A stretch of 64,000 nucleotides of DNA, from positions 32,001-96,000 of IMG/VR virus record IMGVR_UViG_3300032282_006516; one strand, written 5' to 3'. Below, piece by piece: positions 1-64,000 of the stretch. Every line of letters starts with the position of its first letter. Within the stretch, counting starts at the first letter, position 1. This stretch comes from a virus. The notes below the pieces were generated by a model. That model saw only the letters and a list, made by a program, of their open reading frames with translations, did no database searches and was not told the origin of the DNA. The position numbers and the translations under genes were made by a program.

Positions 1-166
1 CATCACTGCGCGTGATGGCACCTTCCTGAATTGCGCGCTCGTACCGGGGAAGAGCGATCTTAACCAGCTCATCGGACATCGCCTGTAGTGCTGTAATCGG
101 CAGCATGCGCCCACAGTACCACGCCACTTCACTCGAAGAATAGATGCTGCCTTCGGCTACCCGGCT

Positions 167-631
167 ATGCTGCACAATGTGATTCGTCCACTCGTCTCCG
201 AAGACCTTCACGCGGTGCTCTGTTTAGAGCAGGCTCTTTTCGACAACGCGCTAAGTGAGACGGCGTTGCGACGAGAGCTAGACGCAGGGTGGGGGCTCGT
301 TCTGTGTGAGAACGAGGTCGTTCTCGCTTACGCCCTTTTGCGCCCCGATGCGGAAGTGCTCGACCTGACGCGCCTTGCCGTAGCGCCCAACGCGCAGCGA
401 CATGGGTACGGGCAGCAACTCCTGCGCTACATCCTAGACGAGCCAAAGCCGATTGTGCTGACCGTTCTCAAACACAACCGGCGGGCCTTGCAGTTGTACC
501 TAAAGCACGGCTTTAGGATTGTCGGACACTTCAGCCCGGAGTGCGCCTGGGTACTACGCCGGGAGCCGGGGCCTTGGGACGGTCCATGGCCGAACTCGTG
601 TAGTTCGCCCCGCACCCACCGCACTGCGTAA
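167..631 (+). CDS. GNAT N-acetyltransferase, RimI-like
   Basis: Motif A LAVAPNAQRHGYGQQLL and motif B LTVLKHNRRALQLYLKHGF; N-terminal IRPLVSEDLHAVLCLE typical of RimI-like enzymes. Confidence 0.85.
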   Translation: MLHNVIRPLVSEDLHAVLCLEQALFDNALSETALRRELDAGWGLVLCENEVVLAYALLRPDAEVLDLTRLAVAPNAQRHGYGQQLLRYILDEPKPIVLTVLKHNRRALQLYLKHGFRIVGHFSPECAWVLRREPGPWDGPWPNSCSSPRTHRTA

Positions 632-767
632 CGGCCTGGCCGTTCGCAAGCGTCTGGGCCGTACAGACCATCTGGCACTTCGGGCACCGCGTCTGTCCAA
701 TGCCGCCTTCAGGCATCTTCTGGATGACGTTTCCCTTCGTATCCCGAACGCTACGGATAATCTTCAC
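531..767 (-). CDS. Small zinc-ribbon protein
   Basis: CPKC...CGGC pairs; last gene of the minus-strand run; overlaps the GNAT 3' end by about 100 nt. Confidence 0.6.
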   Translation of the reverse strand: MKIIRSVRDTKGNVIQKMPEGGIGQTRCPKCQMVCTAQTLANGQAVTQCGGCGANYTSSAMDRPKAPAPGVVPRRTPG

Positions 768-1162
768 GCGTTTCCTCCGAAGATGATGGGGCTGTCCTCG
801 TCCGCCGAAACGATAGAACTCGTCGACCCGTCCGCAGCCTCGGCATCCGCGAGTGCTTGAACGTATTGCCGAAGGTACTTCGTGAAGTCGATGTAACGGT
901 TGTCCGCCGTGGTCTGCACGGGGTCATCCGGCGTGCGCACACCCTTCGTCACCAACGTATAGAGGTCCTGCGCGACACGGCGCAGGATAGCGTTCTCCGC
1001 CTCTAGCATCTGCATCCCGTCGCTGAAGACCTTGGTGTTCGTGTTGAACGCGTCTTCGAGCTGCAGGAGACGCTGCTCCAGCGCGGACAGAACCACGTGA
1101 ACGGGGGGCTTACCGCCGCCGGGGTTTGCGAGCTGGTTTTGGGGCGGGGGCTTGTTGCTCAT
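764..1162 (-). CDS. Hypothetical coiled-coil protein
   Basis: 132 aa, heptad-like LEQRLLQLEDAF; coupled to neighbouring genes. Confidence 0.7.
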   Translation of the reverse strand: MSNKPPPQNQLANPGGGKPPVHVVLSALEQRLLQLEDAFNTNTKVFSDGMQMLEAENAILRRVAQDLYTLVTKGVRTPDDPVQTTADNRYIDFTKYLRQYVQALADAEAADGSTSSIVSADEDSPIIFGGNA

Positions 1163-1451
1163 TTTTCTTAGGCTCAGGGGCAGGCGTGTCTTGGTCAGGG
1201 AACGGAAGGTCCGACACGCGGACCATCCGGAACTCGTTCATCTTCTGGCGCTCGACGTTCTCCCAGAGCTGGAGCTTCGTCAGGATGCGCAGAAGAACGT
1301 ACTGCGGGATTTCGCTCTCGAAACGCGGAACTTCCTCGCAGACCATCGTCTCCTTCGGCGGGGTGTCCGACTGAAGGAAGCGGTCGAGCAGGATACGCTG
1401 AATCGTTGCAACAGCGGAGCGCTCGTAAGCGTGGTCTTTGTACTCGCTCAT
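1110..1451 (-). CDS. Hypothetical protein
   Basis: 113 aa ORF, ATGA overlap with upstream gene. Confidence 0.7.
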   Translation of the reverse strand: MSEYKDHAYERSAVATIQRILLDRFLQSDTPPKETMVCEEVPRFESEIPQYVLLRILTKLQLWENVERQKMNEFRMVRVSDLPFPDQDTPAPEPKKNEQQAPAPKPARKPRRR

Positions 1452-2107
1452 GCGGATAGCAGCGCGCGGAAGCGCCCCAAGAGGTCAGCGCCTGCCGACG
1501 TGTCCTTGATGATGTGCTTCAGTGGATAGATATACACGTCGCGGCGCGTTCGTGCACTAGCCAGCGTTTCACCCATCAGTTGGCGCGCTTGTTCTTGCTC
1601 CGCGGCACGGCGGATGTCCGCACGAGGCAGCTTCACATAGATGTCGGCGTTGTGGCCCATGCGGGCAAAGTACTTGTAGACCAAGCGCGCCCAGTCATCC
1701 GTCGTGAGGCGAGCAAAGACTTCACCATGCACTTGGTCACCTTTCCAGACCGCCTTGCAGTCCGGGCAGACCAAGAAGCCGTAGCCCTGCGATGCGTCCG
1801 GAATGAGGCCGTTGCAGTCGCTCTTGCCCAGGGCACGAGCAGGGCACTCGTACATCTTCGTGTCCCCGCCGCCGTGGAGCTTGTTGCCGCTTTCCCAGAG
1901 AGAAAGCGCACCCGCGTAAGGCACGCGACCACTACGACGGCTGGAGAACAGCAGCTCAATCTTGTACTTCGCCTTCTGCTGGTCCGCGAGGAGCTTGTCC
2001 ATCGCGGCCATGCGCTTGCGAAGAGTATCCTCTTCTTCCTCCGTGAGCTGCGGAGCCGCATCCAGCGAGTTGTCCTCGCCCCACTTCACTTCACCAATCA
2101 GGGGCAC
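1448..2107 (-). CDS. Hypothetical protein with Cys pairs
   Basis: 219 aa, CPARALGKSDC and CPDC motifs; operon-coupled. Confidence 0.75.
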   Translation of the reverse strand: MPLIGEVKWGEDNSLDAAPQLTEEEEDTLRKRMAAMDKLLADQQKAKYKIELLFSSRRSGRVPYAGALSLWESGNKLHGGGDTKMYECPARALGKSDCNGLIPDASQGYGFLVCPDCKAVWKGDQVHGEVFARLTTDDWARLVYKYFARMGHNADIYVKLPRADIRRAAEQEQARQLMGETLASARTRRDVYIYPLKHIIKDTSAGADLLGRFRALLSA

Positions 2108-2110
2108 GTC

Positions 2111-2581
2111 TCAGCCTCCCATCGCTTTGGTTTGAAACGCCCCGGGACCAACGGGCACCGTACCGACAGGGCCAGCGCCGCGCCGACCACCTGCGGTGTT
2201 GTTCCGGTCGCCTCCGGCAGCCAAAGGAATCTCCAGCACCTCGGCCCGCGCTGACGGTGACGTCTCGATGATGTTGATGACGTCGGCGTAGTGCTGGGCG
2301 ACGTTCTCACCTTGCAGCAGCACGCGCCATGCGAACACCATCTTCTGCGTCTCTTTCCGGATGAAGTACGACTTGGAGAGGTCCACCTTCCAAGGACGGT
2401 CCTCCATCGCGAGCAGCAGCCGGTACTTCACAATCTTCCAGTTGTTCCCGTTGAGCCCAAGGGCGTCTTCCGGGATACGACCGAGAATGCGCAGCTGATT
2501 CGGGGTCTCGGTGTGTGACACCACCTCAAGACCCACACGCTTACGAAGGGCAGCGAAAAGCTGATTAGCCGTTGTGGACAT
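2111..2581 (-). CDS. Hypothetical protein
   Basis: 156 aa, tightly packed in operon. Confidence 0.7.
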   Translation of the reverse strand: MSTTANQLFAALRKRVGLEVVSHTETPNQLRILGRIPEDALGLNGNNWKIVKYRLLLAMEDRPWKVDLSKSYFIRKETQKMVFAWRVLLQGENVAQHYADVINIIETSPSARAEVLEIPLAAGGDRNNTAGGRRGAGPVGTVPVGPGAFQTKAMGG

Positions 2582-3053
2582 CCGGCGACTCCGTCATCGA
2601 AGGAACACAGACCATGAACGCCTTGTGGGTTCCGTAGTGCAGCTCGCGTACGTCATGGAAGAACACGCGCTGTGCGGTTGCGGTCACGAGGTACGTCAAG
2701 CCGTTCGTCATCAGCTCTTTGATGCTCTCGCTCTTCCACGGCACGATGAACTCACCAATCGGCGTACGTCCGTACACCACGGGCACATCAACCGTCTCCG
2801 AGTCGGTCTCGACATGCAGTACGCCTGACTCCGTCGTCATCGCGTACTGATGCAGAACTTCCAGGTCCGTCTCACGGATGAAGACGTACTGCTCGCTCTG
2901 CAGCGCAAGCTCGACCAAACGGGCTGCCGTTTCGAGGTCGGCCGGGGCGTCCGTCTCGGCTTCGTCCAGCACCGGGCTGAACCGGCGCATCTCACGAAGC
3001 ATCTCTGGCGAAACGAGCCCAGCCTTCAAGACCGCTTCTGTTATAGGGTTCAT
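2565..3053 (-). CDS. Hypothetical protein (start reassigned to MNPITE)
   Basis: ATG at 3053 overlaps upstream TGA (ATGA); the longer ORF-track extension overlaps another gene. Confidence 0.7.
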   Translation of the reverse strand: MNPITEAVLKAGLVSPEMLREMRRFSPVLDEAETDAPADLETAARLVELALQSEQYVFIRETDLEVLHQYAMTTESGVLHVETDSETVDVPVVYGRTPIGEFIVPWKSESIKELMTNGLTYLVTATAQRVFFHDVRELHYGTHKAFMVCVPSMTESPDVHNG

Positions 3054-3595
3054 GGAGTCACCTGCGGGATGACGAGCTTGTAGCTTCGTTGGGTGTCGAC
3101 CAAGGCGCTTGAACGGGTGTAAGCCGCGCACAGCACGACGACGTGGTCTTCCAGAAGGCGGTCGCGCAAGAACGGAACGCCGTACATCTGGTCCTGCGTT
3201 GCCGGTGTCACTCCGGTGGACGTGGCGTACCAAGACCAGAACTGCGTATTTGCGCCCCCGACCAACGCCACCGGAAACAGATGGTCCACAGCGGCCATGT
3301 TGAAGAGCTGGCACAGCGCGACGGCGGCGTTCGGGCTTGCCCCCGACAGTTCGGCAACGCGACTGTTGCGGATGACGGCGTAGGGCAAAAGAGACTCAAA
3401 GTCCGTAGCGACCGGACGGGACGATTCACCTTCCCGAAGAAAGTGGCGGTACTCCACGTTGCCCCGAGAGTCGATGTGGATGCTCTGCACACGGGGCAGT
3501 TTGAGAATGTCCTCAATCACCTTGAGGAATCCTCGAATCCCCGCGTTCTTCGGTACTTCTACCGACCCCGATACGTCCTCGTACTCTGCCATCAC
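3050..3595 (-). CDS. Hypothetical protein
   Basis: 181 aa, coupled stops and starts on both sides. Confidence 0.75.
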   Translation of the reverse strand: MMAEYEDVSGSVEVPKNAGIRGFLKVIEDILKLPRVQSIHIDSRGNVEYRHFLREGESSRPVATDFESLLPYAVIRNSRVAELSGASPNAAVALCQLFNMAAVDHLFPVALVGGANTQFWSWYATSTGVTPATQDQMYGVPFLRDRLLEDHVVVLCAAYTRSSALVDTQRSYKLVIPQVTP

Positions 3596-3777
3596 ACTTG
3601 CTCCACGTCGTCGCCGTGCGCCGCAGCGGCACGCTGTTCGACTAGGTCTGCATCCACCAGTCGTTGAAGGAAATGAGTCACCAACGCGGACAACGTCGTC
3701 TGCCGCCGCTGCGCAACTTCCGTAGCTTGTTTTTTCAGCAACGGCGCGACGCGCAGCTGCAGCCGGTCATCCTTCAT
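3592..3777 (-). CDS. Ribbon-helix-helix (CopG/Arc-like) DNA-binding protein
   Basis: RLQLRV beta strand followed by LKKQATEVAQRRQTTLSALVTHFLQR helices; 61 aa. Confidence 0.65.
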   Translation of the reverse strand: MKDDRLQLRVAPLLKKQATEVAQRRQTTLSALVTHFLQRLVDADLVEQRAAAAHGDDVEQV

Positions 3778-4031
3778 TTGGGTCCGTGAACGAACTTCAA
3801 CGCATCGAGGTAGTCGCGCAGCCCCTCGACAGGAAACCTCTGCGCAAGGAAGTCGAGCACCTGGTCGTGCGCGAAATCAAGGACCTGCTCCGTCAGCTCG
3901 ACACCCACGAGTTTCTCTTTCAAGTGCGCCTGCAACTCAGTCGCCATGGCGCTGTTCATTCCGATGAACGTCGGCAGCCACATGAAGTTGAGTTCCAAGA
4001 CACCCGGGCGTGTCGCGACGACGGCTCTCAT
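3774..4031 (-). CDS. Hypothetical protein
   Basis: 85 aa, ATGA-coupled. Confidence 0.7.
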   Translation of the reverse strand: MRAVVATRPGVLELNFMWLPTFIGMNSAMATELQAHLKEKLVGVELTEQVLDFAHDQVLDFLAQRFPVEGLRDYLDALKFVHGPK

Positions 4032-4360
4032 GTACCCGGCTCCACGACATAAAGAATGTCGTTTGCGCGGATGAGGCCCGTATCTTCCTCGACTTGCTGA
4101 AGAATACGAACCAGCTCCTTACCCTGCTGGTGCTCCAGGTTTTCGCGGAAGAACGCCACGCGGTCGCCCGGAACAACGCCCGTGGGCTGAATCGCGCCAC
4201 TCTTTCCTACCGGGCGCCCAGGACCCGTCTTGAGCACCGTGCCGTAACGCACGCGCTCCTGCCCGCTGGTTGTCGCCGGAAGGAAGATGCCGCCCGAAGA
4301 GCTTTCAGGCAGCGGCTCCAGCTTCACCAGAATCCAGTCGAGGAGAGGACGAAACGACAT
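4028..4360 (-). CDS. groES: GroES/Cpn10-like co-chaperonin
   Basis: FRPLLDWILVK, mobile loop SSSGGIFLP, GTVLKTGPG, VVPGDRVAF, DILYVV; ATG at 4360 follows a GAGGAG RBS. Confidence 0.9.
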   Translation of the reverse strand: MSFRPLLDWILVKLEPLPESSSGGIFLPATTSGQERVRYGTVLKTGPGRPVGKSGAIQPTGVVPGDRVAFFRENLEHQQGKELVRILQQVEEDTGLIRANDILYVVEPGT

Positions 4361-4361
4361 C

Positions 4362-4706
4362 TCACTCCTCGCCGCCCAGGACGTCCACCGCGTCTTCCTT
4401 CGGAAGCGTTGCGGTCGTCGTCTCCCCCAAGAAGCGGTCCTCCAGCGTCTTGGCGAGCTTCGAGTCCGTCGCAAGCGGGCGAAGAGTCGCCGCATAGTTC
4501 TCGCCGTTCGGAGCGATGTGCCAGACACCGCCGATACGGTGCATGAGCGTCGTGCGCACGCGCCCGTCCGAATCGGCGTAACGAACCGCGTACGTCTTCG
4601 CTTCGACGAAGTTCACGACCGTGCCGGGCTGCGCATCCGCCACCGACCGCTGTCCCTCCGGAATTCCAACACTCGTGGGGCGACCGCCCGTTACCGTTCC
4701 GAACAT
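4362..4706 (-). CDS. Hypothetical protein
   Basis: 114 aa ORF in operon. Confidence 0.65.
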   Translation of the reverse strand: MFGTVTGGRPTSVGIPEGQRSVADAQPGTVVNFVEAKTYAVRYADSDGRVRTTLMHRIGGVWHIAPNGENYAATLRPLATDSKLAKTLEDRFLGETTTATLPKEDAVDVLGGEE

Positions 4707-5410
4707 ACGACGTTCTCCTTCTCGGCCTTGTAGGCGCTGTACTTCTGTTCAAGCATTCCGCGGCTTACCCACGGACGACCTTCATTCCACGCACGCGGGA
4801 AGTAGAACGCAGGCAGCGTTCCTTCCAAGAGGTGGTCCACCCGGACGTAGCCCCACTGACGAAGGCACGTGACGGCGAAACGCTCTTTGCACTTCTTCGG
4901 GCAGACAAAGACCGTGCGGAAAACAGCACCCTCACGGTCAACGCTGTCGAGTAGCCCAGGAGAGGTGTACATCCCCCAGAACCCACATCCCGGGCATTCC
5001 AGCTCGTGACCCCGCACGCGAAAGTAAACAACGTCCCCAAACGAGTCCGCGAGGGCATCGTGCCCAGCGGGAATGGGTCGGGGCGGTTCAGTCGCCTCTG
5101 CCGCACGCTGCGCGGTCAGTGAGGGGCTCTGCGATGAAAACTCCATCGACTCGATTGCCGCTTCCGGATTCGTGCGGAGCAGCTGCACCAGAGCAGCGTC
5201 GAGCTTGTAGGGAAGAAGCCCGGGGCGGTCTGTACGCTGCAGGATGACTTCCGTCTCGTCAGAGCCTGGCTCCAACACGCGCGCGAGCATCTGCATCATC
5301 TCGCGAAACTCGACGGCTACGAACTCCTGCTGCGTGCCTTCTTGTTGAATCGACCCTGTGGACGTGAACGCGCCTGGGTCACGTCGGTACTCCAATCGCA
5401 CCTGCATCAC
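4691..5410 (-). CDS. Hypothetical zinc-finger protein
   Basis: CPGC and CPKKC motifs; 239 aa. Confidence 0.7.
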   Translation of the reverse strand: MMQVRLEYRRDPGAFTSTGSIQQEGTQQEFVAVEFREMMQMLARVLEPGSDETEVILQRTDRPGLLPYKLDAALVQLLRTNPEAAIESMEFSSQSPSLTAQRAAEATEPPRPIPAGHDALADSFGDVVYFRVRGHELECPGCGFWGMYTSPGLLDSVDREGAVFRTVFVCPKKCKERFAVTCLRQWGYVRVDHLLEGTLPAFYFPRAWNEGRPWVSRGMLEQKYSAYKAEKENVVCSER

Positions 5411-5901
5411 GTAACCTCCGCCAGCACTCGACGTGCGTACGAGCTGGGGCGGGACACGCGGTACACCACAGCACCATCGGAGCTTGCGCCGAAGTACACG
5501 CGCGACCCGTCCCAGAGTTCCAGTGCGTCGACAAGCACACGCTTGGCGCCTGCAACCGTCTTCCCAATGACCGAACGAACCGGCTGCTCCCGCAAAAGCG
5601 ACTGCACCGCTTCGAGGTCACACTGCTGCTCGGCCGGAAAGCCGAGGCCGTTGAACGCCGCAAAAGCCTCCTGCGGAGTCAGGTCGTGCAGCTCCAGCAC
5701 CTGAAGCGCCTGCGCGTCCGCCTGGTTTTCCAAAAGTCCCGTGCAGCGTTTGCTGCAAATGGGACACGGAAACTGGTCGGGCCAGAATTCGCTCGTAGTT
5801 CCGACGAGTTGGTCGACCTCCATCACGCTCTCGGTATCCGAAACGCGCTGAGGCATCACGCGCACGACCAGCCCGCAGGGGAGGCAAGGGACCACAATCA
5901 T
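5407..5901 (-). CDS. Hypothetical zinc-finger protein
   Basis: CLPC and CPIC motifs; 164 aa. Confidence 0.7.
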   Translation of the reverse strand: MIVVPCLPCGLVVRVMPQRVSDTESVMEVDQLVGTTSEFWPDQFPCPICSKRCTGLLENQADAQALQVLELHDLTPQEAFAAFNGLGFPAEQQCDLEAVQSLLREQPVRSVIGKTVAGAKRVLVDALELWDGSRVYFGASSDGAVVYRVSRPSSYARRVLAEVT

Positions 5902-6407
5902 ACGGACCCGACTCCGTCTTCATCGGGGTCACGGCTGCCCGTGATGTCGGCCGTGTTGATGCCCGCGTTCGGCACCAGCGGGTAGCCGTACTCGTCCTTC
6001 GGAACCGACCGAGAGCCGACCACCATCTTGCCGTTCGGAAGCCGCTGAACCACCGACCCCTTGAGTGCCGGCGGCGTCGGAACCGGAGCGGGAGCGGGTG
6101 CCTCCGCAACCGGCATCGACGGCTCCGGTTCGTGTCCGCCAAAGACGTGCACGACGTCTCCCGTCTCCTCGGGCGCGGAGTAGGCGACAGGTGCAACCGG
6201 ACGAGGGGCGGGAGCCGGTGGCTGAATCGCGGCCTGCGGCGGGCCGTTCTCGCCGACATGAGCTTCCATGATTTCCGTCACGGCGCTGTCGTCCACGGCG
6301 GCACGAACCACCGCTCCGCTCGGCAGCCGCAGAATGAGGTACGTCAGTGTTGTGTTCTGCTCCAGGTCCATCTCCTGGGCGATTCCCGAGATTACGCAGA
6401 GCATCAC
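5898..6407 (-). CDS. Hypothetical Pro-rich protein
   Basis: 169 aa, coupled overlaps. Confidence 0.7.
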   Translation of the reverse strand: MMLCVISGIAQEMDLEQNTTLTYLILRLPSGAVVRAAVDDSAVTEIMEAHVGENGPPQAAIQPPAPAPRPVAPVAYSAPEETGDVVHVFGGHEPEPSMPVAEAPAPAPVPTPPALKGSVVQRLPNGKMVVGSRSVPKDEYGYPLVPNAGINTADITGSRDPDEDGVGSV

Positions 6408-6709
6408 TTCACCACCGGAGGCGGCGGGAACCCCGCACGCACCCGGTCCGCAGCCGCGTTCTTCGCCTGCTTAGTCAGCTCGGAGCCAACCGAAGCGAGC
6501 ACCACCAAGTGCTTGCCCGCCCGATGCGCGTTGACGAGCAGCATGCAGTTCGCCCACTGCTGGTCTTGGTAGTCAGGACCATCTGGGCGGGTGATGTACG
6601 CCATGCAATCCGCCGCGCAGGGGCGGTCATTGCTCAGAAAGCAGATGAGGCCTTCCGGCTCTTTGAGCGTGGGGTGGTGCGGCGCCGGGTCAGTCACGGG
6701 GCGGTGCAT
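6404..6709 (-). CDS. Hypothetical Cys-containing protein
   Basis: 101 aa, CFLSNDRPCAADC...C. Confidence 0.7.
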   Translation of the reverse strand: MHRPVTDPAPHHPTLKEPEGLICFLSNDRPCAADCMAYITRPDGPDYQDQQWANCMLLVNAHRAGKHLVVLASVGSELTKQAKNAAADRVRAGFPPPPVVK

Positions 6710-7109
6710 GCTGTTCTTTCTCCAACTCGGCGCGGGTGGTCACAATGCTGGCAGCGAGTGCCTTGGCGATGGTGGCGATGTAACGAGCCAGAATCTGCTG
6801 TGTCTTCTTGGCGTTCTTCGGGGTGGGCGCTTCGAGAAAGCCCCACTTGATGAGCATGCGCCCGACATCCTGTGCGAACTGCTGGGAGAGCAGGCGTCGA
6901 ATGTCGGAGAAGAACTGCTGAAACACAGCGTCCGGAGAACCCAAGTCGTGCGCGAAGGGCAGCGCAGCAAGCTCTTCTTTTTTGCCCTGCCAAGAGCACA
7001 CGTTGCACTTGGCAGCGCCGCCTGCGAGAGCCGAAACCGACACATCGGCCGCCCCGCATTGCGCGCAGAACCACGCCACGTCGGTTGTCTGTGCGTTCGT
7101 CGGTGTCAT
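6690..7109 (-). CDS. Hypothetical zinc-ribbon protein (start MTPTN)
   Basis: CAQC and CNVC motifs; ATG at 7109 overlaps upstream TGA. Confidence 0.7.
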   Translation of the reverse strand: MTPTNAQTTDVAWFCAQCGAADVSVSALAGGAAKCNVCSWQGKKEELAALPFAHDLGSPDAVFQQFFSDIRRLLSQQFAQDVGRMLIKWGFLEAPTPKNAKKTQQILARYIATIAKALAASIVTTRAELEKEQHAPPRD

Positions 7110-7552
7110 ACAGGAATGCTCTTCCCCAGTTTGGCGTAGAGGGCGTTCATCGCCTCGCGAGACCGTCCGGTTTCCGGCTTCTCGTTTTCCTTTTCGACAA
7201 TCTTCGTCTTCATGCGGCTGCGCATCTGGGACTCCTGCCAAAGCGGCTTGATTCCAAGAGCGCCCTTCTCGACTTCGTGCATGAGGATTTTGATGTGGTC
7301 CTCTTTGTCGCGACTCTTCTGTGTCTCGACCCAGGGAAACGCGATCTTCATGTAGTCGTCGAAGACTTCTTTCGCCTTGTCCTTCGCGATGATTGCCTGC
7401 GCGAGCGCTCGTAGCCGGGCGTGCTCAACTTGTTCTTTCTTGAGCACGTACAGCATGAGGATAGACTCCCGAAGAGACCCCTTTTGGGGCGGCTCACGCA
7501 GGGACTCGAACAACAAAGTTGCACGAGCCCAGCCCTCGGGTGTCTCTAGCCA
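7106..7552 (-). CDS. Tail assembly chaperone T segment (probably made as a GT frameshift fusion)
   Basis: Frame is open upstream of the annotated TTG (KWLETPEGWARATLLFES), no good RBS/ATG, and lies in the -1 frame of the upstream gene at GGGAAAT. Confidence 0.6.
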   Translation of the reverse strand, partial: WLETPEGWARATLLFESLREPPQKGSLRESILMLYVLKKEQVEHARLRALAQAIIAKDKAKEVFDDYMKIAFPWVETQKSRDKEDHIKILMHEVEKGALGIKPLWQESQMRSRMKTKIVEKENEKPETGRSREAMNALYAKLGKSIPV

Positions 7553-8739
7553 TTTCCCAGTTTTTCGGCCACGAAGAGCTTGCGGACTCGAATGTCGAAC
7601 CAGAAGTAGTTCACACCAAGAGACGCGAGCATGTGGAAGGGATAGCGCGTGACGAAGTCGAACTTCCGCCAGAACAGGTCTTCGTCAAAACGACCATCCT
7701 TGTCCTGGTGACTCGGGATGACGTTGTTGTTGATGGAGCGAAGACCAATCGTCACGGCCATGAGCGAGAACTTGTCGAGAAGGTAGCGGTCGCTCACCTC
7801 GACACCCTTTGACTCCGCCATGACGAGGCGCTTGATGGCGAGGTCCTCGCCACCGGTCATTGACTGGAACTCGGGCTCGAACTTTCCAGGAATGACGGGA
7901 ACCCGCTGCGTCACGAATCCCCGCATGATGAGGTCGGTGATGTCGAGCGGCACACAGCGCTTCTCGATGATTTCGCGCTGTTCCTCGTTGTTGATGATGT
8001 CCTTCATCATCATCTCGCGGAACGTATTGAAGTCGAAATCGTCGAGCTTCTTAACGGCCTCGGTCGCGTTCTTCTGCGCCGTAGCAGTATCGGCTTGAGG
8101 TCCGTTCTCTGGCGAGTTGCCGAGACGTCCCGCCGAACCAGCAACACCCTGAGCGGCTTCGCGTTCGATGCGCGCGTCTTCGCTCTCCGCTTGCTGCCGC
8201 TGCTGCTGGGCTTCCTGCACCGCCTTGAGGCCTTCCAGCGTCTTCTGGCTCAACCCCTTGTTCGCCTGCCCGAGCTGTTGAGGCGAGATGCGGTTGCCGT
8301 TACGGATGACACCGTACTTGTACGCCAGCATCGGCTGCGCCGTGGCGTACATCGAGCCCTGACCCTCTCGAAAGTCGGGGTCGCTACGGGCCTCATTCGG
8401 CAGAATGTCGATGGGCAGCAGGTTGGTGGGCGGACGACTCATCGCAGGGTTCTGGCTCGGGGCTTCTTGAAACACGGCTCCTGTGGGTCCGGTGAAGATG
8501 TTCGACGGTGTCATGGCCACGCGCTGCATCTCCGCCTGGTCGGCCATCGTCAGGTTTTCCCCTGCCGGCAAATCCAAGCGGGGAATCGACGGCGTGGGGC
8601 CGCCTGCCACCGGCTGCGTGTACTTGGGTGGACCGCTCTTACGCTCAGCAAAGCCCGCCGCGTACTTGAGTGCCTGCGGGTCGGTAATCCCCGGGGCCAC
8701 CACTGGCCCTCCAAACTGCATCGGGTCGTCTCGCTTCAA
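7546..8739 (-). CDS. Tail assembly chaperone G-like protein with long Pro/Gln-rich N-terminal extension
   Basis: 397 aa; C-terminal EPEFQSMTGGEDLAIKRL...FDFVTRYPFHML resembles TAC folds; ends at a slippery heptamer. Confidence 0.55.
   Translation of the reverse strand: MKRDDPMQFGGPVVAPGITDPQALKYAAGFAERKSGPPKYTQPVAGGPTPSIPRLDLPAGENLTMADQAEMQRVAMTPSNIFTGPTGAVFQEAPSQNPAMSRPPTNLLPIDILPNEARSDPDFREGQGSMYATAQPMLAYKYGVIRNGNRISPQQLGQANKGLSQKTLEGLKAVQEAQQQRQQAESEDARIEREAAQGVAGSAGRLGNSPENGPQADTATAQKNATEAVKKLDDFDFNTFREMMMKDIINNEEQREIIEKRCVPLDITDLIMRGFVTQRVPVIPGKFEPEFQSMTGGEDLAIKRLVMAESKGVEVSDRYLLDKFSLMAVTIGLRSINNNVIPSHQDKDGRFDEDLFWRKFDFVTRYPFHMLASLGVNYFWFDIRVRKLFVAEKLGNG
7552..7558 (-). other. Candidate -1 programmed ribosomal frameshift site G GGA AAT
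   Basis: X XXY YYZ heptamer in the correct phase, just before the upstream stop; the -1 frame continues into 7106-7552. Confidence 0.75.
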
Positions 8740-8780
8740 GCCGTCATCCTTCCTTCCACCCGTTCTGTACTCACGACGTA

Positions 8781-8800
8781 CTCCTCATGTCAATGAGGAG
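8781..8800 (-). promoter_or_regulatory. Palindrome CTCCTCAT-N4-ATGAGGAG containing a TTGACA hexamer
   Basis: Perfect 8-bp inverted repeat; TTGACA on the minus strand at 8788-8793, upstream of the chaperone gene. Confidence 0.4.
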
Positions 8801-8804
8801 CTAG

Positions 8805-8834
8805 AAAAAAGGCGCCGGTCAATCGACCGACGCC
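8805..8834 (-). terminator. Rho-independent terminator
   Basis: GGCGTCGGTC-gatt-GACCGGCGCC followed by TTTTTT on the minus strand. Confidence 0.8.
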
Positions 8835-8840
8835 TCGTAC

Positions 8841-9215
8841 TCACTCGCTCACCGCTCCCAGCAGCAGAGCCTGTAACTGCTCCTGTGCCATGTCTCCTGG
8901 GAAGGTCAGCACTTTGGCGAGGGTGACACTGATGAGACGCAGTGGAACGTCCCAAGGGTCCGAGAGCCTCGCCCGCAAAAGAAGAAAGGGGCCCTGAGCG
9001 GCCACTGTACGTTCGGGATTAGTGAAAACAAGCTGCACGTCCGGAGGAAAAAAGTGCTGCAGTAGCATTCCCTGCAGCACCAGGATTCCCGCCGCAGGCG
9101 AGTACGTCAGTGACGGAAGGTCGAGACGCTCAAACTCCACACCGCCTGCGCACATGCGTTTTCGCGAGATGCGCGGACCGTATGCGATTGTTCCGGCCCA
9201 ACCTCCACCGCACAA
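8841..9215 (-). CDS. Hypothetical protein (probable TTG start at 9215)
   Basis: GGAG RBS before TTG; ends just before the terminator. Confidence 0.55.
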   Translation of the reverse strand: MCGGGWAGTIAYGPRISRKRMCAGGVEFERLDLPSLTYSPAAGILVLQGMLLQHFFPPDVQLVFTNPERTVAAQGPFLLLRARLSDPWDVPLRLISVTLAKVLTFPGDMAQEQLQALLLGAVSE

Positions 9216-9217
9216 CT

Positions 9218-9472
9218 CTACTCCGAAGGAATCTTCGTCCACCCCACGGGAAGTTGGAGCTTCTTCGGGGGCGGTTCGTTCATCACCTTCATCTTGTGCC
9301 GCTTGCATACGGGACACCTACCTACGTCAGGGTTTGTCGGGTCCTCCGGAATGACACTTCCCAGAGTCCACCCGGCACTCATGGCTTGTTCGAGGGCTGC
9401 TTTCCCGAAGCATCCGGGATGCGAGCACACGAGTTTGTACTCGAAGAACAGAGGGTTGACCATTTTGGGCAT
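9218..9472 (-). CDS. Small zinc-binding protein
   Basis: CSHPGC and CPVC motifs; 84 aa. Confidence 0.7.
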   Translation of the reverse strand: MPKMVNPLFFEYKLVCSHPGCFGKAALEQAMSAGWTLGSVIPEDPTNPDVGRCPVCKRHKMKVMNEPPPKKLQLPVGWTKIPSE

Positions 9473-9887
9473 GGTAGTTCTTCACCGCTTCCTTGATGGC
9501 CGCGAGGTACTCACGGCTCCCAGGATTGTACATGCGGACCCAGCCAAGCCTCTTGCAGTCCTTCTTGCAAAGAGACCGCATCAAACTGAGAAGGCGACCA
9601 ACACGATGAAGGTTGTACTGGGGGTTGAGCAGAGGCTGAACCGACGCCTCATCACAACGCGTATTGACCTGCCCCAGTCCGACTGAGCACGAGCCATTGT
9701 TTTCGTGCCGAACCGACCCCGAGCGCCAGTGTGTCTCTCGGTGGACGATGGCTTGAATCAACCAAGGGTCGAGCTTGTTCGTGTGCGCCTCGTGGAAAAC
9801 CCACTCAGCGTACTGCGCTGCCCGCGCTTCGGACAATCCCGGATTGCTCTGCCGAATGGCTTGCGCCAGGGCGAGTTCGATGAGCAT
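9327..9887 (-). CDS. Lytic transglycosylase (SLT-like) domain protein
   Basis: LDPWLIQAIVHRETHW (catalytic Glu), SVGLGQVN, NPQYNL and YNPG motifs. Confidence 0.75.
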   Translation of the reverse strand: MLIELALAQAIRQSNPGLSEARAAQYAEWVFHEAHTNKLDPWLIQAIVHRETHWRSGSVRHENNGSCSVGLGQVNTRCDEASVQPLLNPQYNLHRVGRLLSLMRSLCKKDCKRLGWVRMYNPGSREYLAAIKEAVKNYHAQNGQPSVLRVQTRVLASRMLRESSPRTSHECRVDSGKCHSGGPDKP

Positions 9888-10158
9888 CTGCTTTCTCCGC
9901 TAGTTGGATGACTTGTTCTAGGACTTCTTTTTTCGTGAGGTCGCGTGTGGGTTCCGCCGGACCAAGCGTCAGACGGCGCTCCAACAGCGCAACCCGAATC
10001 GCTTCACGTTGAATCGTGAGCAGCGATTTCAGCTCCTCGGTGGCTCGCGCCTCCAGGCGTTCCGCCACCGAAAAGCACATGGGGCAAACAAACACAGCGG
10101 CGAAGATTTTCGCCTCGTTCGGGTCAACCGGATTCTGGCAGTTGGTACAGGGGAGCAT
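9805..10158 (-). CDS. Hypothetical zinc-finger protein
   Basis: CTNC and CPMC motifs followed by coiled coil. Confidence 0.7.
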   Translation of the reverse strand: MLPCTNCQNPVDPNEAKIFAAVFVCPMCFSVAERLEARATEELKSLLTIQREAIRVALLERRLTLGPAEPTRDLTKKEVLEQVIQLAEKADAHRTRPGASHSAEQSGIVRSAGSAVR

Positions 10159-10384
10159 CTCCCCACTTTACCTCACCGTCGTACTCAACACACTTCACAA
10201 GTCGCGCCTCAAGCGAGAGAACCGCGGCGCTGACGTTTACCAGAACAAGGTGTCCGCTCGACTTCCACACCGCGCCCTTGATGACATTATCGAGAGCGTG
10301 GCGCGGCATATCCGGAAAGACATACTTCGCGCCAAGGTGCGTCTCTACAGTCACTGTGACCAGGTCATGCCCCATCGCCGACAT
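10124..10384 (-). CDS. Hypothetical protein
   Basis: 86 aa in operon. Confidence 0.6.
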   Translation of the reverse strand: MSAMGHDLVTVTVETHLGAKYVFPDMPRHALDNVIKGAVWKSSGHLVLVNVSAAVLSLEARLVKCVEYDGEVKWGDAPLYQLPESG

Positions 10385-10907
10385 CGTCCGTCCCCGTCTT
10401 CACCGCGAACACGCGGATGGTAGTAGGCGCCTTGCGCATGATGCGCTTCTGCGTTTCCGTGAGACTCTCCGCAACGCACTTGAGAAGCGCCTCCTGCTCG
10501 AAGCCAGCTGCGTCAGCCGCAACCTTGGCGTTGAGCGCCGAGTACTCGCTGCGGATGCGGAAGATGAACTGGTCCATCATCGCGTCTGCAACGTGAGCGT
10601 GCGCCTCGCAGAAAACTGGCTGCTGCATCATGTCCACCACGCGCTTGTAGCGCGGAGGCGCCGCAAAGTAGCTGCGTAGCCAGTCCCACCCACCACGCGA
10701 CCGTTGTAGCAGCGGCGCCGGATAACGAGCGACCTCGCCGCAAACACATTTGGGGGCGGCGTCGTAATCGGCTCGCGCACGGTCTTCGAACTTCTGTTGT
10801 TCTTCCCGCCGCGTCGGCTTGTGGAAATGCGTCATTAGGGCGCGAACCATCACCGCGCCCATGATGCCAGCACAAAGCACAAGGAAAACTCCCTGCGTGG
10901 TATCCAT
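10365..10907 (-). CDS. Membrane-anchored hypothetical protein (start MDTTQG)
   Basis: N-terminal hydrophobic helix GVFLVLCAGIMGAVMVRAL; CVCG and CEAH motifs. Confidence 0.7.
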   Translation of the reverse strand: MDTTQGVFLVLCAGIMGAVMVRALMTHFHKPTRREEQQKFEDRARADYDAAPKCVCGEVARYPAPLLQRSRGGWDWLRSYFAAPPRYKRVVDMMQQPVFCEAHAHVADAMMDQFIFRIRSEYSALNAKVAADAAGFEQEALLKCVAESLTETQKRIMRKAPTTIRVFAVKTGTDDVGDGA

Positions 10908-10932
10908 TCGCGTACTCCTTGAACTTGTTTTA

Positions 10933-11253
10933 CTACAACGCCAACAAGGCGTCGCGGTCCCGACGCAAATGCTCTTCGCGCTCAATCTTTTGCAAGAGAG
11001 CCTGAAGGCCGAGAAGATGCTGCACCAACTCCGCGCGCAGATATTCCGTCTGCACGGTCAGCGCTTCCAACGCGCGCTCGGCGTGCTGTTCTGCACGCCG
11101 AAGCTCAAGAAGCGCGTAGAACTGCCCGTCGTCCAAGAGTTGTTGGATGACGGGGTCTACCTGATTTCGCCGAAGTACTTCTTCCGGCAACGTGCGGGTG
11201 AAGTGACCGATGTCGAGCAGCCGCGCGACGAACTCCAGCTCCGTCAGTGTCAC
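10933..11253 (-). CDS. Hypothetical coiled-coil protein (GTG start)
   Basis: GTGA overlap with upstream stop; helical heptad pattern. Confidence 0.65.
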   Translation of the reverse strand: MTLTELEFVARLLDIGHFTRTLPEEVLRRNQVDPVIQQLLDDGQFYALLELRRAEQHAERALEALTVQTEYLRAELVQHLLGLQALLQKIEREEHLRRDRDALLAL

Positions 11254-11648
11254 GGCTGCACGAAGTAGTCGTCCACCGGTGTCCACCCCAGCAACGCCCC
11301 AGGGTCCGGCGTCACCAGGATGTTCACGGCGTTCTTCGTTTTCTGCCGCACCACACCCAAGACATCCGCCTTGGAAACGGGACGGGTCAGAAACTGGATG
11401 AAGTACCGAAGCTCCGGCGGCCACGTCTTAGGAAAACTCACGCCTGGGGGGAGAGGTGCGTTCGGGTCCTGCCACTGAACCCACAGGCTGTAGCGCTTTA
11501 CGCCGTTCGCCTTCTCGATGTCCTGAAGCGCCGTTTCCAAGACAAGCGCCTTGTCCTGGTTGACGCTGCCGTCCGAGTTCAGCGTGCCCTGCTGCGCCAG
11601 GGAGATGAGCGCTTCGTACTGTTCCTGCGTAAGCGTGAACGTGGCCAT
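11250..11648 (-). CDS. Hypothetical protein
   Basis: 132 aa with RBS; coupled to next gene. Confidence 0.75.
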   Translation of the reverse strand: MATFTLTQEQYEALISLAQQGTLNSDGSVNQDKALVLETALQDIEKANGVKRYSLWVQWQDPNAPLPPGVSFPKTWPPELRYFIQFLTRPVSKADVLGVVRQKTKNAVNILVTPDPGALLGWTPVDDYFVQP

Positions 11649-11660
11649 GCCGAGAGCCTA

Positions 11661-12344
11661 CTACTCCTTGCCCTGAGCGAGAAAGCGCCGGAGAAGGCCC
11701 CTGGCCCGCTCCTTCAGTTCAGCAACTGTGCCGTCGTTCAGCAACACCGCGTCAAAAAGACTCGGGTCGATGCTTTCTTGCTCGGTTTCGCTCGCATGTT
11801 GCCCCGCCACGCCGCGGAGCCCCGCAGACGGTCGCTCCAAGCGCCAAACAATGCCGCCACCGCGTCGAATCGCATCGACTTCATTCTTGAAACGAACGTC
11901 CGGAATGATGACGCCCTTCGGCGCCAGCCACGCCGGCTGGATACCCGTCTGGGCGGTGTAGTTCAGCGTCCGCGCGGTGCCTGCAGAATCTAGGAGCGTG
12001 GTTGCCGCGCGCAGAGCGTAGTCAATCCACACGTTCTCGTAGCACGCCCTTCCCCACTCTGTACCGAGCTGCTGGAGGGCGTACCGCGGTGTCAGAAAGC
12101 CCTGGAAGTCATGCGCGCCACTGCCTTCCGGTGCTCGACTCCACTCCGATGGATAGCGCGTATCGGGCGCGTTTCGCTTCTCACTCGGCCCCCAAAGCTG
12201 TTCGTCGGTAAAGGCGAACACATCTTTGCAGAACCGCTTGAGCGGGTCGGCCAGGGAGACTTTCGTAAAACCGAAGTCTTTGACCAGGGCGTCCGCTGCG
12301 GTGTCCTTGCCGCTTCCGGCGAGGCCGCACAGACCCAAAATCAC
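11661..12344 (-). CDS. Deoxynucleoside monophosphate kinase
   Basis: ILGLCGLAGSGKDT P-loop, SLADPLK, TPRYALQQLGTEWGR, IIPDVRFKNE, HASE, LLNDGT. Confidence 0.92.
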   Translation of the reverse strand: MILGLCGLAGSGKDTAADALVKDFGFTKVSLADPLKRFCKDVFAFTDEQLWGPSEKRNAPDTRYPSEWSRAPEGSGAHDFQGFLTPRYALQQLGTEWGRACYENVWIDYALRAATTLLDSAGTARTLNYTAQTGIQPAWLAPKGVIIPDVRFKNEVDAIRRGGGIVWRLERPSAGLRGVAGQHASETEQESIDPSLFDAVLLNDGTVAELKERARGLLRRFLAQGKE

Positions 12345-12649
12345 AGGAGCACCTCGATACCGGCCACCCGCGCACGGCGAAGCAGCACGTCCCGACGACC
12401 GCCCTGACGCCACACGCGGCCGTCCGAGATGTCGAGGAAATGCGTACCGTCCTGCGTGCGCAGGCGCCCCGTCAACGGACCTTCGGACACCGGCTGTTCA
12501 GCCGGAGCGGTCACAACAATCTGCGAACCCAGAAGGTTCAGCATGTCCTGCGCGGCCGTTTGAATTGCAATCTTAACGTACGCTTCCAGGTCATCGACGA
12601 AACGAAGAACGTGCGGCGCGATGGACTGGTTCAGTTGCTCGTGTGTCAT
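12341..12649 (-). CDS. Hypothetical protein
   Basis: 102 aa, coupled on both sides. Confidence 0.65.
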   Translation of the reverse strand: MTHEQLNQSIAPHVLRFVDDLEAYVKIAIQTAAQDMLNLLGSQIVVTAPAEQPVSEGPLTGRLRTQDGTHFLDISDGRVWRQGGRRDVLLRRARVAGIEVLL

Positions 12650-14004
12650 GTGAACTCCTTGTGGTCGGAAGATTGCAGCCGGGACACGATAATGCCCACG
12701 CGCTCAAGAAGTTCAAGCGATTCTTTTCGCCGGTAATCTTGGGCGTACCAAACGCGCACGACTCCACCGAGATTGATGAGACGTTTCGCACACATCAAGC
12801 AGGGCAGGTGCGTGCAGAAAACAATCTTCGGCGTGTCGCGGGGCACGTCGCAGTTGATGACCGCGTTCTCTTCTGCGTGAAGGCAGTTTTGCGCTACCAT
12901 GCCTGCATTCCCGGCGGCGTACCACCCCGACCGGGTCTGAAGGTTGTACACATGGCCCGCCCACTCCTTGCGCTCGATGAGCCGGACCTTGTTCGACGCT
13001 ACCTTGAGGGGGACACTGTTCTGTCCCTGGCAGCGCGGTACAAGGTCTCGCACACGACCATCCAAAACCGCCTGCGCAAACACGGCGTCCTTCGCCAAAT
13101 GGCCGAGGACCTGCGCCGGCATAAGAGCGCCTCGCGGCTGCGCCTCCCCATCGAAGACCTCGTGCGCCGCTACAACGCCGGAGAATCCGCCAACGGCCTC
13201 GCGGCTGTATTCCACGTAAGCCGTGGTGCTATCGAACGCCGTCTTCAAGAGGCGGGAGTTCTCGACATCGAGCGGCGAACTACGCGCCGCTCCCGACGGG
13301 CGCGCGAAGTCGATGGCCGAGTGCGCCGGGCCTTGAACGCCGAGAAGCGGGGGACGCTCCAGGGCAGCGGGGAGGCTTGGTTGGTCGAAGAGACACAGAA
13401 AGCCGGACTCTTCGTAGAACCTCAGAAAGCAGTCGGAGGATACAACCTCGACCTCCTGGTCGAGCACACCGTCGCCGTGGAACTGATGACGGGCGCCAGC
13501 ATGCCGTACCAACCGGCCCGCTATGGCGAGCGACTCAAATACCTGCTCGACAGGCACACGCTTTTGGTCGTGTGGAGCTGCGGACGACACACCCTCGTCC
13601 CAGCAGGCGTGCAAAAGCTCGTCGCCCTCTTGAAGAGTCTCTGCAGCAACCCAACCCCGCCCAAGCACCAGTACTGGGTGATTCGGGGTGACGGTGAAGT
13701 CGTCGTACGCGGTGACCAGCCGTACGACCGTGCCCTCGTACCAGCGGCGGTACGCGCGTTCGACCGACAGTGCCGTCGTAAGCGTACCTGACACAAAACA
13801 GCCACAGTTTCCTACCGCGGCTTCACCGTGCACGTCGCAGTCGTTGTCGCACCCTGCCGCGTTGCCGTTGTACCCGACAGCCAGCACCTTTCTGAAATCG
13901 GGCGTAACAATCGCGCAACCCACACGCAGGCGACGACACGTCGAACGCTCGCTCATGCTGGAAGCGAGACGCATGTAAATGTCTTGAAACGAAGGACGCA
14001 TCAA
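12646..14004 (-). CDS. dCMP deaminase interrupted by an intein (147-aa mature enzyme)
   Basis: RSTCRRLRVGCAIV, VGYNG, HAEENAV and THLPCLMCAK zinc motifs; 305-aa insert immediately before CLHAE. Confidence 0.92.
   Translation of the reverse strand: MMRPSFQDIYMRLASSMSERSTCRRLRVGCAIVTPDFRKVLAVGYNGNAAGCDNDCDVHGEAAVGNCGCFVSGTLTTALSVERAYRRWYEGTVVRLVTAYDDFTVTPNHPVLVLGRGWVAAETLQEGDELLHACWDEGVSSAAPHDQKRVPVEQVFESLAIAGRLVRHAGARHQFHGDGVLDQEVEVVSSDCFLRFYEESGFLCLFDQPSLPAALERPPLLGVQGPAHSAIDFARPSGAARSSPLDVENSRLLKTAFDSTTAYVEYSREAVGGFSGVVAAHEVFDGEAQPRGALMPAQVLGHLAKDAVFAQAVLDGRVRDLVPRCQGQNSVPLKVASNKVRLIERKEWAGHVYNLQTRSGWYAAGNAGMVAQNCLHAEENAVINCDVPRDTPKIVFCTHLPCLMCAKRLINLGGVVRVWYAQDYRRKESLELLERVGIIVSRLQSSDHKEFT
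12886..13800 (-). mobile_element. Intein, 305 aa (Cys1 ... Gln-Asn | Cys+1)
   Basis: Block A CFVSGT, block B TVTPNHPVL, WVAAETLQEGDEL, block F HVYNLQT, C-terminal VAQN followed by Cys. Confidence 0.92.
12952..13791 (+). CDS. Antisense-encoded HTH-HTH-DUF559/Vsr-like PD-(D/E)xK endonuclease nested inside the intein
   Basis: Two HTH repeats (DLVRRYLEGDTVLSLAARYKVSHTTIQNRL; DLVRRYNAGESANGLAAVFHVSRGAIERRL) and GEAWL...PQKAVGGYNLDLLVEHTVAVEL; ATG 12952 with GAAGG upstream. Confidence 0.78.
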   Translation: MARPLLALDEPDLVRRYLEGDTVLSLAARYKVSHTTIQNRLRKHGVLRQMAEDLRRHKSASRLRLPIEDLVRRYNAGESANGLAAVFHVSRGAIERRLQEAGVLDIERRTTRRSRRAREVDGRVRRALNAEKRGTLQGSGEAWLVEETQKAGLFVEPQKAVGGYNLDLLVEHTVAVELMTGASMPYQPARYGERLKYLLDRHTLLVVWSCGRHTLVPAGVQKLVALLKSLCSNPTPPKHQYWVIRGDGEVVVRGDQPYDRALVPAAVRAFDRQCRRKRT

Positions 14005-14309
14005 AGGGCTCCTCGGGCGGCTAAAACTTCGCGCATCACATCCCGTGCGTAGTCACAAGCGCGGCGCTGTACGCGCCACGCAAGCGGGCTACCGGCGTAG
14101 GACACCCCAAAAACTTCGGGGCGTGTGAACTCCTTGTCGTAGTGCTGCGGTCCGTCTTCACGCGACGGCCACACCACACGCAGCGTGAACTCCCCGTCCT
14201 TGCCGGGAAGAAAGTCTACGGACGTAGCGTAGGTTGCGCGCCGGATAGGGTCGGCCCACCCACGCAGCTGCCCGCAAAGAGTTTGAAGAAGTACCGTACC
14301 TCGGTCCAT
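14001..14309 (-). CDS. Hypothetical protein
   Basis: 102 aa; stop overlaps the deaminase start. Confidence 0.65.
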   Translation of the reverse strand: MDRGTVLLQTLCGQLRGWADPIRRATYATSVDFLPGKDGEFTLRVVWPSREDGPQHYDKEFTRPEVFGVSYAGSPLAWRVQRRACDYARDVMREVLAARGAL

Positions 14310-14318
14310 ACTGCCTCC

Positions 14319-14771
14319 GTGGCGCGCGACCTACGGTACATCACGAGCGAACGCTTTATCCACGATGACCTCGCGGCACGCGCGGCTGACATGGCGAAGG
14401 AAGCTCTACAGCAGTGGCGAAAAGAACGCCGCATCGAGAGCTTCGCCATCAGCTGGCCCAGCGAGCACATCGTTGGAGACGACGGTTCGACCATCACGCA
14501 CGCGGTGCTTATGCCGCTGCGCGGTGACTTAGACGAAGGGGCGAAGCACGCAGCGCTGACGCGGATGGTCGAGAAGACCAAAGCGTACGGACTCGTCGTG
14601 ATTGAGCGTCGTCAGAACGAAATCCGCGTGCTCTTTGAAACGCACCATGGCGCCCGAGCCTGGATTACTCCGCTCAAGCGCCATGGGGACCTCCTTGTTC
14701 CTGGGAGGACGCAGGTGCGCGATAACGCCGAGTGTCTGGGATTTCTCTGGCGTCCGCAGCTCGTCAGCTAG
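14319..14771 (+). CDS. Hypothetical protein (start uncertain, 14319 or 14391)
   Basis: Protein-like composition; converges tail-to-tail on the next gene. Confidence 0.6.
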   Translation: MARDLRYITSERFIHDDLAARAADMAKEALQQWRKERRIESFAISWPSEHIVGDDGSTITHAVLMPLRGDLDEGAKHAALTRMVEKTKAYGLVVIERRQNEIRVLFETHHGARAWITPLKRHGDLLVPGRTQVRDNAECLGFLWRPQLVS

Positions 14772-14772
14772 T

Positions 14773-15426
14773 TCAGCTCGCGCCGGGAATCGGGAAGCCG
14801 ACCGCGATGGCTGCCTTCTTGAGACGCTCGTGCTGCGCACGCTCCTCCGCCGAAAGCGTGGTCTCGTCGATGAGACCGTTGCCGCTACGCGCCTGAATCT
14901 CCTCGACCACGCCGGTCTCGGGCGTATCCAGGGTCACGCGCGTTGCCGCATCACGCGCCACGGTGCGCGCATTCAGGTAGTACTCCGCCGTCGCCGCCGC
15001 GTACGCGCGCTGCTCCATCTCGTTGAGCGAACCGGCGTTGCGGTACGCCGAGATGACCGTCGCCGCGGCGTGCTGGCGAACCGTCGACGGGTCATTCGTC
15101 GCGTCGTCCTGCGCAGCCGCCGTCGCCCGACCCGCCTTGACCGCCTTGACCGCCTTCTTCGCGGCCTTGGCCGGCTTCACCGCCTTGGCAGGCTTCGTGG
15201 CCTTAGCGGGCTTCTTTTCCGCCTTGTCAGCCTTGGCCGCCTTGACGGCCTTCTTCACCGCCGGCGCTCCGCCGAAGTGCTTCTCCGCCGTGGTGCGGGC
15301 CTTCTCCTTGTCCGCATCCGACCAATCCGACTTGCCGATGGCACGACGCGCGCCGACGAGACCGGCGTACTTCCCGGCCTTGAGGTTGATGGCGAACTTC
15401 TCCGGGCTGAGCTTCTCGTAGTTCAT
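14773..15426 (-). CDS. Lys/Ala-rich histone H1-like DNA-binding protein
   Basis: Central KKAVKAAKADKAEKKPAKATKPAKAVKPAKAAKKAVKAVKAG repeat; GGAG RBS. Confidence 0.7.
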   Translation of the reverse strand: MNYEKLSPEKFAINLKAGKYAGLVGARRAIGKSDWSDADKEKARTTAEKHFGGAPAVKKAVKAAKADKAEKKPAKATKPAKAVKPAKAAKKAVKAVKAGRATAAAQDDATNDPSTVRQHAAATVISAYRNAGSLNEMEQRAYAAATAEYYLNARTVARDAATRVTLDTPETGVVEEIQARSGNGLIDETTLSAEERAQHERLKKAAIAVGFPIPGAS

Positions 15427-15603
15427 GTCTGAAAGTCTCCTGCGTGAGCACCGTTAGTGGCGGCTCAATACTCCATTGTGGAGGGCTTGTAGAAATACTA
15501 CCGCCTGCAACGATGTCAACCTCTCTTCTGAAAGAAGAGAGGGCTCGACAGCCTTGTACCGCAAGTAGTACGACATTTTGGGTACAAGAACCGTGGAGGT
15601 CGT

Positions 15604-15807
15604 ATGGCCAAGAAAATGGTGTTCATCTGTGATGGTTCGTCGTGCGGTGCAATTCTCGTCAACCCGAGCGACGGGTTCGTTCTCCGGGGCAGCATTCGTG
15701 CAACCGCTCTGGAAGAGGCGGGAGCGCTCGCGCCCCTCGTAACTACGGGGGAAAACGAAGAAACCGCACTCTGCCGGGAGTGCATGATGAAGGCGCTGAA
15801 GCTCTAG
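15604..15807 (+). CDS. Small zinc-binding protein
   Basis: CDGSSC and CREC motifs; strong GGAGG RBS. Confidence 0.75.
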   Translation: MAKKMVFICDGSSCGAILVNPSDGFVLRGSIRATALEEAGALAPLVTTGENEETALCRECMMKALKL

Positions 15808-15815
15808 GTGCAGCC

Positions 15816-16679
15816 ATGATGGATTATGGAAGGGCCATCGCCTGGCTCAACGCACCGCGAAGGAAAGACCGTACGCGCATCGGGCACGAGACATACCTCT
15901 CCCGGACTCAAGAGGGTGTTGCCCTAGAGTATCGAGAGAGTTTCATCGTGACGTACCGCCCAAATGGGGACCTGTGGTTCCACAACCGCGGCTACCAGAC
16001 ACGGACGACTAAGGACCGGTACAACCGATTCTTGCCGCCAAACTTCTGGGTGTACGAACACGACAAGTTGTGGTTTCTGCAAACGCCCGCGGGAACGCGG
16101 CCGTTTCGGAACGGGATGGTCGTGAAGCCCTCAGGGCGGGTCGAAGGGTTTCCGGCGCCATTCTATGAGATTGACGCGCGAGACCTCTACGACCGCACCC
16201 GGCGGTACGCTCGCGACTACACCGACGTACTTACCCGTGGTCTTATCAACCGACCGCGCGGCGAAGGGGATTGCCCCAAATGCTACGACGTTCTCTTTGA
16301 GCTTACTGGCGGAAACACAATCCACGACGAGGCGGCCGTCCAACGGCACCTGTTGGAACATGTGCAAGAGCAGAGCACACCCGGCTCATTGATAGCGCTC
16401 GCCGCAGCGCGACACGCCGTGCGCGGTTACCCAACCAGCACTGGAGGGCTGTTCCGGTACTCGCCGTCGTTCGCGGCGGTTGTTGAAGTCTGCTGGCCAG
16501 ATTCGCAAAAGCTGCGAAAGAAGCCACGGACGAAAGCAGAGAAAATCGAGCAGGTTGAACTACGTATGCTGCGAAATAGCGACGTAGCCCTGCCGAACAT
16601 CCAACCACGGTACTGGCGAAGAGAAATCGCCAGCGTTCTAAAGCACTTCTTGCTGGAGAAGTTCGAGTTCAGCGTATGA
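15816..16679 (+). CDS. Hypothetical protein (start MMDYG)
   Basis: About 287 aa with CPKC motif; follows the previous gene after a GGTG RBS. Confidence 0.75.
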   Translation: MMDYGRAIAWLNAPRRKDRTRIGHETYLSRTQEGVALEYRESFIVTYRPNGDLWFHNRGYQTRTTKDRYNRFLPPNFWVYEHDKLWFLQTPAGTRPFRNGMVVKPSGRVEGFPAPFYEIDARDLYDRTRRYARDYTDVLTRGLINRPRGEGDCPKCYDVLFELTGGNTIHDEAAVQRHLLEHVQEQSTPGSLIALAAARHAVRGYPTSTGGLFRYSPSFAAVVEVCWPDSQKLRKKPRTKAEKIEQVELRMLRNSDVALPNIQPRYWRREIASVLKHFLLEKFEFSV

Positions 16680-17077
16680 AACGCGTTTACGAGCGTACCG
16701 TACGAGCCTGGCTCGTCTTAGAAGACGACGCTGCGGTGTTGTTTGAGCTGCTGCGCAGTGCCGTACGGCGCGCCCGTAAAGACAAGGCCCCGACTACCCA
16801 GAGTGAGGTAGTCGGGGCCATCGTAACGGCGTATTGTCTTAGCCACCGGATGGACATCCTGGAGCACTTACCCAATGAGTTCGAACGGCAGCGCTTTGAA
16901 GAGGCTCTTCAATCCCACCGCGTCGTCACCCGACTACCTCGCTCCCATCGCGCCAACCGTCTTCGACCAAGAGGTGACGTTCCCTCGGTTCCCGACGCTG
17001 CAGGAGCAACTGGCGCACCTGAACGGAACAGCGCCCCATCCGTTGATGGAAGTGGGCGTGGCACCCCCACCTCCTGA
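16676..17077 (+). CDS. Hypothetical, possibly DNA-binding protein
   Basis: ATGA coupling; first ~85 aa protein-like; tail overlaps the next ORF. Confidence 0.55.
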   Translation: MKRVYERTVRAWLVLEDDAAVLFELLRSAVRRARKDKAPTTQSEVVGAIVTAYCLSHRMDILEHLPNEFERQRFEEALQSHRVVTRLPRSHRANRLRPRGDVPSVPDAAGATGAPERNSAPSVDGSGRGTPTS

Positions 17078-17429
17078 CCGGTCCCTTTTCCAAGGCCTGC
17101 TCGGCGGGCGTCTCGACGTCTTGCAGCAAGACGTTCAGGAGAATCCAGACCGCTACGACGAGGCCACGCGTGCGGTGTTTGCCGAGCTAAGTTCCGGAGC
17201 GAAAACGGTCGAGAGTCTCGACCCGGTTGCCCGGAAGGCTCTCGACCGCGCCACACTGGATTTCGCTTCGTACCGCCCGCCGCGCACCGCGGCACGGTCG
17301 GAACCTTCCAAGCCGCCACCGGCGCCGAAAAAGCCCCGACTCCTTTATGATGGAGTACTGGAGGACGGCCGGGCACCGCAGGTCGAAGAACCCGGCGGGC
17401 CGATGACCGCCTACTGGTGGCTCACATGA
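16875..17429 (+). CDS. Hypothetical Pro-rich protein
   Basis: 184 aa; converges on 17422. Confidence 0.6.
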   Translation: MSSNGSALKRLFNPTASSPDYLAPIAPTVFDQEVTFPRFPTLQEQLAHLNGTAPHPLMEVGVAPPPPDRSLFQGLLGGRLDVLQQDVQENPDRYDEATRAVFAELSSGAKTVESLDPVARKALDRATLDFASYRPPRTAARSEPSKPPPAPKKPRLLYDGVLEDGRAPQVEEPGGPMTAYWWLT

Positions 17430-18186
17430 AGGGCGTCCCGAGTGTGGGCTGTCCGTACTCGTTGACACCATACGGAAGCTGGTAGCCGACTCCACGGCGG
17501 GGTCCGCCATAAGGCGCGGGAGGACCTTGGGGCTCGCGATTCATCTCACGCGAAGCCGCCGAAATCCCCTTACTGCCAAGCGCCAGGCCACCAGCCGCCA
17601 GTCCCGTAAGTGCGAGATTACCCTTCCAGCCAAGTCCGAGTTTTCCCTTGAGTTGGTCTTTGGCTTCAGAAACCAGAGACGTCAGGTCACCCTCTGGTGC
17701 TGGGGGTTTCGGGATAGGCGGGGCCTTGAACGGCTTGACCGCGTTTACGGCCTTCGTGCCAAACTGTTTGATGGTCGGTACGATTTTCGAACCGAAGGAT
17801 TTTGCCGTGGCGACAAAGTCACCAATTCCGGCTTCCTTCGCCATATCTGCGCCTGTTTCGGCGGCAATTGACGCCAACCGAACCATGCCCTCATCCCAGC
17901 CCGCCGGAAGGTCGCTTCCTGCCGGAATGATGAGTGGAACCCGTGTATGTCGCAGGTTTTGGTTAACCTGCCGAATCTTAGCTAGTTCGTACTCACGGCG
18001 AGCTTCGTACCGAAGCCGATCCTCAAGTTGCTGGTCAGCAACTTCTTGTCGCATCTTTTCGGCCAAACGGTAGCTGAGAACCCGCGCGGCAAGACCCATC
18101 GCAAGAGGAGCTTCTCCGGCGAGTTTCGCCAAGAAAACGTCCTCCGTACCATAGTGCTGCATCAACGCAGGAATCGGAGTATCCAT
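17422..18186 (-). CDS. Putative virion/internal protein with glycine-rich hydrophobic segment
   Basis: LAKLAG and MAKEAG motifs; LALTGLAAGGLALG hydrophobic helix. Confidence 0.65.
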   Translation of the reverse strand: MDTPIPALMQHYGTEDVFLAKLAGEAPLAMGLAARVLSYRLAEKMRQEVADQQLEDRLRYEARREYELAKIRQVNQNLRHTRVPLIIPAGSDLPAGWDEGMVRLASIAAETGADMAKEAGIGDFVATAKSFGSKIVPTIKQFGTKAVNAVKPFKAPPIPKPPAPEGDLTSLVSEAKDQLKGKLGLGWKGNLALTGLAAGGLALGSKGISAASREMNREPQGPPAPYGGPRRGVGYQLPYGVNEYGQPTLGTPFM

Positions 18187-18362
18187 CAGGCTGCCGTAAC
18201 ACGCTTTCGCGCGAGAAGCTGTGTGATGTCGGAAGCACGCCGAAACGCGTCGACCTGGACGCGGCGCAACGAAGCAATCGCTTCGTGCACCACGGGGTCG
18301 GTCGGTGCCGGAAGGTCTTCGTCAGGAGCCGACGACCGTTCGCGAATCTCTGGCCGACTCAC
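18186..18362 (-). CDS. Small hypothetical protein (GTG start)
   Basis: GTGA overlap with upstream stop. Confidence 0.5.
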   Translation of the reverse strand: MSRPEIRERSSAPDEDLPAPTDPVVHEAIASLRRVQVDAFRRASDITQLLARKRVTAA

Positions 18363-18796
18363 TTCAGCATACCTTCCAGGCGCCCGAGCGTTCTCGCCAT
18401 TTCCTTCCATTGGTCCTCCTGCGACTTCGTGAACGACGCAAATGCATCACTACGAACGTAGCGAGACCCTCGTTCTTTTAGCTTCTCGATGTCCTGGTGC
18501 ATTTGCGCCAGTTCCTTGGCGCGCATATCCACGAGCTGCTGCTGATGTTGCAGCTCGCGTCGAATGTCGGCACGAAACGCATCGAGTTCGGCCCGCCAAC
18601 CCGCAGCCGCAATCTCGTACTGTCGCCGCAGACGCGGAACCTCGTCCGAGAGCTTTGTCAGCGCGTCCTCGCACGCTTTGAGGCGCTGCTTGAAGCGGAA
18701 GAACGCGCCTAGAAACGATGCCCCACCGCTGGCCGCTGCCGTCAAGCCGTGGTCGAGAATGGTAGTCCAGTCCAAGAGGCCTCCTGACACAAGCAA
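18359..18796 (-). CDS. Holin-like membrane-anchored coiled-coil protein
   Basis: N-terminal hydrophobic GLTAAASGGASFLGAFF followed by long coiled coil. Confidence 0.45.
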   Translation of the reverse strand: MLVSGGLLDWTTILDHGLTAAASGGASFLGAFFRFKQRLKACEDALTKLSDEVPRLRRQYEIAAAGWRAELDAFRADIRRELQHQQQLVDMRAKELAQMHQDIEKLKERGSRYVRSDAFASFTKSQEDQWKEMARTLGRLEGMLK

Positions 18797-18820
18797 AGGG
18801 CAGGAGCGCCCCGGCCGGCA

Positions 18821-19207
18821 TCATCCGAGCACCCAGACGCGCAGCTGGCAGGACGAGGTGTAGATGATGCTGAGCGAAGTCGCTCCCGACGACGGCGTCG
18901 GGTTGAACCACACAAAGAAACCCCCAGCAGAGATTTCAAGTGGTTCCGTTCCCCCGTTGATTACGCACCGAACGACAGCGCCCGACTGCCCGCCGTCGTA
19001 TCGAATCAACAGCCCCTTGGCTCCGGGCGCCCCAACCGACCCAAAATCGAACGACTTCGTACCGGCGCCCACCAAGTTGAGCACCGACTCCTGCAGCGAA
19101 ACGAACTGCGAGGCGAAGTTGAACGGGATGGGGTCCTGCGGAAGCGACTGGTCGGCCGCCAGCTGCAAAGACCCCGCGAATGCAAACGGCTGAACAACCG
19201 GAGCCAT
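18821..19207 (-). CDS. Putative beta-rich structural protein
   Basis: 128 aa directly after the tail tube gene. Confidence 0.6.
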   Translation of the reverse strand: MAPVVQPFAFAGSLQLAADQSLPQDPIPFNFASQFVSLQESVLNLVGAGTKSFDFGSVGAPGAKGLLIRYDGGQSGAVVRCVINGGTEPLEISAGGFFVWFNPTPSSGATSLSIIYTSSCQLRVWVLG

Positions 19208-19216
19208 GGGCTACTC

Positions 19217-19972
19217 CTACGAGTTCTGGATGCCGGGGAAGGTCCCGTTCGTACCGCCCGCGTTGGCGTTCGAGTTCGTGATGAGCGTAAGGGCAGCCAC
19301 CGCCACCGGCACGGCGCGCTCGAACTGCACCGCGACGGACTCCTGAATGAGCACGCCCTGCGCATCCGTGGCCCACGAATGGTTCGGCAGGTAGCAGGCC
19401 TCGAAGTACACAGCCGCCAGCGTGTCGAGATTGATGTCGCGGATGTACATCAGCATGCCGATGGGCTGCGCGAACAGGTCCGACGCCAGGTTGACGTAGA
19501 TGTTGTCGTAGCCCGGAGGAATGATGACGTCGTGCGGGTTCGACATGGCCTTGTTGCCCGCGTTCGGGAACATGGCCGGAACCGCCGTCGGAGGAATGAG
19601 GTCCTGGTAGTACGCGTACAGCGTCCGGAGCAGCGACGCGCCGTGGTAGTAGATGCGCCCGAGACCGAGCTGACCCACGGTACGACCCGCGATGAAGTAG
19701 CTCCGCTCAGAACCAATTTCGAAGATACGCGAGAACTGCCGCGTATGGCTGAGATTGAAGTTCTGGACGATGCCAATCGGGTAGACGATTTGATTCGCCG
19801 CCTGCCCGTTGCCCTTCACCGCGCCGGCTACGGCAGCAGCACCGCCGATGTTCGCAAGGCGGGGCGGACCCGCAGCGAGCATCGTGAAGCCGGCGTTTGC
19901 GTAACGCCCATCGACCATGCCGGCCTGGACGTAATTCGAGTACGGCGCCCAATCGGAGAAGTTGCCAGCCAT
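19217..19972 (-). CDS. Tail tube protein
   Basis: GIVQNFNLSHTRQFSRIFEIGSERSYF...GQLGLGRIYY and ESVAVQFE patterns; follows the sheath gene. Confidence 0.8.
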   Translation of the reverse strand: MAGNFSDWAPYSNYVQAGMVDGRYANAGFTMLAAGPPRLANIGGAAAVAGAVKGNGQAANQIVYPIGIVQNFNLSHTRQFSRIFEIGSERSYFIAGRTVGQLGLGRIYYHGASLLRTLYAYYQDLIPPTAVPAMFPNAGNKAMSNPHDVIIPPGYDNIYVNLASDLFAQPIGMLMYIRDINLDTLAAVYFEACYLPNHSWATDAQGVLIQESVAVQFERAVPVAVAALTLITNSNANAGGTNGTFPGIQNS

Positions 19973-19976
19973 CGTC

Positions 19977-20216
19977 TTACTCCCTCACCTTGGAGGTGTA
20001 GTCTCCCCCGAGGTCTTCGTACACGTTCAGGGTCTTACCCGTGTCGAACGTCGCAGCGACGCGGAGGAGACCGACATCCGCTCGCGCAATCTTCTGAAGA
20101 AGAACCGCCTCCAACGAGGAAACGCGCGGCGAACCGAACCGCTCCTCCAGAGCGGCCCGGCCCACCACCTCAGCGGCAAGTTTTCGCAGTTCAGTACTCA
20201 TTGAGCGCCCCGGCAC
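19977..20216 (-). CDS. Hypothetical protein
   Basis: 79 aa between sheath and tube genes. Confidence 0.55.
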   Translation of the reverse strand: MPGRSMSTELRKLAAEVVGRAALEERFGSPRVSSLEAVLLQKIARADVGLLRVAATFDTGKTLNVYEDLGGDYTSKVRE

Positions 20217-20217
20217 A

Positions 20218-23200
20218 CTAGATGGTGAGGGTCAACCGAATGTAGTTGCAGGGGAACGGAACATCGAGCGTCACGTCGATCAGCACCGTGTCGGGCGCCG
20301 TCGTGTCCTGCACGATGTTGTTGAGCTGCGACCCAATGAGCACACCCGAATCCGCGAGGAAACCGAGCAGGCCTTGAATGACGTGCCCAAGGCTGTCGAG
20401 GAAGCCCTGCGTGATGTTGAACCGCCCGATGAAGTTCTTGAGGCCCTGCCGCAGGAACTTCGCCGTGAAGTCCACCACCTTCGTGATGGAGTCCGTGCGC
20501 GTCTCGATGCTGGTCATGTCCGTCGTCAGCGCCATGCGGCTGATGAGGGGCGTGCCCGTCGAGTCCTGCACGATGACGTAGTTGCCGCCCGCCGCCATGA
20601 CGTTGAGCTGCCGCTCGCCGAAACGGTCGTTCGACCCAATGACACGGGTGAACCCCGTCATCGGGAAGTTCGTGAACGACTGCTGCGGAGGCTGCTGACC
20701 AATCATGCCCGCCACCGCGGCGTTCATGTAGAAGCCCTCAACAATCTGCTCGATGCCCTGAAGGGTCGCCGCAGCCTTGTCCGGGAACGTCGACCACACG
20801 CGGCGGCTGGCGTAACCCTGCGCCATCTGCTGCACCGTGAGCGCCGTACCCTCAAGGTCCGGCGACCCATCGAGGAGCACCAGTGCCGCACCCCGAATGC
20901 GCACCGCGAACGGGTCGCTGATGAGGGGCGTCGGAAACGCGCTCGTCGCGTAGTAGCCGTCGTCGTTCTCGCCCGGGAGGAACCCAGACGTCTTGAGCAT
21001 AACGACGCTGCCGACGACGTTGACGATGTTGTACTTCTTGCCGTCGCCAATATCGAGGTAGATGCCCGCCGACGTAGCGTACGGACCCGAACTCGTCAGG
21101 CCCTGCGCCACGAGCAGCGCGCCGAGGTTGGACACGCCCGTATCAAACGTATCCGGCGTCGGCGTCGTGTTGCCGTTCGCGCCCGACGAGACGAGCGTGT
21201 CGAGCTTGTGGGTCGGCACCTCCGGATTGATGAGCACAATGCGTTCGCCCTTGTTGGCCGGCGCGCTCATCACCGAAACGTGCGTGCTGAACACCTGGAA
21301 GACGGTCGTGTCGTGCGTCAGAGGCGCAAGAGCGTAGACCTCGTAGCCTTCGAGGAACGTCGCTGCACGCGTGTACGCCTCCACCGTGCCGTACGGCGCA
21401 GCAGGCGTCGCCGAATCCACGCCAAGCGCCGTAACCTGCACGCCCGGGCTGTTGAGCAGCGCGAAGTACAGACCGAGGGCGAGCGGGTTGTCGACCGTGA
21501 TGGGCGACAGCTGGCTGGCAAGAGCCGTCGTGTCGCCGAAGCGGAGCAGGCCCGGATTCGTCGCACGGGGCGACACGTCGAGGCGCACCGCCTTGTACGC
21601 AAGGTAGAGCGTAGCGCGCGAGGGGTACGACGGATTACCGCGCGGATCGCGAACCACCTCAGGAACAATCCGACACGCACCCGTGCCAGAGTCCACAACG
21701 AGGTTCGGATACGGGCGCGAGATGCCAGTCGTCGCTGACGACGCCTTGAGCTTCTGCGCCTCGATGTACCAGGCCAGGCCCACGTTGCTGGAGATGGGAA
21801 CCTGCTTGTCGATCTTCAGGTAGCTGACGTTGCCGCCAGGAGCCACCTGAGTGACCGTCGCGTACGAGATCCCATCCACCCAAACGCGGTCACCCGGAAG
21901 CGGCTTGAACGGGTTACCGCGCACCGTCGTCCCAGCCGTAAGGCCGAGCGTCGCGCACGCCGTTCCGCTCACAACCTTCATGATGGAGGTGGCGCCGAGC
22001 GTGATGTTCGTGAGCGCGAGATTGCCGCCGCCCGTAAGCGTAGCAACCGTGCGCCCTTCCGACGCCGCGCCGAAGAGCGCGTTGATCTGCGTCAGCACCA
22101 GGGCAGGGCTCGACGCACCCGAGAACGTGAGCGTCTGCGGCTTGTCGCCGTCGTCCAGGGTTAGCGTCTCGCCGTCCGGAACGCCGCCACCCGGAACCGC
22201 AATCGTGCCGACAATCTGCCCAGCACCCGGAGACGCCGTGAAATCGGCGCCCGTGAACGCGAGAAGCGGGGTCACGGCGGTGCCGTTGCCGCTGTCGATG
22301 GCACGAACACCCGAAACGCCGTACGTCGTACCCGCAACCAGGCCGACCGTCAGGTTGGCCGTTCCCGCGCCAACCTCAATGCTGGACTCCGGGCCAAGCG
22401 CCAGCGTCGTGATGCGGAGGAAGTTGGTGGTGGCGTCGTAGGACGCCGTAGCCACCGCACCGATGACCGCATTGATTTCCGCAAGGGCAATCGCGGTGTT
22501 CGCCGGAGCGCCGAACGTCACCGTCAGCGGCGACGAAGCACCGTTGAACGTGAAGATGAGCGTCTTGCCGCCGAGGTCGAGCGGGAGAGTCAGCGTCGTC
22601 ACGTCGACCGTACCCACCACCGTCGCGGCCGTTCCGATGCCGTTGCGGAGGAAGGCTTCCGTCTGGAGAAGCTCCATGAGCGTCCCGCCCGTTCCACCCA
22701 TGAAGAGGAACGCGCGAACCGACGGAGGCTCCACGACGAGCTGCGAAAGGTTCGCGTTCGGGTCGGGGAAGCTGGCGAACGTGATGTCCGTGACGTGCTG
22801 GTCGTAGTACGTCGAGCCCGTATAGACCTTGTCTGCACCGAACCCAAACGCAGCCAGAACGACAGGCGAGCTGGCGGCCAGACCCGTTCCAACCACCTTG
22901 ATGGTCTGGAAGTCGTTTGCGGCGTACGAACGAATCCGCCAGGACATGCCGTCCGGGGACACCTCCGCCGTAAACGCCGTCACACCCTCGTCACTGAACG
23001 CCATGAGCACCTGCGCCACGACCTGCGCCGGCGTAAGGGGCTCACCGCTGAACGTGATGGTGATGTCCGGGCCATTGTTGAGCGACACGACGAGCGAGAG
23101 GCTGTCGAGGCCCGAGTACACCGGAGGCGTTCCCACGGCGTCCATCGCCTGCGCAATCGCGTTGAGCGACACCAGCGCTTGCGGATTGAGCACCGACGCA

Positions 23201-23346
23201 CCCGCGCTGTTTTGCACGAGAACGTCAACGACCTGCCGACACACCCCCACAATGCAGGGAACGAGAGTGGGCGTCACAACGGTCGGCGTGACCGTCTGGA
23301 AGACTTGAATGACCTCTACCCCCGGGCGGGGAAGCTCAGCAGCCAT
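20218..23346 (-). CDS. Contractile tail sheath protein with large inserted beta domains
   Basis: N-terminal RPGVEVIQ, C-terminal ITKVVDFTAKFLR...PFPCNYIRLTL; 1042 aa. Confidence 0.9.
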   Translation of the reverse strand: MAAELPRPGVEVIQVFQTVTPTVVTPTLVPCIVGVCRQVVDVLVQNSAGASVLNPQALVSLNAIAQAMDAVGTPPVYSGLDSLSLVVSLNNGPDITITFSGEPLTPAQVVAQVLMAFSDEGVTAFTAEVSPDGMSWRIRSYAANDFQTIKVVGTGLAASSPVVLAAFGFGADKVYTGSTYYDQHVTDITFASFPDPNANLSQLVVEPPSVRAFLFMGGTGGTLMELLQTEAFLRNGIGTAATVVGTVDVTTLTLPLDLGGKTLIFTFNGASSPLTVTFGAPANTAIALAEINAVIGAVATASYDATTNFLRITTLALGPESSIEVGAGTANLTVGLVAGTTYGVSGVRAIDSGNGTAVTPLLAFTGADFTASPGAGQIVGTIAVPGGGVPDGETLTLDDGDKPQTLTFSGASSPALVLTQINALFGAASEGRTVATLTGGGNLALTNITLGATSIMKVVSGTACATLGLTAGTTVRGNPFKPLPGDRVWVDGISYATVTQVAPGGNVSYLKIDKQVPISSNVGLAWYIEAQKLKASSATTGISRPYPNLVVDSGTGACRIVPEVVRDPRGNPSYPSRATLYLAYKAVRLDVSPRATNPGLLRFGDTTALASQLSPITVDNPLALGLYFALLNSPGVQVTALGVDSATPAAPYGTVEAYTRAATFLEGYEVYALAPLTHDTTVFQVFSTHVSVMSAPANKGERIVLINPEVPTHKLDTLVSSGANGNTTPTPDTFDTGVSNLGALLVAQGLTSSGPYATSAGIYLDIGDGKKYNIVNVVGSVVMLKTSGFLPGENDDGYYATSAFPTPLISDPFAVRIRGAALVLLDGSPDLEGTALTVQQMAQGYASRRVWSTFPDKAAATLQGIEQIVEGFYMNAAVAGMIGQQPPQQSFTNFPMTGFTRVIGSNDRFGERQLNVMAAGGNYVIVQDSTGTPLISRMALTTDMTSIETRTDSITKVVDFTAKFLRQGLKNFIGRFNITQGFLDSLGHVIQGLLGFLADSGVLIGSQLNNIVQDTTAPDTVLIDVTLDVPFPCNYIRLTLTI

Positions 23347-23361
23347 CAGCGGCTCCTTTCA

Positions 23362-24399
23362 TCACACCTTGACCGTGCTCGTGTCCGTGACGTGCGCATT
23401 TGCGTTGGTCACACACGATTCTTCCACAGTGGTTACGGCTATGGGAATAGTGCGCCCTCCAATCGAAGGCGGACGCACCGCGGGGCAGTTCGGCCGAGCA
23501 GCACGAACAATCACTTGTTGAGCGGGATTAAGCGGGTGCGGCATGAGCGGAAGTGTCGATGCGGCGCCTCCGGGACGGGGCGTTGCGCCGTAGACATCGC
23601 TGGCTTGAGGAGCAAACGCATCCGGCGGACAGGTGTGGATGTTTACGGGCACTCCGCCCGTTGGTCCGCCAGCAGGTCCGCAGTGCCCACCCTCTACCGA
23701 GTTATTCTCCGACGAACCTACCGGAGCGCCCGCCGGACCAATAAGCTGCTGGTTGACGGACTGAAGCTGCGCTCGAATCGACAGGCCCATGTTCCGGACA
23801 ATGGTTTTGCCCAACGGGCTGAACTGCGACGTGCGGTAGAACTGGTACGGGCAGTTGACTGTCGTGACGTACCACTCGTCTCCCGAATCGGCGGAAACCA
23901 CCGAACCAGCAGGGGACGGGGCACCAATCGCCGGTTGTCGCCCAATCTCGAAGAAGCCCGCTTGCATGAGAAGTTCGCGGTGCAGCCACAACTGCTCCGC
24001 GCAAATCCAGGCAATACGCTCCGACTCCAGCGCCGCGCGGGAGCTACAGTTGACGACCATTGTGCCAGGAACAAGAACCGATTTTTTCTTAGTTCCCGTC
24101 TGGAAGTCATACGTCAGCATGTCATCGAGGCCGAGCGAGTAAAACTGCACGGGGCCGCGCGTACATGAGATGGCTGGGCGCTGTCCTACCGTCTCCGCCT
24201 TGATGGGGTTTTCGTCGGAGATATAAATCTCCGCGTGCTCATCGTTCGGCTCCCAGTGGTAGGCGCCGTAAGGCGCCGCGTGGAAAAGACCCTGGAAGAA
24301 CCCGACGAAGAGCGAACGAACGTGCTCTAGCGGCGAATACTTGAAGCTGTCTTCGGGGAACGCGCCGTTAGGACTTGTTGTCGGGATTTTCGAGGGCAC
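23362..24399 (-). CDS. Putative tail terminator/sheath-stabiliser protein
   Basis: Position between neck and sheath genes; RPAISCTRG motif. Confidence 0.5.
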   Translation of the reverse strand: MPSKIPTTSPNGAFPEDSFKYSPLEHVRSLFVGFFQGLFHAAPYGAYHWEPNDEHAEIYISDENPIKAETVGQRPAISCTRGPVQFYSLGLDDMLTYDFQTGTKKKSVLVPGTMVVNCSSRAALESERIAWICAEQLWLHRELLMQAGFFEIGRQPAIGAPSPAGSVVSADSGDEWYVTTVNCPYQFYRTSQFSPLGKTIVRNMGLSIRAQLQSVNQQLIGPAGAPVGSSENNSVEGGHCGPAGGPTGGVPVNIHTCPPDAFAPQASDVYGATPRPGGAASTLPLMPHPLNPAQQVIVRAARPNCPAVRPPSIGGRTIPIAVTTVEESCVTNANAHVTDTSTVKV

Positions 24400-24706
24400 G
24401 GCGCATCTCCTCTACTTGGTGGGCCTGCGCCAGATTGTACGCGAGACCGAGTCCAGCCCCCAAAATCGGGGCCGCCGTCATCAAATGACGGGCCGGAATA
24501 TCGTGACCCATGATGTGCTTGTACGCCTGGTTCGACAGGTGCGCTGCGCCGGCACCTGCCAGCGTACCAAGACCCATACCCGCCACACTTTTCAGAATGG
24601 GAGCAAGCGCACTCGGGCGGTCCTTCTTTGACTCTTCCGCGAGCTTGCAGAGGGCTGTTGCTGCGTCCACCGGCAGATAAGAAAACAACGTAGGAGCGCG
24701 CATCAC
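24368..24706 (-). CDS. Small glycine-zipper membrane-type protein
   Basis: CKLAEE followed by GMGLGTLAGAG and LGAGLGLAY. Confidence 0.65.
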   Translation of the reverse strand: MMRAPTLFSYLPVDAATALCKLAEESKKDRPSALAPILKSVAGMGLGTLAGAGAAHLSNQAYKHIMGHDIPARHLMTAAPILGAGLGLAYNLAQAHQVEEMRRALENPDNKS

Positions 24707-25599
24707 TGCCTCGGATAAGTGGTGTAGAGACTGTAGATGGCCGGAATCTCGGAATCCATGAAGGATTCAAGATTCATCGGGTTTTCGTAGTTACGAGACG
24801 GGTTGAGCCACAAGTCCCGCAGCGCCTCCGACAAGTTCAGCGGCACGGCGAACTCAACATCCTTTGGCGGGATTTCATGCAGCTGAACTTCCTGATGAAC
24901 GGCCGCACGGCCCTGCTCCGTCTGGTTCACCTGAACAACGCGCCACCGCCGGTTTTCCGGTTCGATGATGAGGTCGCGGGGCTTGAGCGGCGGATACCAG
25001 GACAAGCGTGCAGTCGTGTTGGACTGCTGCTGCGCTCCGACGTTGGTGTTCTGTTCTGTCTTCGCCGAAGGGTCGATTTGAATCCACGACTCAATCGGGT
25101 GCAGGTAGCCCCGGACAAATCCCGTATCAAAACAGAGCTTACAGCCCGACGTGCGCTTTTGTTTTAGCGTCGCGTTGTAGCAACTGCAGCGCTGTCCGAA
25201 TGTCCTCGCTGGAAGAACCCAGCAGCGCCGAGCCGCAAACTCCCGAAACAAGAGCTGCATGTGCCGCCGCAGTTCCAGTGCGATGAGGTCAGGGTCGGGG
25301 TCTTTTGACACCGGACCAAAATCAAGAAACTCACCACTCGGAACGTGCGCTACACGCAACTGGTAGAAGTACTTCCGCCAACGGTGCCCAGTCGACAAGG
25401 TGTTGTCGACAAACGTAAAACGATCCTGAAAGGGCCGCCCGATAATGTCGAACGGCCCACTCGGAGATTCGCTGCGCTGAACGGCGAACGTGTAATCGAG
25501 AATGTCCTCGCTCGTATCAACCAGACGCCACGACAGTTCGTTGAAATCAATGTCCAACGAACGGACGCGAAAGTCTTTGACCTCAAGCGAGACACCCAT
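24703..25599 (-). CDS. Neck/head-closure protein with FN3-like N-terminus and Cys cluster
   Basis: CSC...GCKLCFDTGFVRGY and LKPRDLIIEPENRRWRV motifs. Confidence 0.65.
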   Translation of the reverse strand: MGVSLEVKDFRVRSLDIDFNELSWRLVDTSEDILDYTFAVQRSESPSGPFDIIGRPFQDRFTFVDNTLSTGHRWRKYFYQLRVAHVPSGEFLDFGPVSKDPDPDLIALELRRHMQLLFREFAARRCWVLPARTFGQRCSCYNATLKQKRTSGCKLCFDTGFVRGYLHPIESWIQIDPSAKTEQNTNVGAQQQSNTTARLSWYPPLKPRDLIIEPENRRWRVVQVNQTEQGRAAVHQEVQLHEIPPKDVEFAVPLNLSEALRDLWLNPSRNYENPMNLESFMDSEIPAIYSLYTTYPRQ

Positions 25600-25601
25600 G
25601 A

Positions 25602-27443
25602 TTAGCTCGTTGCCGCCGGAAGAAGTTTTCCAGCCGAAGGCGAGGGAAGTTCACGTACTTGAATTTGAGGCTCTGGAATAAGGGTTTCAGCCGAATGCGC
25701 AGGAAGTTTCGGCGCTTGAGCTTTCGGCATGCCCTTAAACAGAGGTTCTCCTGAAACGCCACGACGAACCATGTTCACGCCAGACTGCGCGGTATTACCA
25801 ACCGCCTTTCGGAATGTCTGTCCAGCGTACATGCGACCCCCGATTCCGCCCGCGGCACCACCAAGCGCGGCTCCCGCAAGTCCGCCCTTCAGCGCACCAG
25901 AAAAACCATGCCCGGACTCTGCGCTTGCCGCTCCTCCAGCCGCACCGACGGCCGCACCACCGAGCGCGCCAGCCGTACCGGGGTTCTTCATCGCCCACGC
26001 ACCGAAACGCTGAAGTCCCTTGGTGACATCCACTGAGCCAAGTGCCTTCTTCTCCATCTGCGCACGCAGGGCCGCATGCTCTGCCATCGCCTGCTTAATC
26101 AAGCGCGCCGACCCCGTAACAATCTTTCCGAGCGAAGGGTCGCCTTGGTTGATAAGCTGCCCCCGCCAGTTCCTTTGAGCCGGCTGGTACAGCATGGCTT
26201 CGTTCGCGGCTGGGTCAAAAACCGGTGTTCGATGCGACATGCCATACTCCAGGTCAATCGGCGCTGCCGACCCCGGTGTATGCCCAAATGACGCCGGCGT
26301 TGCTGGCTCTTGCAGCGGTGCGCTAAATCGAGATTTTGTGGGTGACGGCGCATGCTCTGGGTCCACCAACATGTTGTGGACATCCACCAGATTCTTCTGG
26401 TTCTCCTTTGCCTCACGCACCTGCTCTGGCGTCAGCACGGCAGGACGAGGCGCAGGAGCGGCAGGAGCGGGGTGAGGTGCAGCGACGCCACCGGCAGGCG
26501 GCGCGGGTGCGCGCCCGACAGGCGCCGCCGGCACACCCGTTACCGATTGATGCTGAAGGTTTTTCAGGTCGGAAAGGCTCTCATCAATCACGCCCTTTGC
26601 CGCCGCACTGTTTGTGAGGTGCTGACTCATGCCGCCCGCGAGTCCACCGACGGCGGCGCCACCCAGACCCCCCTTCACTGCCCCCGAGAGACGATTCCCC
26701 GGACCTCCGGCCACCGCGCCGCCGACGGCACCCGCCGCACCGCCCACCAACGCGCCTGCGGCGGCACGATTCTTCATCGCCCATCCGCCAAAGTTTTTCA
26801 ACGCATCCGCTGCGGGCACCCCGCCCAAGGCAGTTTTCGCCATCATCGTGCCGGCCTGCGTCCCGTACGACGTCAGCGCCTGAACGTGGGCCGCTTTCTG
26901 CATGTCCTGCCGCGCCAGCATCCGACCGAAGTTGTCCGCAAACGCCACCTTTGCGACACCGCCGCCAAGCCCCTGCGCAGCATCTTGCGCTCCTTCAGCG
27001 GGCACCGGACCCGGAGCCCCCGCACCCTGGGCGGGCATGTCGGGCGCCTCGGGCATCGCAGGGGGCGCACCTTGCATTTTTGCAAGTTCAAGCTCCAACA
27101 TGCGCTTCTTGAGCTGGATCTTGCTGCGAAGCTCCCAAGGGTCCCCCGCCGCACGCTGCTCTTCGCGGCGCTGCTGGTCGAGGATGTCGGCCTGAAGCTC
27201 TTCCTGCTCCAGTCCGAGAGCCTGCTCAAAAAGCGGCGTACCCCGGAACCGCTCCAGGAACACCGAACCGCTCTCTTCCGGGTAGGCGAGCTTGAGGTGC
27301 CCGTACAAAGTCTCCACCGGAGTACCGCTCGCCAGAGCGCGCAGCTCATTTTCCGGAAGGCCGCTAAGAAGCGACGTCAGCTCGGCCTGTCCTTGCTTGG
27401 CCAACTCCGCGGTGTATGCGACTTTGAGGAATTCGTTGAGCAT
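25602..27443 (-). CDS. Putative internal head/ejection protein with two glycine-zipper modules
   Basis: Duplicated FG(G/A)WAMKN-GALxGG modules; several K-x-A motifs. Confidence 0.6.
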   Translation of the reverse strand: MLNEFLKVAYTAELAKQGQAELTSLLSGLPENELRALASGTPVETLYGHLKLAYPEESGSVFLERFRGTPLFEQALGLEQEELQADILDQQRREEQRAAGDPWELRSKIQLKKRMLELELAKMQGAPPAMPEAPDMPAQGAGAPGPVPAEGAQDAAQGLGGGVAKVAFADNFGRMLARQDMQKAAHVQALTSYGTQAGTMMAKTALGGVPAADALKNFGGWAMKNRAAAGALVGGAAGAVGGAVAGGPGNRLSGAVKGGLGGAAVGGLAGGMSQHLTNSAAAKGVIDESLSDLKNLQHQSVTGVPAAPVGRAPAPPAGGVAAPHPAPAAPAPRPAVLTPEQVREAKENQKNLVDVHNMLVDPEHAPSPTKSRFSAPLQEPATPASFGHTPGSAAPIDLEYGMSHRTPVFDPAANEAMLYQPAQRNWRGQLINQGDPSLGKIVTGSARLIKQAMAEHAALRAQMEKKALGSVDVTKGLQRFGAWAMKNPGTAGALGGAAVGAAGGAASAESGHGFSGALKGGLAGAALGGAAGGIGGRMYAGQTFRKAVGNTAQSGVNMVRRGVSGEPLFKGMPKAQAPKLPAHSAETLIPEPQIQVRELPSPSAGKLLPAATS

Positions 27444-29629
27444 CAGCCTGCCCTCTTGCTGAGAATGTCCTTGAGATTGCGAGCAATCGAACCGACGTGC
27501 TCACCTGACCGTTTCAGCGACCCCACAACTTGCGGGCCATTTGACGCACCAAGCAGCGCACCGCCGAGAGCCCCCATCCCTGCCGATACGCCGGGGTGTT
27601 CGTTCGCGAACTCACCCATCGTCAGTCGTGCACGCGACTGCGCGAGGTTAAGCGCATCGCGATAACCTCGGTCCGGCTTCGCCTCCAGCTCTTGGACCTT
27701 TTGCCGAAGCGGGTCGTAATCCGCACGAGATTCTAGGTAGCCGAGACCCCCACCCATGGCTGCACCAGCAGCGGCATGCGGAAGAACTGAAACGGCTTTT
27801 CCAGCCTGCATGGTGAGGTAGTTTTTGAGGGACGCCTGCTTACCGGCGACGCCAAAAGGGAGGAAGTGCGACAAGACCTCCTTGCCCGGCGTCTGCCCCT
27901 GCTGGTCCTTCTGGTTCATCGACGTCGCCGGATTCGCGTTCGCGAACATCGGTTCCGTGCCCGCAGCCGGTGCGTTGTTCTGGTCCTCTCCCATCGGGGC
28001 AACCGAGTTCGGTGCCGCACCGGGGCTCGCCGCCTGACCCGCAGGTCCCGAAGTCGGCTCGGGCGCACTGCTCGGCGCCGCAGCCTGGCTCGCCGCTTGG
28101 GCCGCGGCATCCATGCCCGTCAACGACGGAGGCTCTTGCGATGCCGCCTGAAGCAGCGTCCCACGAAGCTGCTGGTACGCCATGCGCATCGCAGCAGCGG
28201 CTTGCTGCTGCTGGAGAATCTGGTCTTGCGCTGCCATGGCTTTTTGCGTCGACGAGGCGACCTGCGCTTGGTACGCCGCCGTCTGCTGCTCGTTCAGCGC
28301 CTGTTGTTGCTGCGCCTGCTGAACTTGCTGCTGAAGCTGCTGTGCCTCTTGCTGCTGTTGCTCCTGAGCCTGCTGCGCCTGCTGGAGCTTCTGGCGGAGG
28401 AAGTCGATGTGATTGTTCTCCGCACCCTGCTGCGCCTGTTGCTGGAGGGCGAGGTACTGCTGAACCTCCGGGGCAAGCATGGGCTCAATCGGCGCGCCCG
28501 GCATGGGCTGCGGAGCCGCTTCCTGCTCCGGCTGCATGCCCATCTCGTCCAGAGCAAACTTGAACGCCGATGCCGCCTTTTGATATGCCGCCGCCGTCTT
28601 CCATTCCTCCGGCAGCGCGCCCGTTTGGTTAAAGTGGATAACACTCGGCGTAGACTGCTGCGCGTCTATATGGGCCGCAATGCCACGCGCAGCGCGTTCA
28701 CGCGCCAAAACACGGGCATGCTCCTGCGCGTATCGCTTACCCCCACGCACAGCACCACCCAGAGTGCCCAAAGTGGCGCCAGCTAGAGCACCACCAAAGG
28801 CTCCGTGACTGAGTGGCTTTTTCGCAAGATGTGCTAACAAGCTACCGCCGGCAGCGCCGCCCAAAGCACCAAGCAGTTGTCCGCCCCGCACGTTTTGACG
28901 GTACGTAGGGACTGCTTCTCTGTTTGCCGCTTGATGCGCCGCTACTTCGTTTGGGCTAACTACGTGCATCAGGAAGGCATTCCTGCGTGCGATGTCGCGG
29001 TCTAGTGGTTGACCGTTGTGCATCGTCGCGTAGGAATCCACCAACTGACGTAGCTGGTCATTCGCAGTCTTCTCGTGCCGATGACGGTCCATCGACCCGC
29101 CCACTTCACGGCCCGCCTTGCCACCCATGTGCTGACCGAGCCAAGCACCACCCAACGTCGCCATCGGGTTGCCCTTACCGTAGTGGTGCATGAGCGCTGC
29201 GCCGGCAGCGGCCCCAGCTCCACGCCCAGCCAGCTCACCGTGCCGCTCGCTGCGATGCGCGTGCTCTTTCGCGAACTCCGCACTGAGCGAAGCACGAGCG
29301 CGTTCGTGCCCCGTCTCTTCCGGCGACTTGGACGCCGCCGTTTTTGCAGGGGGCACAGCGTGCTGCCCTTGAGCAGCGGGAGGAAGGGACACAGGGGGCG
29401 CGGCCTGCATGTTCTGACCCTGCGCCGTAGGCGGCAGTGTCATGGGCGCGCCCATTCCCATCGCCTCGGCCTGCTTCAGCAGGGCGTACTGCTCCTGCAC
29501 GGAGAGTGACTCAAACGCCGCGTCTAGGTCCGCAACGGTGGCTTGCTTCTCCACACCGCGAACCTGGATGAAGAACGCAGCGGCCTCGGCTTGAGGGATG
29601 CCCTTGAGCAAAAAGTCGTCGAAGTTCAT
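27443..29629 (-). CDS. Putative internal head/ejection protein with glycine zippers and Gln-rich coiled coil
   Basis: Three GxxxG hairpin segments, poly-Q region, EKQA/EKTA/WKTA/GKQA motifs. Confidence 0.6.
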   Translation of the reverse strand: MNFDDFLLKGIPQAEAAAFFIQVRGVEKQATVADLDAAFESLSVQEQYALLKQAEAMGMGAPMTLPPTAQGQNMQAAPPVSLPPAAQGQHAVPPAKTAASKSPEETGHERARASLSAEFAKEHAHRSERHGELAGRGAGAAAGAALMHHYGKGNPMATLGGAWLGQHMGGKAGREVGGSMDRHRHEKTANDQLRQLVDSYATMHNGQPLDRDIARRNAFLMHVVSPNEVAAHQAANREAVPTYRQNVRGGQLLGALGGAAGGSLLAHLAKKPLSHGAFGGALAGATLGTLGGAVRGGKRYAQEHARVLARERAARGIAAHIDAQQSTPSVIHFNQTGALPEEWKTAAAYQKAASAFKFALDEMGMQPEQEAAPQPMPGAPIEPMLAPEVQQYLALQQQAQQGAENNHIDFLRQKLQQAQQAQEQQQQEAQQLQQQVQQAQQQQALNEQQTAAYQAQVASSTQKAMAAQDQILQQQQAAAAMRMAYQQLRGTLLQAASQEPPSLTGMDAAAQAASQAAAPSSAPEPTSGPAGQAASPGAAPNSVAPMGEDQNNAPAAGTEPMFANANPATSMNQKDQQGQTPGKEVLSHFLPFGVAGKQASLKNYLTMQAGKAVSVLPHAAAGAAMGGGLGYLESRADYDPLRQKVQELEAKPDRGYRDALNLAQSRARLTMGEFANEHPGVSAGMGALGGALLGASNGPQVVGSLKRSGEHVGSIARNLKDILSKRAG

Positions 29630-29633
29630 CCCA

Positions 29634-30155
29634 TCACTCCCAGGTGTAGACGTTGTGCATGTTGTCGTTGCCGCTGTACGACCACGTCCAACACGGCGCG
29701 GTGTTGTTCACCGCCGAGGGCTTGTAGAGCTTTCCGACCGTGTCGCGGTCGTCATCAAACCCGAGCAGGCTGTTCGACGTGCCACTCTTCTCAACCGTCA
29801 CGCCGCTGCTCGGGGTAGCCTCAATGAGAACCAGACGCTGCTCCGCGTCCAGAAGGGCCAAGACAGAGGGCACTGCCGCCTCAATCTGTGCCTTGATGTC
29901 CTTGAAGAGCAGCGTGTATGGGTCTGGGTTGGTGCCCGGCGGCGTGGCGCTCGCTGCAACCCCAAACGTAACCGTGGCCACGACCGGCGACGTGAACTTA
30001 AGGGTGCGCCCCACCAGCCCGTTGATACCGGCGGTGAGATTTGCCGGCGTACCGCCGCCCTGCGCGCGGTTCACGCTTCCGCCCGTAACGCCCCCGTTGA
30101 GGAACGCGGTCACGTCTTCGATGCGACGGAATTTGTAGAGACGATTGACGGCCAT
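29634..30155 (-). CDS. Putative structural protein
   Basis: 173 aa in the head-neck operon. Confidence 0.6.
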   Translation of the reverse strand: MAVNRLYKFRRIEDVTAFLNGGVTGGSVNRAQGGGTPANLTAGINGLVGRTLKFTSPVVATVTFGVAASATPPGTNPDPYTLLFKDIKAQIEAAVPSVLALLDAEQRLVLIEATPSSGVTVEKSGTSNSLLGFDDDRDTVGKLYKPSAVNNTAPCWTWSYSGNDNMHNVYTWE

Positions 30156-30206
30156 TAGCCCTCTCCAGGTTCTTCTGAGACGAAAGAACGAGGCAACTCG
30201 TGCCTT

Positions 30207-30704
30207 TTAGTAGGCGGCGTACGTAGCGTTGACCGCCCAGAGTTCCGAGTGAACTCCGCTGTTGCTCGGACCAAGAATGCCTTGGATGTTGATGGCGACC
30301 TTCACCCGTTGCTTCATCTGGTCCGTGAACGCTTTGTAGTACTGGAGCCAGTTCATGAGCATCGGCGTCTTGTCGTTGACGCCGACGTTGATGCCGCCGT
30401 TTGAGTAGTTGATGTGGTTTCGCGTCTGCAGCAGGCCCACGGACTCGATGAGCGAGATGGTCGTCATCCGTAGTAGCAGCGCGTGCTGGTTCAACTGCAG
30501 CAAGTCTTCAAGACCAAGCGCGGTGAAGTGCGGCGTACCGTTGAAGTCGGCGAGCGCATCGTACACCGCCCACGCAATCTGCCGGTCGCTCGACTCTTCG
30601 CCCGAAACAATCCGGTTCAGCTCAGGGAAATCCCGATGATAGAGACGTACCATCTGGACAAAGTCCCGAAAGGTCGGACTCATCGTCGGGATTCCCTGCA
30701 GCAT
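30207..30704 (-). CDS. Head-tail adaptor-like protein
   Basis: Helical 165 aa downstream of the MCP gene; QIAWAVYDALADFN, INYSNGGINV. Confidence 0.55.
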   Translation of the reverse strand: MLQGIPTMSPTFRDFVQMVRLYHRDFPELNRIVSGEESSDRQIAWAVYDALADFNGTPHFTALGLEDLLQLNQHALLLRMTTISLIESVGLLQTRNHINYSNGGINVGVNDKTPMLMNWLQYYKAFTDQMKQRVKVAINIQGILGPSNSGVHSELWAVNATYAAY

Positions 30705-30707
30705 GAA

Positions 30708-30986
30708 TCAGCCGCCCTTCTTCTTCGACGGCGCAGCAGGAGCAGGAGCGCTTTGCGCCCGATCCTTCTGAAGCACGTACGAAGCCGGGGGCTGGTCACC
30801 GAGCGCCAGCGCACCCACCGAAACGAGCTGCTGAAGACCCGGGCGCAGCGCGCGAATCTGCTCCTCGCTGACTTCCTGGCTCGCGCCCGGCGCCAGAAGA
30901 AACGAACCCACCGCGATGGTGTGATTGCTGAGGCCGCGCTGCGCGAGCGCCGGCGTCTCCATATCCGTAAGGTTGAAAACCTTCAT
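30708..30986 (-). CDS. Small hypothetical virion protein
   Basis: 92 aa after the MCP gene. Confidence 0.6.
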   Translation of the reverse strand: MKVFNLTDMETPALAQRGLSNHTIAVGSFLLAPGASQEVSEEQIRALRPGLQQLVSVGALALGDQPPASYVLQKDRAQSAPAPAAPSKKKGG

Positions 30987-31570
30987 CGACGATTCCTCCT
31001 ACCCGAGCGGAAATCCTTACCCGAGGATACTGCGTCCGACGTCATAGGAGCAGAGGGGTCTGCGGAGTTTTGTGCTGCTTCAAGAGCCGCATCAAGTTCT
31101 GCATCCGCGTCCGGCGCCGCCGACGTCGCGACTTCTTCACCGTACTCCAGCGCCGCCTGCGCCAGAAGTGCGGGGCGCTGTCCGGGCGCCATCGTTTGCG
31201 GCATGACACCGTCGTCACCCGCGTAGGGCGGGATGTACTGACCGACCTGCACGTCGTCTGCGACCGAGTCCAAACGCGGACGAGGAAGCGGGGGAATCGG
31301 AGCACCGGGCAGTGCCTCGAACGTATCGAGGTTCACAAGACGGCCGTCTACCGTGCGCACTTCCAAAATGTGCTGCGCGGCCTTCTGTCGAATCTCTTCG
31401 AGGTTCTGCTTCAGCATGTCTTCGCTGATGAGCAGCCGGCGTTCCGGAACCAGGCGCAGCGTACCGTTGACCAGGTAGTGCTTCCGCGCCATGTGCTCCG
31501 GAAGACCTGCGCGGTGAAAGCGGAAATCCTTCTTCCGCACCACGCTGTGCAATGCGTAGTGAACAGTCAT
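30983..31570 (-). CDS. Hypothetical protein (start MTVHY)
   Basis: GGAGG RBS before ATG 31570. Confidence 0.7.
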   Translation of the reverse strand: MTVHYALHSVVRKKDFRFHRAGLPEHMARKHYLVNGTLRLVPERRLLISEDMLKQNLEEIRQKAAQHILEVRTVDGRLVNLDTFEALPGAPIPPLPRPRLDSVADDVQVGQYIPPYAGDDGVMPQTMAPGQRPALLAQAALEYGEEVATSAAPDADAELDAALEAAQNSADPSAPMTSDAVSSGKDFRSGRRNRR

Positions 31571-31652
31571 TACAAATCCTCCAAACGCCACGGGCGCCGG
31601 CACCTTTACCGGCACCGACGCCCGTTAGCCTCGCAGATGCGAGAGCGTGTGG

Positions 31653-32777
31653 CTAGTACTGCTGGACGTTCGGGAACTTCAGGCCGGCGTCGACCTTGTT
31701 GTTCGGAGCGCCGAGCGCGTCCTCGGAGACCGGGACGAAGTTCGAGATGAGCGCGTCCGCGTTCGTCGTCGGGTTCGCGTCCGCCGAGTACAGCTCCAGC
31801 TTACGCACCGCGGCGATGTTGATGATCGCCATCGCGATGTCTTCCCAAGCCTGGAAGGTGATGACGTTCGCGATCTTGTCGATGTAGAACTTGGTGTTGT
31901 TCAGGACGTAGAACTTCCCGAAGAACTCCGGCTTGGTGAAGCAGTACACGTTGCCCGGACGGAGGATGTCCGACTTCACGGTACGGATGTACGAACGCCC
32001 GAAGAGCGTGTTGTACTTGTAGCCGTCGACGGCCGTCTCCGACTGGAGCCGGTCACCGAAGTCCTCAAGCGTCCACTGAAGGATGTCGTCCCAGTCGACC
32101 TCCGTCATGAGGAGCCGCTCCGAACGAAGGCGGTTGCCGTCGAGGAGCTTGAAGAGGTTGATGACGTCCGGGCGCTGAATCGGGCGCACCGTCGCGTCGT
32201 TCGAGGTCGCCGTACGAGCCAGCTCACCCTTGCGGATGGAGAACTCGACCACGCCCGCGCCCTGGATCTGCGAAGCGTTGAGCGGCGTAGCCACGCCACC
32301 GTTCGCCTGAAGCTGAAGCGCCTGGCAGGCGGCCTCGATGTTGATCGTGAACTCGCGGTCCTCGACCTCCTGGATGTCCTTCACCGAGTTCTCCTCGATG
32401 ATCTTGGTGATGGGCATCTCGTAGGCGAGAAGCTCCTGCTCCGTCTTCTGGAAGATTTCCGACGAGACGGTGTAGAAGCCGACCTCGGCCTTGGCGCCGC
32501 GAATCATGCGCGCCGTGGGCGAACCACGAAACGTCATGGTGAGCGCGCGGCTCTGCGGCTCGACGTCAACGATCTTGACCAGCGTGTCGTGGTTGACCGA
32601 GCGCTGGCAGTCGCTGCGCGTCACCTGCTCCGGGGGGAGCACCTTACGCGCGTACGACACCTCACGGAGACGGTCGCGGATGTAGGACCCGCCGTACTCC
32701 GCCATCTTCTCCTTGCCCTCACCCGAGCCGAGCTTCTGCGTGAAAAGCTCGTTCAGAACGCGTGCCGGAACACTCAT
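31653..32777 (-). CDS. Major capsid protein (HK97-type fold), 374 aa
   Basis: YIRDRLRE..RKVLPP, IIEENSVKDIQEVEDREF, AWEDIAMAIIN; follows decoration, scaffold and protease genes; strongly biased codons. Confidence 0.88.
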   Translation of the reverse strand: MSVPARVLNELFTQKLGSGEGKEKMAEYGGSYIRDRLREVSYARKVLPPEQVTRSDCQRSVNHDTLVKIVDVEPQSRALTMTFRGSPTARMIRGAKAEVGFYTVSSEIFQKTEQELLAYEMPITKIIEENSVKDIQEVEDREFTINIEAACQALQLQANGGVATPLNASQIQGAGVVEFSIRKGELARTATSNDATVRPIQRPDVINLFKLLDGNRLRSERLLMTEVDWDDILQWTLEDFGDRLQSETAVDGYKYNTLFGRSYIRTVKSDILRPGNVYCFTKPEFFGKFYVLNNTKFYIDKIANVITFQAWEDIAMAIINIAAVRKLELYSADANPTTNADALISNFVPVSEDALGAPNNKVDAGLKFPNVQQY

Positions 32778-32806
32778 GATGCCTCTCCTTCCTTTCCTGT
32801 TCCGGC

Positions 32807-33358
32807 CTACTTGCGACCGCCGGAGACGAAGCGCAGCTGGCCGCCGTTGCTCGCCGGAAGGCGAGTCACGTAGCCGACAATGGGGTCGACGTCGCCGCCA
32901 CCAAGGGCGCCCGCACCAACGAGGCCCGAGAAGTTGCGACCGCCGAACGAAATGGTAGCCACCTTGAGCGGCTGACCGACGTAGCTGATGGCAGCGCCAC
33001 CGTGAACAGCCGCCGTCGCGTCGAAGATGCGCGTGTCGAACTCGTACTCGCCGCGCCAGAGCACCGGCATCTTCGTCTGCGAAAGCGCCTGCACGTCGTA
33101 ACGACCACGCTCCGCGAAGAGCGGAACGAGGATACCCGTCGGGTTCGACGCGCCCGCCGGCCGGTACGAACCCACCGACGTGATGTCGGTGGCGCGCACG
33201 AGCTGGTAGCTGTTGTTGAGGGTCATCCACTCGCCGTCGACGAGCGCGACCGCGTTGAGCGGCTGCGCGAGCGTCGGGTCGCCGAGAGCGAAGTCACGGC
33301 GCTGCACCGGCAGGATGTCCGAAACGGGCGTGAAGTTGATCTTCTGAAGAGTCGACAT
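32807..33358 (-). CDS. Capsid decoration/cement protein
   Basis: 183 aa beta-rich protein immediately upstream of the MCP gene. Confidence 0.6.
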   Translation of the reverse strand: MSTLQKINFTPVSDILPVQRRDFALGDPTLAQPLNAVALVDGEWMTLNNSYQLVRATDITSVGSYRPAGASNPTGILVPLFAERGRYDVQALSQTKMPVLWRGEYEFDTRIFDATAAVHGGAAISYVGQPLKVATISFGGRNFSGLVGAGALGGGDVDPIVGYVTRLPASNGGQLRFVSGGRK

Positions 33359-33395
33359 GTCCTAGTTCCTCCAGTTCCTTCGTTGGTCGGAGCGG

Positions 33396-33764
33396 TCAGC
33401 CCACGCCTCCGACGATGTACCGCTCCAAGTCCGACGAGGCGAAGGAAGTAGACCTCGGCTCGTCATTCGTGAGCTGTGCCAGCTTCGTGCTCATGTCGGG
33501 ACCGACGAGGTCCACGGCATGCTCAACGGCCTCAAGTTTGCCCGCCGCAGCCGCCTTCTCCAGACGGTCTGCGAGCGTCTCCACCTGAGTGTCCAGTTCG
33601 AGCCCTTTCCGGTGCATCTCCGAAGCGAGCTTCTCCACCCGCTCACGGCGCTCCTTCGATGCGAGCTTCTCCGCAAGCTCATTGATGTGAACCTGCTGCG
33701 CTCGAAGAGCGGCAGACGCGTCGGTGAGCACCTCCGCAATCTGCGCGTTGCTGAGCTTGTTCAT
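33396..33764 (-). CDS. Scaffold-like coiled-coil protein (start MNKLS)
   Basis: Helical, repeated EKLAS; upstream of decoration and MCP genes. Confidence 0.6.
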   Translation of the reverse strand: MNKLSNAQIAEVLTDASAALRAQQVHINELAEKLASKERRERVEKLASEMHRKGLELDTQVETLADRLEKAAAAGKLEAVEHAVDLVGPDMSTKLAQLTNDEPRSTSFASSDLERYIVGGVG

Positions 33765-33774
33765 CGTACGCTCC

Positions 33775-35304
33775 TCACATCCCCTTGTTGTTCTCATCAA
33801 TGCTCGACGCGAGCTTCGAGAGAAGCGCGCGTGCGGCAGCCGTCTTCACACTGGCCGAAGCGATCTTCGGACCGGCGTTGGACGTATTGTCAAACGCCAC
33901 CTGCAGCGTCTTGTCGTGAGCCGCCTGCAGCGCGGGCTCGGCAAAGTACTGCGCGAGGTCCTGCTTGCGGTTCGCGTACGCCTGGCCCTTGGAGTACGCA
34001 CGCGCCGCATCGGCGCTGCCCACGAGGTGGGTCGGACCCTGCGGGGCACCACCGACCGGCGTACCGCCCGGCTCACCCGCCATGTTCGTGTCCGGAGGAA
34101 CCGCAGGCCCCGCCGAAATCTGCGCCGGGTTGATAGCGTCTTCAGCCTGCTTCACACGCGCCGTCATGTACGCCACGAGGTCGTGCACGCCCGCCGCCTT
34201 GGATTCCTCCGACGACTCCGACGTGTGCGACTTCTTCTTATCGTAGAGCTTCTTGGCTCCGTAGGCAGCACCGACAAGTCCTGCCCCGGCGCCGCCAGCA
34301 ATCAGCGCCTTCACAGCCGGGCGAAGACCCGCGGGAACCGGACCCGGAAGGCGTTTCGGGGCACTGCCTTCCTTCTTGCCGTGGTTTTCCGGCTCGCTGG
34401 CGTGCGCGTGCTCGAAGTGCTCCAGGCCCTTACGAACCTGCTTGATACCCTCGTCCTCTTCCTTCTCCGCCTTCTCAACAGCCTCCGCTGCGAGCTTCTG
34501 ACGGATGAGGCTGAGTGCGCTCGCCTTCTTGCCGTAGTTCGACTCCATCATCTCCTGATGAAGCTGCGGAGCATCGTCGATGGTGTTCGCCATCAGCGTG
34601 CCGCCATGCTCCTGGGGCATCGCCTTCTGCGTACCCGGGTGCATCGTAACGACATGAACGCCCTGGCCCTTGTGGTCCGGGAGCGGCGTCGACGACGTTG
34701 CCTGCATCACGCCCGGGGGCGATTCCTGCAGGTGCTCCGTCAGGTTGTACGGCCCCGCCATATCGGCAGCCGACTTCGACAGCTCAACCGCGATGAAATC
34801 AAGAGCGCTCGCGAGCTTCTCGACGTGCGCCGACTTCATGCCCATGCCGCAGGAGCACTTCTCCTTGCCGCACTTCTCGCACTTCTTGTCCTCGTCCTTC
34901 TCGTCATCGGACGCGAGCTTCGCGCGCTGAAAGCGGGCCTCATCCGAAACGCGGACGCGTGCGGCGGACTCCACCATTGCGGCTTTCACCAGGTCCTGCA
35001 GTACCGGACGACCTGCCAACTTTCCCATGAGCTTCTCTCCTACAGCGGCGCTCTTCGGCAACATCTGAGCGCCCATCGGGGGCAACGATTTCTGTTCGGT
35101 AGCCCCCGCATCGGCTTGAGGCGGGGCTCCTGTGTTCACTCGGGAGTAGTTCTGCCGCGGAGACATTCCATTCGGCCCGCGCCTCCCTGGTGCGCGTGTG
35201 GGTTCAATGCTGGGAGTCGGAACCGGGGCAGGGGCGGTTGCACCTGTGGAAGACATCCCCACGTCATCCGCGGCGAGCTTCCAATTCAGTGCAACCGACC
35301 CCAT
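33775..35304 (-). CDS. Prohead core/scaffold-like protein
   Basis: 509 aa low complexity with more than 10 K-x-A motifs and one hydrophobic GAGAG segment. Confidence 0.6.
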   Translation of the reverse strand: MGSVALNWKLAADDVGMSSTGATAPAPVPTPSIEPTRAPGRRGPNGMSPRQNYSRVNTGAPPQADAGATEQKSLPPMGAQMLPKSAAVGEKLMGKLAGRPVLQDLVKAAMVESAARVRVSDEARFQRAKLASDDEKDEDKKCEKCGKEKCSCGMGMKSAHVEKLASALDFIAVELSKSAADMAGPYNLTEHLQESPPGVMQATSSTPLPDHKGQGVHVVTMHPGTQKAMPQEHGGTLMANTIDDAPQLHQEMMESNYGKKASALSLIRQKLAAEAVEKAEKEEDEGIKQVRKGLEHFEHAHASEPENHGKKEGSAPKRLPGPVPAGLRPAVKALIAGGAGAGLVGAAYGAKKLYDKKKSHTSESSEESKAAGVHDLVAYMTARVKQAEDAINPAQISAGPAVPPDTNMAGEPGGTPVGGAPQGPTHLVGSADAARAYSKGQAYANRKQDLAQYFAEPALQAAHDKTLQVAFDNTSNAGPKIASASVKTAAARALLSKLASSIDENNKGM

Positions 35305-35319
35305 GCTCCTATCGACTCC

Positions 35320-36255
35320 TCAGGCCCACTGAACCGGATAACCGGCCAGCTCCAGAAGCTCCAGCGCGCGAACACCGACCGCCGTATCGAGGTCGGCCGC
35401 CGCTGCGACCTTCTCGCTCTCGCCGGGGCCGAGCGTCAATACCGCCGCGATCTTCGACGCTGCCTCATCGGGGTCAAAACCGCCCTCGTAGGCCACGTAG
35501 ACCGCGTTCTCCGCAGCCAGCGCGTCGATGGCGGAAGACTTCTTCTCCTTCTCATCCTCGAACGTACCGGAGTGTACAGAATGGTGAGCGCCGGCCATTC
35601 CCTTGGTGTAGCCCTGCTGGACTTTACCCTTCAAAGCGCCGTATCCGGCGCCCAGCGCTCCACCCACGGCCGCGCCACGCGCGCCGTGCCGAAGCGCGCT
35701 TTGGATGGCGGCTTCGGGGTTCGCGTGGGCCTTGTGCATCTCCTTCAGAGCGCCCAGTGCCATACCCGTCATAGCACCACCCACGCCCGAACGAAGTGCC
35801 TCAATCTTGGTGTGATGGCGCCCAAGACGCTCGCCCACACGGTGCAGCAGCGGGGCCTTGTGCTCTTCGTGCGACTCGCTCTCTTCCGCGATCTTGCGCA
35901 TCTCCTGCACGTACGAGTGGGCCATCACGCGACCAAGGAAATCGGCCTCGGCGACCTTCTCGGCCTTCTCCGCCTTTTCCTGTTTGGCCGACTCGTGCTC
36001 CTTCTTGGCCTCCTCGACGACGGCCTCGCGGCGCTCCTCTTCCTTCTCGTCCTCGTGGCCCTCGGCCGCCGCCTTGACCCAGGTGTCGTAAAGACCCTGA
36101 ACCTGCGCGTCCGGAAGCGCATTCAGGTCGATGCCCTCCTCGCTCGCGAGCTTGAGGAAAAGCTCAACCGACGCCTGCTTCTCGTAATCCTCCTGCGCAG
36201 AGGAGGCGGTCTTCGTGGTGCCGTAGTACTCGGCAAGAAACTGGTCCATGGCCAT
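35320..36255 (-). CDS. Prohead core-like protein with glycine zipper (start MAMDQ)
   Basis: KTAS, EKQAS, KLAS, KIAE motifs; GGAGG RBS. Confidence 0.65.
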   Translation of the reverse strand: MAMDQFLAEYYGTTKTASSAQEDYEKQASVELFLKLASEEGIDLNALPDAQVQGLYDTWVKAAAEGHEDEKEEERREAVVEEAKKEHESAKQEKAEKAEKVAEADFLGRVMAHSYVQEMRKIAEESESHEEHKAPLLHRVGERLGRHHTKIEALRSGVGGAMTGMALGALKEMHKAHANPEAAIQSALRHGARGAAVGGALGAGYGALKGKVQQGYTKGMAGAHHSVHSGTFEDEKEKKSSAIDALAAENAVYVAYEGGFDPDEAASKIAAVLTLGPGESEKVAAAADLDTAVGVRALELLELAGYPVQWA

Positions 36256-36284
36256 GTGAATGTCCTCCAGCAATCCTTGGTTCT

Positions 36285-38015
36285 CTAAGCCGGCGTGTTC
36301 CCCGAGAGGAAGCCTCTCTGCACGATGGCGTTTGGTGACGTCACGCCGACTTCATCCCAAAAGGCCTGCTTGAAGTAGCACACCGAAAGCGGGGTGAAGA
36401 CGGAGTCAACTGAGGCCGAAGCAATCTTGTGCAGATGCCCGCTGGGTTCGGGCGCTGCCGAAGCTACCAAATCTTGGGCGTGAGCAACAAGGTTCATTAG
36501 GTCGGCACGGTAAGCGTTGTACGCAGCCCCTATCTTATGCAGCAGCCCAGAAGAATGGGAAGAAGATGCTGCGCTCTTTTCGGTTGGCGTTGCCGAGATA
36601 ATGACGACCCGTTTCTCAATCGACGGGCCGAAACCCGACCGAGCGCCCATCATCGGAGCCAGCATGCGGGCAAGAAGTGGCGAGAAGAACTGTGGTCCCA
36701 TCGGCAGAGGCAAGGAGTCTTCAACCCGAGGGAATACCATGTTCTCCGCATCCAGTCGGTCTGCGAGCGGACGCTGCCCCATCTGAATGAGGATGACGCG
36801 CTGGAACTCACGGGGGCGAAGAACCATACCCAGCGCTGACGGAGTCGAAAGCGCGCTCTCTAGCGGAGAGGCCCCAAGAGCATCAAGCAAGCTGTCGGGA
36901 AGATCGGGTTCATTACGCGTCAGCGCGGGAACCGCCTTCCCCGCAAACTGCGAAGGCACTACATCCTTCGTAATCTCACTGCTCTTCGACTTGGCGTCTT
37001 TACCGAAGAACGCCAGCTTCAAGGCTTCCTCCGATACCGACGCAACCTTCTCGTACGTACCTTCGGGTGCAAGAGCCGAGAACAGCTCTGAGTCGCCCTC
37101 TGCGTACCCGAGCTTCTCTGCCAGCTCCGCACTCGGCAGGCTCCACATCCGCCCATCGCCTGCAATCTTCATCATGGTCTTCGCCGTCTTGTCGGCGCCG
37201 ATGAAGACGAAGCTGATGTCGAAAAACTTGGGGTAGTCGTTGTAGACGAACACTTTCCGCCCATCGGGAAGGATGCGGTTCATCTGCTTCTTGGCGTGGT
37301 CACAGTAATCCGCCCGCGTGATGGACACGCCGCGAATACCCTTGCCGTTCTTCTTCTGAAGTTCTTTGTGGTAGCGAAGAACCGCGTCGCCCGGAGTCTT
37401 GTCTTTACCCGGAACGAACATGGCCTGGGCCTTACGGTAGGTGTCCCAGTCGAGGCAGATAGAGCAGGTGTCGTAGGGGACTTTGCAGCCCATGCTGACA
37501 TCGGGATACTGCCCAGCCTTCAGCTTGTCCCAAACACCCGTGCCACCGAACTTCTGGCACTTGTCTTCGTCGACACGCGCAACCAGCTCAACCCGCTTCA
37601 TGCGCGGGTTCCAGGCAGCCAGCTCTACTTCACCGAAAGCCCGCGTCGCGTCCTTGTTGCGGTGGTGCGCGTACGGGTGAGCGAAGTAGAACGTCGGAAA
37701 GCCGTAGCCCCAGTTCTCGGCCTTCGGCTTGTCGAGAAGAGGATTGCCCGTCCAGTCATTAGGGCAGTGAATCAGCGAGGCTTCCGGAAAGTGGTCACCG
37801 TTGATGTTCGAGCCCCAGTACTCTCCAGCGCCCATGGCGTTGAGAAGAACGTACTGAGCATCCGGGCGAGGACGGAGCGCCGAGATGTAACGAGACACCT
37901 CGGGCAAGAGAAGCGGGGCTGCCGTCTTCTCGAACTCGCGGTCTGCAGGACCGAACAGGGGAAACGCGTGCGTCCCCTGTTCGTCCTCGCCCTGGAAGAA
38001 AGCAACTTTGAGCAC
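36285..38015 (-). CDS. Prohead maturation protease with C-terminal extension
   Basis: NINGDHF, YAHHRN (His), DVSMGC (Ser nucleophile) and FDISFV motifs; upstream of scaffold and MCP genes. Confidence 0.75.
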   Translation of the reverse strand: MLKVAFFQGEDEQGTHAFPLFGPADREFEKTAAPLLLPEVSRYISALRPRPDAQYVLLNAMGAGEYWGSNINGDHFPEASLIHCPNDWTGNPLLDKPKAENWGYGFPTFYFAHPYAHHRNKDATRAFGEVELAAWNPRMKRVELVARVDEDKCQKFGGTGVWDKLKAGQYPDVSMGCKVPYDTCSICLDWDTYRKAQAMFVPGKDKTPGDAVLRYHKELQKKNGKGIRGVSITRADYCDHAKKQMNRILPDGRKVFVYNDYPKFFDISFVFIGADKTAKTMMKIAGDGRMWSLPSAELAEKLGYAEGDSELFSALAPEGTYEKVASVSEEALKLAFFGKDAKSKSSEITKDVVPSQFAGKAVPALTRNEPDLPDSLLDALGASPLESALSTPSALGMVLRPREFQRVILIQMGQRPLADRLDAENMVFPRVEDSLPLPMGPQFFSPLLARMLAPMMGARSGFGPSIEKRVVIISATPTEKSAASSSHSSGLLHKIGAAYNAYRADLMNLVAHAQDLVASAAPEPSGHLHKIASASVDSVFTPLSVCYFKQAFWDEVGVTSPNAIVQRGFLSGNTPA

Positions 38016-38023
38016 GATGCCTC

Positions 38024-38536
38024 TTACGGCCTGCGGCCACTGCTACCGCCACCGCGCGCAGCGCTGAAGGCTCCACGAAGAACTTCCATGCCCAAGGGAT
38101 CGCGCGCCTTGTCCCGATAGTTCAACGCCTCTACCGCGCGGTAGCCCGCGTGTTGCGGCTCGGAGACCATCTGGCGCAGATACCCACCAGCAACTATGGG
38201 GTCACGAGAGAAAGCCGGGTTCAACGTGCGCAACGTCGAAAACATCTGGTTGAACGAACGCGGGTCTTCCTGGTGCTTCTCAGCAAGGTCAGGGTTGAAC
38301 GCGAGCATGTTCTTGAAGTCGCGTGTCTTGGTCGCGGCATCGTAGAGCTTTTGCGCTCCAAGCGCGGCCAGTGCCACCCCCGCCGTGCCGGCAATACCCA
38401 ACGCCGCGTTCGCAGCGCGCGAGCCCAGAACTTCCGGGTCCATGCCTTTACCGAGACCGGCGAGGAATCCCGTTCCAAAACCGGCGGCCTGCTTCTCCGT
38501 CAGGTACGCTTCCAGCGGGTTCTTCTCAGTAGCCAT
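38024..38536 (-). CDS. Membrane-helix-containing head-region protein (start MATEKN)
   Basis: YLTEKQAAG followed by ALGIAGTAGVALAALG. Confidence 0.65.
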   Translation of the reverse strand: MATEKNPLEAYLTEKQAAGFGTGFLAGLGKGMDPEVLGSRAANAALGIAGTAGVALAALGAQKLYDAATKTRDFKNMLAFNPDLAEKHQEDPRSFNQMFSTLRTLNPAFSRDPIVAGGYLRQMVSEPQHAGYRAVEALNYRDKARDPLGMEVLRGAFSAARGGGSSGRRP

Positions 38537-39755
38537 ACTCACCGCCCATCTGCGGATTCGCCGCCATGTAGTCGGCTTCGAGGTTCTGCTGTGTGCCCGG
38601 CACGTTGCGAAGAAAAAGATTGCCAGCGCCGCGAATGGCACGCGCCGGAAGACTTGGGCTGTGTTTCAGGTAACGGTAGCCCTCAAGACCCGCCAATCCG
38701 AGTGCGATGTTGGGCGCGTGCGTGATGAGGCCCTTGGCGACGCTACCCGCGCCTTCACCCAAGGCCTTAGCGACTAAAGGGCCGGTGGCTTCTCCCGCGC
38801 GCGAGCTGAGACGGGTAACCCCCCGGTAAGCACGACCGGCAAGACTCGGCGATGCCGCCGTCTTGAGGTACTCCTGAAGATGACCAGCCTGCTCCATCAG
38901 CTCCGCACGAACCTCGCGGGCCTCGGCCAGTTTGGACAGCGTGTCGCAGAAGTCGCCAAACTCCACAACCAACGGATGTGCCGGATTGACGACCTTGGCC
39001 GACGCCGTCTTGTCCACCGATGAAGTCATGTGCTCGACGTTGTAAAACACCCCGTCTTGAAGAAGGCGCGGCGTAACAAGCGAGAAAGCAACCTTCACAT
39101 GGTCTTCGCTCGGAGCGACCGACTCCCACGCCTGCATGACCTCGCCGAGCGTGACGCCCGACAGAGCAGCCTGCTTCACCTGGTGGTACACGCGGTCCGA
39201 CAGGTCGGAGTAGAGAATCTCCAGCCCGCTGATTTCTGACCGAAGGTGCTCTGCTGCCCCGGCCAGCTTGTCCTTGAGGTCCATGACCTCGCTGTGCGGG
39301 TTCTCGAAAGGGAGGTCGGCTTCAGCGGTCTTGTCGAGCAGCTCGAAAAGCTCTTGCTCGGCCTTGCTCGAAGAAACCTTGGCCTCGGGCGGAGGGGCGT
39401 CGTAGTCCCCCGTACCGCGGTCGTACACCGACCCGCCACCGCCGTCGTTTAGGTCCTGCAGAATGGCGCTGGGGTCCGCCGGGCCACCCGGAAAGTCGAC
39501 CACGTGATGCGGCGCGCCTTCCTTGCGGAACTCGTCGAGGTAGGCCGAGGTGTTGGCAAACTCCACCACCCGCCGAACTTGCTCCGGCGAGAGCTGCGCC
39601 TGCTTGACCGTCGACGTCACCGCATCCGTCAGCGTCTTGAAGTCGCCTTCACTCCAACGCGCCGCAGCGCGCTTGCCGAGCACCTCAAGGTACTCCCCAG
39701 AGTGTGCGTGCGAATTCATTTGCTGCAGCATGTTCTGCAGAGGAAGGTCCGACAT
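38526..39755 (-). CDS. Head-region hypothetical protein
   Basis: 409 aa with eight K-x-A motifs; C-terminal hydrophobic helix after YLKTAA. Confidence 0.7.
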   Translation of the reverse strand: MSDLPLQNMLQQMNSHAHSGEYLEVLGKRAAARWSEGDFKTLTDAVTSTVKQAQLSPEQVRRVVEFANTSAYLDEFRKEGAPHHVVDFPGGPADPSAILQDLNDGGGGSVYDRGTGDYDAPPPEAKVSSSKAEQELFELLDKTAEADLPFENPHSEVMDLKDKLAGAAEHLRSEISGLEILYSDLSDRVYHQVKQAALSGVTLGEVMQAWESVAPSEDHVKVAFSLVTPRLLQDGVFYNVEHMTSSVDKTASAKVVNPAHPLVVEFGDFCDTLSKLAEAREVRAELMEQAGHLQEYLKTAASPSLAGRAYRGVTRLSSRAGEATGPLVAKALGEGAGSVAKGLITHAPNIALGLAGLEGYRYLKHSPSLPARAIRGAGNLFLRNVPGTQQNLEADYMAANPQMGGEYGY

Positions 39756-39797
39756 CAGGCGCTCCTTTGCCTAAAAAAGTAACAGGAAGGCAAAACC

Positions 39798-40487
39798 ATG
39801 GGAAGAGAACTACCCCCCGGCTACGTCACGAGGAGCGAAGCGGCCCACGAACTCAGCATCAGTGTCAGCACCCTTGCTCGCCTGGTGCAACGCGGCCTTC
39901 TGTCGCCGAAGCGGCTGGCAGGAGTGCGTGTCCCGGTGTTCAAGCTGGAAGAGGTGCATGCCGTAAAGAATCGAGGAAACCGAAGTGACTGGAACGAAGT
40001 GCAGAGTGTAGCACTCGCGGCCCTGTCGACCGCAAAACGCGCCGAAGCACGTCTCAACGAAGTCTACGAGCACCGTGGGCTAGACGTCGAGCCTCTTGCG
40101 CGTACTCCCGATGCGATTCGCGCCCTCTACACCGAGGTGCAGCTCCCTCTGGACTCGAAAGACCTCTGGGCGCCTGGTTGGCTCCGTCGTTGGGGTGGGG
40201 TGCTTTTCGCCCTCGATGAGCACTACCTAGAACTGGTTGAGCACCTCACCAACAACTCCGAACCGTGGAAGCCGTACCTGGACTTTGCCGCGAGTGTCAT
40301 GCGCCTCGTACACGCCGAACAAGATGAAGCGTTGTCGCGTGCCGCCGCACGTTTTCGCGCCGGGCAGCGGCACCTCTACCATGTTGGTTACATGTACTGC
40401 CGACGCACGCAGGGAGTGCGCGTAGCCGGTGTTGTATTTGATGGCCGAGCCGGCGCTGTGGATGAGCTACTGGCCATTTTGGATTAG
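39798..40487 (+). CDS. MerR/Xis-like HTH DNA-binding protein
   Basis: YVTRSEAAHELSISVSTLARLVQRGLL...VFKLEEV. Confidence 0.75.
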   Translation: MGRELPPGYVTRSEAAHELSISVSTLARLVQRGLLSPKRLAGVRVPVFKLEEVHAVKNRGNRSDWNEVQSVALAALSTAKRAEARLNEVYEHRGLDVEPLARTPDAIRALYTEVQLPLDSKDLWAPGWLRRWGGVLFALDEHYLELVEHLTNNSEPWKPYLDFAASVMRLVHAEQDEALSRAAARFRAGQRHLYHVGYMYCRRTQGVRVAGVVFDGRAGAVDELLAILD

Positions 40488-40518
40488 GCAATTTTTGTCA
40501 CTATTCGGAGATAAGAAT
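40485..40518 (+). promoter_or_regulatory. Candidate phage promoter, copy 1
   Basis: TAGGCAATTTTTGTCACTATTCGGAGATAAGAAT; 29/34 identical to 41361-41394. Confidence 0.65.
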
Positions 40519-40519
40519 A

Positions 40520-41113
40520 GTGATGCACAACATCCAAAACCCCTCGACCTCCACCTCCACCCTCACGGCCGTGCAGTACGACGCGGCGCTCGCGCTCGCG
40601 CTCGCGCACGGCCACAACTGGGCCCGATGGGCCCATCCCGGCGCGGCCGCGTACGACGAGGCGATGGCGCCCGCGCTGGCGCGCGTCCAGTCTGAGCGCG
40701 CCGCGGGCGCGGTAACGCTCGCCGCCATTAACGCGTGCGCCTGGAAGGCGCAAGACCTCGGCCTGGCGCTGCCCGGCATCGACGGGCCCTCGTTCGAGGG
40801 CCCGGCCGTCGCGCACACGACGGGAACCGGGCGCCTATACTGGCGCGTAGAGCCCCCGGGCACCGTCCTGATCCACGTGTGGAGGCCGGGCGGTGAGACC
40901 CCCTGCCTCGCCGCCATGGTGGTCGAGGGGCGCATGTTCCGATTCACACTCGGAACGGGCGCCGAAGGGCGCCACGTCGTGGCGCTCGACGTCGCGCTCC
41001 GCGCGCTCGGGGTGGCCGAAAAGGTCCGGCGAGCGCTGTACATGCTTGTTCGGGATGGGGGCGCGGTGCTGGCGGAGGCGGACGCCTACGCGGAGAATGG
41101 GGGTGCTCAATGA
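40520..41113 (+). CDS. Hypothetical protein (GC-rich island)
   Basis: 197 aa, Ala-rich, directly after the repeated motif. Confidence 0.7.
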   Translation: MMHNIQNPSTSTSTLTAVQYDAALALALAHGHNWARWAHPGAAAYDEAMAPALARVQSERAAGAVTLAAINACAWKAQDLGLALPGIDGPSFEGPAVAHTTGTGRLYWRVEPPGTVLIHVWRPGGETPCLAAMVVEGRMFRFTLGTGAEGRHVVALDVALRALGVAEKVRRALYMLVRDGGAVLAEADAYAENGGAQ

Positions 41114-41322
41114 GCCCCCCCACCAGCAAGAAAAACACGGCGTTCATTTTGGTGCGGGGGGACGAGCGCGCCCTCGTCTCCCGGGATGAGAAGGGATGGA
41201 CCGTCCTGGCCTGGGACGAGGACGGTCAGGGCCGACGCACCACGGTGCTCGGCCCGAACGACGAGGACGCGCGGGCTGCAATTTGGAAGCTGCTGGAGCA
41301 AGGCTTCCGAAACGGCCTGTGA
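41110..41322 (+). CDS. Small hypothetical protein
   Basis: 70 aa, ATGA coupling. Confidence 0.7.
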   Translation: MSPPTSKKNTAFILVRGDERALVSRDEKGWTVLAWDEDGQGRRTTVLGPNDEDARAAIWKLLEQGFRNGL

Positions 41323-41327
41323 CCGAC

Positions 41328-41360
41328 GCGAGAAGGGGGAGTCATTCTCTCCCTTCTCGC
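41328..41360 (+). terminator. Strong hairpin (terminator or processing site)
   Basis: GCGAGAAGGGGGA-gtcattc-TCTCCCTTCTCGC; T-tract is offset. Confidence 0.55.
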
Positions 41361-41394
41361 TAGGCAACTTTTTTCATTATTCGTGGATAAGAAT
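41361..41394 (+). promoter_or_regulatory. Candidate phage promoter, copy 2
   Basis: TAGGCAACTTTTTTCATTATTCGTGGATAAGAAT followed by a GGAGG RBS. Confidence 0.65.
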
Positions 41395-41407
41395 GATGGA
41401 GGTAATC

Positions 41408-41572
41408 ATGTCTCAAAAAGATGAGCGGCCTGTGGTCGTAGAAGTAACCAGCGATGCGGAAGAGAAAGAACAACTGAAGGGATGGGTCTGTTCTTGCGGT
41501 TGCGGCTGCAAGCGCAGGCACTGGTCTCCGACGAGCGGTTACTGCGGGCACTGCCGCGCAGGAGACTGCTGA
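41408..41572 (+). CDS. Small Cys-rich protein, 54 aa
   Basis: GGAGG RBS; CSCGCGC...CGHCRAGDC. Confidence 0.7.
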   Translation: MSQKDERPVVVEVTSDAEEKEQLKGWVCSCGCGCKRRHWSPTSGYCGHCRAGDC

Positions 41573-41592
41573 AAGTCCTCCCGAAAGGGGGC

Positions 41593-41615
41593 ACGCGGCC
41601 AACGCCGCGTTTCTT
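41593..41615 (+). terminator. Rho-independent terminator
   Basis: ACGCGGC-caac-GCCGCGT followed by TTCTT, at the convergence with the terminase gene. Confidence 0.65.
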
Positions 41616-41624
41616 AGCCTCTAA

Positions 41625-43469
41625 TTAACCCTGGTCTACCGGCCCTCGATAGCCCGTACGCAGCGGGCCCTGCCCCGGCATTTCCCGAATCGGGGAGATG
41701 ATGTCCGGACGCGGAGTAAGAATCATCGAGACTAGGAAACAGTACAGGATGGAATGAAACGCATCGTCAGGACGGTCCGGACGATGGGTGTACTGAATCA
41801 TCCGCAACGACTCATTGTACTCACTGAAGATGTTGAGAATGTCGTTTGCGTACGGGTCTTCAAACTCTTCCCATCGAGGAAAGTCGAGCTGCTTACGCTT
41901 CACGGCGTTGAAGAGGTCGCTCATCACCTCCGTGCGAACCATCTGCCAACGGCGGAACTGTGGGTTCCACTGGAGCTTCTTTTTGCCCCTCGGCATGTAC
42001 TGATACTTGTGAATGCGCTTGGGGCCGAACTTCCGCGTCAGGAAGTCGTTGCGGTCAAAACCGCCGCCGTAGTCGGCCCCGACCAAACGCACATTGAAGT
42101 ACTGGAGCATCTCGCTGATTTTTGCGAGCTGCGGCTCTGGGTCGACATCCTCACCGACAAAGCGGTGCACGTAGAAGATGCGGAACTTCTGGTTGATGTA
42201 CGTGCCCAGGGAGAGAACCGTGTACGTGTTTTCTCCTGTGCCCCAGTCGATTCCCGCGAAGACAGGCTGACCCGCACCGAGCGAATGGTATGCCTCCAAC
42301 GCCTTCGGGTGCATCGTCACATCGGGGTTACAACACTCGCGAACTTGTTGCCGCGTTAGTGGACGAAGACCGGAGTCGTAAGAAACTCCCAGCACCTCGT
42401 TGTAGAACTTGGCGCGGTCGTAACGCCCGTAGTCGAGCATGATTTCATCCCACGACCGCCAGGGCACCATGAGCTGCGGAATCCGGTAGCTCTCAAAAAT
42501 GCCGCCCTCCTGCATCATCGCCCACTGCGCATCAGGGTGCATGGGGTTGATGAGGTTGTGACAACGCTCGCAAGAGAGACCGCGCTTTTGAATGTTCTTC
42601 TCGCCAAGGACATTCCAGAAACGACCTGCACCTGCAGAGGAACCGCAGCGGTCACAAGGCACCACCCACTCCCCCATGGTGCTCATCGGACGGCCTTTTG
42701 ACGTACCGCTGCGGTAATACTCGATGACGTTATCGAGACCCTTGGGAGTTCCGGCGTAGATGAACCGGCGCCAGCGTTCCGGCGCGTGGCTCGACGACTG
42801 CTCGATAACCGGAATGTTGTCCGCGAGAATGTCCTGCAACTCGTCGAGCGCGATGCACCAAGACGGGATACCGCGGGTACGGTCCGCGTTCAGGAAGGCG
42901 TAGCGAAGTGTCACCTTCGAGCGGTTGACGAACTGCTTTTCGAGAATGTTCTGCTGCAGCAGTGTCGTTGTGTAGGACCGCAAGACCTCACTGGTCTCCA
43001 ACGGCTCCTTGATGCGGTCCGCCGAGAACGTCTTCGTCTGTGTCGCAGACGGCGAGACGTAGAGTGTACGAAAGTCCGGCACCATGCACGAGTACGTGAT
43101 GATGCGGTTGCCGAGCAGCGTGGACTTCTCGACCTGGCGACCACAGAAGAGCAGAAGGCGCTTGGCTTCTGTGTCGTAGATGCGCCGCATGTGACGACGC
43201 CCTTCAAACGAGAAAGGTTCACGACCCTGTCCATCCGCTCTCGGCATCCGGAAGGCGAACTCCGTGAACTGCGACGGCAGGATGGCAGGAATCTGAAAAG
43301 CAGCTTTGGGCGGCGACCCTGAGAACGAGAAGTCGCCGAAGGGCTCCGGCTCCGCACACCAAGGATGCCCATACTCGTCGTCGAACAAAGACTCGTCCAA
43401 GTCTTCGACGCTCGCATCGGCGTCAAAGATTTGCGGGGGACGGGCGTTTGGTAGATACACGGTAGACAT
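41625..43469 (-). CDS. terL: Terminase large subunit (gpA-like)
   Basis: GRQVEKST Walker A, IALDELQD Walker B, YAGTP coupling motif, GIDWG and DDAFH nuclease motifs. Confidence 0.92.
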   Translation of the reverse strand: MSTVYLPNARPPQIFDADASVEDLDESLFDDEYGHPWCAEPEPFGDFSFSGSPPKAAFQIPAILPSQFTEFAFRMPRADGQGREPFSFEGRRHMRRIYDTEAKRLLLFCGRQVEKSTLLGNRIITYSCMVPDFRTLYVSPSATQTKTFSADRIKEPLETSEVLRSYTTTLLQQNILEKQFVNRSKVTLRYAFLNADRTRGIPSWCIALDELQDILADNIPVIEQSSSHAPERWRRFIYAGTPKGLDNVIEYYRSGTSKGRPMSTMGEWVVPCDRCGSSAGAGRFWNVLGEKNIQKRGLSCERCHNLINPMHPDAQWAMMQEGGIFESYRIPQLMVPWRSWDEIMLDYGRYDRAKFYNEVLGVSYDSGLRPLTRQQVRECCNPDVTMHPKALEAYHSLGAGQPVFAGIDWGTGENTYTVLSLGTYINQKFRIFYVHRFVGEDVDPEPQLAKISEMLQYFNVRLVGADYGGGFDRNDFLTRKFGPKRIHKYQYMPRGKKKLQWNPQFRRWQMVRTEVMSDLFNAVKRKQLDFPRWEEFEDPYANDILNIFSEYNESLRMIQYTHRPDRPDDAFHSILYCFLVSMILTPRPDIISPIREMPGQGPLRTGYRGPVDQG

Positions 43470-43474
43470 CCGAG

Positions 43475-43795
43475 ATGAAACGTACTGCAAGACCCGATGT
43501 ATTTGTGGGAGAACTTGTCTCTAGTGTGCAGCGCGCTGGTCCGGTTCTCACGGGCCAAACGACACTACAACCAGAGGCAGAGGGTGACGGATACTGCGGA
43601 ACAATGCAGCTCGTGCCGAACGCTTTTCACGCCAACGACTTAGGGCGGCGGGTCAAAGACGCTTTCGTCACGTTTGTTCGCGCGTACTGCCGTACCCAGG
43701 GATGGAGGCTTCGGGAGTTTCGCGTGAAGAAGAACTACGTCGAGTTCGCCATCGCCGCTTCAAGACCCCGGTCGAGTTCCAGCAAGAACCGCTGA
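43475..43795 (+). CDS. Hypothetical protein (start uncertain)
   Basis: Protein-like C-terminal half; fills the gap between minus-strand genes. Confidence 0.4.
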   Translation: MKRTARPDVFVGELVSSVQRAGPVLTGQTTLQPEAEGDGYCGTMQLVPNAFHANDLGRRVKDAFVTFVRAYCRTQGWRLREFRVKKNYVEFAIAASRPRSSSSKNR

Positions 43796-44160
43796 GTGAA
43801 CGCCTCCGGGTCAAGCAGGTGCGAGAACCCGTACGCACGGAGCCACCAGCTCGCCTGCTCTTCGGTGTACGCCGCCTTGAGGCGCGGGTAATCGACCCGG
43901 AAGTAGTCCTTCGCGACGCGCTCCAGAATCGCGGGGAACGTCTCCAACCAGTACGCGCGTGCCTGCGGCAGTTTCTTTACTTCCTCCGTGGGGAAGAAGT
44001 GGAAAACAATGTCGCCGTTGGTCAGAGCAAACTCGGCCAAGAACGTCGTGTAATCCGGAACCTGCGTGAACTCAATCGCAAGAACCGGAAGCTCGGACTC
44101 ACTCTCAAGCGCCGTCGTGGCTTGAGTCGGGTCCATCGTCGTCGAGTTCGTCGTCGTCAT
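43735..44160 (-). CDS. Hypothetical protein
   Basis: 141 aa ORF. Confidence 0.7.
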   Translation of the reverse strand: MTTTNSTTMDPTQATTALESESELPVLAIEFTQVPDYTTFLAEFALTNGDIVFHFFPTEEVKKLPQARAYWLETFPAILERVAKDYFRVDYPRLKAAYTEEQASWWLRAYGFSHLLDPEAFTQRFLLELDRGLEAAMANST

Positions 44161-45073
44161 GGTCGAGGTCCTTCGTCGGTGCGAGGTCCACCGTGTGGTG
44201 CCCCGCGCTCAGTGTGTGAATGGAGGGCACCTCACGAGTGTCCATCCGTAGCGCAATCGCGCGAAGCTGCTCCTGCATCTGGTCTTCCGGCTTAACGACC
44301 ATCTGCAGCATCTCTTCAAAGAGCCGGCTTCCGTTGGCGTAGTTCAGGAACTTCTGGCTGTCGCCCGGGCCGTCCTGGTGAACCGCTTCCGTCGCACGGA
44401 GCGCGGCCATGTCTCGTGCCTCAAGCATGCGCAGCGCAAGCTCTTGCCGCCCCGGGCGAATGCCAAGACGCATCTGCGCCAGCGTTGCCGCCATCGGCGA
44501 GTGGGGCAGGTCCGCACCAATCTTCCGAGCGTCCTTGTAGTACGCCGCTTTGAGAACGGCCTGCTTCCCCTGCAGCTCGGGAACGTGGTCAGCCAGCGTG
44601 TCGATGCGCAGCTGAATCAGCACACGCATCTGCGAGCTGTCGAGCAGGTTCACATTCCAGAAGTAGTGCCGGTACAGCTCCAGCGCCTCGGTCGTGCAGA
44701 ACACGCCGAGATGCCGAGTTAGGTACGCCGAGATGGCGGGCAGCGGCACCTGCACGAGCACCATCGCCTCAACGAACTCCTTGGCCCGGGGAAGGCTAAG
44801 AATCTCAAGGGCCGTCCGCACCGCAAGTTCGCGGTGGAACAGCCCATTGATACGTTCGTTGATGAGGAAATGAAACGACGGCGCGTGGTCCCGGTCGTTC
44901 GGGTAGAACGGCGTCGGCGGCTTGAGCTTGCTGCGGAGCCGGTCGATGTAGGCCTCGGAGATGAAATCGAGGCCTTCGTCGAGCAGTCTCTCTTTGATGT
45001 CCCGCGTCAGGTACTTGTCCGGATGAAGGATCAAGTACTTGATGTAGAACTCCGCCGGACTCCGCAGCCGCAT
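44105..45073 (-). CDS. Hypothetical helical protein (possible packaging-associated protein)
   Basis: 322 aa upstream of terL; function inferred from position only. Confidence 0.65.
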   Translation of the reverse strand: MRLRSPAEFYIKYLILHPDKYLTRDIKERLLDEGLDFISEAYIDRLRSKLKPPTPFYPNDRDHAPSFHFLINERINGLFHRELAVRTALEILSLPRAKEFVEAMVLVQVPLPAISAYLTRHLGVFCTTEALELYRHYFWNVNLLDSSQMRVLIQLRIDTLADHVPELQGKQAVLKAAYYKDARKIGADLPHSPMAATLAQMRLGIRPGRQELALRMLEARDMAALRATEAVHQDGPGDSQKFLNYANGSRLFEEMLQMVVKPEDQMQEQLRAIALRMDTREVPSIHTLSAGHHTVDLAPTKDLDHDDDELDDDGPDSSHDGA

Positions 45074-45074
45074 C

Positions 45075-47333
45075 TCATGCCTTCTGGAACGCCAACACCT
45101 TCAGTCCTTCAAGCACATCCTCTGTCGTGCGAACAGCTTTTTCAAGAGCTGAGACGGGCACGTCGCGAAGACCAAGGCGCGCCGCGAGCAAAAGCTCGCA
45201 CATCTTGAGCTGCGCTTCGTCGATGGCCGGCATGTACGAGATGAACATGCCGACGTTTTCGGGGTTGAGGAAACCCAACGAAAGCACGGTGTCGACAGCC
45301 ATCGGGTCCGGAATGACCGCCGCTTCCTTGACGAGGTCGACCTTGAAAAGCGGCATGTCACGAAGAACACCGGCCGCCGCCGTCTTCGCTTCGTCGAGAC
45401 GCGCGCTGGCCGTCTTGATGTGACGACCAACACGAACCAAGACAGGCGCGCTGAACGCGCTCGCATGGCCGAGCTTCTGCTGCGCGTAGCCCATGTCGAC
45501 GCCGAGCGCGCCGAGCATGAACATCGTGTCGTCGAGCGACAGGAAGTGCTTCTCCGCGCTCGCGAGCTTCTCCACAGGAAACCCGTCGATGGAAAAGCTG
45601 TCCACGCCGCCCGAGCGAATCTGCACCGTCGCCAAAGAAAGCGCTGCCTGCGCCTCCTTGTCGAAGCCGCCCGGGTCGCTCACCAGCGACGTCGGCTCCG
45701 CGTCCCCCAACGGAAGCCACGAGAACGAATCCGGGATGAGCATGTGGTCGCCTTCCGGCGACGGAAGGATGCGCTGGATGTTGGGCTGCACGATGACCTG
45801 CACCTCGCGCCCGTCGAACGTATCCGCATGCAGGATGACACCCCCCTGTTCCGGGGACGCCATCGTCGCCTTGATGTTCATCGGGATGGTGGCTTCGGCC
45901 CGACCATTCGGCAGCAGGTGGTAGAACACACCCATCCCGCGAGGACGACTCTCAAAAAGACCGGCACCGTCGCCCACGCTAACGCCGACAATGTCACCCT
46001 GGACCGCCATCTGGCTGCCGTTGGTGAACAACGACATCGGGAGCGCCTGTCCGTCCACGTCGATGAGATTCGTGAACACGTACCCCACGAGCTGCTTTCC
46101 GTGGTCGTCCTTCACCTTGTAGAGACCGAACTGACTAATCAGCTCCGGCATGTCCTTCTCAGGACTTTGTGCCTCGGGCACACCGTCGTGGCCGACGACC
46201 CCATCACCAAGAGTCATGGTCGCCGCGCCCGTAAGGTCGGCCGCAAGAACCACCTTCTCCCCAAGAAGCCGAAGTGCCTCCCCACGGTCCAGGGCCTTTG
46301 TCTCCGGCAGCCAGCAGTTGTGCGCCGCCGTCTTCAGCGAGTAACCCGAGGCTTCCTTACGAAGCTGGGCCACCGTGGGCTTGAGGTTTTGCAGAGTGGC
46401 ACTCGCGAGTTTGTGCGGACTCGCGGGCTCGTAAGCCGAAAGAATCTTCAGCGCATCGCCCGTGGCAAACCCGTTGACGACGTATTGGGCTTGGAGCCCA
46501 AGGTCGCTGGCGACCTTCTGAAAGAAGGCGCTGTAATCCGACTCATTGATGGTCGGAAGAATGGCTGAGAGAACAGAGGACAGCTTCGTTGCCTTGGAAA
46601 AGGAGCTCATCTTCCCCATGCTGGAGGCCGCATCGAGAAGACCCTTCACCTTCGAGCCGATTCCGCTGGAAGGGCCACGACCGCCGAGGGTGTTCTTGCG
46701 GGAATTCGCCTCGTAGTTGTCGCCATCCGTCATCGCTCCGAAGGGGGTTGGGGACTTCCCCGGAGCGAACGCCTTCTTCTCGGCAGCTTTATACGCCAGG
46801 ATTGCTGAGCCCTGCTTGCCCATGCCGACGTTCATCGTCGCGCCGCCACCGCCGAAGCCGTAGTTCTGGCGGTACGGGGGGTAGAGCTGCCCAATCATCG
46901 ACATGTCGCCGGGGCCACGACCCGTGATGTCGAAAGCCTGCGGACGAAACACGGCTTGACGAAGCCGCGCCTCGGTCAGCGGAAGAACGTGCGAGTCGTC
47001 CGTAACCAGAAGGTCGAGCGGCTGGAGCTTCCGGTCTTTGATGACAATCGGAATACGCGCCGACTTAACGCCCGCCGCGCGCATCGCGTCTTCCGGCGCC
47101 CCGTGCTGAATCTCCGTCTTGTTCTGAATCTCGATGTGCCCGAAGCCGAAGCCGCGCTCCGCATCCACGCGGTCCATCACCACATGGGGCTCGAAGTCCG
47201 CGATGTAAGGAACCTGCTTGAAAAGCTCCTGCATCAGCTCGTTCGGCCACTGATTCGCGTCCTCGGGCATGGTCACCTCGGCGGCGACCTTCTCGAACTG
47301 CACCTGGGGCTCGAAGAACAGCGATTCGGACAT
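45075..47333 (-). CDS. Large hypothetical virion/head-associated protein
   Basis: 752 aa with about 10 K-x-A motifs (FEKVAA, QKVAS, HKLAS, LKTAA, DKEAQ, EKLAS, IKTAS, AKTAA, VKEAA). Confidence 0.7.
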   Translation of the reverse strand: MSESLFFEPQVQFEKVAAEVTMPEDANQWPNELMQELFKQVPYIADFEPHVVMDRVDAERGFGFGHIEIQNKTEIQHGAPEDAMRAAGVKSARIPIVIKDRKLQPLDLLVTDDSHVLPLTEARLRQAVFRPQAFDITGRGPGDMSMIGQLYPPYRQNYGFGGGGATMNVGMGKQGSAILAYKAAEKKAFAPGKSPTPFGAMTDGDNYEANSRKNTLGGRGPSSGIGSKVKGLLDAASSMGKMSSFSKATKLSSVLSAILPTINESDYSAFFQKVASDLGLQAQYVVNGFATGDALKILSAYEPASPHKLASATLQNLKPTVAQLRKEASGYSLKTAAHNCWLPETKALDRGEALRLLGEKVVLAADLTGAATMTLGDGVVGHDGVPEAQSPEKDMPELISQFGLYKVKDDHGKQLVGYVFTNLIDVDGQALPMSLFTNGSQMAVQGDIVGVSVGDGAGLFESRPRGMGVFYHLLPNGRAEATIPMNIKATMASPEQGGVILHADTFDGREVQVIVQPNIQRILPSPEGDHMLIPDSFSWLPLGDAEPTSLVSDPGGFDKEAQAALSLATVQIRSGGVDSFSIDGFPVEKLASAEKHFLSLDDTMFMLGALGVDMGYAQQKLGHASAFSAPVLVRVGRHIKTASARLDEAKTAAAGVLRDMPLFKVDLVKEAAVIPDPMAVDTVLSLGFLNPENVGMFISYMPAIDEAQLKMCELLLAARLGLRDVPVSALEKAVRTTEDVLEGLKVLAFQKA

Positions 47334-47345
47334 GGGACATCTCCT

Positions 47346-48002
47346 CTAGGAAGTCTTGATGATAGCTGACATCGCGATTGAGGCAGAAGGGACCTTCGTC
47401 AGCATGATGACGCCCCAAACCTGTTCGCCTGGATTGATGCCGCCGAGATTAGCCGCCGTCAGCGCCTGGTATTGGTTCCCTGACTCCGCCAGCGTCGTGG
47501 CGTTGTCAAACCCGATGCTAAGAAGCACGCAGGGGCCTGCGCTGAGATTCGCCGTCAAGCTGGCCATCAAATCCACGACCGGAAGTTTGATGGCCAACGC
47601 CGCCTTGATGAGGAAGTTGATTCCTCCGAGTTTGAGCGCGAGTGTTGCGCTAATGGACGCTGCGGCGGAAAGACTTGCGCTAAGAGAGACGGAAATCGCT
47701 GGAAGTCCTATGGACAACCCTAACGATAAAGCGGCTTGAATTGACGCTTGTATCTGCGCAATCGCCGTCAGCTGGAGCTTCAGCGAGGCAAAGGGGTTTG
47801 AGATCGAAATCCCAAACGACAGCTGCAGGTTGATGGCCGCGTTTAGCTGCGCCGAAAGGTCGACGAGCAGCGACCCAAGGCCGAACTGCCCCATCAACAT
47901 AAGGTCGAACTGCACGAGCAACGGAACGACCAAGGACACCGCGCCGTTAAGGCCGATGTTGATACCTCCCAGGGGAAGGCTTCCAACAACGACCGTGCTC
48001 AC
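47346..48002 (-). CDS. Very hydrophobic hypothetical protein
   Basis: 218 aa rich in L/I/S/A; GTGA-coupled to the spike gene. Confidence 0.65.
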   Translation of the reverse strand: MSTVVVGSLPLGGINIGLNGAVSLVVPLLVQFDLMLMGQFGLGSLLVDLSAQLNAAINLQLSFGISISNPFASLKLQLTAIAQIQASIQAALSLGLSIGLPAISVSLSASLSAAASISATLALKLGGINFLIKAALAIKLPVVDLMASLTANLSAGPCVLLSIGFDNATTLAESGNQYQALTAANLGGINPGEQVWGVIMLTKVPSASIAMSAIIKTS

Positions 48003-49237
48003 GCGAGAACCTGTGGGTTCGCCGTGGTGATGCTACCGACGAGCGGAGCCACCGTAGTCACCGTACAGGCAATCGGTGCGTTCGGAACAGGCGGCGAGGA
48101 GAACGTAATCAAGGCCGGGGCGGCGATGAGGTTCATTGAAACAATGTCCCCCAAACGCGCCACTCCAGACTGCCCCGTCCCAAGGCGCACGATGTCGCCC
48201 TTCACGTGCGTGTAGTTTCCACCTGAGATGTCGAAACCATTCTTCGCGACGAAGTTGATGGTGTCGTCCGTCTTCAGCGTGATGGCTTCCGTTACTTCGA
48301 TGTTGAGCTTCTTCTTCACCCGCACGAAGAAGTTTCCCTCGGTGCGCAACACCGTGTTGCCCTTACGGTCGAACACAAACTTCAGCACGGACGTATCGCC
48401 GGTCGAGCTTGAAGCCATGTCACCGTTCTGCGCGACGAAGCCCTTGGGGCTGACGGTCACCTCGTAGACGATGGGGTTGCTCCCCTGCCCGTCATCTCCT
48501 TCGGCAACACCCGCAGCAACGAGAAGTGCCGGGTCCGGCTCCGGGATGGGGTTGTAGACCTTGCCGACCGCTACACGAATGTCCGCGTACTGGTCGGTCG
48601 CGAAAACCCGAAACGTCTGCAGGTACTGGCTCGGGTACTGGTCGAGAGACGGCCCGTCCTGCAGCCCCCACACAATCGACCCGTTCGAGTTGTGGTGCTC
48701 GTAGTTTTCGCTGATGTCCGTCATCAAGTTCCGAAGCGGGATGAACAGACGCTGCGACAGCTCCGTGGCACCAATCTGAAGAACTCCGCCACGATGAAGA
48801 ATGACGAAGTTATTGTCCCGCGTGCGCAGGACAATGTCTCCCGCTTTTACCCGAGGACGATTTCCCGCGAACGACGCATCCGTGGGATGAAGCGGCTGGC
48901 TACCGTGAGGACTGGTTCCGGACGGCGCATCCGGCGACGAGTCATTTACCGTCTGCACAGGCATGAGGAACGCCATAACAAACGGCGCCGTGCTGTCGGA
49001 CGGGATGCAGACCATGCACGTCGACCCGATTTCAGGCACGACGTAGAGCCCCTCCCCGTTGTTCGGGTTCTGATACGGGGACGCTACCTGGACCTGGAAG
49101 TACTTCTTCCGGTCGAACTGCGCCACGACGTCGACCGTCCACTTCACCAAGTTCACGCCTACAACGCGCCCCTGGACCACCTCGGCCGGGTCTGCCCCGG
49201 CCTTGTGCGTGAACGAGTTCCGGAACTTGGTCGTCAT
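47999..49237 (-). CDS. Baseplate central spike (gpV/gp5-like)
   Basis: OB-fold-like GRVVGVN...GEGLYVVPEIGSTCMV; beta-helix-like region; apex VARLGD...GSITT. Confidence 0.7.
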   Translation of the reverse strand: MTTKFRNSFTHKAGADPAEVVQGRVVGVNLVKWTVDVVAQFDRKKYFQVQVASPYQNPNNGEGLYVVPEIGSTCMVCIPSDSTAPFVMAFLMPVQTVNDSSPDAPSGTSPHGSQPLHPTDASFAGNRPRVKAGDIVLRTRDNNFVILHRGGVLQIGATELSQRLFIPLRNLMTDISENYEHHNSNGSIVWGLQDGPSLDQYPSQYLQTFRVFATDQYADIRVAVGKVYNPIPEPDPALLVAAGVAEGDDGQGSNPIVYEVTVSPKGFVAQNGDMASSSTGDTSVLKFVFDRKGNTVLRTEGNFFVRVKKKLNIEVTEAITLKTDDTINFVAKNGFDISGGNYTHVKGDIVRLGTGQSGVARLGDIVSMNLIAAPALITFSSPPVPNAPIACTVTTVAPLVGSITTANPQVLA

Positions 49238-49240
49238 GGC

Positions 49241-52200
49241 TCAGTAGTGATGTCCCGGTACATTCTTCAGATGCTCGCGTCCAGGCTGAAGTGATTGCTT
49301 CTGCGTCAGGCCAAACTCAGCGCCGAACACAACACCCGGAATGGGGTGCGTACCGTGGATGTGGGAAACCTCGCCAAGAGCAGCCGCATCCGCCAGGGTG
49401 GTGCGCAGCCTTTGATGCTGCAACTTCGCCATCCAGTCCTCTTGCAGCTCTAGTGGCATTACCGAAATACCCTTAAGCACCGGCTTGTGCTCGATGGGCT
49501 GAAGCCCCTGCTTAACAAGGTTCTGATTCATCCGATTCACAACGGACAGCGGACGGTACTCACCGCGAAGAACGCTGTCGTGGTCACCGGGATGCACGAT
49601 CTCGGTCAGGTTACCCATGGCCTTGATAACCGTCTCCACGTGCCGGCGCTTGATGCCTTCCTTCTCATAAAGACCGTAAATCTCGTTCGCCAGATGGTGC
49701 TGAACCTTGTCCATCGAACCCGTCGCTTCGTACAGGCGGTGCGGGTTCAGGATTGTTCGATTCGGGTCCGACAGGTGGTCGCCGGCCTCGACCTTGGCGC
49801 CAACCACGGGCGGGTTCCAGTGCGTGTACCCCGCCACGGCTTCGGCGTTCGGCAGATTCTGGTGAAGCGGAAGACCGCCAGCGTCCTTACCGACGTGGTG
49901 TTTGCGGTTTCCGATAAACACGTCCACGCCAGTCGTCGTCGGCTCAATCTTGGTGATGGTGCCGCTCGTCATCGCAAGAGACGACTCGTTCGGGAGCTTT
50001 TGTGGCAGCGACATGAGCTGCTCAAACCGTGCGAACGAGTTCAGAATCTTCGAGCCGTGCTGCTCTCCGACGCCGCCGGTGTGGAAGCTCTTGAGCGTGA
50101 GCTGGATGGCGCGTTCGCCAACGGCATGCGCCGAGTGGACACCGATGTTCGTACCGAGGGCATACGGGTGCCCGCCCGAGTCCAAGCCCGAGCACTTCTG
50201 GCAGATGCCCTTCTCGCTCTCGCACTTGAGCGGGGAGCGCACCACGATTTTCGCGTCCTTCTTTGCCGCCCGAATCTTTCCCACAACGTCGGGGGTAAGA
50301 AGTGTGCCGGCCGGAAGATGAAGGCTACCGTGCGTGAAATCTTGCTGCAGATGCCGGTCATGCACGTCGCGCTCGTTGATGTGTAGCGCGATGCCCTTGT
50401 CCGTGCCGCAGTCGTGTTCGTTCACCGTCAAGTGCATCATGTTGTTCATGAGCAGCTTGGACATGTACCCCGGCTCCTGAACCTCCTGCACCTTCATGAC
50501 CGAGCCGCGACGAGCGCCGTGCATCTGCGTCCAGTACCCGCCGACATCAAGCCCTTCGGCGTAGCTCTTGGTGACCGGAGTGGGAATCTTCCGGTCCATC
50601 GAGTCTTTGTAAATCATCGGAGCGAGAACCATCTGCTTGTACTGGTCCCACCCCGGCTTCACACCGGCCTTGTACATGGTGAAGAGGTTCGTCGGATTCT
50701 TCTCCAGCTTGGCCTCGTGCAGCGCACGCATGTCGCGTTCCGCCTTCTCGTAAACCGTCACGGCCTGGTGATCCTTCTCCGACTGCGACAGCCCCGGTTT
50801 GGCGTAAATCGCCGTCACCTTTTTGTGTGCTTCGTCGAGAGCCTGTGCCCGCGCTTGGCGGTCAGGAGTAAAGTCCTCCAACGACAACGTGTGTGCACCG
50901 ACCGGAACAAAGACACCCTTTGTTTCGGTTGCAACGGGTGTCTTACCCACGGTCTTGGTCAAATCAAACGGATGCCCTGCGCTCGCAGACCGAGGGAGAG
51001 AGACCGAGCCGAACGCCATGCCGTTGCCCAGGTCTTTCAGCTGATTGACCGCAGTTCCGTACTCCGGAGTGTGGTCCTTCGCGATACGCGTGAGCAGGTT
51101 GTTGAGACCTGACTTGTCGATATGATAGTCCATCTTGTGCAGCACATCCTGCTGCATCCCGCTCGGCACGGCGCTCGCCATGAGAATACGACCCGCTGTG
51201 GTCGGCTTTCCGTTGAGATGCACGATGTCGTTGACGTGCAGGGTGCCCTTGCGTACCGCCTCAACGGCTTCGCCAGGATGCTTGACGGACTTACCTGAAT
51301 CCTTCCCAACCAACGACAACTTATAGAGCCCGAGTGCGCTTTCCAAGGTCGGCTGGTACATGACCTGCCCCGTCGCTTCGCTGAACAGGTTGTTCGACGG
51401 AAACATTTTGTGTGCCTCCGCCACAGCCTCACGCGTGATCGGGACGTACGCGCTCATCGTGTCGCCGTCGAAATCGGCGTTGAAGCCACCCGTGACGAGC
51501 GGGTGAATCTTGATGGCGTTGCCTTCGACTGGCTTCGGCTTAAACGCCTGGACACTGTACTTGTGCAGCGCCGGGTCGCGCTTGAGCAGCACCGGGCGCT
51601 CTTCCATCACCTTATCGAGCGCACGCCACACCGCAGGCGTTTGTTTTGAGATGAGCGCAGGACCCTGAAGCTCATTTTGAATAGCACCCATGTCCTTGAG
51701 CTTCCTCACGACAAACGGGCGGTACAGGTCAAGCGCCGCATTCTTGGGCAAGCCCACTTCGTCCAGACCCAATGCCGGCTCAGGGACAATCGTAGACCGC
51801 ATGGTCATGTCCTGACGCCGGTTAACGAGTACATCCTGGAAGTAGCCGTTCTTCGGAGAACTACCGGCAACCTGATGCAGCAAGCCCTTGTGCTTGGCGT
51901 CGGCGTACGACGTTCCCAAGCCAATAATCGCCTTCACACCGTCGTAGTAATCCTGGCGCAGAGATTTCTTGTTCTCGTCCAGGGTGTGCCGGGCCAGAGT
52001 CGGATTCTTCAGTTGATCGTTGACCTTGGCGAAGTCCGAATACAACTGGTTGATGTCCGCGAACTTCAACGCGCCGCTCGGCATCGTCGACACCGGGCGC
52101 ATGACCGGCGGAATGACCGGGATATTGTGAAGGATGTAGGCTTCGCTCGGCTTCATGTCGAGATCCTTCAAGGCGCGAAGGTACTTCACCTTCTTGAGCG

Positions 52201-55200
52201 TCTTGTCGATCTCTTGCGTCTTCGCCGTTTGCAGCGCCTTCTCCGCTTTGGGCAGTTCCTTTGCTACGTCGATGCGGTCCAGGAGGAGCTTGATACCGGC
52301 ACCACCCGTCACCCCGGCCTTAGTGTCCGTAAGACCGCCATTCGCGGCAACGCCCTTTTCGCCGTGAATGACCGCCGTGAAGTCTTTAGCGGACAGACCC
52401 GTTAGATGCCGAATCGGCGCCTCAAACAAAGGATTCGGAAGCGGCTCGGCAAGCCCAATCCGCGTCCACTGACGACCGCCGTGCCCACCGGTCAGGTGCT
52501 CATCGAACAAGCCGCCCGGCTTCGGCATGGGGTCGCCGTTCTTGTCCGTCTTCGACAGCAGCAAATCGGCCGGATTAGGCAACTCTTTCTTTGCCAGCTG
52601 TTTGATGTGCGCGTCCGTCAGAGGAGAAAGAACAAGGTCATGCCCCTTCTTCTCGATGTTGATTCCAGACCCTTTCAGCATGTCGGTGAACTTCTGAAAG
52701 GCAAATGTCGGCTTGGGCGTCGGTAGAGGCCCACCCGTTTGAATCGCTGCCCAAATCTTGTCGTGGTCCGAAGGCCAGCGTTTTGCCGGATTCGTTTGTG
52801 CGTCCGGGCCTTCCGCCTTGTACGTCTGCATCTCGCGGATGTTCGCCGTCGCACCGTGCGCCAACAGCGCGTAGAGGCCGAGCGTACCCATCGACTGTCC
52901 GCCCGTTCCCGAGCCACTAGCCGGCTGAAGGTTCAGGTCGTACGTCTCGTGCGCCCCGCCCGGCAAGTTCATACCAGACCGCACCGAGAGCTTCTTCTCA
53001 ACCTGATGCACGAGCTTGAGGTGGTGCTGCGGCCCCACCATGACCTTGCCGAGGGGCTGCTTCGTCACCGGGTCGAACAGTTCCTCTGTATCCGTCAAAC
53101 CGTGCGCTTTGAGGTCCGCGCGCACCTTTCCCAACGCATCCGTGTTTGGCTCAAAGTTCTTGACGATGTAGGGCTTGCCCGTCTTCTCGACGATTTTCCC
53201 CGCAGCAGTTTCAAGCAACTGACCGACGTTCATACGGCCCGGAACACCCGAAGGGTTGAGCGCAACCTCGATGTGCTTACCGTCTTTCGTGTGCGGCATC
53301 TCCTGGTCCGGGAGGATCATCGTGACGATGCCCTTGTTGCCGTACCGACCCGCCATCTTGTCGCCGACCTGCATCGGCTCGATGGTCCGTACGTGCACCG
53401 CGAGACCGTCCTTGCCCTTATGTACCCCGACAACCTCTCCGGGGAACTCACTGTCCCAACGAAGGCTCTTGTCCGTGTGCGCTCCGCTCATGCTGCGGCG
53501 GATGGCGGCCAAACCAGTGCGGTCTTTGATGTTGTACGGCTTCATGGCCGCGATCAAAGGGTCACCCGGATGAACCGTCTGTCCGATTCTCACCACGCCC
53601 GAATCGTCGAGCTTTTCCAGCTGTTCCTTCTTGAATACTCCTGGATGTTCAAGATGAAACTTCTTCTTGTTTAGAACAAGGTCATCATCAAGCGGGATAG
53701 CGTTCTTCTGAAGGTGTGCGCTGGAGAGCTTCTGCGCCGCGCTTTCCGAGATGACGATTCCGTCCTCAAAGTTGTAGCCCTTGAACGGGATGTACGCCGT
53801 GCGGAGGTTGGTTCCGAGGGCCAATACGCCGTTCCGCGCGTAGTTCGTGTCCGCGATAACCTGGCCGCTTGTCACCTTGTCGCCAACCTTGACCAGAGGC
53901 GTCGAGTGCAACACGCCCTTGGCATCGTTGAGCGGGTAGTTGTTGTAGAGCTGCACTTCGTGGTGCTGGCCCTTGGCGTCTTGAAGAACGACCGCGTCTT
54001 TCTTCAGTTCAACCACTTTTCCGCTCACGGGTGCTTGGTGCGATGCCTGCTTACCGAGCAGCGCCTCGAACGTAGGCGTGCTTTGCATCCCCGTGCCCAC
54101 CTGCACCAGCGGGGCTTGCCGGTGTACGAGCGAAATCGCCTGTTCCATCTGGCGGCTCGCCATTGATGCACGACCGCCGCTCGTGTTCCCAAGGAACGGA
54201 ACGAGGTTCGAGGTCATATTGAAAAGCTGCCAAGCGTGGGGCATCGCGTACTGCGCATCCGACACCTTGCCGTCACGAATCGCCGTACCGGCGCTCATGC
54301 GAACGGTGTCGTGTAGGGGCTTTGGCGTGCCGCCTTCCCAGCGAATCTGGTCCGGGAGAATGATGTTGGAAGTCGCGAACTTGGTTGGCGACACCATCTC
54401 CATCGCATTCGTCTTGAGGTTGTAAAGGCGAATCTTTGCCTCGTTTCCCTCTTTACGAACCCCAAGCGGCAGCCGCAGCGTCACGCCCGTCTTCGCACCC
54501 TCAGGCGTATTGATGGGGTCGAGATACCCGAGATGGCTCGGGTTGACGAACTTCGCCTCGTCTTCGATGCTGCGCTCGCTCTTAATGCCGCCCGTACCCA
54601 TGATGGTCGTCTGCATCGCGGACGAGACCATTTCGACGGGATTGATTTGCGTAGCAACGCGTGCCGCGCTGTTCTTATGAAACACGTCCCTGACGGGCGT
54701 GTTGAACATGTCGAACTTGATGATTTCGCGAATGTCTTTCGCTCCATCAATTTTACGTGCCGTCTTTGCTCGAACCGTTCGTCCGGCCTCGCGCAGCTTG
54801 TCGAAGGCGTAGTCACCCGTCGTACGCAAGTCCTTGAACACGAGCGAGTCCCGGTCATCTTCGGGATGACCGACGCTGACTTTCAAAAGTTTTTCTGTGG
54901 CGAGCTTCAACGTGTCTCCCGTCACATGAGAGAACGGCTTGCCGAGTGTAATCTCCGTCGCATCCGGACGAAGGTTTGACGCGCCCATGACCTGATGGAA
55001 ATGCGCTGCCGCTTCTTCTTTGCTCGGTGCAGCGGTCTTCTTGGAGGTCTTGTAGAACGCCTCCAGGGCCGTGTTGACGCCACGTGCGTTCTTATTGGCG
55101 TCGAGGACTTCTTTTCCCCACGCCTTTTCCAGCTCACCGTCACTAACGCCGAGCGTCTTCAAAAACGGGTACAGCGGCAGCGACGCCTTGCTCGACCCAT

Positions 55201-55675
55201 ACTGCATCGAGAAGGTCTTTTTGGCCGGGTCGAACACCGTATCAAACGCACGCGCGCCCTTGCCCGTGACGTTGAAGTGGTTCTCCAGCTCACCGTTCGG
55301 CCGGCGCCGCGAATAGACACCGGACTTGAGCTGCCACTGGTTATCGACCTGATACTCCTGCCCATCAAGAATGTAACTGTACCGACTCGTCGTCAGCGGC
55401 AGCTCGGCGATGCGCACGCGGCGTTGGTCCACAGCCGCGCCGGTGTTTTTGTCCTTAAGCGTGAGGTGCGCGTAAACCGGCGCCGCCCATGAGTCACCGG
55501 CTACTTTTGCTGCATGTTGCCCGCGAAGGTCGTCAGGGTGCTTGAGCTTCGACACCTCTAGCTTGTCCAAATGAAGCGTCTGCGTTTTCCCTTCGAGCGG
55601 GAAATGCGCACGAATTCCCTCCAAGACACGGTCCTGGAGATGCTGGGCGGCTTCGTTGGGGTCGAGGTAGGCCAT
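49241..55675 (-). CDS. rpoBC: Single-chain DNA-directed RNA polymerase, beta-beta' fusion
   Basis: beta: TPEGAKTG, GYNFEDGIVISE, GDKMAGRYGNKG, NPSGVPGRMNVGQ. beta': PVIPPVMRP, FNADFDGD, HGARRG bridge helix, QLTLKSFHTGG trigger loop; no stop between the halves. Confidence 0.97.
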   Translation of the reverse strand: MAYLDPNEAAQHLQDRVLEGIRAHFPLEGKTQTLHLDKLEVSKLKHPDDLRGQHAAKVAGDSWAAPVYAHLTLKDKNTGAAVDQRRVRIAELPLTTSRYSYILDGQEYQVDNQWQLKSGVYSRRRPNGELENHFNVTGKGARAFDTVFDPAKKTFSMQYGSSKASLPLYPFLKTLGVSDGELEKAWGKEVLDANKNARGVNTALEAFYKTSKKTAAPSKEEAAAHFHQVMGASNLRPDATEITLGKPFSHVTGDTLKLATEKLLKVSVGHPEDDRDSLVFKDLRTTGDYAFDKLREAGRTVRAKTARKIDGAKDIREIIKFDMFNTPVRDVFHKNSAARVATQINPVEMVSSAMQTTIMGTGGIKSERSIEDEAKFVNPSHLGYLDPINTPEGAKTGVTLRLPLGVRKEGNEAKIRLYNLKTNAMEMVSPTKFATSNIILPDQIRWEGGTPKPLHDTVRMSAGTAIRDGKVSDAQYAMPHAWQLFNMTSNLVPFLGNTSGGRASMASRQMEQAISLVHRQAPLVQVGTGMQSTPTFEALLGKQASHQAPVSGKVVELKKDAVVLQDAKGQHHEVQLYNNYPLNDAKGVLHSTPLVKVGDKVTSGQVIADTNYARNGVLALGTNLRTAYIPFKGYNFEDGIVISESAAQKLSSAHLQKNAIPLDDDLVLNKKKFHLEHPGVFKKEQLEKLDDSGVVRIGQTVHPGDPLIAAMKPYNIKDRTGLAAIRRSMSGAHTDKSLRWDSEFPGEVVGVHKGKDGLAVHVRTIEPMQVGDKMAGRYGNKGIVTMILPDQEMPHTKDGKHIEVALNPSGVPGRMNVGQLLETAAGKIVEKTGKPYIVKNFEPNTDALGKVRADLKAHGLTDTEELFDPVTKQPLGKVMVGPQHHLKLVHQVEKKLSVRSGMNLPGGAHETYDLNLQPASGSGTGGQSMGTLGLYALLAHGATANIREMQTYKAEGPDAQTNPAKRWPSDHDKIWAAIQTGGPLPTPKPTFAFQKFTDMLKGSGINIEKKGHDLVLSPLTDAHIKQLAKKELPNPADLLLSKTDKNGDPMPKPGGLFDEHLTGGHGGRQWTRIGLAEPLPNPLFEAPIRHLTGLSAKDFTAVIHGEKGVAANGGLTDTKAGVTGGAGIKLLLDRIDVAKELPKAEKALQTAKTQEIDKTLKKVKYLRALKDLDMKPSEAYILHNIPVIPPVMRPVSTMPSGALKFADINQLYSDFAKVNDQLKNPTLARHTLDENKKSLRQDYYDGVKAIIGLGTSYADAKHKGLLHQVAGSSPKNGYFQDVLVNRRQDMTMRSTIVPEPALGLDEVGLPKNAALDLYRPFVVRKLKDMGAIQNELQGPALISKQTPAVWRALDKVMEERPVLLKRDPALHKYSVQAFKPKPVEGNAIKIHPLVTGGFNADFDGDTMSAYVPITREAVAEAHKMFPSNNLFSEATGQVMYQPTLESALGLYKLSLVGKDSGKSVKHPGEAVEAVRKGTLHVNDIVHLNGKPTTAGRILMASAVPSGMQQDVLHKMDYHIDKSGLNNLLTRIAKDHTPEYGTAVNQLKDLGNGMAFGSVSLPRSASAGHPFDLTKTVGKTPVATETKGVFVPVGAHTLSLEDFTPDRQARAQALDEAHKKVTAIYAKPGLSQSEKDHQAVTVYEKAERDMRALHEAKLEKNPTNLFTMYKAGVKPGWDQYKQMVLAPMIYKDSMDRKIPTPVTKSYAEGLDVGGYWTQMHGARRGSVMKVQEVQEPGYMSKLLMNNMMHLTVNEHDCGTDKGIALHINERDVHDRHLQQDFTHGSLHLPAGTLLTPDVVGKIRAAKKDAKIVVRSPLKCESEKGICQKCSGLDSGGHPYALGTNIGVHSAHAVGERAIQLTLKSFHTGGVGEQHGSKILNSFARFEQLMSLPQKLPNESSLAMTSGTITKIEPTTTGVDVFIGNRKHHVGKDAGGLPLHQNLPNAEAVAGYTHWNPPVVGAKVEAGDHLSDPNRTILNPHRLYEATGSMDKVQHHLANEIYGLYEKEGIKRRHVETVIKAMGNLTEIVHPGDHDSVLRGEYRPLSVVNRMNQNLVKQGLQPIEHKPVLKGISVMPLELQEDWMAKLQHQRLRTTLADAAALGEVSHIHGTHPIPGVVFGAEFGLTQKQSLQPGREHLKNVPGHHY

Positions 55676-55734
55676 GGGCGTTTGCAGCGTACCGCGCCCA
55701 CTAGAACACGTGCAAGGTTCCGCCCAAGTCGGGG

Positions 55735-55741
55735 ATAAGAA
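55735..55741 (+). promoter_or_regulatory. ATAAGAA core motif
   Basis: GGGGATAAGAA in the divergent gap upstream of the plus-strand island. Confidence 0.45.
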
Positions 55742-55778
55742 CTATGAGGCGCCGCATTTGCGCCTCAAGGAGACGACT

Positions 55779-55880
55779 ATGAGCGAAGAAGAAAACCAAG
55801 GAAATCGTTTTCAGGGTGACATCGACGACCTCTTCGAATTTGACGCCCCGTTCTTCGACGAAGAACCGGATAGCGAATGA
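55779..55880 (+). CDS. Small acidic peptide, 33 aa
   Basis: AAGGAG RBS; MSEEENQGNRFQGDIDDLFEFDAPFFDEEPDSE; ATGA coupling to the next ORF. Confidence 0.65.
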   Translation: MSEEENQGNRFQGDIDDLFEFDAPFFDEEPDSE

Positions 55881-55984
55881 AAACATTCTGGTTGTTTTTC
55901 GTAGCAGGTGCCTTGAACGGCATTCTGCTCTGGATTCGAGAACACATGAGCACGAGGAATGATCCTCAACCCGTATCGGGATAG
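55877..55984 (+). CDS. Small membrane peptide, 35 aa
   Basis: MKTFWLFFVAGALNGILLWIR; not in the ORF track; ATGA-coupled. Confidence 0.5.
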   Translation: MKTFWLFFVAGALNGILLWIREHMSTRNDPQPVSG

Positions 55985-56549
55985 GGTCACGGCACTCCCA
56001 GGGACTCGGATACTGGAAGCCCTCACCGGGGTGGAAGGTGTCCGGGTCCCGGACCCTCAGAACATGTTTCGCATGTGGGAGGTGCAGACGCTGTATCTGC
56101 CCATCGCGGGACGCGCGCTCGGAGGAATCCGAGCCAAACTGGTTGACCAGAAAGGTTTTGTTACCTTCTGCAATCAAAGGGATTTGGAAGTTCTTCTGGG
56201 ATTCGGAACACCGGGCAGTTTCTGCCCGTGGTCCGGAACAAGATACGTGAGTCCCGACGACTCAGAATGGTTTGGGTTCTGCTGCGATGAAGAGGATCTT
56301 CGCGACGACTTGTTCGAGCGCGAGATGTTTCTCCGAGCGCAGACACCAGGCGGAGTGCTCATCTCCGCGCCGGGGTTTGACCTGACGCGGCGCATCCACA
56401 TCAGCGCCACGTACGACGCGGAGGAAGTCTTCGTCTTTCTCCAGGACATGGACCCCGAGACGGGCTTCTTCCCGGACACCCGTTTCGAGACGCTCGAAAG
56501 GAGGTGGGCACGCTCAGAAAGGGAGCGTATTCGATGGGAACGTATTTGA
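55959..56549 (+). CDS. Hypothetical protein
   Basis: 196 aa. Confidence 0.65.
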   Translation: MILNPYRDRVTALPGTRILEALTGVEGVRVPDPQNMFRMWEVQTLYLPIAGRALGGIRAKLVDQKGFVTFCNQRDLEVLLGFGTPGSFCPWSGTRYVSPDDSEWFGFCCDEEDLRDDLFEREMFLRAQTPGGVLISAPGFDLTRRIHISATYDAEEVFVFLQDMDPETGFFPDTRFETLERRWARSERERIRWERI

Positions 56550-57106
56550 GTGCGCTCGACGAGACACAGCCCAGCGGCCACGTTTGCGCCGACTGCGGAG
56601 AGCCGCTGGGTCTCACCGATGAGGTTTGGATGGTGGGGGTTGCGCAGCCCCACCACCTGAACAACAAGGTGTTCTACTACCCAGTCCTGGACGAGGAAGA
56701 CGGAGGGTTCATGTTTGAGCCTTTTTTCTTCTGCTTCGACTGCTGGGAAGGACATTACGCCGCGCTGCGCGAAGAGGTTTCGGATGACTTGCCCGTTGAA
56801 GACGCGGCGAGCGCATCGGAATGCCTCTGCTGCGGCAGCGGAATCCGAGACTGGGAATACGCCGGAGTGTTCACCCTCGGCGAATTCCGCTCTTCGCGTC
56901 GATCTCCTAACGGAGTCCGCGGCGCGAAGTTCGTGGAGATCCAAAAGACGGAGGCGCTCTGCCTCTACTGTCTGGTTCTCATCAACACAGGGCACATCGA
57001 GATGTGGGACGACGTCTCGCAATTCGATGAGTGCGCTGATTGCATTCAGATGCGCTGCTGGAGATACGGCAGCTGCGACTGTTACTGCCACACCGACCAA
57101 GGATAG
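56534..57106 (+). CDS. Multi-zinc-finger Cys-rich acidic protein
   Basis: CADC, CFDC, CLCC, CLYC and CADC...C...CDCYCH motifs. Confidence 0.75.
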   Translation: MGTYLSALDETQPSGHVCADCGEPLGLTDEVWMVGVAQPHHLNNKVFYYPVLDEEDGGFMFEPFFFCFDCWEGHYAALREEVSDDLPVEDAASASECLCCGSGIRDWEYAGVFTLGEFRSSRRSPNGVRGAKFVEIQKTEALCLYCLVLINTGHIEMWDDVSQFDECADCIQMRCWRYGSCDCYCHTDQG

Positions 57107-57110
57107 AAAA

Positions 57111-58265
57111 ATGCTCGAAGATGTACTTTCGGTTGTTCTCCTCACTCCCATGGACGACCCCGCGGATCCCACCTGCCGGTGGGGCGCACCCACGCTCTTC
57201 TGGGGTCCACCCGGCATCGGCAAGTCCGGACGGGTCGAGGCCGCCGGGGCGGCCGTCGACCTGCCCGTCGAGACCCTCTACCTCAGCACTCTCCAGCCCG
57301 AGGACCTCTCGGGCATCCCGATGCCGACCAAGAAGGGTGAAGTCGAAAACGTCTGCTCGTTGCCCCAGGTCCGGGGCCTCACCGCCGCCGGCAAGGGCAT
57401 CCTATTCCTAGACGAGCTGACCACGGCGCGCCCCGCAGTGCAGGGTGCCGGTCTCGGTGTCGTCTACAACAGGGTCGTCGCCGGCAAGCGGCTCCCGGGC
57501 CGCGTCCGTGTCATCGCCGCGGCTAACCCGCCGGAGGAGGCCGCAGGCGGGTGGGGGCTCGCCCCGCCCATGGCAAACCGGCTCCTGCACCTCGACATTA
57601 CGCCCCCTACCGGCGAAGAGTGGGCGGCATGGCTGCTGTCGGGAAGCGAGAAAACGCCTCCCATCGAAGCGGGAGAAAAGAAGGTCATTGAAGGTTGGGG
57701 GTCGGCGTGGCCCAAATACCAGGGGCTTGGCGCCGGTTTTGCCCGGCGTAACGCGAGCGCGCTCTACAAGCTGCCCCCCGAGGGTAGCAAGAACCGGGGA
57801 AAGGCATGGCCCAGCCCTCGGTCGTGGGAGGTGGCGCTCCGCGCCATGGCCACCGCCGAAGCGCTCGGCAAGCGCCCGCTTCAGCTCCGGCTCCTCGCCG
57901 CTTCGTGTGGTGAGGCCGTGACCAAGGAGTGGGCCGAGTGGGTGGCTTACGCCAACCTCCCGGACCCGGAGGACGCACTCAAGAACAACTGGAAGCCGGA
58001 CCCGCGTCGGCTGGACGTCGCGTTCGCGGTCTACGGCGCTGCCATCGCCTTCGCGCTGGGCAAGAAAGACAAGAACTACGCAATCATGGCGTGGAAGCTC
58101 CTCCAGGGGGGCATCGACGCCGGGCTGCCGGACCTGGCACTGGCGCCGGCAACGGCGCTCGTTCGCGGCGGATGGGGCACAAAAGACCCCGCGGTGGCGG
58201 CGGTGTGCAGGCCCGTCATCGCGTTGTTCGGCGAGACGGGCCTCGCCAACTTCGTGGGGCGATGA
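57111..58265 (+). CDS. MoxR-family AAA+ ATPase
   Basis: WGPPGIGKS Walker A, ILFLDEL Walker B, IAAANP, LAPPMANRL, PSPRSWE. Confidence 0.92.
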   Translation: MLEDVLSVVLLTPMDDPADPTCRWGAPTLFWGPPGIGKSGRVEAAGAAVDLPVETLYLSTLQPEDLSGIPMPTKKGEVENVCSLPQVRGLTAAGKGILFLDELTTARPAVQGAGLGVVYNRVVAGKRLPGRVRVIAAANPPEEAAGGWGLAPPMANRLLHLDITPPTGEEWAAWLLSGSEKTPPIEAGEKKVIEGWGSAWPKYQGLGAGFARRNASALYKLPPEGSKNRGKAWPSPRSWEVALRAMATAEALGKRPLQLRLLAASCGEAVTKEWAEWVAYANLPDPEDALKNNWKPDPRRLDVAFAVYGAAIAFALGKKDKNYAIMAWKLLQGGIDAGLPDLALAPATALVRGGWGTKDPAVAAVCRPVIALFGETGLANFVGR

Positions 58266-59569
58266 GTCACCATGTGAAGATGGCCTCTGCACGGGCGTAC
58301 GTCCTGCAGAAGGCGCCGTACTTTTCCAGCGCGGTCTACGCGCTGGTCCCCAAACCCATGCCGGGAATCAAGACGATGCTCGTGACCAAGCAACTGGTCA
58401 TGGGCTACGACCCGGCCTGGGCGGAGCGGGCAACAGTGGAGGAACTCGGCGCCGACATCGCGCATGAGGTCAACCACTTCTTGCGCCACCATTTCGAGCG
58501 GGCCGGGAAGTGCGACCCATCGCTGTGGAACATCGCGGGCGACCTCGCCATCAACCCCAACCTGCGCAACGCGGGTTGGCAGTTGGCGAAGGACGCCATC
58601 TTTCCGGAGAGTTTCAACCTTCCGGAGGGCAAGTCCGCGGAGGAGTATTACCAGCTCCTCCGCAACGCGCAACTGCAACAGCCTCAGTTGCAGGACGCCC
58701 CCAAACAGGGCGAAAAGCCGCAACCGCCGCAACCCGAAGGAGGCCCCGAGGAACAGGACGGCGGAGGGCAACCCATGTCCCCACCACCTCCCGCGGTGCC
58801 GAAACCAGGCACCGGTCGGTGCGGTTCCATCGGGGGACACAGCGACCCCGAAATCGAAAAAGCACTGGAGAAGGAAGAAGGCCTCGGGCGCGACCCCGCA
58901 GAAATGCAGGGCATCGCCCAGAGGACACTTCACGACGTCAAAGAGCACGCGGCAAAACACGGCCGCGGGTCGGTTCCGGGAGACCTCCTGGAGCACCTCA
59001 AAGCGTTTGAGGAAGTGAGCAAGGTTCACTGGAAGGACCTGCTCGCGCACATCATTCGCGACGCAACGGGACGCTTCCAAGCAGGCGGGGATGATTTCTC
59101 GCTACGCCGACCATCGAAGCGTTCCTGCACACGCGGCTTCTTACGGCCTGGGCTCATCGAGCACCTGCCGGAAGTTGCCATTGTCCGGGACACGTCCGGG
59201 AGCATGGGGCAGAAACAACTCGCGGATGCAACGCGCGAGGCGTACGCCATCATGCAGGCGCTCAGTATCGAGGAGGTCTGGTTCGCCGATGCGGACACCG
59301 CCCTCGCGATGCCGTGGCGCCGAGTCGGCGGACAGTTCTTCAAGACGCTTACCGAAGCCAAGGGACGAGGCGGAACAGACTTCCAGCCCGCAATCGACAG
59401 CGCGCTGACACTTCAGCCGCGTCCCAACGTGATTGTGTACGTGACCGACGGCGACGGCTCGGTGGCGGAGTTTCCGCCGCCTGATGTCGAAGTCGTCTGG
59501 GTCATCGTGCCCAGCTACTACAAGAAGCCCCCTGCTACGTGGGGGAAAACGGTCTTCGTAGAAGACTAA
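58262..59569 (+). CDS. VWA-domain protein with N-terminal HExxH metallopeptidase-like domain (DUF2201-like)
   Basis: IAHEVNH, WNIAGDLAIN, DTSGSM MIDAS, GRGGTDF, YVTDG. Confidence 0.9.
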   Translation: MSHHVKMASARAYVLQKAPYFSSAVYALVPKPMPGIKTMLVTKQLVMGYDPAWAERATVEELGADIAHEVNHFLRHHFERAGKCDPSLWNIAGDLAINPNLRNAGWQLAKDAIFPESFNLPEGKSAEEYYQLLRNAQLQQPQLQDAPKQGEKPQPPQPEGGPEEQDGGGQPMSPPPPAVPKPGTGRCGSIGGHSDPEIEKALEKEEGLGRDPAEMQGIAQRTLHDVKEHAAKHGRGSVPGDLLEHLKAFEEVSKVHWKDLLAHIIRDATGRFQAGGDDFSLRRPSKRSCTRGFLRPGLIEHLPEVAIVRDTSGSMGQKQLADATREAYAIMQALSIEEVWFADADTALAMPWRRVGGQFFKTLTEAKGRGGTDFQPAIDSALTLQPRPNVIVYVTDGDGSVAEFPPPDVEVVWVIVPSYYKKPPATWGKTVFVED

Positions 59570-59576
59570 GAGAGAC

Positions 59577-59598
59577 GGGCGCCTCTTCGGGGGCGCCC
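59577..59598 (+). terminator. cUUCGg hairpin after the VWA gene
   Basis: GGGCGCCTC-TTCG-GGGGCGCCC; no U-tract. Confidence 0.5.
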
Positions 59599-59626
59599 AC
59601 TCATCAATTAGCTCCTCATTCTAGGA

Positions 59627-59633
59627 ATAAGAA
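59627..59633 (+). promoter_or_regulatory. ATAAGAA core motif
   Basis: GGAATAAGAA followed by GAGGAGG RBS and GTG. Confidence 0.5.
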
Positions 59634-59649
59634 AGATGAGGAGGCCACT

Positions 59650-60099
59650 GTGGAAATTTTGTCATGGTACTTGGTGCAGCTAGGGTGGTGGATGGTTTGT
59701 GTTTTGGCGAGTGACCCCGGGCGGGCCCTCGCTATTGCCGAACGGCAAGTCCCGGACGGCGCGCCCGCACGGGGCACTTGGAAAGTGACCTGGTACGCGG
59801 CGGGGTCCGCGTACGACCGGGTCCTTCAAAAAATCCCGATGAGTTTCGAGAGTACTGACGCGGAGGAAAGTCGCCTGGCGGTGACCGCCAGCGCAGCAAC
59901 AGCCTGCGTCCGGGGACTCTTGATTGAGGGTGTAAATGCCCGTCAGATCGGGTCGTACGTCTGGGTAGAGGGGATGAGCATCGCCCGAGTCTTCGCTGAT
60001 GGCGAAGAGTTCTGGGTTGAAACGGATGTGTACCGGTGCGAACTGCATGCACAGGTATGGCAGCAGCCTCTCAAGAAGCTGCTGCGCCCAAGATGCTAA
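59650..60099 (+). CDS. Hypothetical protein (GTG start)
   Basis: GAGGAGG RBS at a suitable spacing. Confidence 0.65.
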   Translation: MEILSWYLVQLGWWMVCVLASDPGRALAIAERQVPDGAPARGTWKVTWYAAGSAYDRVLQKIPMSFESTDAEESRLAVTASAATACVRGLLIEGVNARQIGSYVWVEGMSIARVFADGEEFWVETDVYRCELHAQVWQQPLKKLLRPRC

Positions 60100-60145
60100 A
60101 AGAGCGCGTCTGCACGACGCGCTCGCAGGGCACACGCCCTGTTTT
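60098..60145. terminator. Back-to-back terminators between convergent units
   Basis: AAAA-GAGCGCGTC-tgcac-GACGCGCTC (minus strand) and CAGGGC-acac-GCCCTG-TTTT (plus strand). Confidence 0.75.
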
Positions 60146-60154
60146 AGCCTCTAG

Positions 60155-62200
60155 TTACACTGGAGAGTTTGTTCGACGCGGCGCACGCTGCTCAGGCAGT
60201 GGACGCATGTCCACACCCGTCTGCTCACCCCCTTGAGGCTGCCGAGCCGCCAACATCTGGCGCACAAGGTCAGCAAGCTCTGGACTCTGCAGCTCAAGGT
60301 TCTGAAGAGCCTGCTCCTGTTGTTGCGGAGGGAGAGTGGCAAGCATCTGTGCTTGCGCCATCGCGAGCGAAGGCAGGTCGACGTTCTGGCCCTCACCCAT
60401 GCGCTGCTGTCCCGTGAGTTGGCTAGACACCTGACTCAAGAAGTCCTGCGGAGACGACGCTGCAGGAGGAAGCTGCGCGGGCGCTTGCGCCGGGGGTTGT
60501 TGGGCGGGCTGCACCTGTTGCGGGACACCCTGCCCCTGTTCCACCGCTTCTGCGCCCGGCGCCCCACCAGCCGCTTGCTGCTCCGGGCCACCCGGTTCAC
60601 CCGGAGCCTGCGGAGCCTGCATGGCCTGCTGCTGCGCCTGCTGCGCCTTGGCTTGGAACTTCATCATAATGAGCTGAGACTCGCCTTGAATCTCGGCCAT
60701 GGCGAGCTGCTGTTTCTTCGTAGCCGCAAGGCGCGTGTCCGTCTCACGAATCATGATGTCGTTCTCTTCATCCTGAGACAGGTCGCTGTCCGCCAGAAGC
60801 GTCGTATCCGAAACCTTGTTGGCCTGATTCAGCTGCAGCAAGTATGCCTTGCGTTGAATGTCATCCGCCATCTTGAACGGCTTGAAACGGATGCTCGCCT
60901 CGGGCCAACCAAGATATGCAGACACTTGCTTCATGATGAACTTCGCAAGCGCCTTGTGCCGCAGGATGTAGCCGAGGAACATGTTCTCCATCATGCGCAT
61001 GGAGACGTTGGTTCCGGCGTAACTCATGCCGCCCACCAAGAACTCGCGGGGCACGCCCATGCCGGTCATGATTTGCTCAGACCACTGCTGAATCTCACCC
61101 GTCAGCAGCAGTGCCTTGCCGTCCCCGCCAATCGTCTGGTTGCCGACCGGCAGCGGCAGAATCGGGATGTAGTTGCTGTCGTAGCGCCAACGTGCGATCT
61201 CCGCCGCAATCTGGTCGCGCCAGTCCACCAAATTGATGGTGGTATATGGGTCACTGGAACCCGAGCCCGCCTGCGGGAATAGAACGCGGAGAGGAACGAT
61301 GTGCTCCAGGAGAATGGCCTCCTGCGCCTTCTTCATCACCTGCAGGTAGAAGGTGTCCTTCAAAACCGGCAAGAGCAACGGCGTGCCCCAACCACGGTCC
61401 TGCGTCGCCAGCGTAGGCCGACGCATGTGAAAGAAGTTGTCCTTCGAGAAGATGACACCCTTCTGCTCCCGCATGGCCTGGATGAATACCTGCGGTACAC
61501 CTTCGACGATGTCTTTCCGGCCAATGACAACGTCATTTCGAACTACGGCCGGGATCGTGTAGAAGTAGGTGTAATCACCCGTGATGTCGTTGTAGGTGAT
61601 TTCAATGTCTTCGGGGTTCCAGCGAATGGTTTTGATGCCGCTCGCGTTCTTGTAGTAGACGTCCTGCGCCTGCGCGTCTCCAACGTACTGACAACGAGGG
61701 CAGGTCAGACGGAACTGGAAGCTCGTGAAGATCCACTGCGCACGAATCTTCGAGGCCTCGTCCCGGAAATCGCACTGGCTGCAGTAGAGGTACTTCTTGA
61801 ACGGAAAGCCGAGGCTGACGCAGCCGTTGCCGTAGGCGTGGTAATCGAGACCGGTTTCGATCTGAAACGCGCGGTAGCGCAAGTGGTCGTGGAAATACTC
61901 CATCCACCGATTGCGGACTTCAGGTGACTCGTGGTCGATGATGAGATCCGTGACGGGATACTCACTGAGTTTGAAGACCGTCGCGTTGATGAGCGGGTTC
62001 GTGAGGAAGTAGTAACGACACCACTTGAACAGCTGCTTGACCGTAACGGGCAAGTACGTGTGCGCGACATCAAAGAACGGCGAAGGGTAGTTGACGCCCT
62101 GTACCGGCGAACCCTGAATTCGACCCCGTGTTGACGCGAAGCGCAGACCGGAAGCCGGTCCGCTCGCCACACCCATTCCACCGCCACCAATGAAGCTCAT
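60155..62200 (-). CDS. Portal protein with Gln/Pro-rich C-terminal tail
   Basis: WCRYYFLTNPLINATVFKLSEYP, DYHAYGNG, FHMRRP...GWGTPLL, IMTGMGVPREFL, IRFKPFKMADD. Confidence 0.88.
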   Translation of the reverse strand: MSFIGGGGMGVASGPASGLRFASTRGRIQGSPVQGVNYPSPFFDVAHTYLPVTVKQLFKWCRYYFLTNPLINATVFKLSEYPVTDLIIDHESPEVRNRWMEYFHDHLRYRAFQIETGLDYHAYGNGCVSLGFPFKKYLYCSQCDFRDEASKIRAQWIFTSFQFRLTCPRCQYVGDAQAQDVYYKNASGIKTIRWNPEDIEITYNDITGDYTYFYTIPAVVRNDVVIGRKDIVEGVPQVFIQAMREQKGVIFSKDNFFHMRRPTLATQDRGWGTPLLLPVLKDTFYLQVMKKAQEAILLEHIVPLRVLFPQAGSGSSDPYTTINLVDWRDQIAAEIARWRYDSNYIPILPLPVGNQTIGGDGKALLLTGEIQQWSEQIMTGMGVPREFLVGGMSYAGTNVSMRMMENMFLGYILRHKALAKFIMKQVSAYLGWPEASIRFKPFKMADDIQRKAYLLQLNQANKVSDTTLLADSDLSQDEENDIMIRETDTRLAATKKQQLAMAEIQGESQLIMMKFQAKAQQAQQQAMQAPQAPGEPGGPEQQAAGGAPGAEAVEQGQGVPQQVQPAQQPPAQAPAQLPPAASSPQDFLSQVSSQLTGQQRMGEGQNVDLPSLAMAQAQMLATLPPQQQEQALQNLELQSPELADLVRQMLAARQPQGGEQTGVDMRPLPEQRAPRRTNSPV

Positions 62201-62224
62201 GCTGTTCTCCGCCTCAACGGGGCA

Positions 62225-63340
62225 TCAAAGACCAATGTCCGGCTGCTGCCCGGCGGCTGCAGGGCTCATGATGCGTTCGCTCGGCACGTTCTGGCTTTCC
62301 GCGGGCTCAAGCGTACTGGGAGTCATTCCGGGATTCATTCCCGGAGCCCGTACACCACGCAGCCGGTCGACGCCACGCCCAACAAGGCGCCCCGCTGTAC
62401 CAAGCGTGCCGCCTAGCACGGACTGTCCGACAATCGGCAAGAAACTACCCGCCACGGCACCCGCCGTTTCGCCGAGGTTCTGGCCGATGTCTTCTCCCTT
62501 ACCCACCGGACGCTGCCCATCGGCTTGTGTTGTTTCTTCACGTCGAGCCAACGTGGCAAGTGTACTCAATCCGGCCGGCACCAGTGTCATCGCGCCAGTC
62601 AGACTGAGGGGGCTTCCTTGCAATCCCGCCCTCAGCACCTTTCCAGCACCATGCTGCCGTGCAGCACTCGCTATACCTGGAAGGCTCGTCAAATCCATCT
62701 GGCCTCCCGTGTATGCCCGGGCTTCACTCAAAGCCTTTTCAGCCGACTGCACGTTTTTCGCAAGGTTGGCGTGTTGAGCGGCGTCGGCCGCGGCAACGGA
62801 CTGACCGCGAACACGTCGCCACGCCTCGCCCATTAGACCACGAGGAGCCGGATTGGCTGCCGCTTGCTGTGCGGCGTGCAACGCCGCTTGAGCGTCGTAC
62901 GCGCCACCACGGACAGCCATAAGTTCTGCGGGAGAGAGCATCCCCGTCAAGCCATGAACCTGCCTTTGGCCAAAACGCGCAGTTGCCCCCAACGCACCCC
63001 CGCGCTGCGCTAGACCTGAAATGTCGCCGCGCGCCAGCAGTCCCGCACCAGCGCCTAAGCCGGCACCGAGCAAAGCGCCCTTTTTTGCACCAGACACCGC
63101 TCCGCCAAAACCGTGCAATACGGACTGCCCGGCGCTTGCACCTTGCCGGCGGGCTTCTCGGTAATCGCGCACGACACCCAAGCCGGCACCGCCGAGCGTT
63201 CCAGCCGCCGTTCCAATACTCATCAGCGTGCCGACATTTTTTAGCTGCGGCGCAAAACGAGCCACCACGTCCGAGTAACCGGCCGTCTTCTGAAGTTCGT
63301 CACGAAAAGCGCCCAGAGCGTGTTCACTTATCTTAGACAT
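62225..63340 (-). CDS. Putative internal head/ejection protein with glycine zippers (start MSKISE)
   Basis: N-terminal AFRDELQKTAG followed by several GxxxG hydrophobic hairpins. Confidence 0.7.
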   Translation of the reverse strand: MSKISEHALGAFRDELQKTAGYSDVVARFAPQLKNVGTLMSIGTAAGTLGGAGLGVVRDYREARRQGASAGQSVLHGFGGAVSGAKKGALLGAGLGAGAGLLARGDISGLAQRGGALGATARFGQRQVHGLTGMLSPAELMAVRGGAYDAQAALHAAQQAAANPAPRGLMGEAWRRVRGQSVAAADAAQHANLAKNVQSAEKALSEARAYTGGQMDLTSLPGIASAARQHGAGKVLRAGLQGSPLSLTGAMTLVPAGLSTLATLARREETTQADGQRPVGKGEDIGQNLGETAGAVAGSFLPIVGQSVLGGTLGTAGRLVGRGVDRLRGVRAPGMNPGMTPSTLEPAESQNVPSERIMSPAAAGQQPDIGL

Positions 63341-63998
63341 GAAGGCGCTCCTGCTGCCGTAGCCGTTCACGGCTCTCTTCAAGATAACCGTTCACTGTCA
63401 GCAGCCGGCGAAGCTGCTCGTCAACGAACGTGTCTCCCTTAGGTGGACGACCTGCTTGACGCACGGCGGGCCACTTCTGCGCGAGTTCCTTCTCGTCGAT
63501 TTCTTCAGGAACATCGAGCTGGACGAAGTCGAGCGGAGGCAGCGGCAAGAACACTCCATCGTGGTGGTAAACCGTTTTGAAGTACGCCTTCATCTCGCTT
63601 GACCACTCCACGTCTTCGCGGATTCGGTTGGCGATGTCAGCCGCCACCAAGCACTGAGCGACCGTGGGCGCGTGCATGACGCGGAAGTCCGGAAACTCCC
63701 CGTTGAACGGAAGCAGGCAGGCGACAAACACCTCCCAGCGCTCCCAGAACGAATCCACAAGATGAAGCGTTCGGCACGCTTGAATCTTCGCGATGTTCAG
63801 TTCGCTAACGGAGGGTGTCTTGAACTCAAGCGGAATGCGGTGGCGAAGCGTCGCGGCCTCCCACCCCAACCATTCCGGCCCGTAACGCCGCAGCAACGCA
63901 AGATCGAGAACCAACGGATGTGCATCCGGGTGTCGCCAAAGATTCGCTGCGGTAACGGTCGACGGCGGTGCGGGAAGCTCCGCCGTGTACGTCTCCTC
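63333..63998 (-). CDS. Hypothetical protein, 5' end outside the window
   Basis: Frame stays open to the window edge (EETYTAELPAPP...HPDAHPLVLDL). Confidence 0.7.
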   Translation of the reverse strand, partial: EETYTAELPAPPSTVTAANLWRHPDAHPLVLDLALLRRYGPEWLGWEAATLRHRIPLEFKTPSVSELNIAKIQACRTLHLVDSFWERWEVFVACLLPFNGEFPDFRVMHAPTVAQCLVAADIANRIREDVEWSSEMKAYFKTVYHHDGVFLPLPPLDFVQLDVPEEIDEKELAQKWPAVRQAGRPPKGDTFVDEQLRRLLTVNGYLEESRERLRQQERLHV

Positions 63999-64000
63999 CT

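Follow-up and report, generated by a model that had tools for sequence, protein, structure and literature searches.

A probably mobile intein in a phage dCMP deaminase gene with a putative homing endonuclease gene on the opposite strand

Introduction

The locus described here raises the question of how an intein can be mobilised when its own reading frame holds no recognisable endonuclease, and whether a single segment of DNA can encode a splicing protein on one strand and a nuclease on the other. The window, by which we mean the whole 64,000-nucleotide stretch that was analysed (positions 32,001 to 96,000 of IMG/VR virus record IMGVR_UViG_3300032282_006516), carries a dCMP deaminase gene interrupted by an intein. 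An earlier note, made from the letters of this DNA, had drawn attention to a long open reading frame (ORF) on the strand opposite to that intein, and had guessed that inteins of this layout may already have been reported, which is indeed the case. Anti-sense VSR-like endonuclease genes in the inteins of actinophage MuF-like minor-capsid proteins were described by Gosselin, Arsenault and Gogarten (bioRxiv 10.1101/2025.01.02.630785), who found the in-frame middle of such inteins to be without recognisable structure and who linked the VSR-like type to I-Bth0305I. Their supplement lists, under the label 'VSR -1 ORF', the minor-capsid inteins of Fosterous gp12, Vivi2 gp14, Angelicage, Affeca and Sejanus. 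Deaminases, start codons, promoters and a per-frame test of selection are absent from that preprint, and our search of the literature on dCMP deaminase inteins and on opposite-strand or antisense genes in inteins turned up nothing relevant besides it. The layout itself is already published, and only the host gene and some of the details are new.

Results

The deaminase gene contains a contiguous class-1 intein

The features of the deaminase strand are as follows, with AF2 standing for the structure model and pLDDT for its per-residue confidence.

12646-14004, minus strand: intein-interrupted dCMP deaminase gene, a single continuous ORF of 452 aa
13801-14004, minus strand: N-extein of the deaminase, ending ...GNCG
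12886-13800, minus strand: class-1 intein of 305 aa, CFVSG...MVAQN followed by Cys+1, with boundaries read from the sequence
13603-13800, minus strand: N-terminal splicing region, intein residues 1-66, blocks A and B; AF2 pLDDT 85-95; intein frame selected
13009-13431, minus strand: intein linker, residues 124-264, antisense read-through of the nuclease gene; pLDDT 31-44, no secondary structure
12886-13005, minus strand: C-terminal splicing region, residues 266-305, blocks F and G, GHVYNLQT...AQN; AF2 pLDDT 84-95; intein frame selected
12646-12885 (stop included), minus strand: C-extein of the deaminase, beginning CLHAEE...

The deaminase ORF matches Pfam dCMP_cyt_deam_1 in two stretches (E 3.5e-15) as well as phrog_174 (2e-32), and both zinc motifs, HAE and PCxxC, are intact in the C-extein. 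A further match, to phrog_15127 'head protein', lies in the intein part only. The intein is placed in frame within a conserved host motif, between ...GNCG and CLHAEE..., with Cys1 encoded by 13798-13800 and Asn305 by 12886-12888. The class-1 terminal residues are present (Cys1, Asn305 and Cys+1), as is the TxxH of block B (T38-P-N-H41, within TPNHPVL), and C1, T38, H41 and N305 are invariant when the window intein is aligned with 19 related inteins. The match to Pfam Intein_splicing is weak (E 5.8e-4). The penultimate residue is Gln304 and not the His of block G; the equivalent position in the related inteins holds H, Q, K, R, S or D. Inteins that lack the penultimate His can still splice, and its absence is no bar to class-1 membership.

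In the AF2 model of the intein, residues 1-66 and 266-305 are folded confidently as a splicing domain, residues 79-121 have moderate structure and residues 124-264 are disordered. The splicing fold is thereby formed by the two ends of the intein only, comprising about 120 N-terminal and 40 C-terminal residues, and the middle 140 residues are predicted to be a disordered linker. The earlier note had described normal splicing blocks at both ends and a middle that resembles antisense sequence with neither a LAGLIDADG nor an HNH motif. Both descriptions are borne out, apart from the missing block G His: the two ends fold confidently and evolve under selection on the intein frame, and the middle has the low pLDDT given above and no Pfam match at E<=1. 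An endonuclease domain of the LAGLIDADG or HNH kind in the intein frame was likewise considered, and the Pfam search returned no match. A fractured gene with a split intein is ruled out, as one unbroken 452-aa ORF crosses the element.

Adjoining the deaminase gene, at 11661-12413 on the minus strand, is a gene for a P-loop protein (GLCGLAGSGKDT) that resembles deoxynucleotide monophosphate kinase by sequence. If this kinase reading holds, the neighbourhood would be a nucleotide-metabolism module. On the other side, at 14142-14771 on the plus strand, a 209-aa ORF with a protein-like C-terminal half stands among minus-strand genes and overlaps part of the minus-strand ORF at 14001-14309.

The opposite strand carries a codon-aligned ORF whose start signals lie in block F

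Features of the plus strand are listed below.

12938-12942 and 12952-12954, plus strand: ribosome-binding site GAAGG and start codon ATG, antisense of intein block F (N-L-Q-T and His)
12952-13791, plus strand: putative antisense homing-endonuclease gene of 279 aa, ATG at 12952, TGA at 13789-13791, codon-aligned with the intein
12979-13251, plus strand: two helix-turn-helix (HTH) DNA-binding domains, nuclease residues 10-43 and 67-100, from Pfam HTH_58, PHROG, 2lvs and AF2
13357-13650, plus strand: Vsr/DUF559-fold nuclease core, about residues 136-233, from structural and profile matches
13648-13788, plus strand: C-terminal tail, nuclease residues 233-279, encoded opposite intein blocks A-B, in which HQYWVIRG mirrors TPNHPVL

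The plus-strand ORF starts 66 nt inside the C-terminal end of the intein and stops 9 nt from its N-terminal end, with codon position 3 of the plus frame opposite position 1 of the minus frame. All coordinates of intein, ORF and junctions in the earlier note, together with these offsets and the codon-aligned register, are correct to the base. The stop codon is the antisense of the intein Ser4 codon TCA. The start ATG is the reverse complement of the His codon in block F (GHVYNLQT); likewise, the GAAGG that precedes it by nine bases lies antisense to N-L-Q. Related loci (described below) share this arrangement, and in 25 of 27 the nuclease starts exactly opposite the block F His. A ribosome-binding site at the same spacing was sought at 11 distinct related loci and reads GGAGG in five, GGAAG or AAAGG in two and only TAAG in one, with no clear site in the remaining three. 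At two loci (L021:508-1464 and L022:2408-3346) the block F His is replaced (GFVYN and SHLVYN) and the nuclease start lies one or two codons downstream, a shift that fits a start codon tied to the block F His codon. A scan of 12300-14300 for sigma-70-type promoters found none, including upstream of the plus-strand ORF, and the four matches in the window to a candidate phage promoter motif, AA-N19-ATAAG, all lie away from the element.

The plus-strand protein resembles HTH-bearing nucleases of the Vsr/DUF559 fold

The earlier note had read two HTH repeats and a DUF559/Vsr-like nuclease in the plus-strand protein, and structural matches to all three were found. The HTH domains match Pfam HTH_58 (3.9e-5) and PHROG DNA-binding families (4e-8), and have AF2 pLDDT values of 82-87. 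A nuclease profile built from 12 family members and searched against the PDB matches the HTH pair of 2lvs (E 8e-8), DUF559 protein 3hrl (E 0.0024) and Vsr 1cw0 (E 0.1); the same profile gave no match to the I-Bth0305I structure 3r3p at E<=10. Foldseek with the whole nuclease model against the PDB returned nothing at E<=0.001, while domain-level comparison with VIA-align gave as its three best matches Vsr 1cw0 (Z 9.7, rmsd 2.9, 111 residues), the I-Bth0305I catalytic domain 3r3p (Z 9.3) and DUF559 3hrl (Z 9.0). Overall pLDDT of the nuclease model is 70, rising to 85-91 over residues 141-180 of a core that the model places at residues 139-231; confidence is low in the tail, where pLDDT is 34-52 from residue 251 and below 50 throughout 256-279, and where the intein frame is the one selected. 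Pfam MTES_1575 matches 8 of 20 nuclease family members (best E 7e-8) and the window protein only weakly (E 0.09).

The fold is that of Vsr/DUF559, and E141 (13372-13374), D167 (13450-13452) and E177 (13480-13482) are invariant in all 20 aligned nuclease members. However, the window nuclease reads ELMTGAS after the Glu, against EADGGQH in 3hrl, and its subgroup has neither the Asp nor the His of the DUF559/Vsr motif. Because these two residues are missing, the catalytic competence of the window nuclease is uncertain. Two further features set the deaminase subgroup (the window, L016, L017 and L018) apart in the nuclease alignment (A4). Its members have ELMT(C/G) after the catalytic Glu where others have GG.WH or E.K, and in columns 100-165 they are without a helical module, R.RSEA...RM...ER...A..A.RG, that is present between the second HTH and the core in all other members.

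Related loci share the nested arrangement

Relatives were sought by scanning viral contigs, metagenome contigs and cultured phage records, which together with Virus Rctr197k gave 27 distinct loci. At all 27 distinct loci readable as DNA, one of which has 37% G+C, a class-1 intein contains the nuclease homologue on its antisense strand, in one and the same register. The scans used a motif, GQYWVIRG, that mirrors intein block B (TPNHPVL) on the opposite strand, so that free-standing relatives could not surface in this sample. Host genes at these loci are dCMP deaminase, MuF-like head protein, DNA polymerase (L004) and a portal fusion (L007). Within the deaminase, the intein occupies one of two sites: site a, at the HAE motif, in the window, L016 and L017, and site b, at the PCxxC motif, in L001 and L018. 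Specifically, Rctr197k (L001) has a homologous intein in the same enzyme inside PCxxC (HLPCVA|C...N|CAKRLINLG), and it has a homologous antisense ORF too.

The intein-bearing deaminase of Rctr197k (KX853510.1; L001:616-2025) carries the annotation 'putative head morphogenesis protein', probably because its intein resembles those of MuF-like head proteins. Antisense nuclease ORFs are also seen in the head-protein inteins of Gordonia phage Fosterous (L030), Pseudomonas phage vB_Pae_BR313c (L031) and Escherichia phage fEg-Eco06, a Kagunavirus (L032). The antisense ORF is unannotated in all four cultured or deposited records inspected, that is, these three phages and Rctr197k.

The window nuclease is homologous to published inteins of Gordonia phages: a tblastn search with it matched Fosterous, Affeca, Vivi2, Angelicage and Sejanus, with 33% identity over 253 aa (E 7e-14) to the 'VSR -1 ORF' of Fosterous gp12. 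These are phages listed in the preprint under that label, and the window element therefore belongs to the same kind. With a nuclease profile stripped of the tail, 1,638 representative clusters were found at E<=1e-30 among 1.84 billion proteins. Among the best 150 of these 1,638, a tail of the Y(W/R)VIRG type that mirrors block B is present in all but about six HTH-repeat proteins (107 were recognised by regular expression and the remainder, variant forms, by eye). This suggests, as far as protein sequence can tell, that nesting in inteins may be the rule for the nuclease family. Scanning bacterial and archaeal genomes with the nuclease alignment gave no relative; since the mirror motif of the intein was among the patterns searched, absence from those genomes is not implied.

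The antisense frame is open beyond chance in AT-rich DNA

Openness of the antisense frame in the window alone is no more than chance gives, and the reality of the gene rests on the related loci. The window is GC-rich, so an open antisense frame proves nothing by itself. For example, none of 148 extein codons is TTA, CTA or TCA, the codons that are stops on the other strand, and shadow ORFs of 248 and 276 aa occur within 2 kb of the element. The locus with 37% G+C (L008) is more telling. Its intein frame would be expected to hold 20.9 stop-making codons, yet it has just two, which lie at the ends (P 1e-7). Its nuclease frame has none in 288 codons, for which the chance, by arithmetic on the same codon usage, is about 3e-9. 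TTA, CTA and TCA are avoided in each of the two frames. Stops in homologous inteins were also looked for, and the antisense frame has none at the related loci between the conserved start and the intein N-terminal region.

Selection passes from one frame to the other along the element

We compared substitutions in the two frames. Of 1422 codons that changed in the middle of the five deaminase inteins, 436 did so synonymously as read in the nuclease frame and 147 as read in the intein frame, while in the two splicing regions the balance is 92 (nuclease) versus 166 (intein) and 31 versus 70. This result is unchanged by which of the two proteins guides the alignment. Among 10 phylogenetically independent pairs, differences in the middle are more frequent at the nuclease wobble position than at its first position in all 10 (792 vs 586 differences, sign test p 0.001), and at the ends the reverse holds in nine of the 10 (416 vs 301, p 0.011). 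A sliding profile gives the following dominant frames, to which the zone of dual constraint is added.

Intein residues 305-276: intein frame dominant
Intein residues 275-126: nuclease frame dominant
Intein residues 125-66: neither frame dominant
Intein residues 65-1: intein frame dominant
13426-13605, both strands: dual-constraint zone of about 60 codons, nuclease residues 159-218 opposite intein residues 125-66

The selected frame is thus that of the nuclease in the middle and that of the intein at either end. Purifying selection confined to the intein frame, a possibility that had been raised at the outset, is not what is seen. In the dual-constraint zone the two outer codon positions have near-equal substitution rates, and at the shared middle position 11-14% of comparisons differ in four of the six profile windows that cover the zone and 22-24% in the other two. 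AF2 predicts structure on both strands here, with the nuclease catalytic core opposite a part of the intein that is predicted to be structured. The proposal that one segment of DNA encodes both a splicing precursor and an independent nuclease, with both frames kept open, gains support from this frame-specific selection and from the nesting at 27 of 27 loci.

Insertion sites sort the nucleases and not the splicing domains

In Rctr197k (L001) and L018 the insertion site used in the window is empty and contiguous, and in each deaminase genome the intein fills one of the two sites and leaves the other empty. Nucleases that share an insertion site are 50-58% identical, versus 38-48% across sites, whereas the splicing domains are not sorted by site. 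The clustering of nucleases by site and the single empty site per genome fit a site-specific homing enzyme, in a sample that is small.

Discussion

Our reading, which we consider probable, is that the window carries a mobile class-1 intein in a phage dCMP deaminase with a homing-endonuclease gene on the opposite strand, codon-aligned over almost the whole intein. The antisense gene most likely specifies a separately translated homing endonuclease that would mobilise the intein. The deaminase strand would be translated through the element, and the nuclease would be made from an antisense transcript during infection. If a co-infecting phage brings a deaminase allele that has no intein, the nuclease may bind and cut that allele at ...GNCG|CLHAEE..., after which repair would copy the intein and the nuclease gene into the cut allele. 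The intein would splice out and restore the deaminase.

Three other explanations have to be weighed. One is that the antisense gene is real and selected, but is no longer a homing nuclease for the intein, having become a DNA-binding regulator or an inactivated nuclease with some other role. The lack of the Vsr/DUF559 catalytic Asp and His in the window subgroup speaks for this, as does a nuclease-family match (MTES_1575) that is weak where the HTH matches are clear. Nonetheless we regard it as unlikely, given that E141, D167 and E177 do not vary in the 20 aligned members, that no part of the protein is more conserved or more confidently folded than the core, and that nucleases cluster by insertion site with one site empty per genome, as for a site-specific mobile element.

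The remaining two would deny coding function to one strand or the other, and both are far less probable. That the deaminase is a dead gene disrupted by the nuclease gene, its minus frame open by chance and its intein not splicing, would agree with the missing penultimate His and with G+C-rich DNA that keeps frames open. The enzyme may also be dispensable: dCMP deaminase is not known to be essential in any phage, so splicing is not forced by necessity. Yet the splicing blocks evolve under intein-frame selection with C1, T38, H41 and N305 unchanged, and the host frame is open also in AT-rich relatives and in head and polymerase genes, leaving this explanation very improbable. The least credible of the three, by a little, is that the plus-strand ORF is a shadow ORF that encodes nothing and is open from G+C-rich codon usage only. 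It draws on the absence of TTA, CTA and TCA from the extein codons, on the shadow ORFs of similar length nearby and on the negative promoter scan. Against it, the same frame is open at 37% G+C, selection acts on the plus frame's own codon positions, no stops are scattered through the plus frame of related inteins, and it is the plus frame that matches HTH and Vsr-fold families whereas the intein middle matches none.

The origin and further effects of the homing-endonuclease gene are less certain. The earlier note proposed a separate, inverted insertion of the nuclease gene, an idea that sits awkwardly with start signals and a tail built from splicing blocks. It is conceivable, and we would put it somewhat short of an even chance, that the nuclease family is obligately nested in inteins and descends from one old union rather than from repeated recent invasions by free-standing nuclease genes. 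This idea of obligate nesting is based on the ribosome-binding site and start being hard-wired into the antisense of block F, on the tail being the antisense of block B, and on some 60 codons that encode part of the intein fold and the Vsr core at once. Antisense RNA regulation of the deaminase is speculation, and no promoter was found for it in the scanned region.

The window element is like the 'VSR -1 ORF' inteins in having a contiguous class-1 intein, an antisense ORF in the -1 register, a Vsr-like fold, a structureless in-frame middle and sequence homology. In contrast to those inteins, which are all in minor-capsid proteins of actinophages, its host gene is a dCMP deaminase with two insertion sites and its phage is a large uncultured non-actinophage. 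Set against them, the window ORF extends across both splicing regions, and its start signals are supplied by block F. What is new is the deaminase host gene with its two insertion sites, the start codon and ribosome-binding site drawn from block F, the dual-frame zone of about 60 codons, and a spread well beyond actinophages.

There are also resemblances to other systems. EDxHD homing endonucleases such as I-Bth0305I (Taylor et al. 2011, PMC3239194) likewise combine tandem N-terminal HTH/NUMOD-type motifs with a C-terminal Vsr-fold nuclease, in keeping with the VIA-align match to 3r3p. However, I-Bth0305I is encoded on the sense strand of a group I intron whereas the window nuclease is antisense in an intein. 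As regards the EDxHD motif, the window protein has the three invariant acidic residues; where DUF559 has E.DG..H it reads ELMTGAS, and the His and second Asp were not located. In fractured genes, a free-standing gene for a Vsr-like or GIY-YIG nuclease lies between the halves of a split intein (Dassa et al. 2009, PMC2677866). The window shares with them a phage gene of nucleotide metabolism or replication and a separate Vsr-like nuclease gene in the intein locus; it differs in having an unbroken intein frame with the nuclease encoded on the opposite strand, where their host gene is two ORFs with a split intein. Finally, anti-sense LAGLIDADG endonuclease inteins have been noted for Synechocystis DnaX (Gorbalenya 1998, as cited in bioRxiv 10.1101/2025.01.02.630785). 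As far as that citation goes, the DnaX intein resembles the window in having an endonuclease gene opposite a contiguous intein and differs in nuclease family.

These results have a practical side. Gene callers and curators miss antisense genes of this kind, and a shared intein misleads family labels, as in the Rctr197k deaminase that is called a head morphogenesis protein. In the cultured carriers, expression, cutting and homing are all open to direct test. For the biology of these phages, the layout is extended from actinophage head genes to a nucleotide-metabolism enzyme, and to phages of E. coli, Pseudomonas, Vibrio and Idiomarinaceae hosts, with the nuclease gene unannotated in every record inspected. 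Independent DNA here confirms that a stretch of about 840 bases can code for a protein on each of its strands, with selection passing between the frames along the element.

Follow-up and report, generated by a model that had tools for sequence, protein, structure and literature searches.

A single-chain bacterial-type RNA polymerase and a sigma-70-family factor encoded by a large phage lineage

The polymerase gene and its surroundings

The window, a stretch of 64,000 nucleotides (positions 32,001 to 96,000 of the viral record IMGVR_UViG_3300032282_006516), belongs to an uncultured phage with a genome of ~190 kb, the contig carrying it being ~65% complete. On its minus strand, at positions 49241-55675, lies an intact and uninterrupted open reading frame with an ATG start (P0001), the 2144-aa product of which is identified as a single-chain RNA polymerase (RNAP) by its translation, Pfam domains and homologues. 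The Pfam profiles Rpb2_3 and Rpb2_6 match at aa 340-900 and are followed by Rpb1_1, Rpb1_2 and Rpb1_5 at aa 1143-2032, with E-values of 1e-61 for Rpb2_6 and 1e-26 for Rpb1_2; all exceed the curated cut-offs except Rpb1_1 (29.5 vs 39.7 bits). This order, together with the catalytic motifs, all of which are present, bears out the sequence-only reading, in which a beta-then-beta' chain had been recognized by eye. The subunits were mapped by aligning a family profile (hmmsearch/hmmalign) to Salmonella RpoB and RpoC, with E. coli numbering. The RpoB-like part covers aa 1-1010 (52646-55675) and the RpoC-like part aa 1011-2144 (49244-52645), the beta C-terminus (...GINIEKK) ending at aa 1010 and the beta' N-terminus following directly, which places the junction at nt ~52645, next to the earlier estimate of 52650.

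In the beta part, the active-site lysine motif GDKMAGRYGNKG is found at aa ~770-781 (the K1065/K1073 motif, with 13 of 26 residues as in E. coli), along with a flap-tip-like segment at aa 709-735, and the equivalent of Rif cluster I is strongly diverged. The beta' part contains the catalytic Mg-binding motif NADFDGD (aa 1399-1405, positions 51461-51481, minus strand), the best-conserved block of the family (0.86). Retained as well are the second four-Cys zinc site, the trigger loop with H936, the bridge helix, the clamp helices and the lid; in the profile alignment blocks the last four of these stand in the bacterial order, the trigger loop's C-terminal arm being identified by eye only. E. coli beta and beta' together (1342+1407) exceed the chain by 605 aa, against some 600 estimated previously, because it lacks betaSI1, betaSI2, beta 1167-1208, the beta' zinc-binding domain, beta'SI3 and the C-terminal tail of beta'. 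At the site of the deleted beta' N-terminal zinc-binding domain (E. coli C70/C72/C85/C88; positions 52421-52489, minus strand), a short Gly-rich stretch lacking Cys bridges the flanks, and the deletion is family-wide, none of 40 family members having more than one Cys there. Judged by its sequence, the protein is a bacterial-type fused beta-beta' enzyme of a phage, and it would be expected to be catalytically active.

The RNAP gene lies in a co-oriented block on the minus strand. Its stop codon (49241-49243) is separated by 3 nt, as had been read before, from the start, at 49237, of a gene for a 412-aa baseplate central-spike-like protein (47999-49237), which has a weak Pfam match to Phage_base_V and whose nearest atlas clusters bear Phage_base_V, Gp5_OB, Phage_spike and Apex. 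In 30 of 60 relatives the RNAP stop overlaps the spike start (TGATG/TAATG), and in 40 of the 60 they overlap or stand at most 3 nt apart, so that the close coupling to the spike among virion genes, also proposed earlier, holds beyond this contig. A 218-aa gene (47346-48002) follows, and the rest of the block (41625-47333), syntenic in dozens of loci, consists of genes for 752, 322 and 141 aa and then the large terminase, TerL (41625-43490; PHROG terminase 6e-51, Pfam GpA_ATPase).

On the other side of the RNAP lies, on the same strand, the gene for a 681-aa portal (60155-62200). The closest cultured relatives are Salmonella phage Arash (RNAP gp206 + gp216; OQ632216) and the Vibrio phages D69, D181 and D148, whose RNAP sequences are 32-34% identical to the present one across 93% of the length. 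The portals of Arash (gp204) and D69 (D69_0259), which are 31-34% identical to the present one (E 1e-88 to 1e-98), directly precede the RNAP in their own genomes, and the order portal, RNAP, spike, TerL is kept in dozens of viral contigs. Just upstream of the RNAP, two tiny plus-strand ORFs (55779-55987), one acidic and 33 aa long, the other hydrophobic, 36 aa long and overlapping the first, follow a strong Shine-Dalgarno sequence; the minus-strand 158-aa ORF at 55701-56177 is therefore doubtful, and the RNAP would head its block. The GC-frame plot is ambiguous here. The conserved coupling to the spike, and the orientation shared with particle genes, speak for late co-expression of the RNAP.

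Sigma factor, helicase and promoter-like elements

Within the window no alpha, omega or sigma gene was found, in agreement with the sequence-only reading. Furthermore, alpha and omega (PF01000, PF01192) gave no match on the contig or in four complete relatives, and it is possible that the enzyme draws on host alpha or omega. The search of the rest of the genome for sigma-like factors, which had been suggested, revealed on the same contig, 23 kb ahead of the window, a sigma-70-family gene (P0274, genome positions 7940-8737, 265 aa). Its product matches Pfam Sigma70_r3 above the cut-off (3e-13) and r4 weakly; a Pfam r2 domain was not detected, and sequence matches in the PDB to SigA, RpoD and RpoS span r2 to r4. 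The AF2 model (pLDDT 85) has a sigma2-sigma3-linker-sigma4 layout with three helical modules and a disordered segment at 166-187, and the top Foldseek matches are all sigma factors, over the full length and with probability 1.0. The protein has 143 homologues on the same kind of large contigs and is an orthologue of Arash gp10 (37% identity, E 2e-25). In each of the four complete relatives an r3-type sigma accompanies one RNAP, and a second, r2-type sigma occurs in some relatives.

A gene for an SNF2 helicase, likewise outside the window, was recognized by a Pfam match and by homology to Arash gp217 (35% identity, E 1e-82). The sigma and helicase genes share a minus-strand block with homologues of the Arash virion proteins gp6 and gp8, and both products bear a common leader or tag, which the RNAP is without.

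Two kinds of upstream element were found. A bipartite class-1 motif, gCAA-N~17-GGnATAAGAA, occurs 15 times against 0.2 expected, has NTG at +5 in all 15 sites, is kept in relatives and stands before small and non-structural genes; it is our best candidate for the promoters of the phage RNAP. One divergent copy (GCAA-N19-ATAAG-N4-ATG, 55712-55746, plus strand) is directed away from the RNAP, and with a strict pattern a corresponding motif is recovered in 15 of 33 relatives, 28-87 nt ahead of the RNAP start; it is visible in all 18 that were aligned. On the RNAP strand, a promoter-like element (55686-55715) consists of TTGCAC (55710-55715), an 18-nt spacer and TACGCT (55686-55691), the latter 10 nt before the ATG. 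Its -10-like part (GgGTAnnCT / TATACT) is conserved in 18 relatives, the element being unique on the contig, and it is similar to a common TAnnnT -10, from which the host enzyme could transcribe the gene early. Finally, a class-2 element, TTAGAGGCTAAGAAA, with a GC hairpin lies directly after the TerL stop (41590-41625, minus strand) and is probably the end of a transcription unit or a second regulatory site.

The mechanism of promoter recognition in such phages had earlier been regarded as not established; given a sigma-70-family gene outside the window, it is probably sigma-based here. A partnership of P0274 with the single-chain core is proposed. The phage RNAP does not conserve R275, E295 and A302, through which the clamp helices of the E. 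coli enzyme bind sigma70, so the sigma-core contact is only putative, and the conservation of the clamp-helix region across the family is not above average.

Probable packaging and the proposed mode of action

The proteins detected best in Arash virions include the RNAP, the sigma factor and the SNF2 helicase, with 128 unique peptides for gp206, 40 for gp216, 38 for gp217 and 24 for gp10, against 30 for the major capsid protein, 32 for the portal and mostly 2-14 for metabolic enzymes; TerL and DNA polymerase are missing from the list (PMC10585845). Thus, the Arash virion proteome suggests packaging of the RNAP, although 116 of ~270 proteins are listed as virion proteins and possible carry-over is conceded by the authors (PMC10585845). 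By analogy, the enzyme described here may be packaged too, the analogy extending to an Arash enzyme that is split and only 34% identical. On the RNAP itself, neither an FxDELxKIA tag nor K-x-A enrichment was seen, and hence no packaging signal of these kinds.

The reading we favour, and hold to be rather likely, is that of an active, sigma-dependent and probably virion-delivered single-chain phage RNAP. The beta and beta' catalytic subunits would act as one polypeptide, trimmed of insertions and of the beta' zinc-binding domain and most likely assembling without the platform of an alpha dimer. The chain would pair with the phage sigma-70-family factor (265 aa) for the recognition of phage promoters, the gCAA-N~17-GGnATAAGAA sites being those read by RNAP and sigma. 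The RNAP would be produced alongside the spike and other particle genes; RNAP, sigma and SNF2 helicase would probably be packed in the virion and delivered with the DNA, where the enzyme would start early transcription independently of host RNAP. The phage would thereby probably carry a near-complete transcription system. A wider proposal, which we advance tentatively, is that this is the first self-contained sigma-dependent viral machine, in which a core lacking alpha and omega is injected with packaged sigma and SNF2 helicase, uses its own bipartite promoters, and is switched to later genes, or the host core is, by a second, non-packaged sigma.

The same upstream element and the lack of a tag can be read in another way. 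The RNAP could be a non-virion polymerase, made by host RNAP from the sigmaA-like element and running middle or late transcription in the manner of T7 RNAP or the phiKZ nvRNAP, its location among particle genes being historical. The conserved TAnnnT -10-like sequence before the ATG, here with TTGCAC 18 nt upstream, the lack of a packaging tag or cleavage-motif enrichment, and the chance of carry-over in the Arash proteome all fit with this. We nevertheless consider it unlikely, since the wide and tight spike coupling and the co-orientation with particle genes point to late co-expression, the Arash RNAP leads all virion proteins in unique peptides while TerL and DNA polymerase go unlisted, there is a single RNAP per genome, and the sigma and SNF2 genes lie within a module of virion proteins.

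Less probable still, and in our judgement improbable, is a mixed system, in which the phage sigma or sigmas redirect the host core and the RNAP initiates via another factor or independently of any. Reprogramming of the host core by phage sigmas is a textbook case, exemplified by T4 gp55 and SPO1 gp28, and the phiKZ and AR9 enzymes initiate by a route other than sigma; the unconserved clamp-helix residues and the second, r2-type sigma of some relatives would also suit such a division of labour. Against it, the r3-type sigma occurs together with the RNAP in each of the four complete genomes as well as in Arash, where sigma and RNAP were detected together in virions, and the phage enzyme retains the lid, clamp helices and flap-tip-like segment. 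Moreover, the other RNAP-encoding phages known so far are without sigma, so the keeping of both here suggests a joint function.

The lineage and its place among known enzymes

That the gene is an assembly chimera, or a cellular rpoBC captured without any phage-specific role, is for practical purposes refuted: one homologue does sit in a 13.6-Mb Pendulispora chromosome and some bacteria have fused rpoBC, but that copy nests within the phage clade in the tree, with a phage sigma 31 genes away, the only match among 401 sampled Myxococcota genomes is a phage contig that had been binned, bacterial beta and beta' sequences are just 26-34% identical, and homologues with a common synteny occur at 75 IMG/VR loci and across hundreds of protein clusters. 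Nesting in a bacterial rpoBC clade, named earlier as the finding that would overturn the phage assignment, was accordingly not what was seen.

More than 120 full-length homologues (clusters) are 57-74% identical to the RNAP, and the best 150 cluster representatives at 50% identity are all of the single-chain type. This layout extends to over 150 protein clusters (at 50% identity) from viral contigs 165-200 kb long, and purifying selection on the family is evident from the sequences. The combination of single chain and sigma is found across hundreds of related phages and has hardly been treated in publications; for the single-chain form, no description was found in the literature.

Several known systems share some of these features. 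Cellular RpoBC fusions, in which one ORF runs from the C-terminus of beta into the N-terminus of beta', exist in Helicobacter and Wolbachia; they are chromosomal housekeeping enzymes working with alpha, omega, a zinc-binding domain and host sigmas, whereas the present one is viral, lacks that domain and shares 26-34% identity with the enzymes of bacteria. The phiKZ and AR9 RNAPs are, as here, two-barrel phage enzymes without alpha or omega, one set of which is packaged and injected, and an SNF2-type helicase is genomically linked to RNAP genes of this type (PMC7824862), which may be compared with the helicase described here. However, they comprise 4-5 polypeptides in two paralogous sets, against one chain and one set per genome, and have no sigma; their promoters are read by a fifth, non-homologous subunit (gp68 / gp226) in place of the true sigma-70-family factor found here. 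The crAss-like gp66, which is virion-packaged, and YonO also carry both barrels in one polypeptide, but are too divergent for detection by beta/beta' profiles (PMC7481178), whereas the present RNAP is detected by Pfam and keeps most bacterial structural elements. The distinction from phiKZ and crAss enzymes drawn in the sequence-only reading is thereby upheld.

That reading had also mentioned tailed phages with multisubunit-type RNAP from metagenomes. Such a lineage, mReC, has indeed been published (Weinheimer & Aylward 2020, PMC7481178), and like the present phage consists of uncultured tailed phages whose cell-alignable beta and beta' branch apart from Bacteria. It differs, however, in its genes, with separate beta (~1000-1400 aa) and beta' (~900-1100 aa), in some cases in two sets, in place of a single 2144-aa chain, and in its capsid (PF07068) and terminase (PF03237), the present phage having a GpA-type terminase and no PF07068 match. 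By these sequence features our phage is placed outside mReC; the paper does not take up sigma, packaging or fusion for that group (PMC7481178).

RNAP-encoding phages known so far have no sigma at all (PMC7824862, PMC7598289), and reviews keep RNAP-encoding and sigma-encoding phages as separate groups, which this lineage unites. Known phage multisubunit-type RNAPs are either many-subunit and sigma-independent (phiKZ, AR9) or unrecognisably diverged (crAss gp66, YonO); here, a very large and almost unstudied lineage offers a compact chain that aligns residue by residue with bacterial beta/beta', plus a sigma. If the chain is active, the two polypeptides would form a natural holoenzyme of bacterial type that dispenses with alpha, omega and the zinc-binding domain, helping to ask what roles these play, as well as a potential minimal orthogonal transcription tool and a new case of the delivery of a large enzyme through a phage tail.

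The Arash/D69-type phages have genomes of similar size (~180-195 kb), a portal next to or near the RNAP, an orthologous sigma (gp10) and SNF2 helicase, and a beta fused to beta' at the same canonical boundary: the alignment of gp206 covers aa 17-1482 of the present RNAP, spanning the junction at aa 1010. Their beta' is cut in two (~1525 aa + ~606 aa, at E. coli beta' ~545-636), with genes or a homing endonuclease between the pieces, whereas here it is continuous. The split forms are the sister clade to the single-chain forms in the tree, and the split is secondary. The Arash paper annotates the RNAP genes and lists virion proteins, the enzyme not being analysed (PMC10585845). The existence of cultured relatives in Arash and Vibrio phage D69 goes beyond the sequence-only reading, and these phages allow direct tests of the sigma factor and of packaging.

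The polymerase gene and its locus

The single-chain β-β′ RNA polymerase (RNAP) described here is a real, intact and strongly conserved feature, and is almost certainly an active phage RNA polymerase. It is encoded by one unbroken open reading frame of 2144 aa starting with ATG (window 49241-55675, minus strand), on a linear IMG/VR viral contig of 121,428 bp with a CheckV completeness of about 65%. Pfam domains follow the order Rpb2 domains 3 and 6 (aa 340-900), then Rpb1 domains 1, 2 and 5 (aa 1143-2032). When Salmonella RpoB and RpoC (in E. coli numbering) were aligned onto a profile built from 40 family members, the β C-terminus (...GINIEKK) was found to stop at aa 1010, with the β′ N-terminus directly after it and no linker; the junction therefore lies at about nt 52645, in agreement with the position proposed in the sequence-only reading.

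The chain has 605 aa fewer than E. coli β plus β′, and the missing parts account for the deficit: βSI1 with part of the lobe (E. coli 230-423), βSI2 (933-1047), β 1167-1208, the β′ zinc-binding domain (C70/C72/C85/C88), β′SI3 (948-1131) and the β′ tail beyond residue 1347. Loss of the zinc-binding domain is a property of the clade, as each of the 40 family members carries at most one Cys at its site. The parts kept include NADFDGD (aa 1399-1405), the β lysine motif GDKMAGRYGNKG, the bridge helix, the trigger loop with its catalytic His, the lid, the clamp helices, a flap-tip-like segment and the second four-Cys zinc site. At the equivalent of rifampicin cluster I, where the alignment is weak, 3 of 27 residues are identical and D516, H526, S531 and R529 are all replaced; because of that weakness, rifampicin insensitivity is put forward as a prediction from sequence.

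Many homologues are much longer, at 2400-4700 aa (among them relatives P0013, P0028, P0051 and P0125-P0157, and loci L049-L053, L061, L064 and L073), with inserts, each of about 170-250 aa, that recur at positions corresponding to aa ~405, 545, 755, 960, 1360, 1575 and 1945 of the present protein (P0001). Some of these inserts contain LAGLIDADG_3 intein domains, and others fall at hot spots of bacterial lineage-specific insertions. Enlarged portal and large terminase (TerL) proteins also occur in relatives.

A gap of 3 nt separates the RNAP stop from the next gene, which encodes 412 aa (47999-49237, minus strand). That gene has a weak Pfam match to Phage_base_V, and Phage_base_V, Gp5_OB, Phage_spike and Apex domains are found in its closest atlas clusters, so that the label of spike is reasonable; its single-sequence AlphaFold model (pLDDT 32) is too poor to use. 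Downstream on the same strand, genes of 218, 752, 322 and 141 aa lead to TerL (41625-43490, minus strand), while the portal lies 4.5 kb upstream of the RNAP, with the major capsid protein further down. The order portal, RNAP, spike, 218, 752, 322, 141, TerL is kept in IMG/VR loci with RNAP identities of 39-74%. The RNAP stop and the spike start overlap (TGATG/TAATG) in half of 60 loci, and a further 10 have the 3 nt gap. Between portal and RNAP, on the opposite strand, there is a DUF2201 metallopeptidase-like/VWA-domain gene (57929-59569, plus strand), a position kept in most relatives.

Family, phylogeny and described relatives

More than 120 clusters came up in a word-indexed search, with full-length homologues of 2120-2170 aa, 57-74% identity and contigs of up to about 200 kb, and 75 RNAP loci were found in IMG/VR. 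When aa 1-1100 were compared exhaustively with 1.84 billion representatives, the best 150 matches were all of the same type (E ≤1e-197). Identity to bacterial enzymes is 26-34%. In a FastTree phylogeny of 1712 conserved columns with four bacterial references, the phage enzymes make up a single group on a long stem, and the sole chromosomal copy, from Pendulispora rubella (P0097), lies deep within it. The sequence-only reading had named nesting within a bacterial rpoBC clade, in chromosomal context, as a result that would point to a chimeric assembly; the tree gives the reverse arrangement. An assembly chimera or a cellular gene is accordingly rejected, given the many viral homologues in the same synteny, the low identity to bacterial enzymes and the tree.

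The P. rubella chromosome (13.6 Mb) carries an RNAP homologue of 2045 aa with 61% identity and, 31 locus tags away, the phage sigma factor (P0097 and P0380, LVJ94_35230 and LVJ94_35385), and two more matches occur in Myxococcota MAGs. Among 401 Myxococcota genomes sampled, the RNAP gene was found only in one already-known MAG, which holds a binned phage contig. These occurrences give a clue to the host and possibly represent a prophage-like remnant. The deposited "phage" collection also includes host contigs, in which, for example, rpoBC of Staphylococcus, Enterococcus, Listeria, Salmonella and Acinetobacter stands beside ribosomal protein genes, and such mislabelled contigs can mimic phage RNAP matches (H5-H12, H14, H17 and others in the searches).

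The enzyme belongs, as a variant, among the phage-encoded multisubunit-type RNAPs. The multisubunit-RNAP-encoding Caudovirales from metagenomes (mReC) have separate β and β′ genes, a Gp23-type capsid and a PF03237 terminase, and their description does not treat sigma factors, packaging or fusion (PMC7481178). None of these markers holds for the present phage, whose gene layout and marker families place it outside mReC. According to reviews of jumbo-phage transcription, phages with an RNAP have no sigma and those with a sigma have no RNAP; the literature searched contains no account of a phage RNAP that is of bacterial type, consists of a single chain and has a sigma factor of its own.

Vibrio phages D69/D181/D148 and Salmonella phage Arash are the nearest relatives in culture, and the barely analysed Arash enzyme is the nearest described case. 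In these phages the enzyme consists of two proteins, of about 1525 aa (β plus the first third of β′) and about 606 aa, whereas here it is one chain; small genes, a homing endonuclease or nine genes stand between the two pieces. The FastTree phylogeny places the split enzymes as sister to the single-chain ones. Since fusion over the canonical β|β′ boundary is common to both and bacterial β′ is unsplit, the break inside β′ in the Arash/D69-type lineage is most simply explained as a secondary event.

A phage sigma factor and probable virion delivery

The window contains no sigma gene, as the sequence-only reading stated, but the contig outside it does: a search there revealed a sigma-70-family factor of 265 aa (genome 7940-8737, minus strand, outside the window), 37% identical to Arash gp10. 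This protein is above the Pfam Sigma70_r3 threshold and matches SigA/RpoD across regions 2 to 3 and RpoS as far as region 4. Its confidently predicted fold (pLDDT 85) has three helical modules and a disordered 3.2-like linker, and the top matches of the model in the PDB are all sigma factors, over its full length. Many of its 143 homologues share large contigs with the RNAP, and the factor is present in all four relatives of 100% completeness (186-196 kb, two with terminal repeats), each of which has one RNAP and no alpha or omega homologues. A second, r2-type sigma exists in Arash (gp196), D69 and two of five relatives, and was not found on the present contig, which is about 65% complete. The RNAP probably works with the phage sigma. 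Conservation of the clamp helices and of the flap tip in the family alignment does not exceed that elsewhere in the chain, and so adds no support for a sigma contact.

In mass spectrometry of Arash virions, whose authors allow for carry-over among the 116 proteins called virion proteins, gp206 (β plus β′N) gave 128 unique peptides, the most of all proteins; counts were 40 for gp216 (β′C), 38 for the SNF2 helicase gp217, 32 for the portal, 30 for the capsid protein and 24 for the sigma factor gp10; ribonucleotide reductases, ligases and similar proteins gave 2-14, and TerL and DNA polymerase are absent from the table (PMC10585845). The present contig encodes an orthologue of gp217 (genome 12475-14826, minus strand, outside the window). 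In Arash the SNF2 gene comes after that for β′C, and in a subclade of 39-44% identity it lies within the RNAP block. Here helicase and sigma share a single minus-strand block (locus L005) with homologues of gp6 and gp8 of the Arash virion. An FxDELxKIA tag is present on the helicase and on several neighbours, and the sigma N-terminus is a short leader ending in K-A-A-S; the RNAP sequence has neither the tag nor K-x-A enrichment. Packaging of the RNAP is therefore plausible by homology and gene position, with no signal on the protein itself, and we lean towards its delivery with the virion.

Promoter-like and other DNA elements

The pattern AA-N19-ATAAG occurs at 15 sites in the contig, against 0.2 expected from Markov resampling, and all 15 have NTG exactly 4 nt downstream (+5; background 4.3% per position). 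The extended consensus of this class-1 motif, gCAAg-N~17-GGnATAAGAA(-N3-TG), has the geometry of a sigma-70-type bipartite promoter. Class-1 sites stand mostly ahead of small or non-structural genes, in the window at 40490-40515, 41366-41391, 55714-55739 (within 55712-55746) and 59606-59631, all on the plus strand, and outside it at genome 3647, 13216, 23095, 27809-29849 (six copies clustered within 2 kb, 27.8-29.9 kb), 97627, 102482 and 119166. That the NTG is always the start codon of a leaderless gene was rejected, as many of the frames have 9-15 codons and GGAGG follows. In the split-form phages the strict pattern is scarce; D69 has two similar TATAAGAAAC sites.

The site at 55712-55746, at a distance of 39 nt from the start codon of the RNAP gene, faces away from that gene and is kept in relatives. 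Behind the site come a hairpin, a strong Shine-Dalgarno sequence and two tiny open reading frames. These frames overlap (55779-55987, plus strand) behind AAGGAG, encode 33 aa (very acidic) and 36 aa (hydrophobic), and are candidates for early host-takeover peptides. Because of the promoter motif, the Shine-Dalgarno sequence and this small-ORF reading, a 158-aa minus-strand frame (55701-56177) is doubtful and may be spurious; GC-frame analysis over 55700-56250 does not separate the strands.

On the RNAP strand, the ATG is preceded at a distance of 6-30 nt by a separate conserved -10-like element, which reads TACGCT here and TATACT in some relatives. In this phage 18 nt separate it from TTGCAC upstream, and the contig has no second copy of the element. 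Across the RNAP-TerL block, a scan for sigma-70 consensus promoters and terminators did not rise above chance. Finally, TnAGAGGCTAAGAAA followed by GC-rich hairpins is over-represented (window ~41605-41617, minus strand; genome 23301, 30359, 31073 and 118005), directly 3′ of the stop codon in structural genes on the minus strand, TerL among them. This element, which has the TAAGAA core in common with the class-1 motif, might serve for termination, for processing or as a late promoter.
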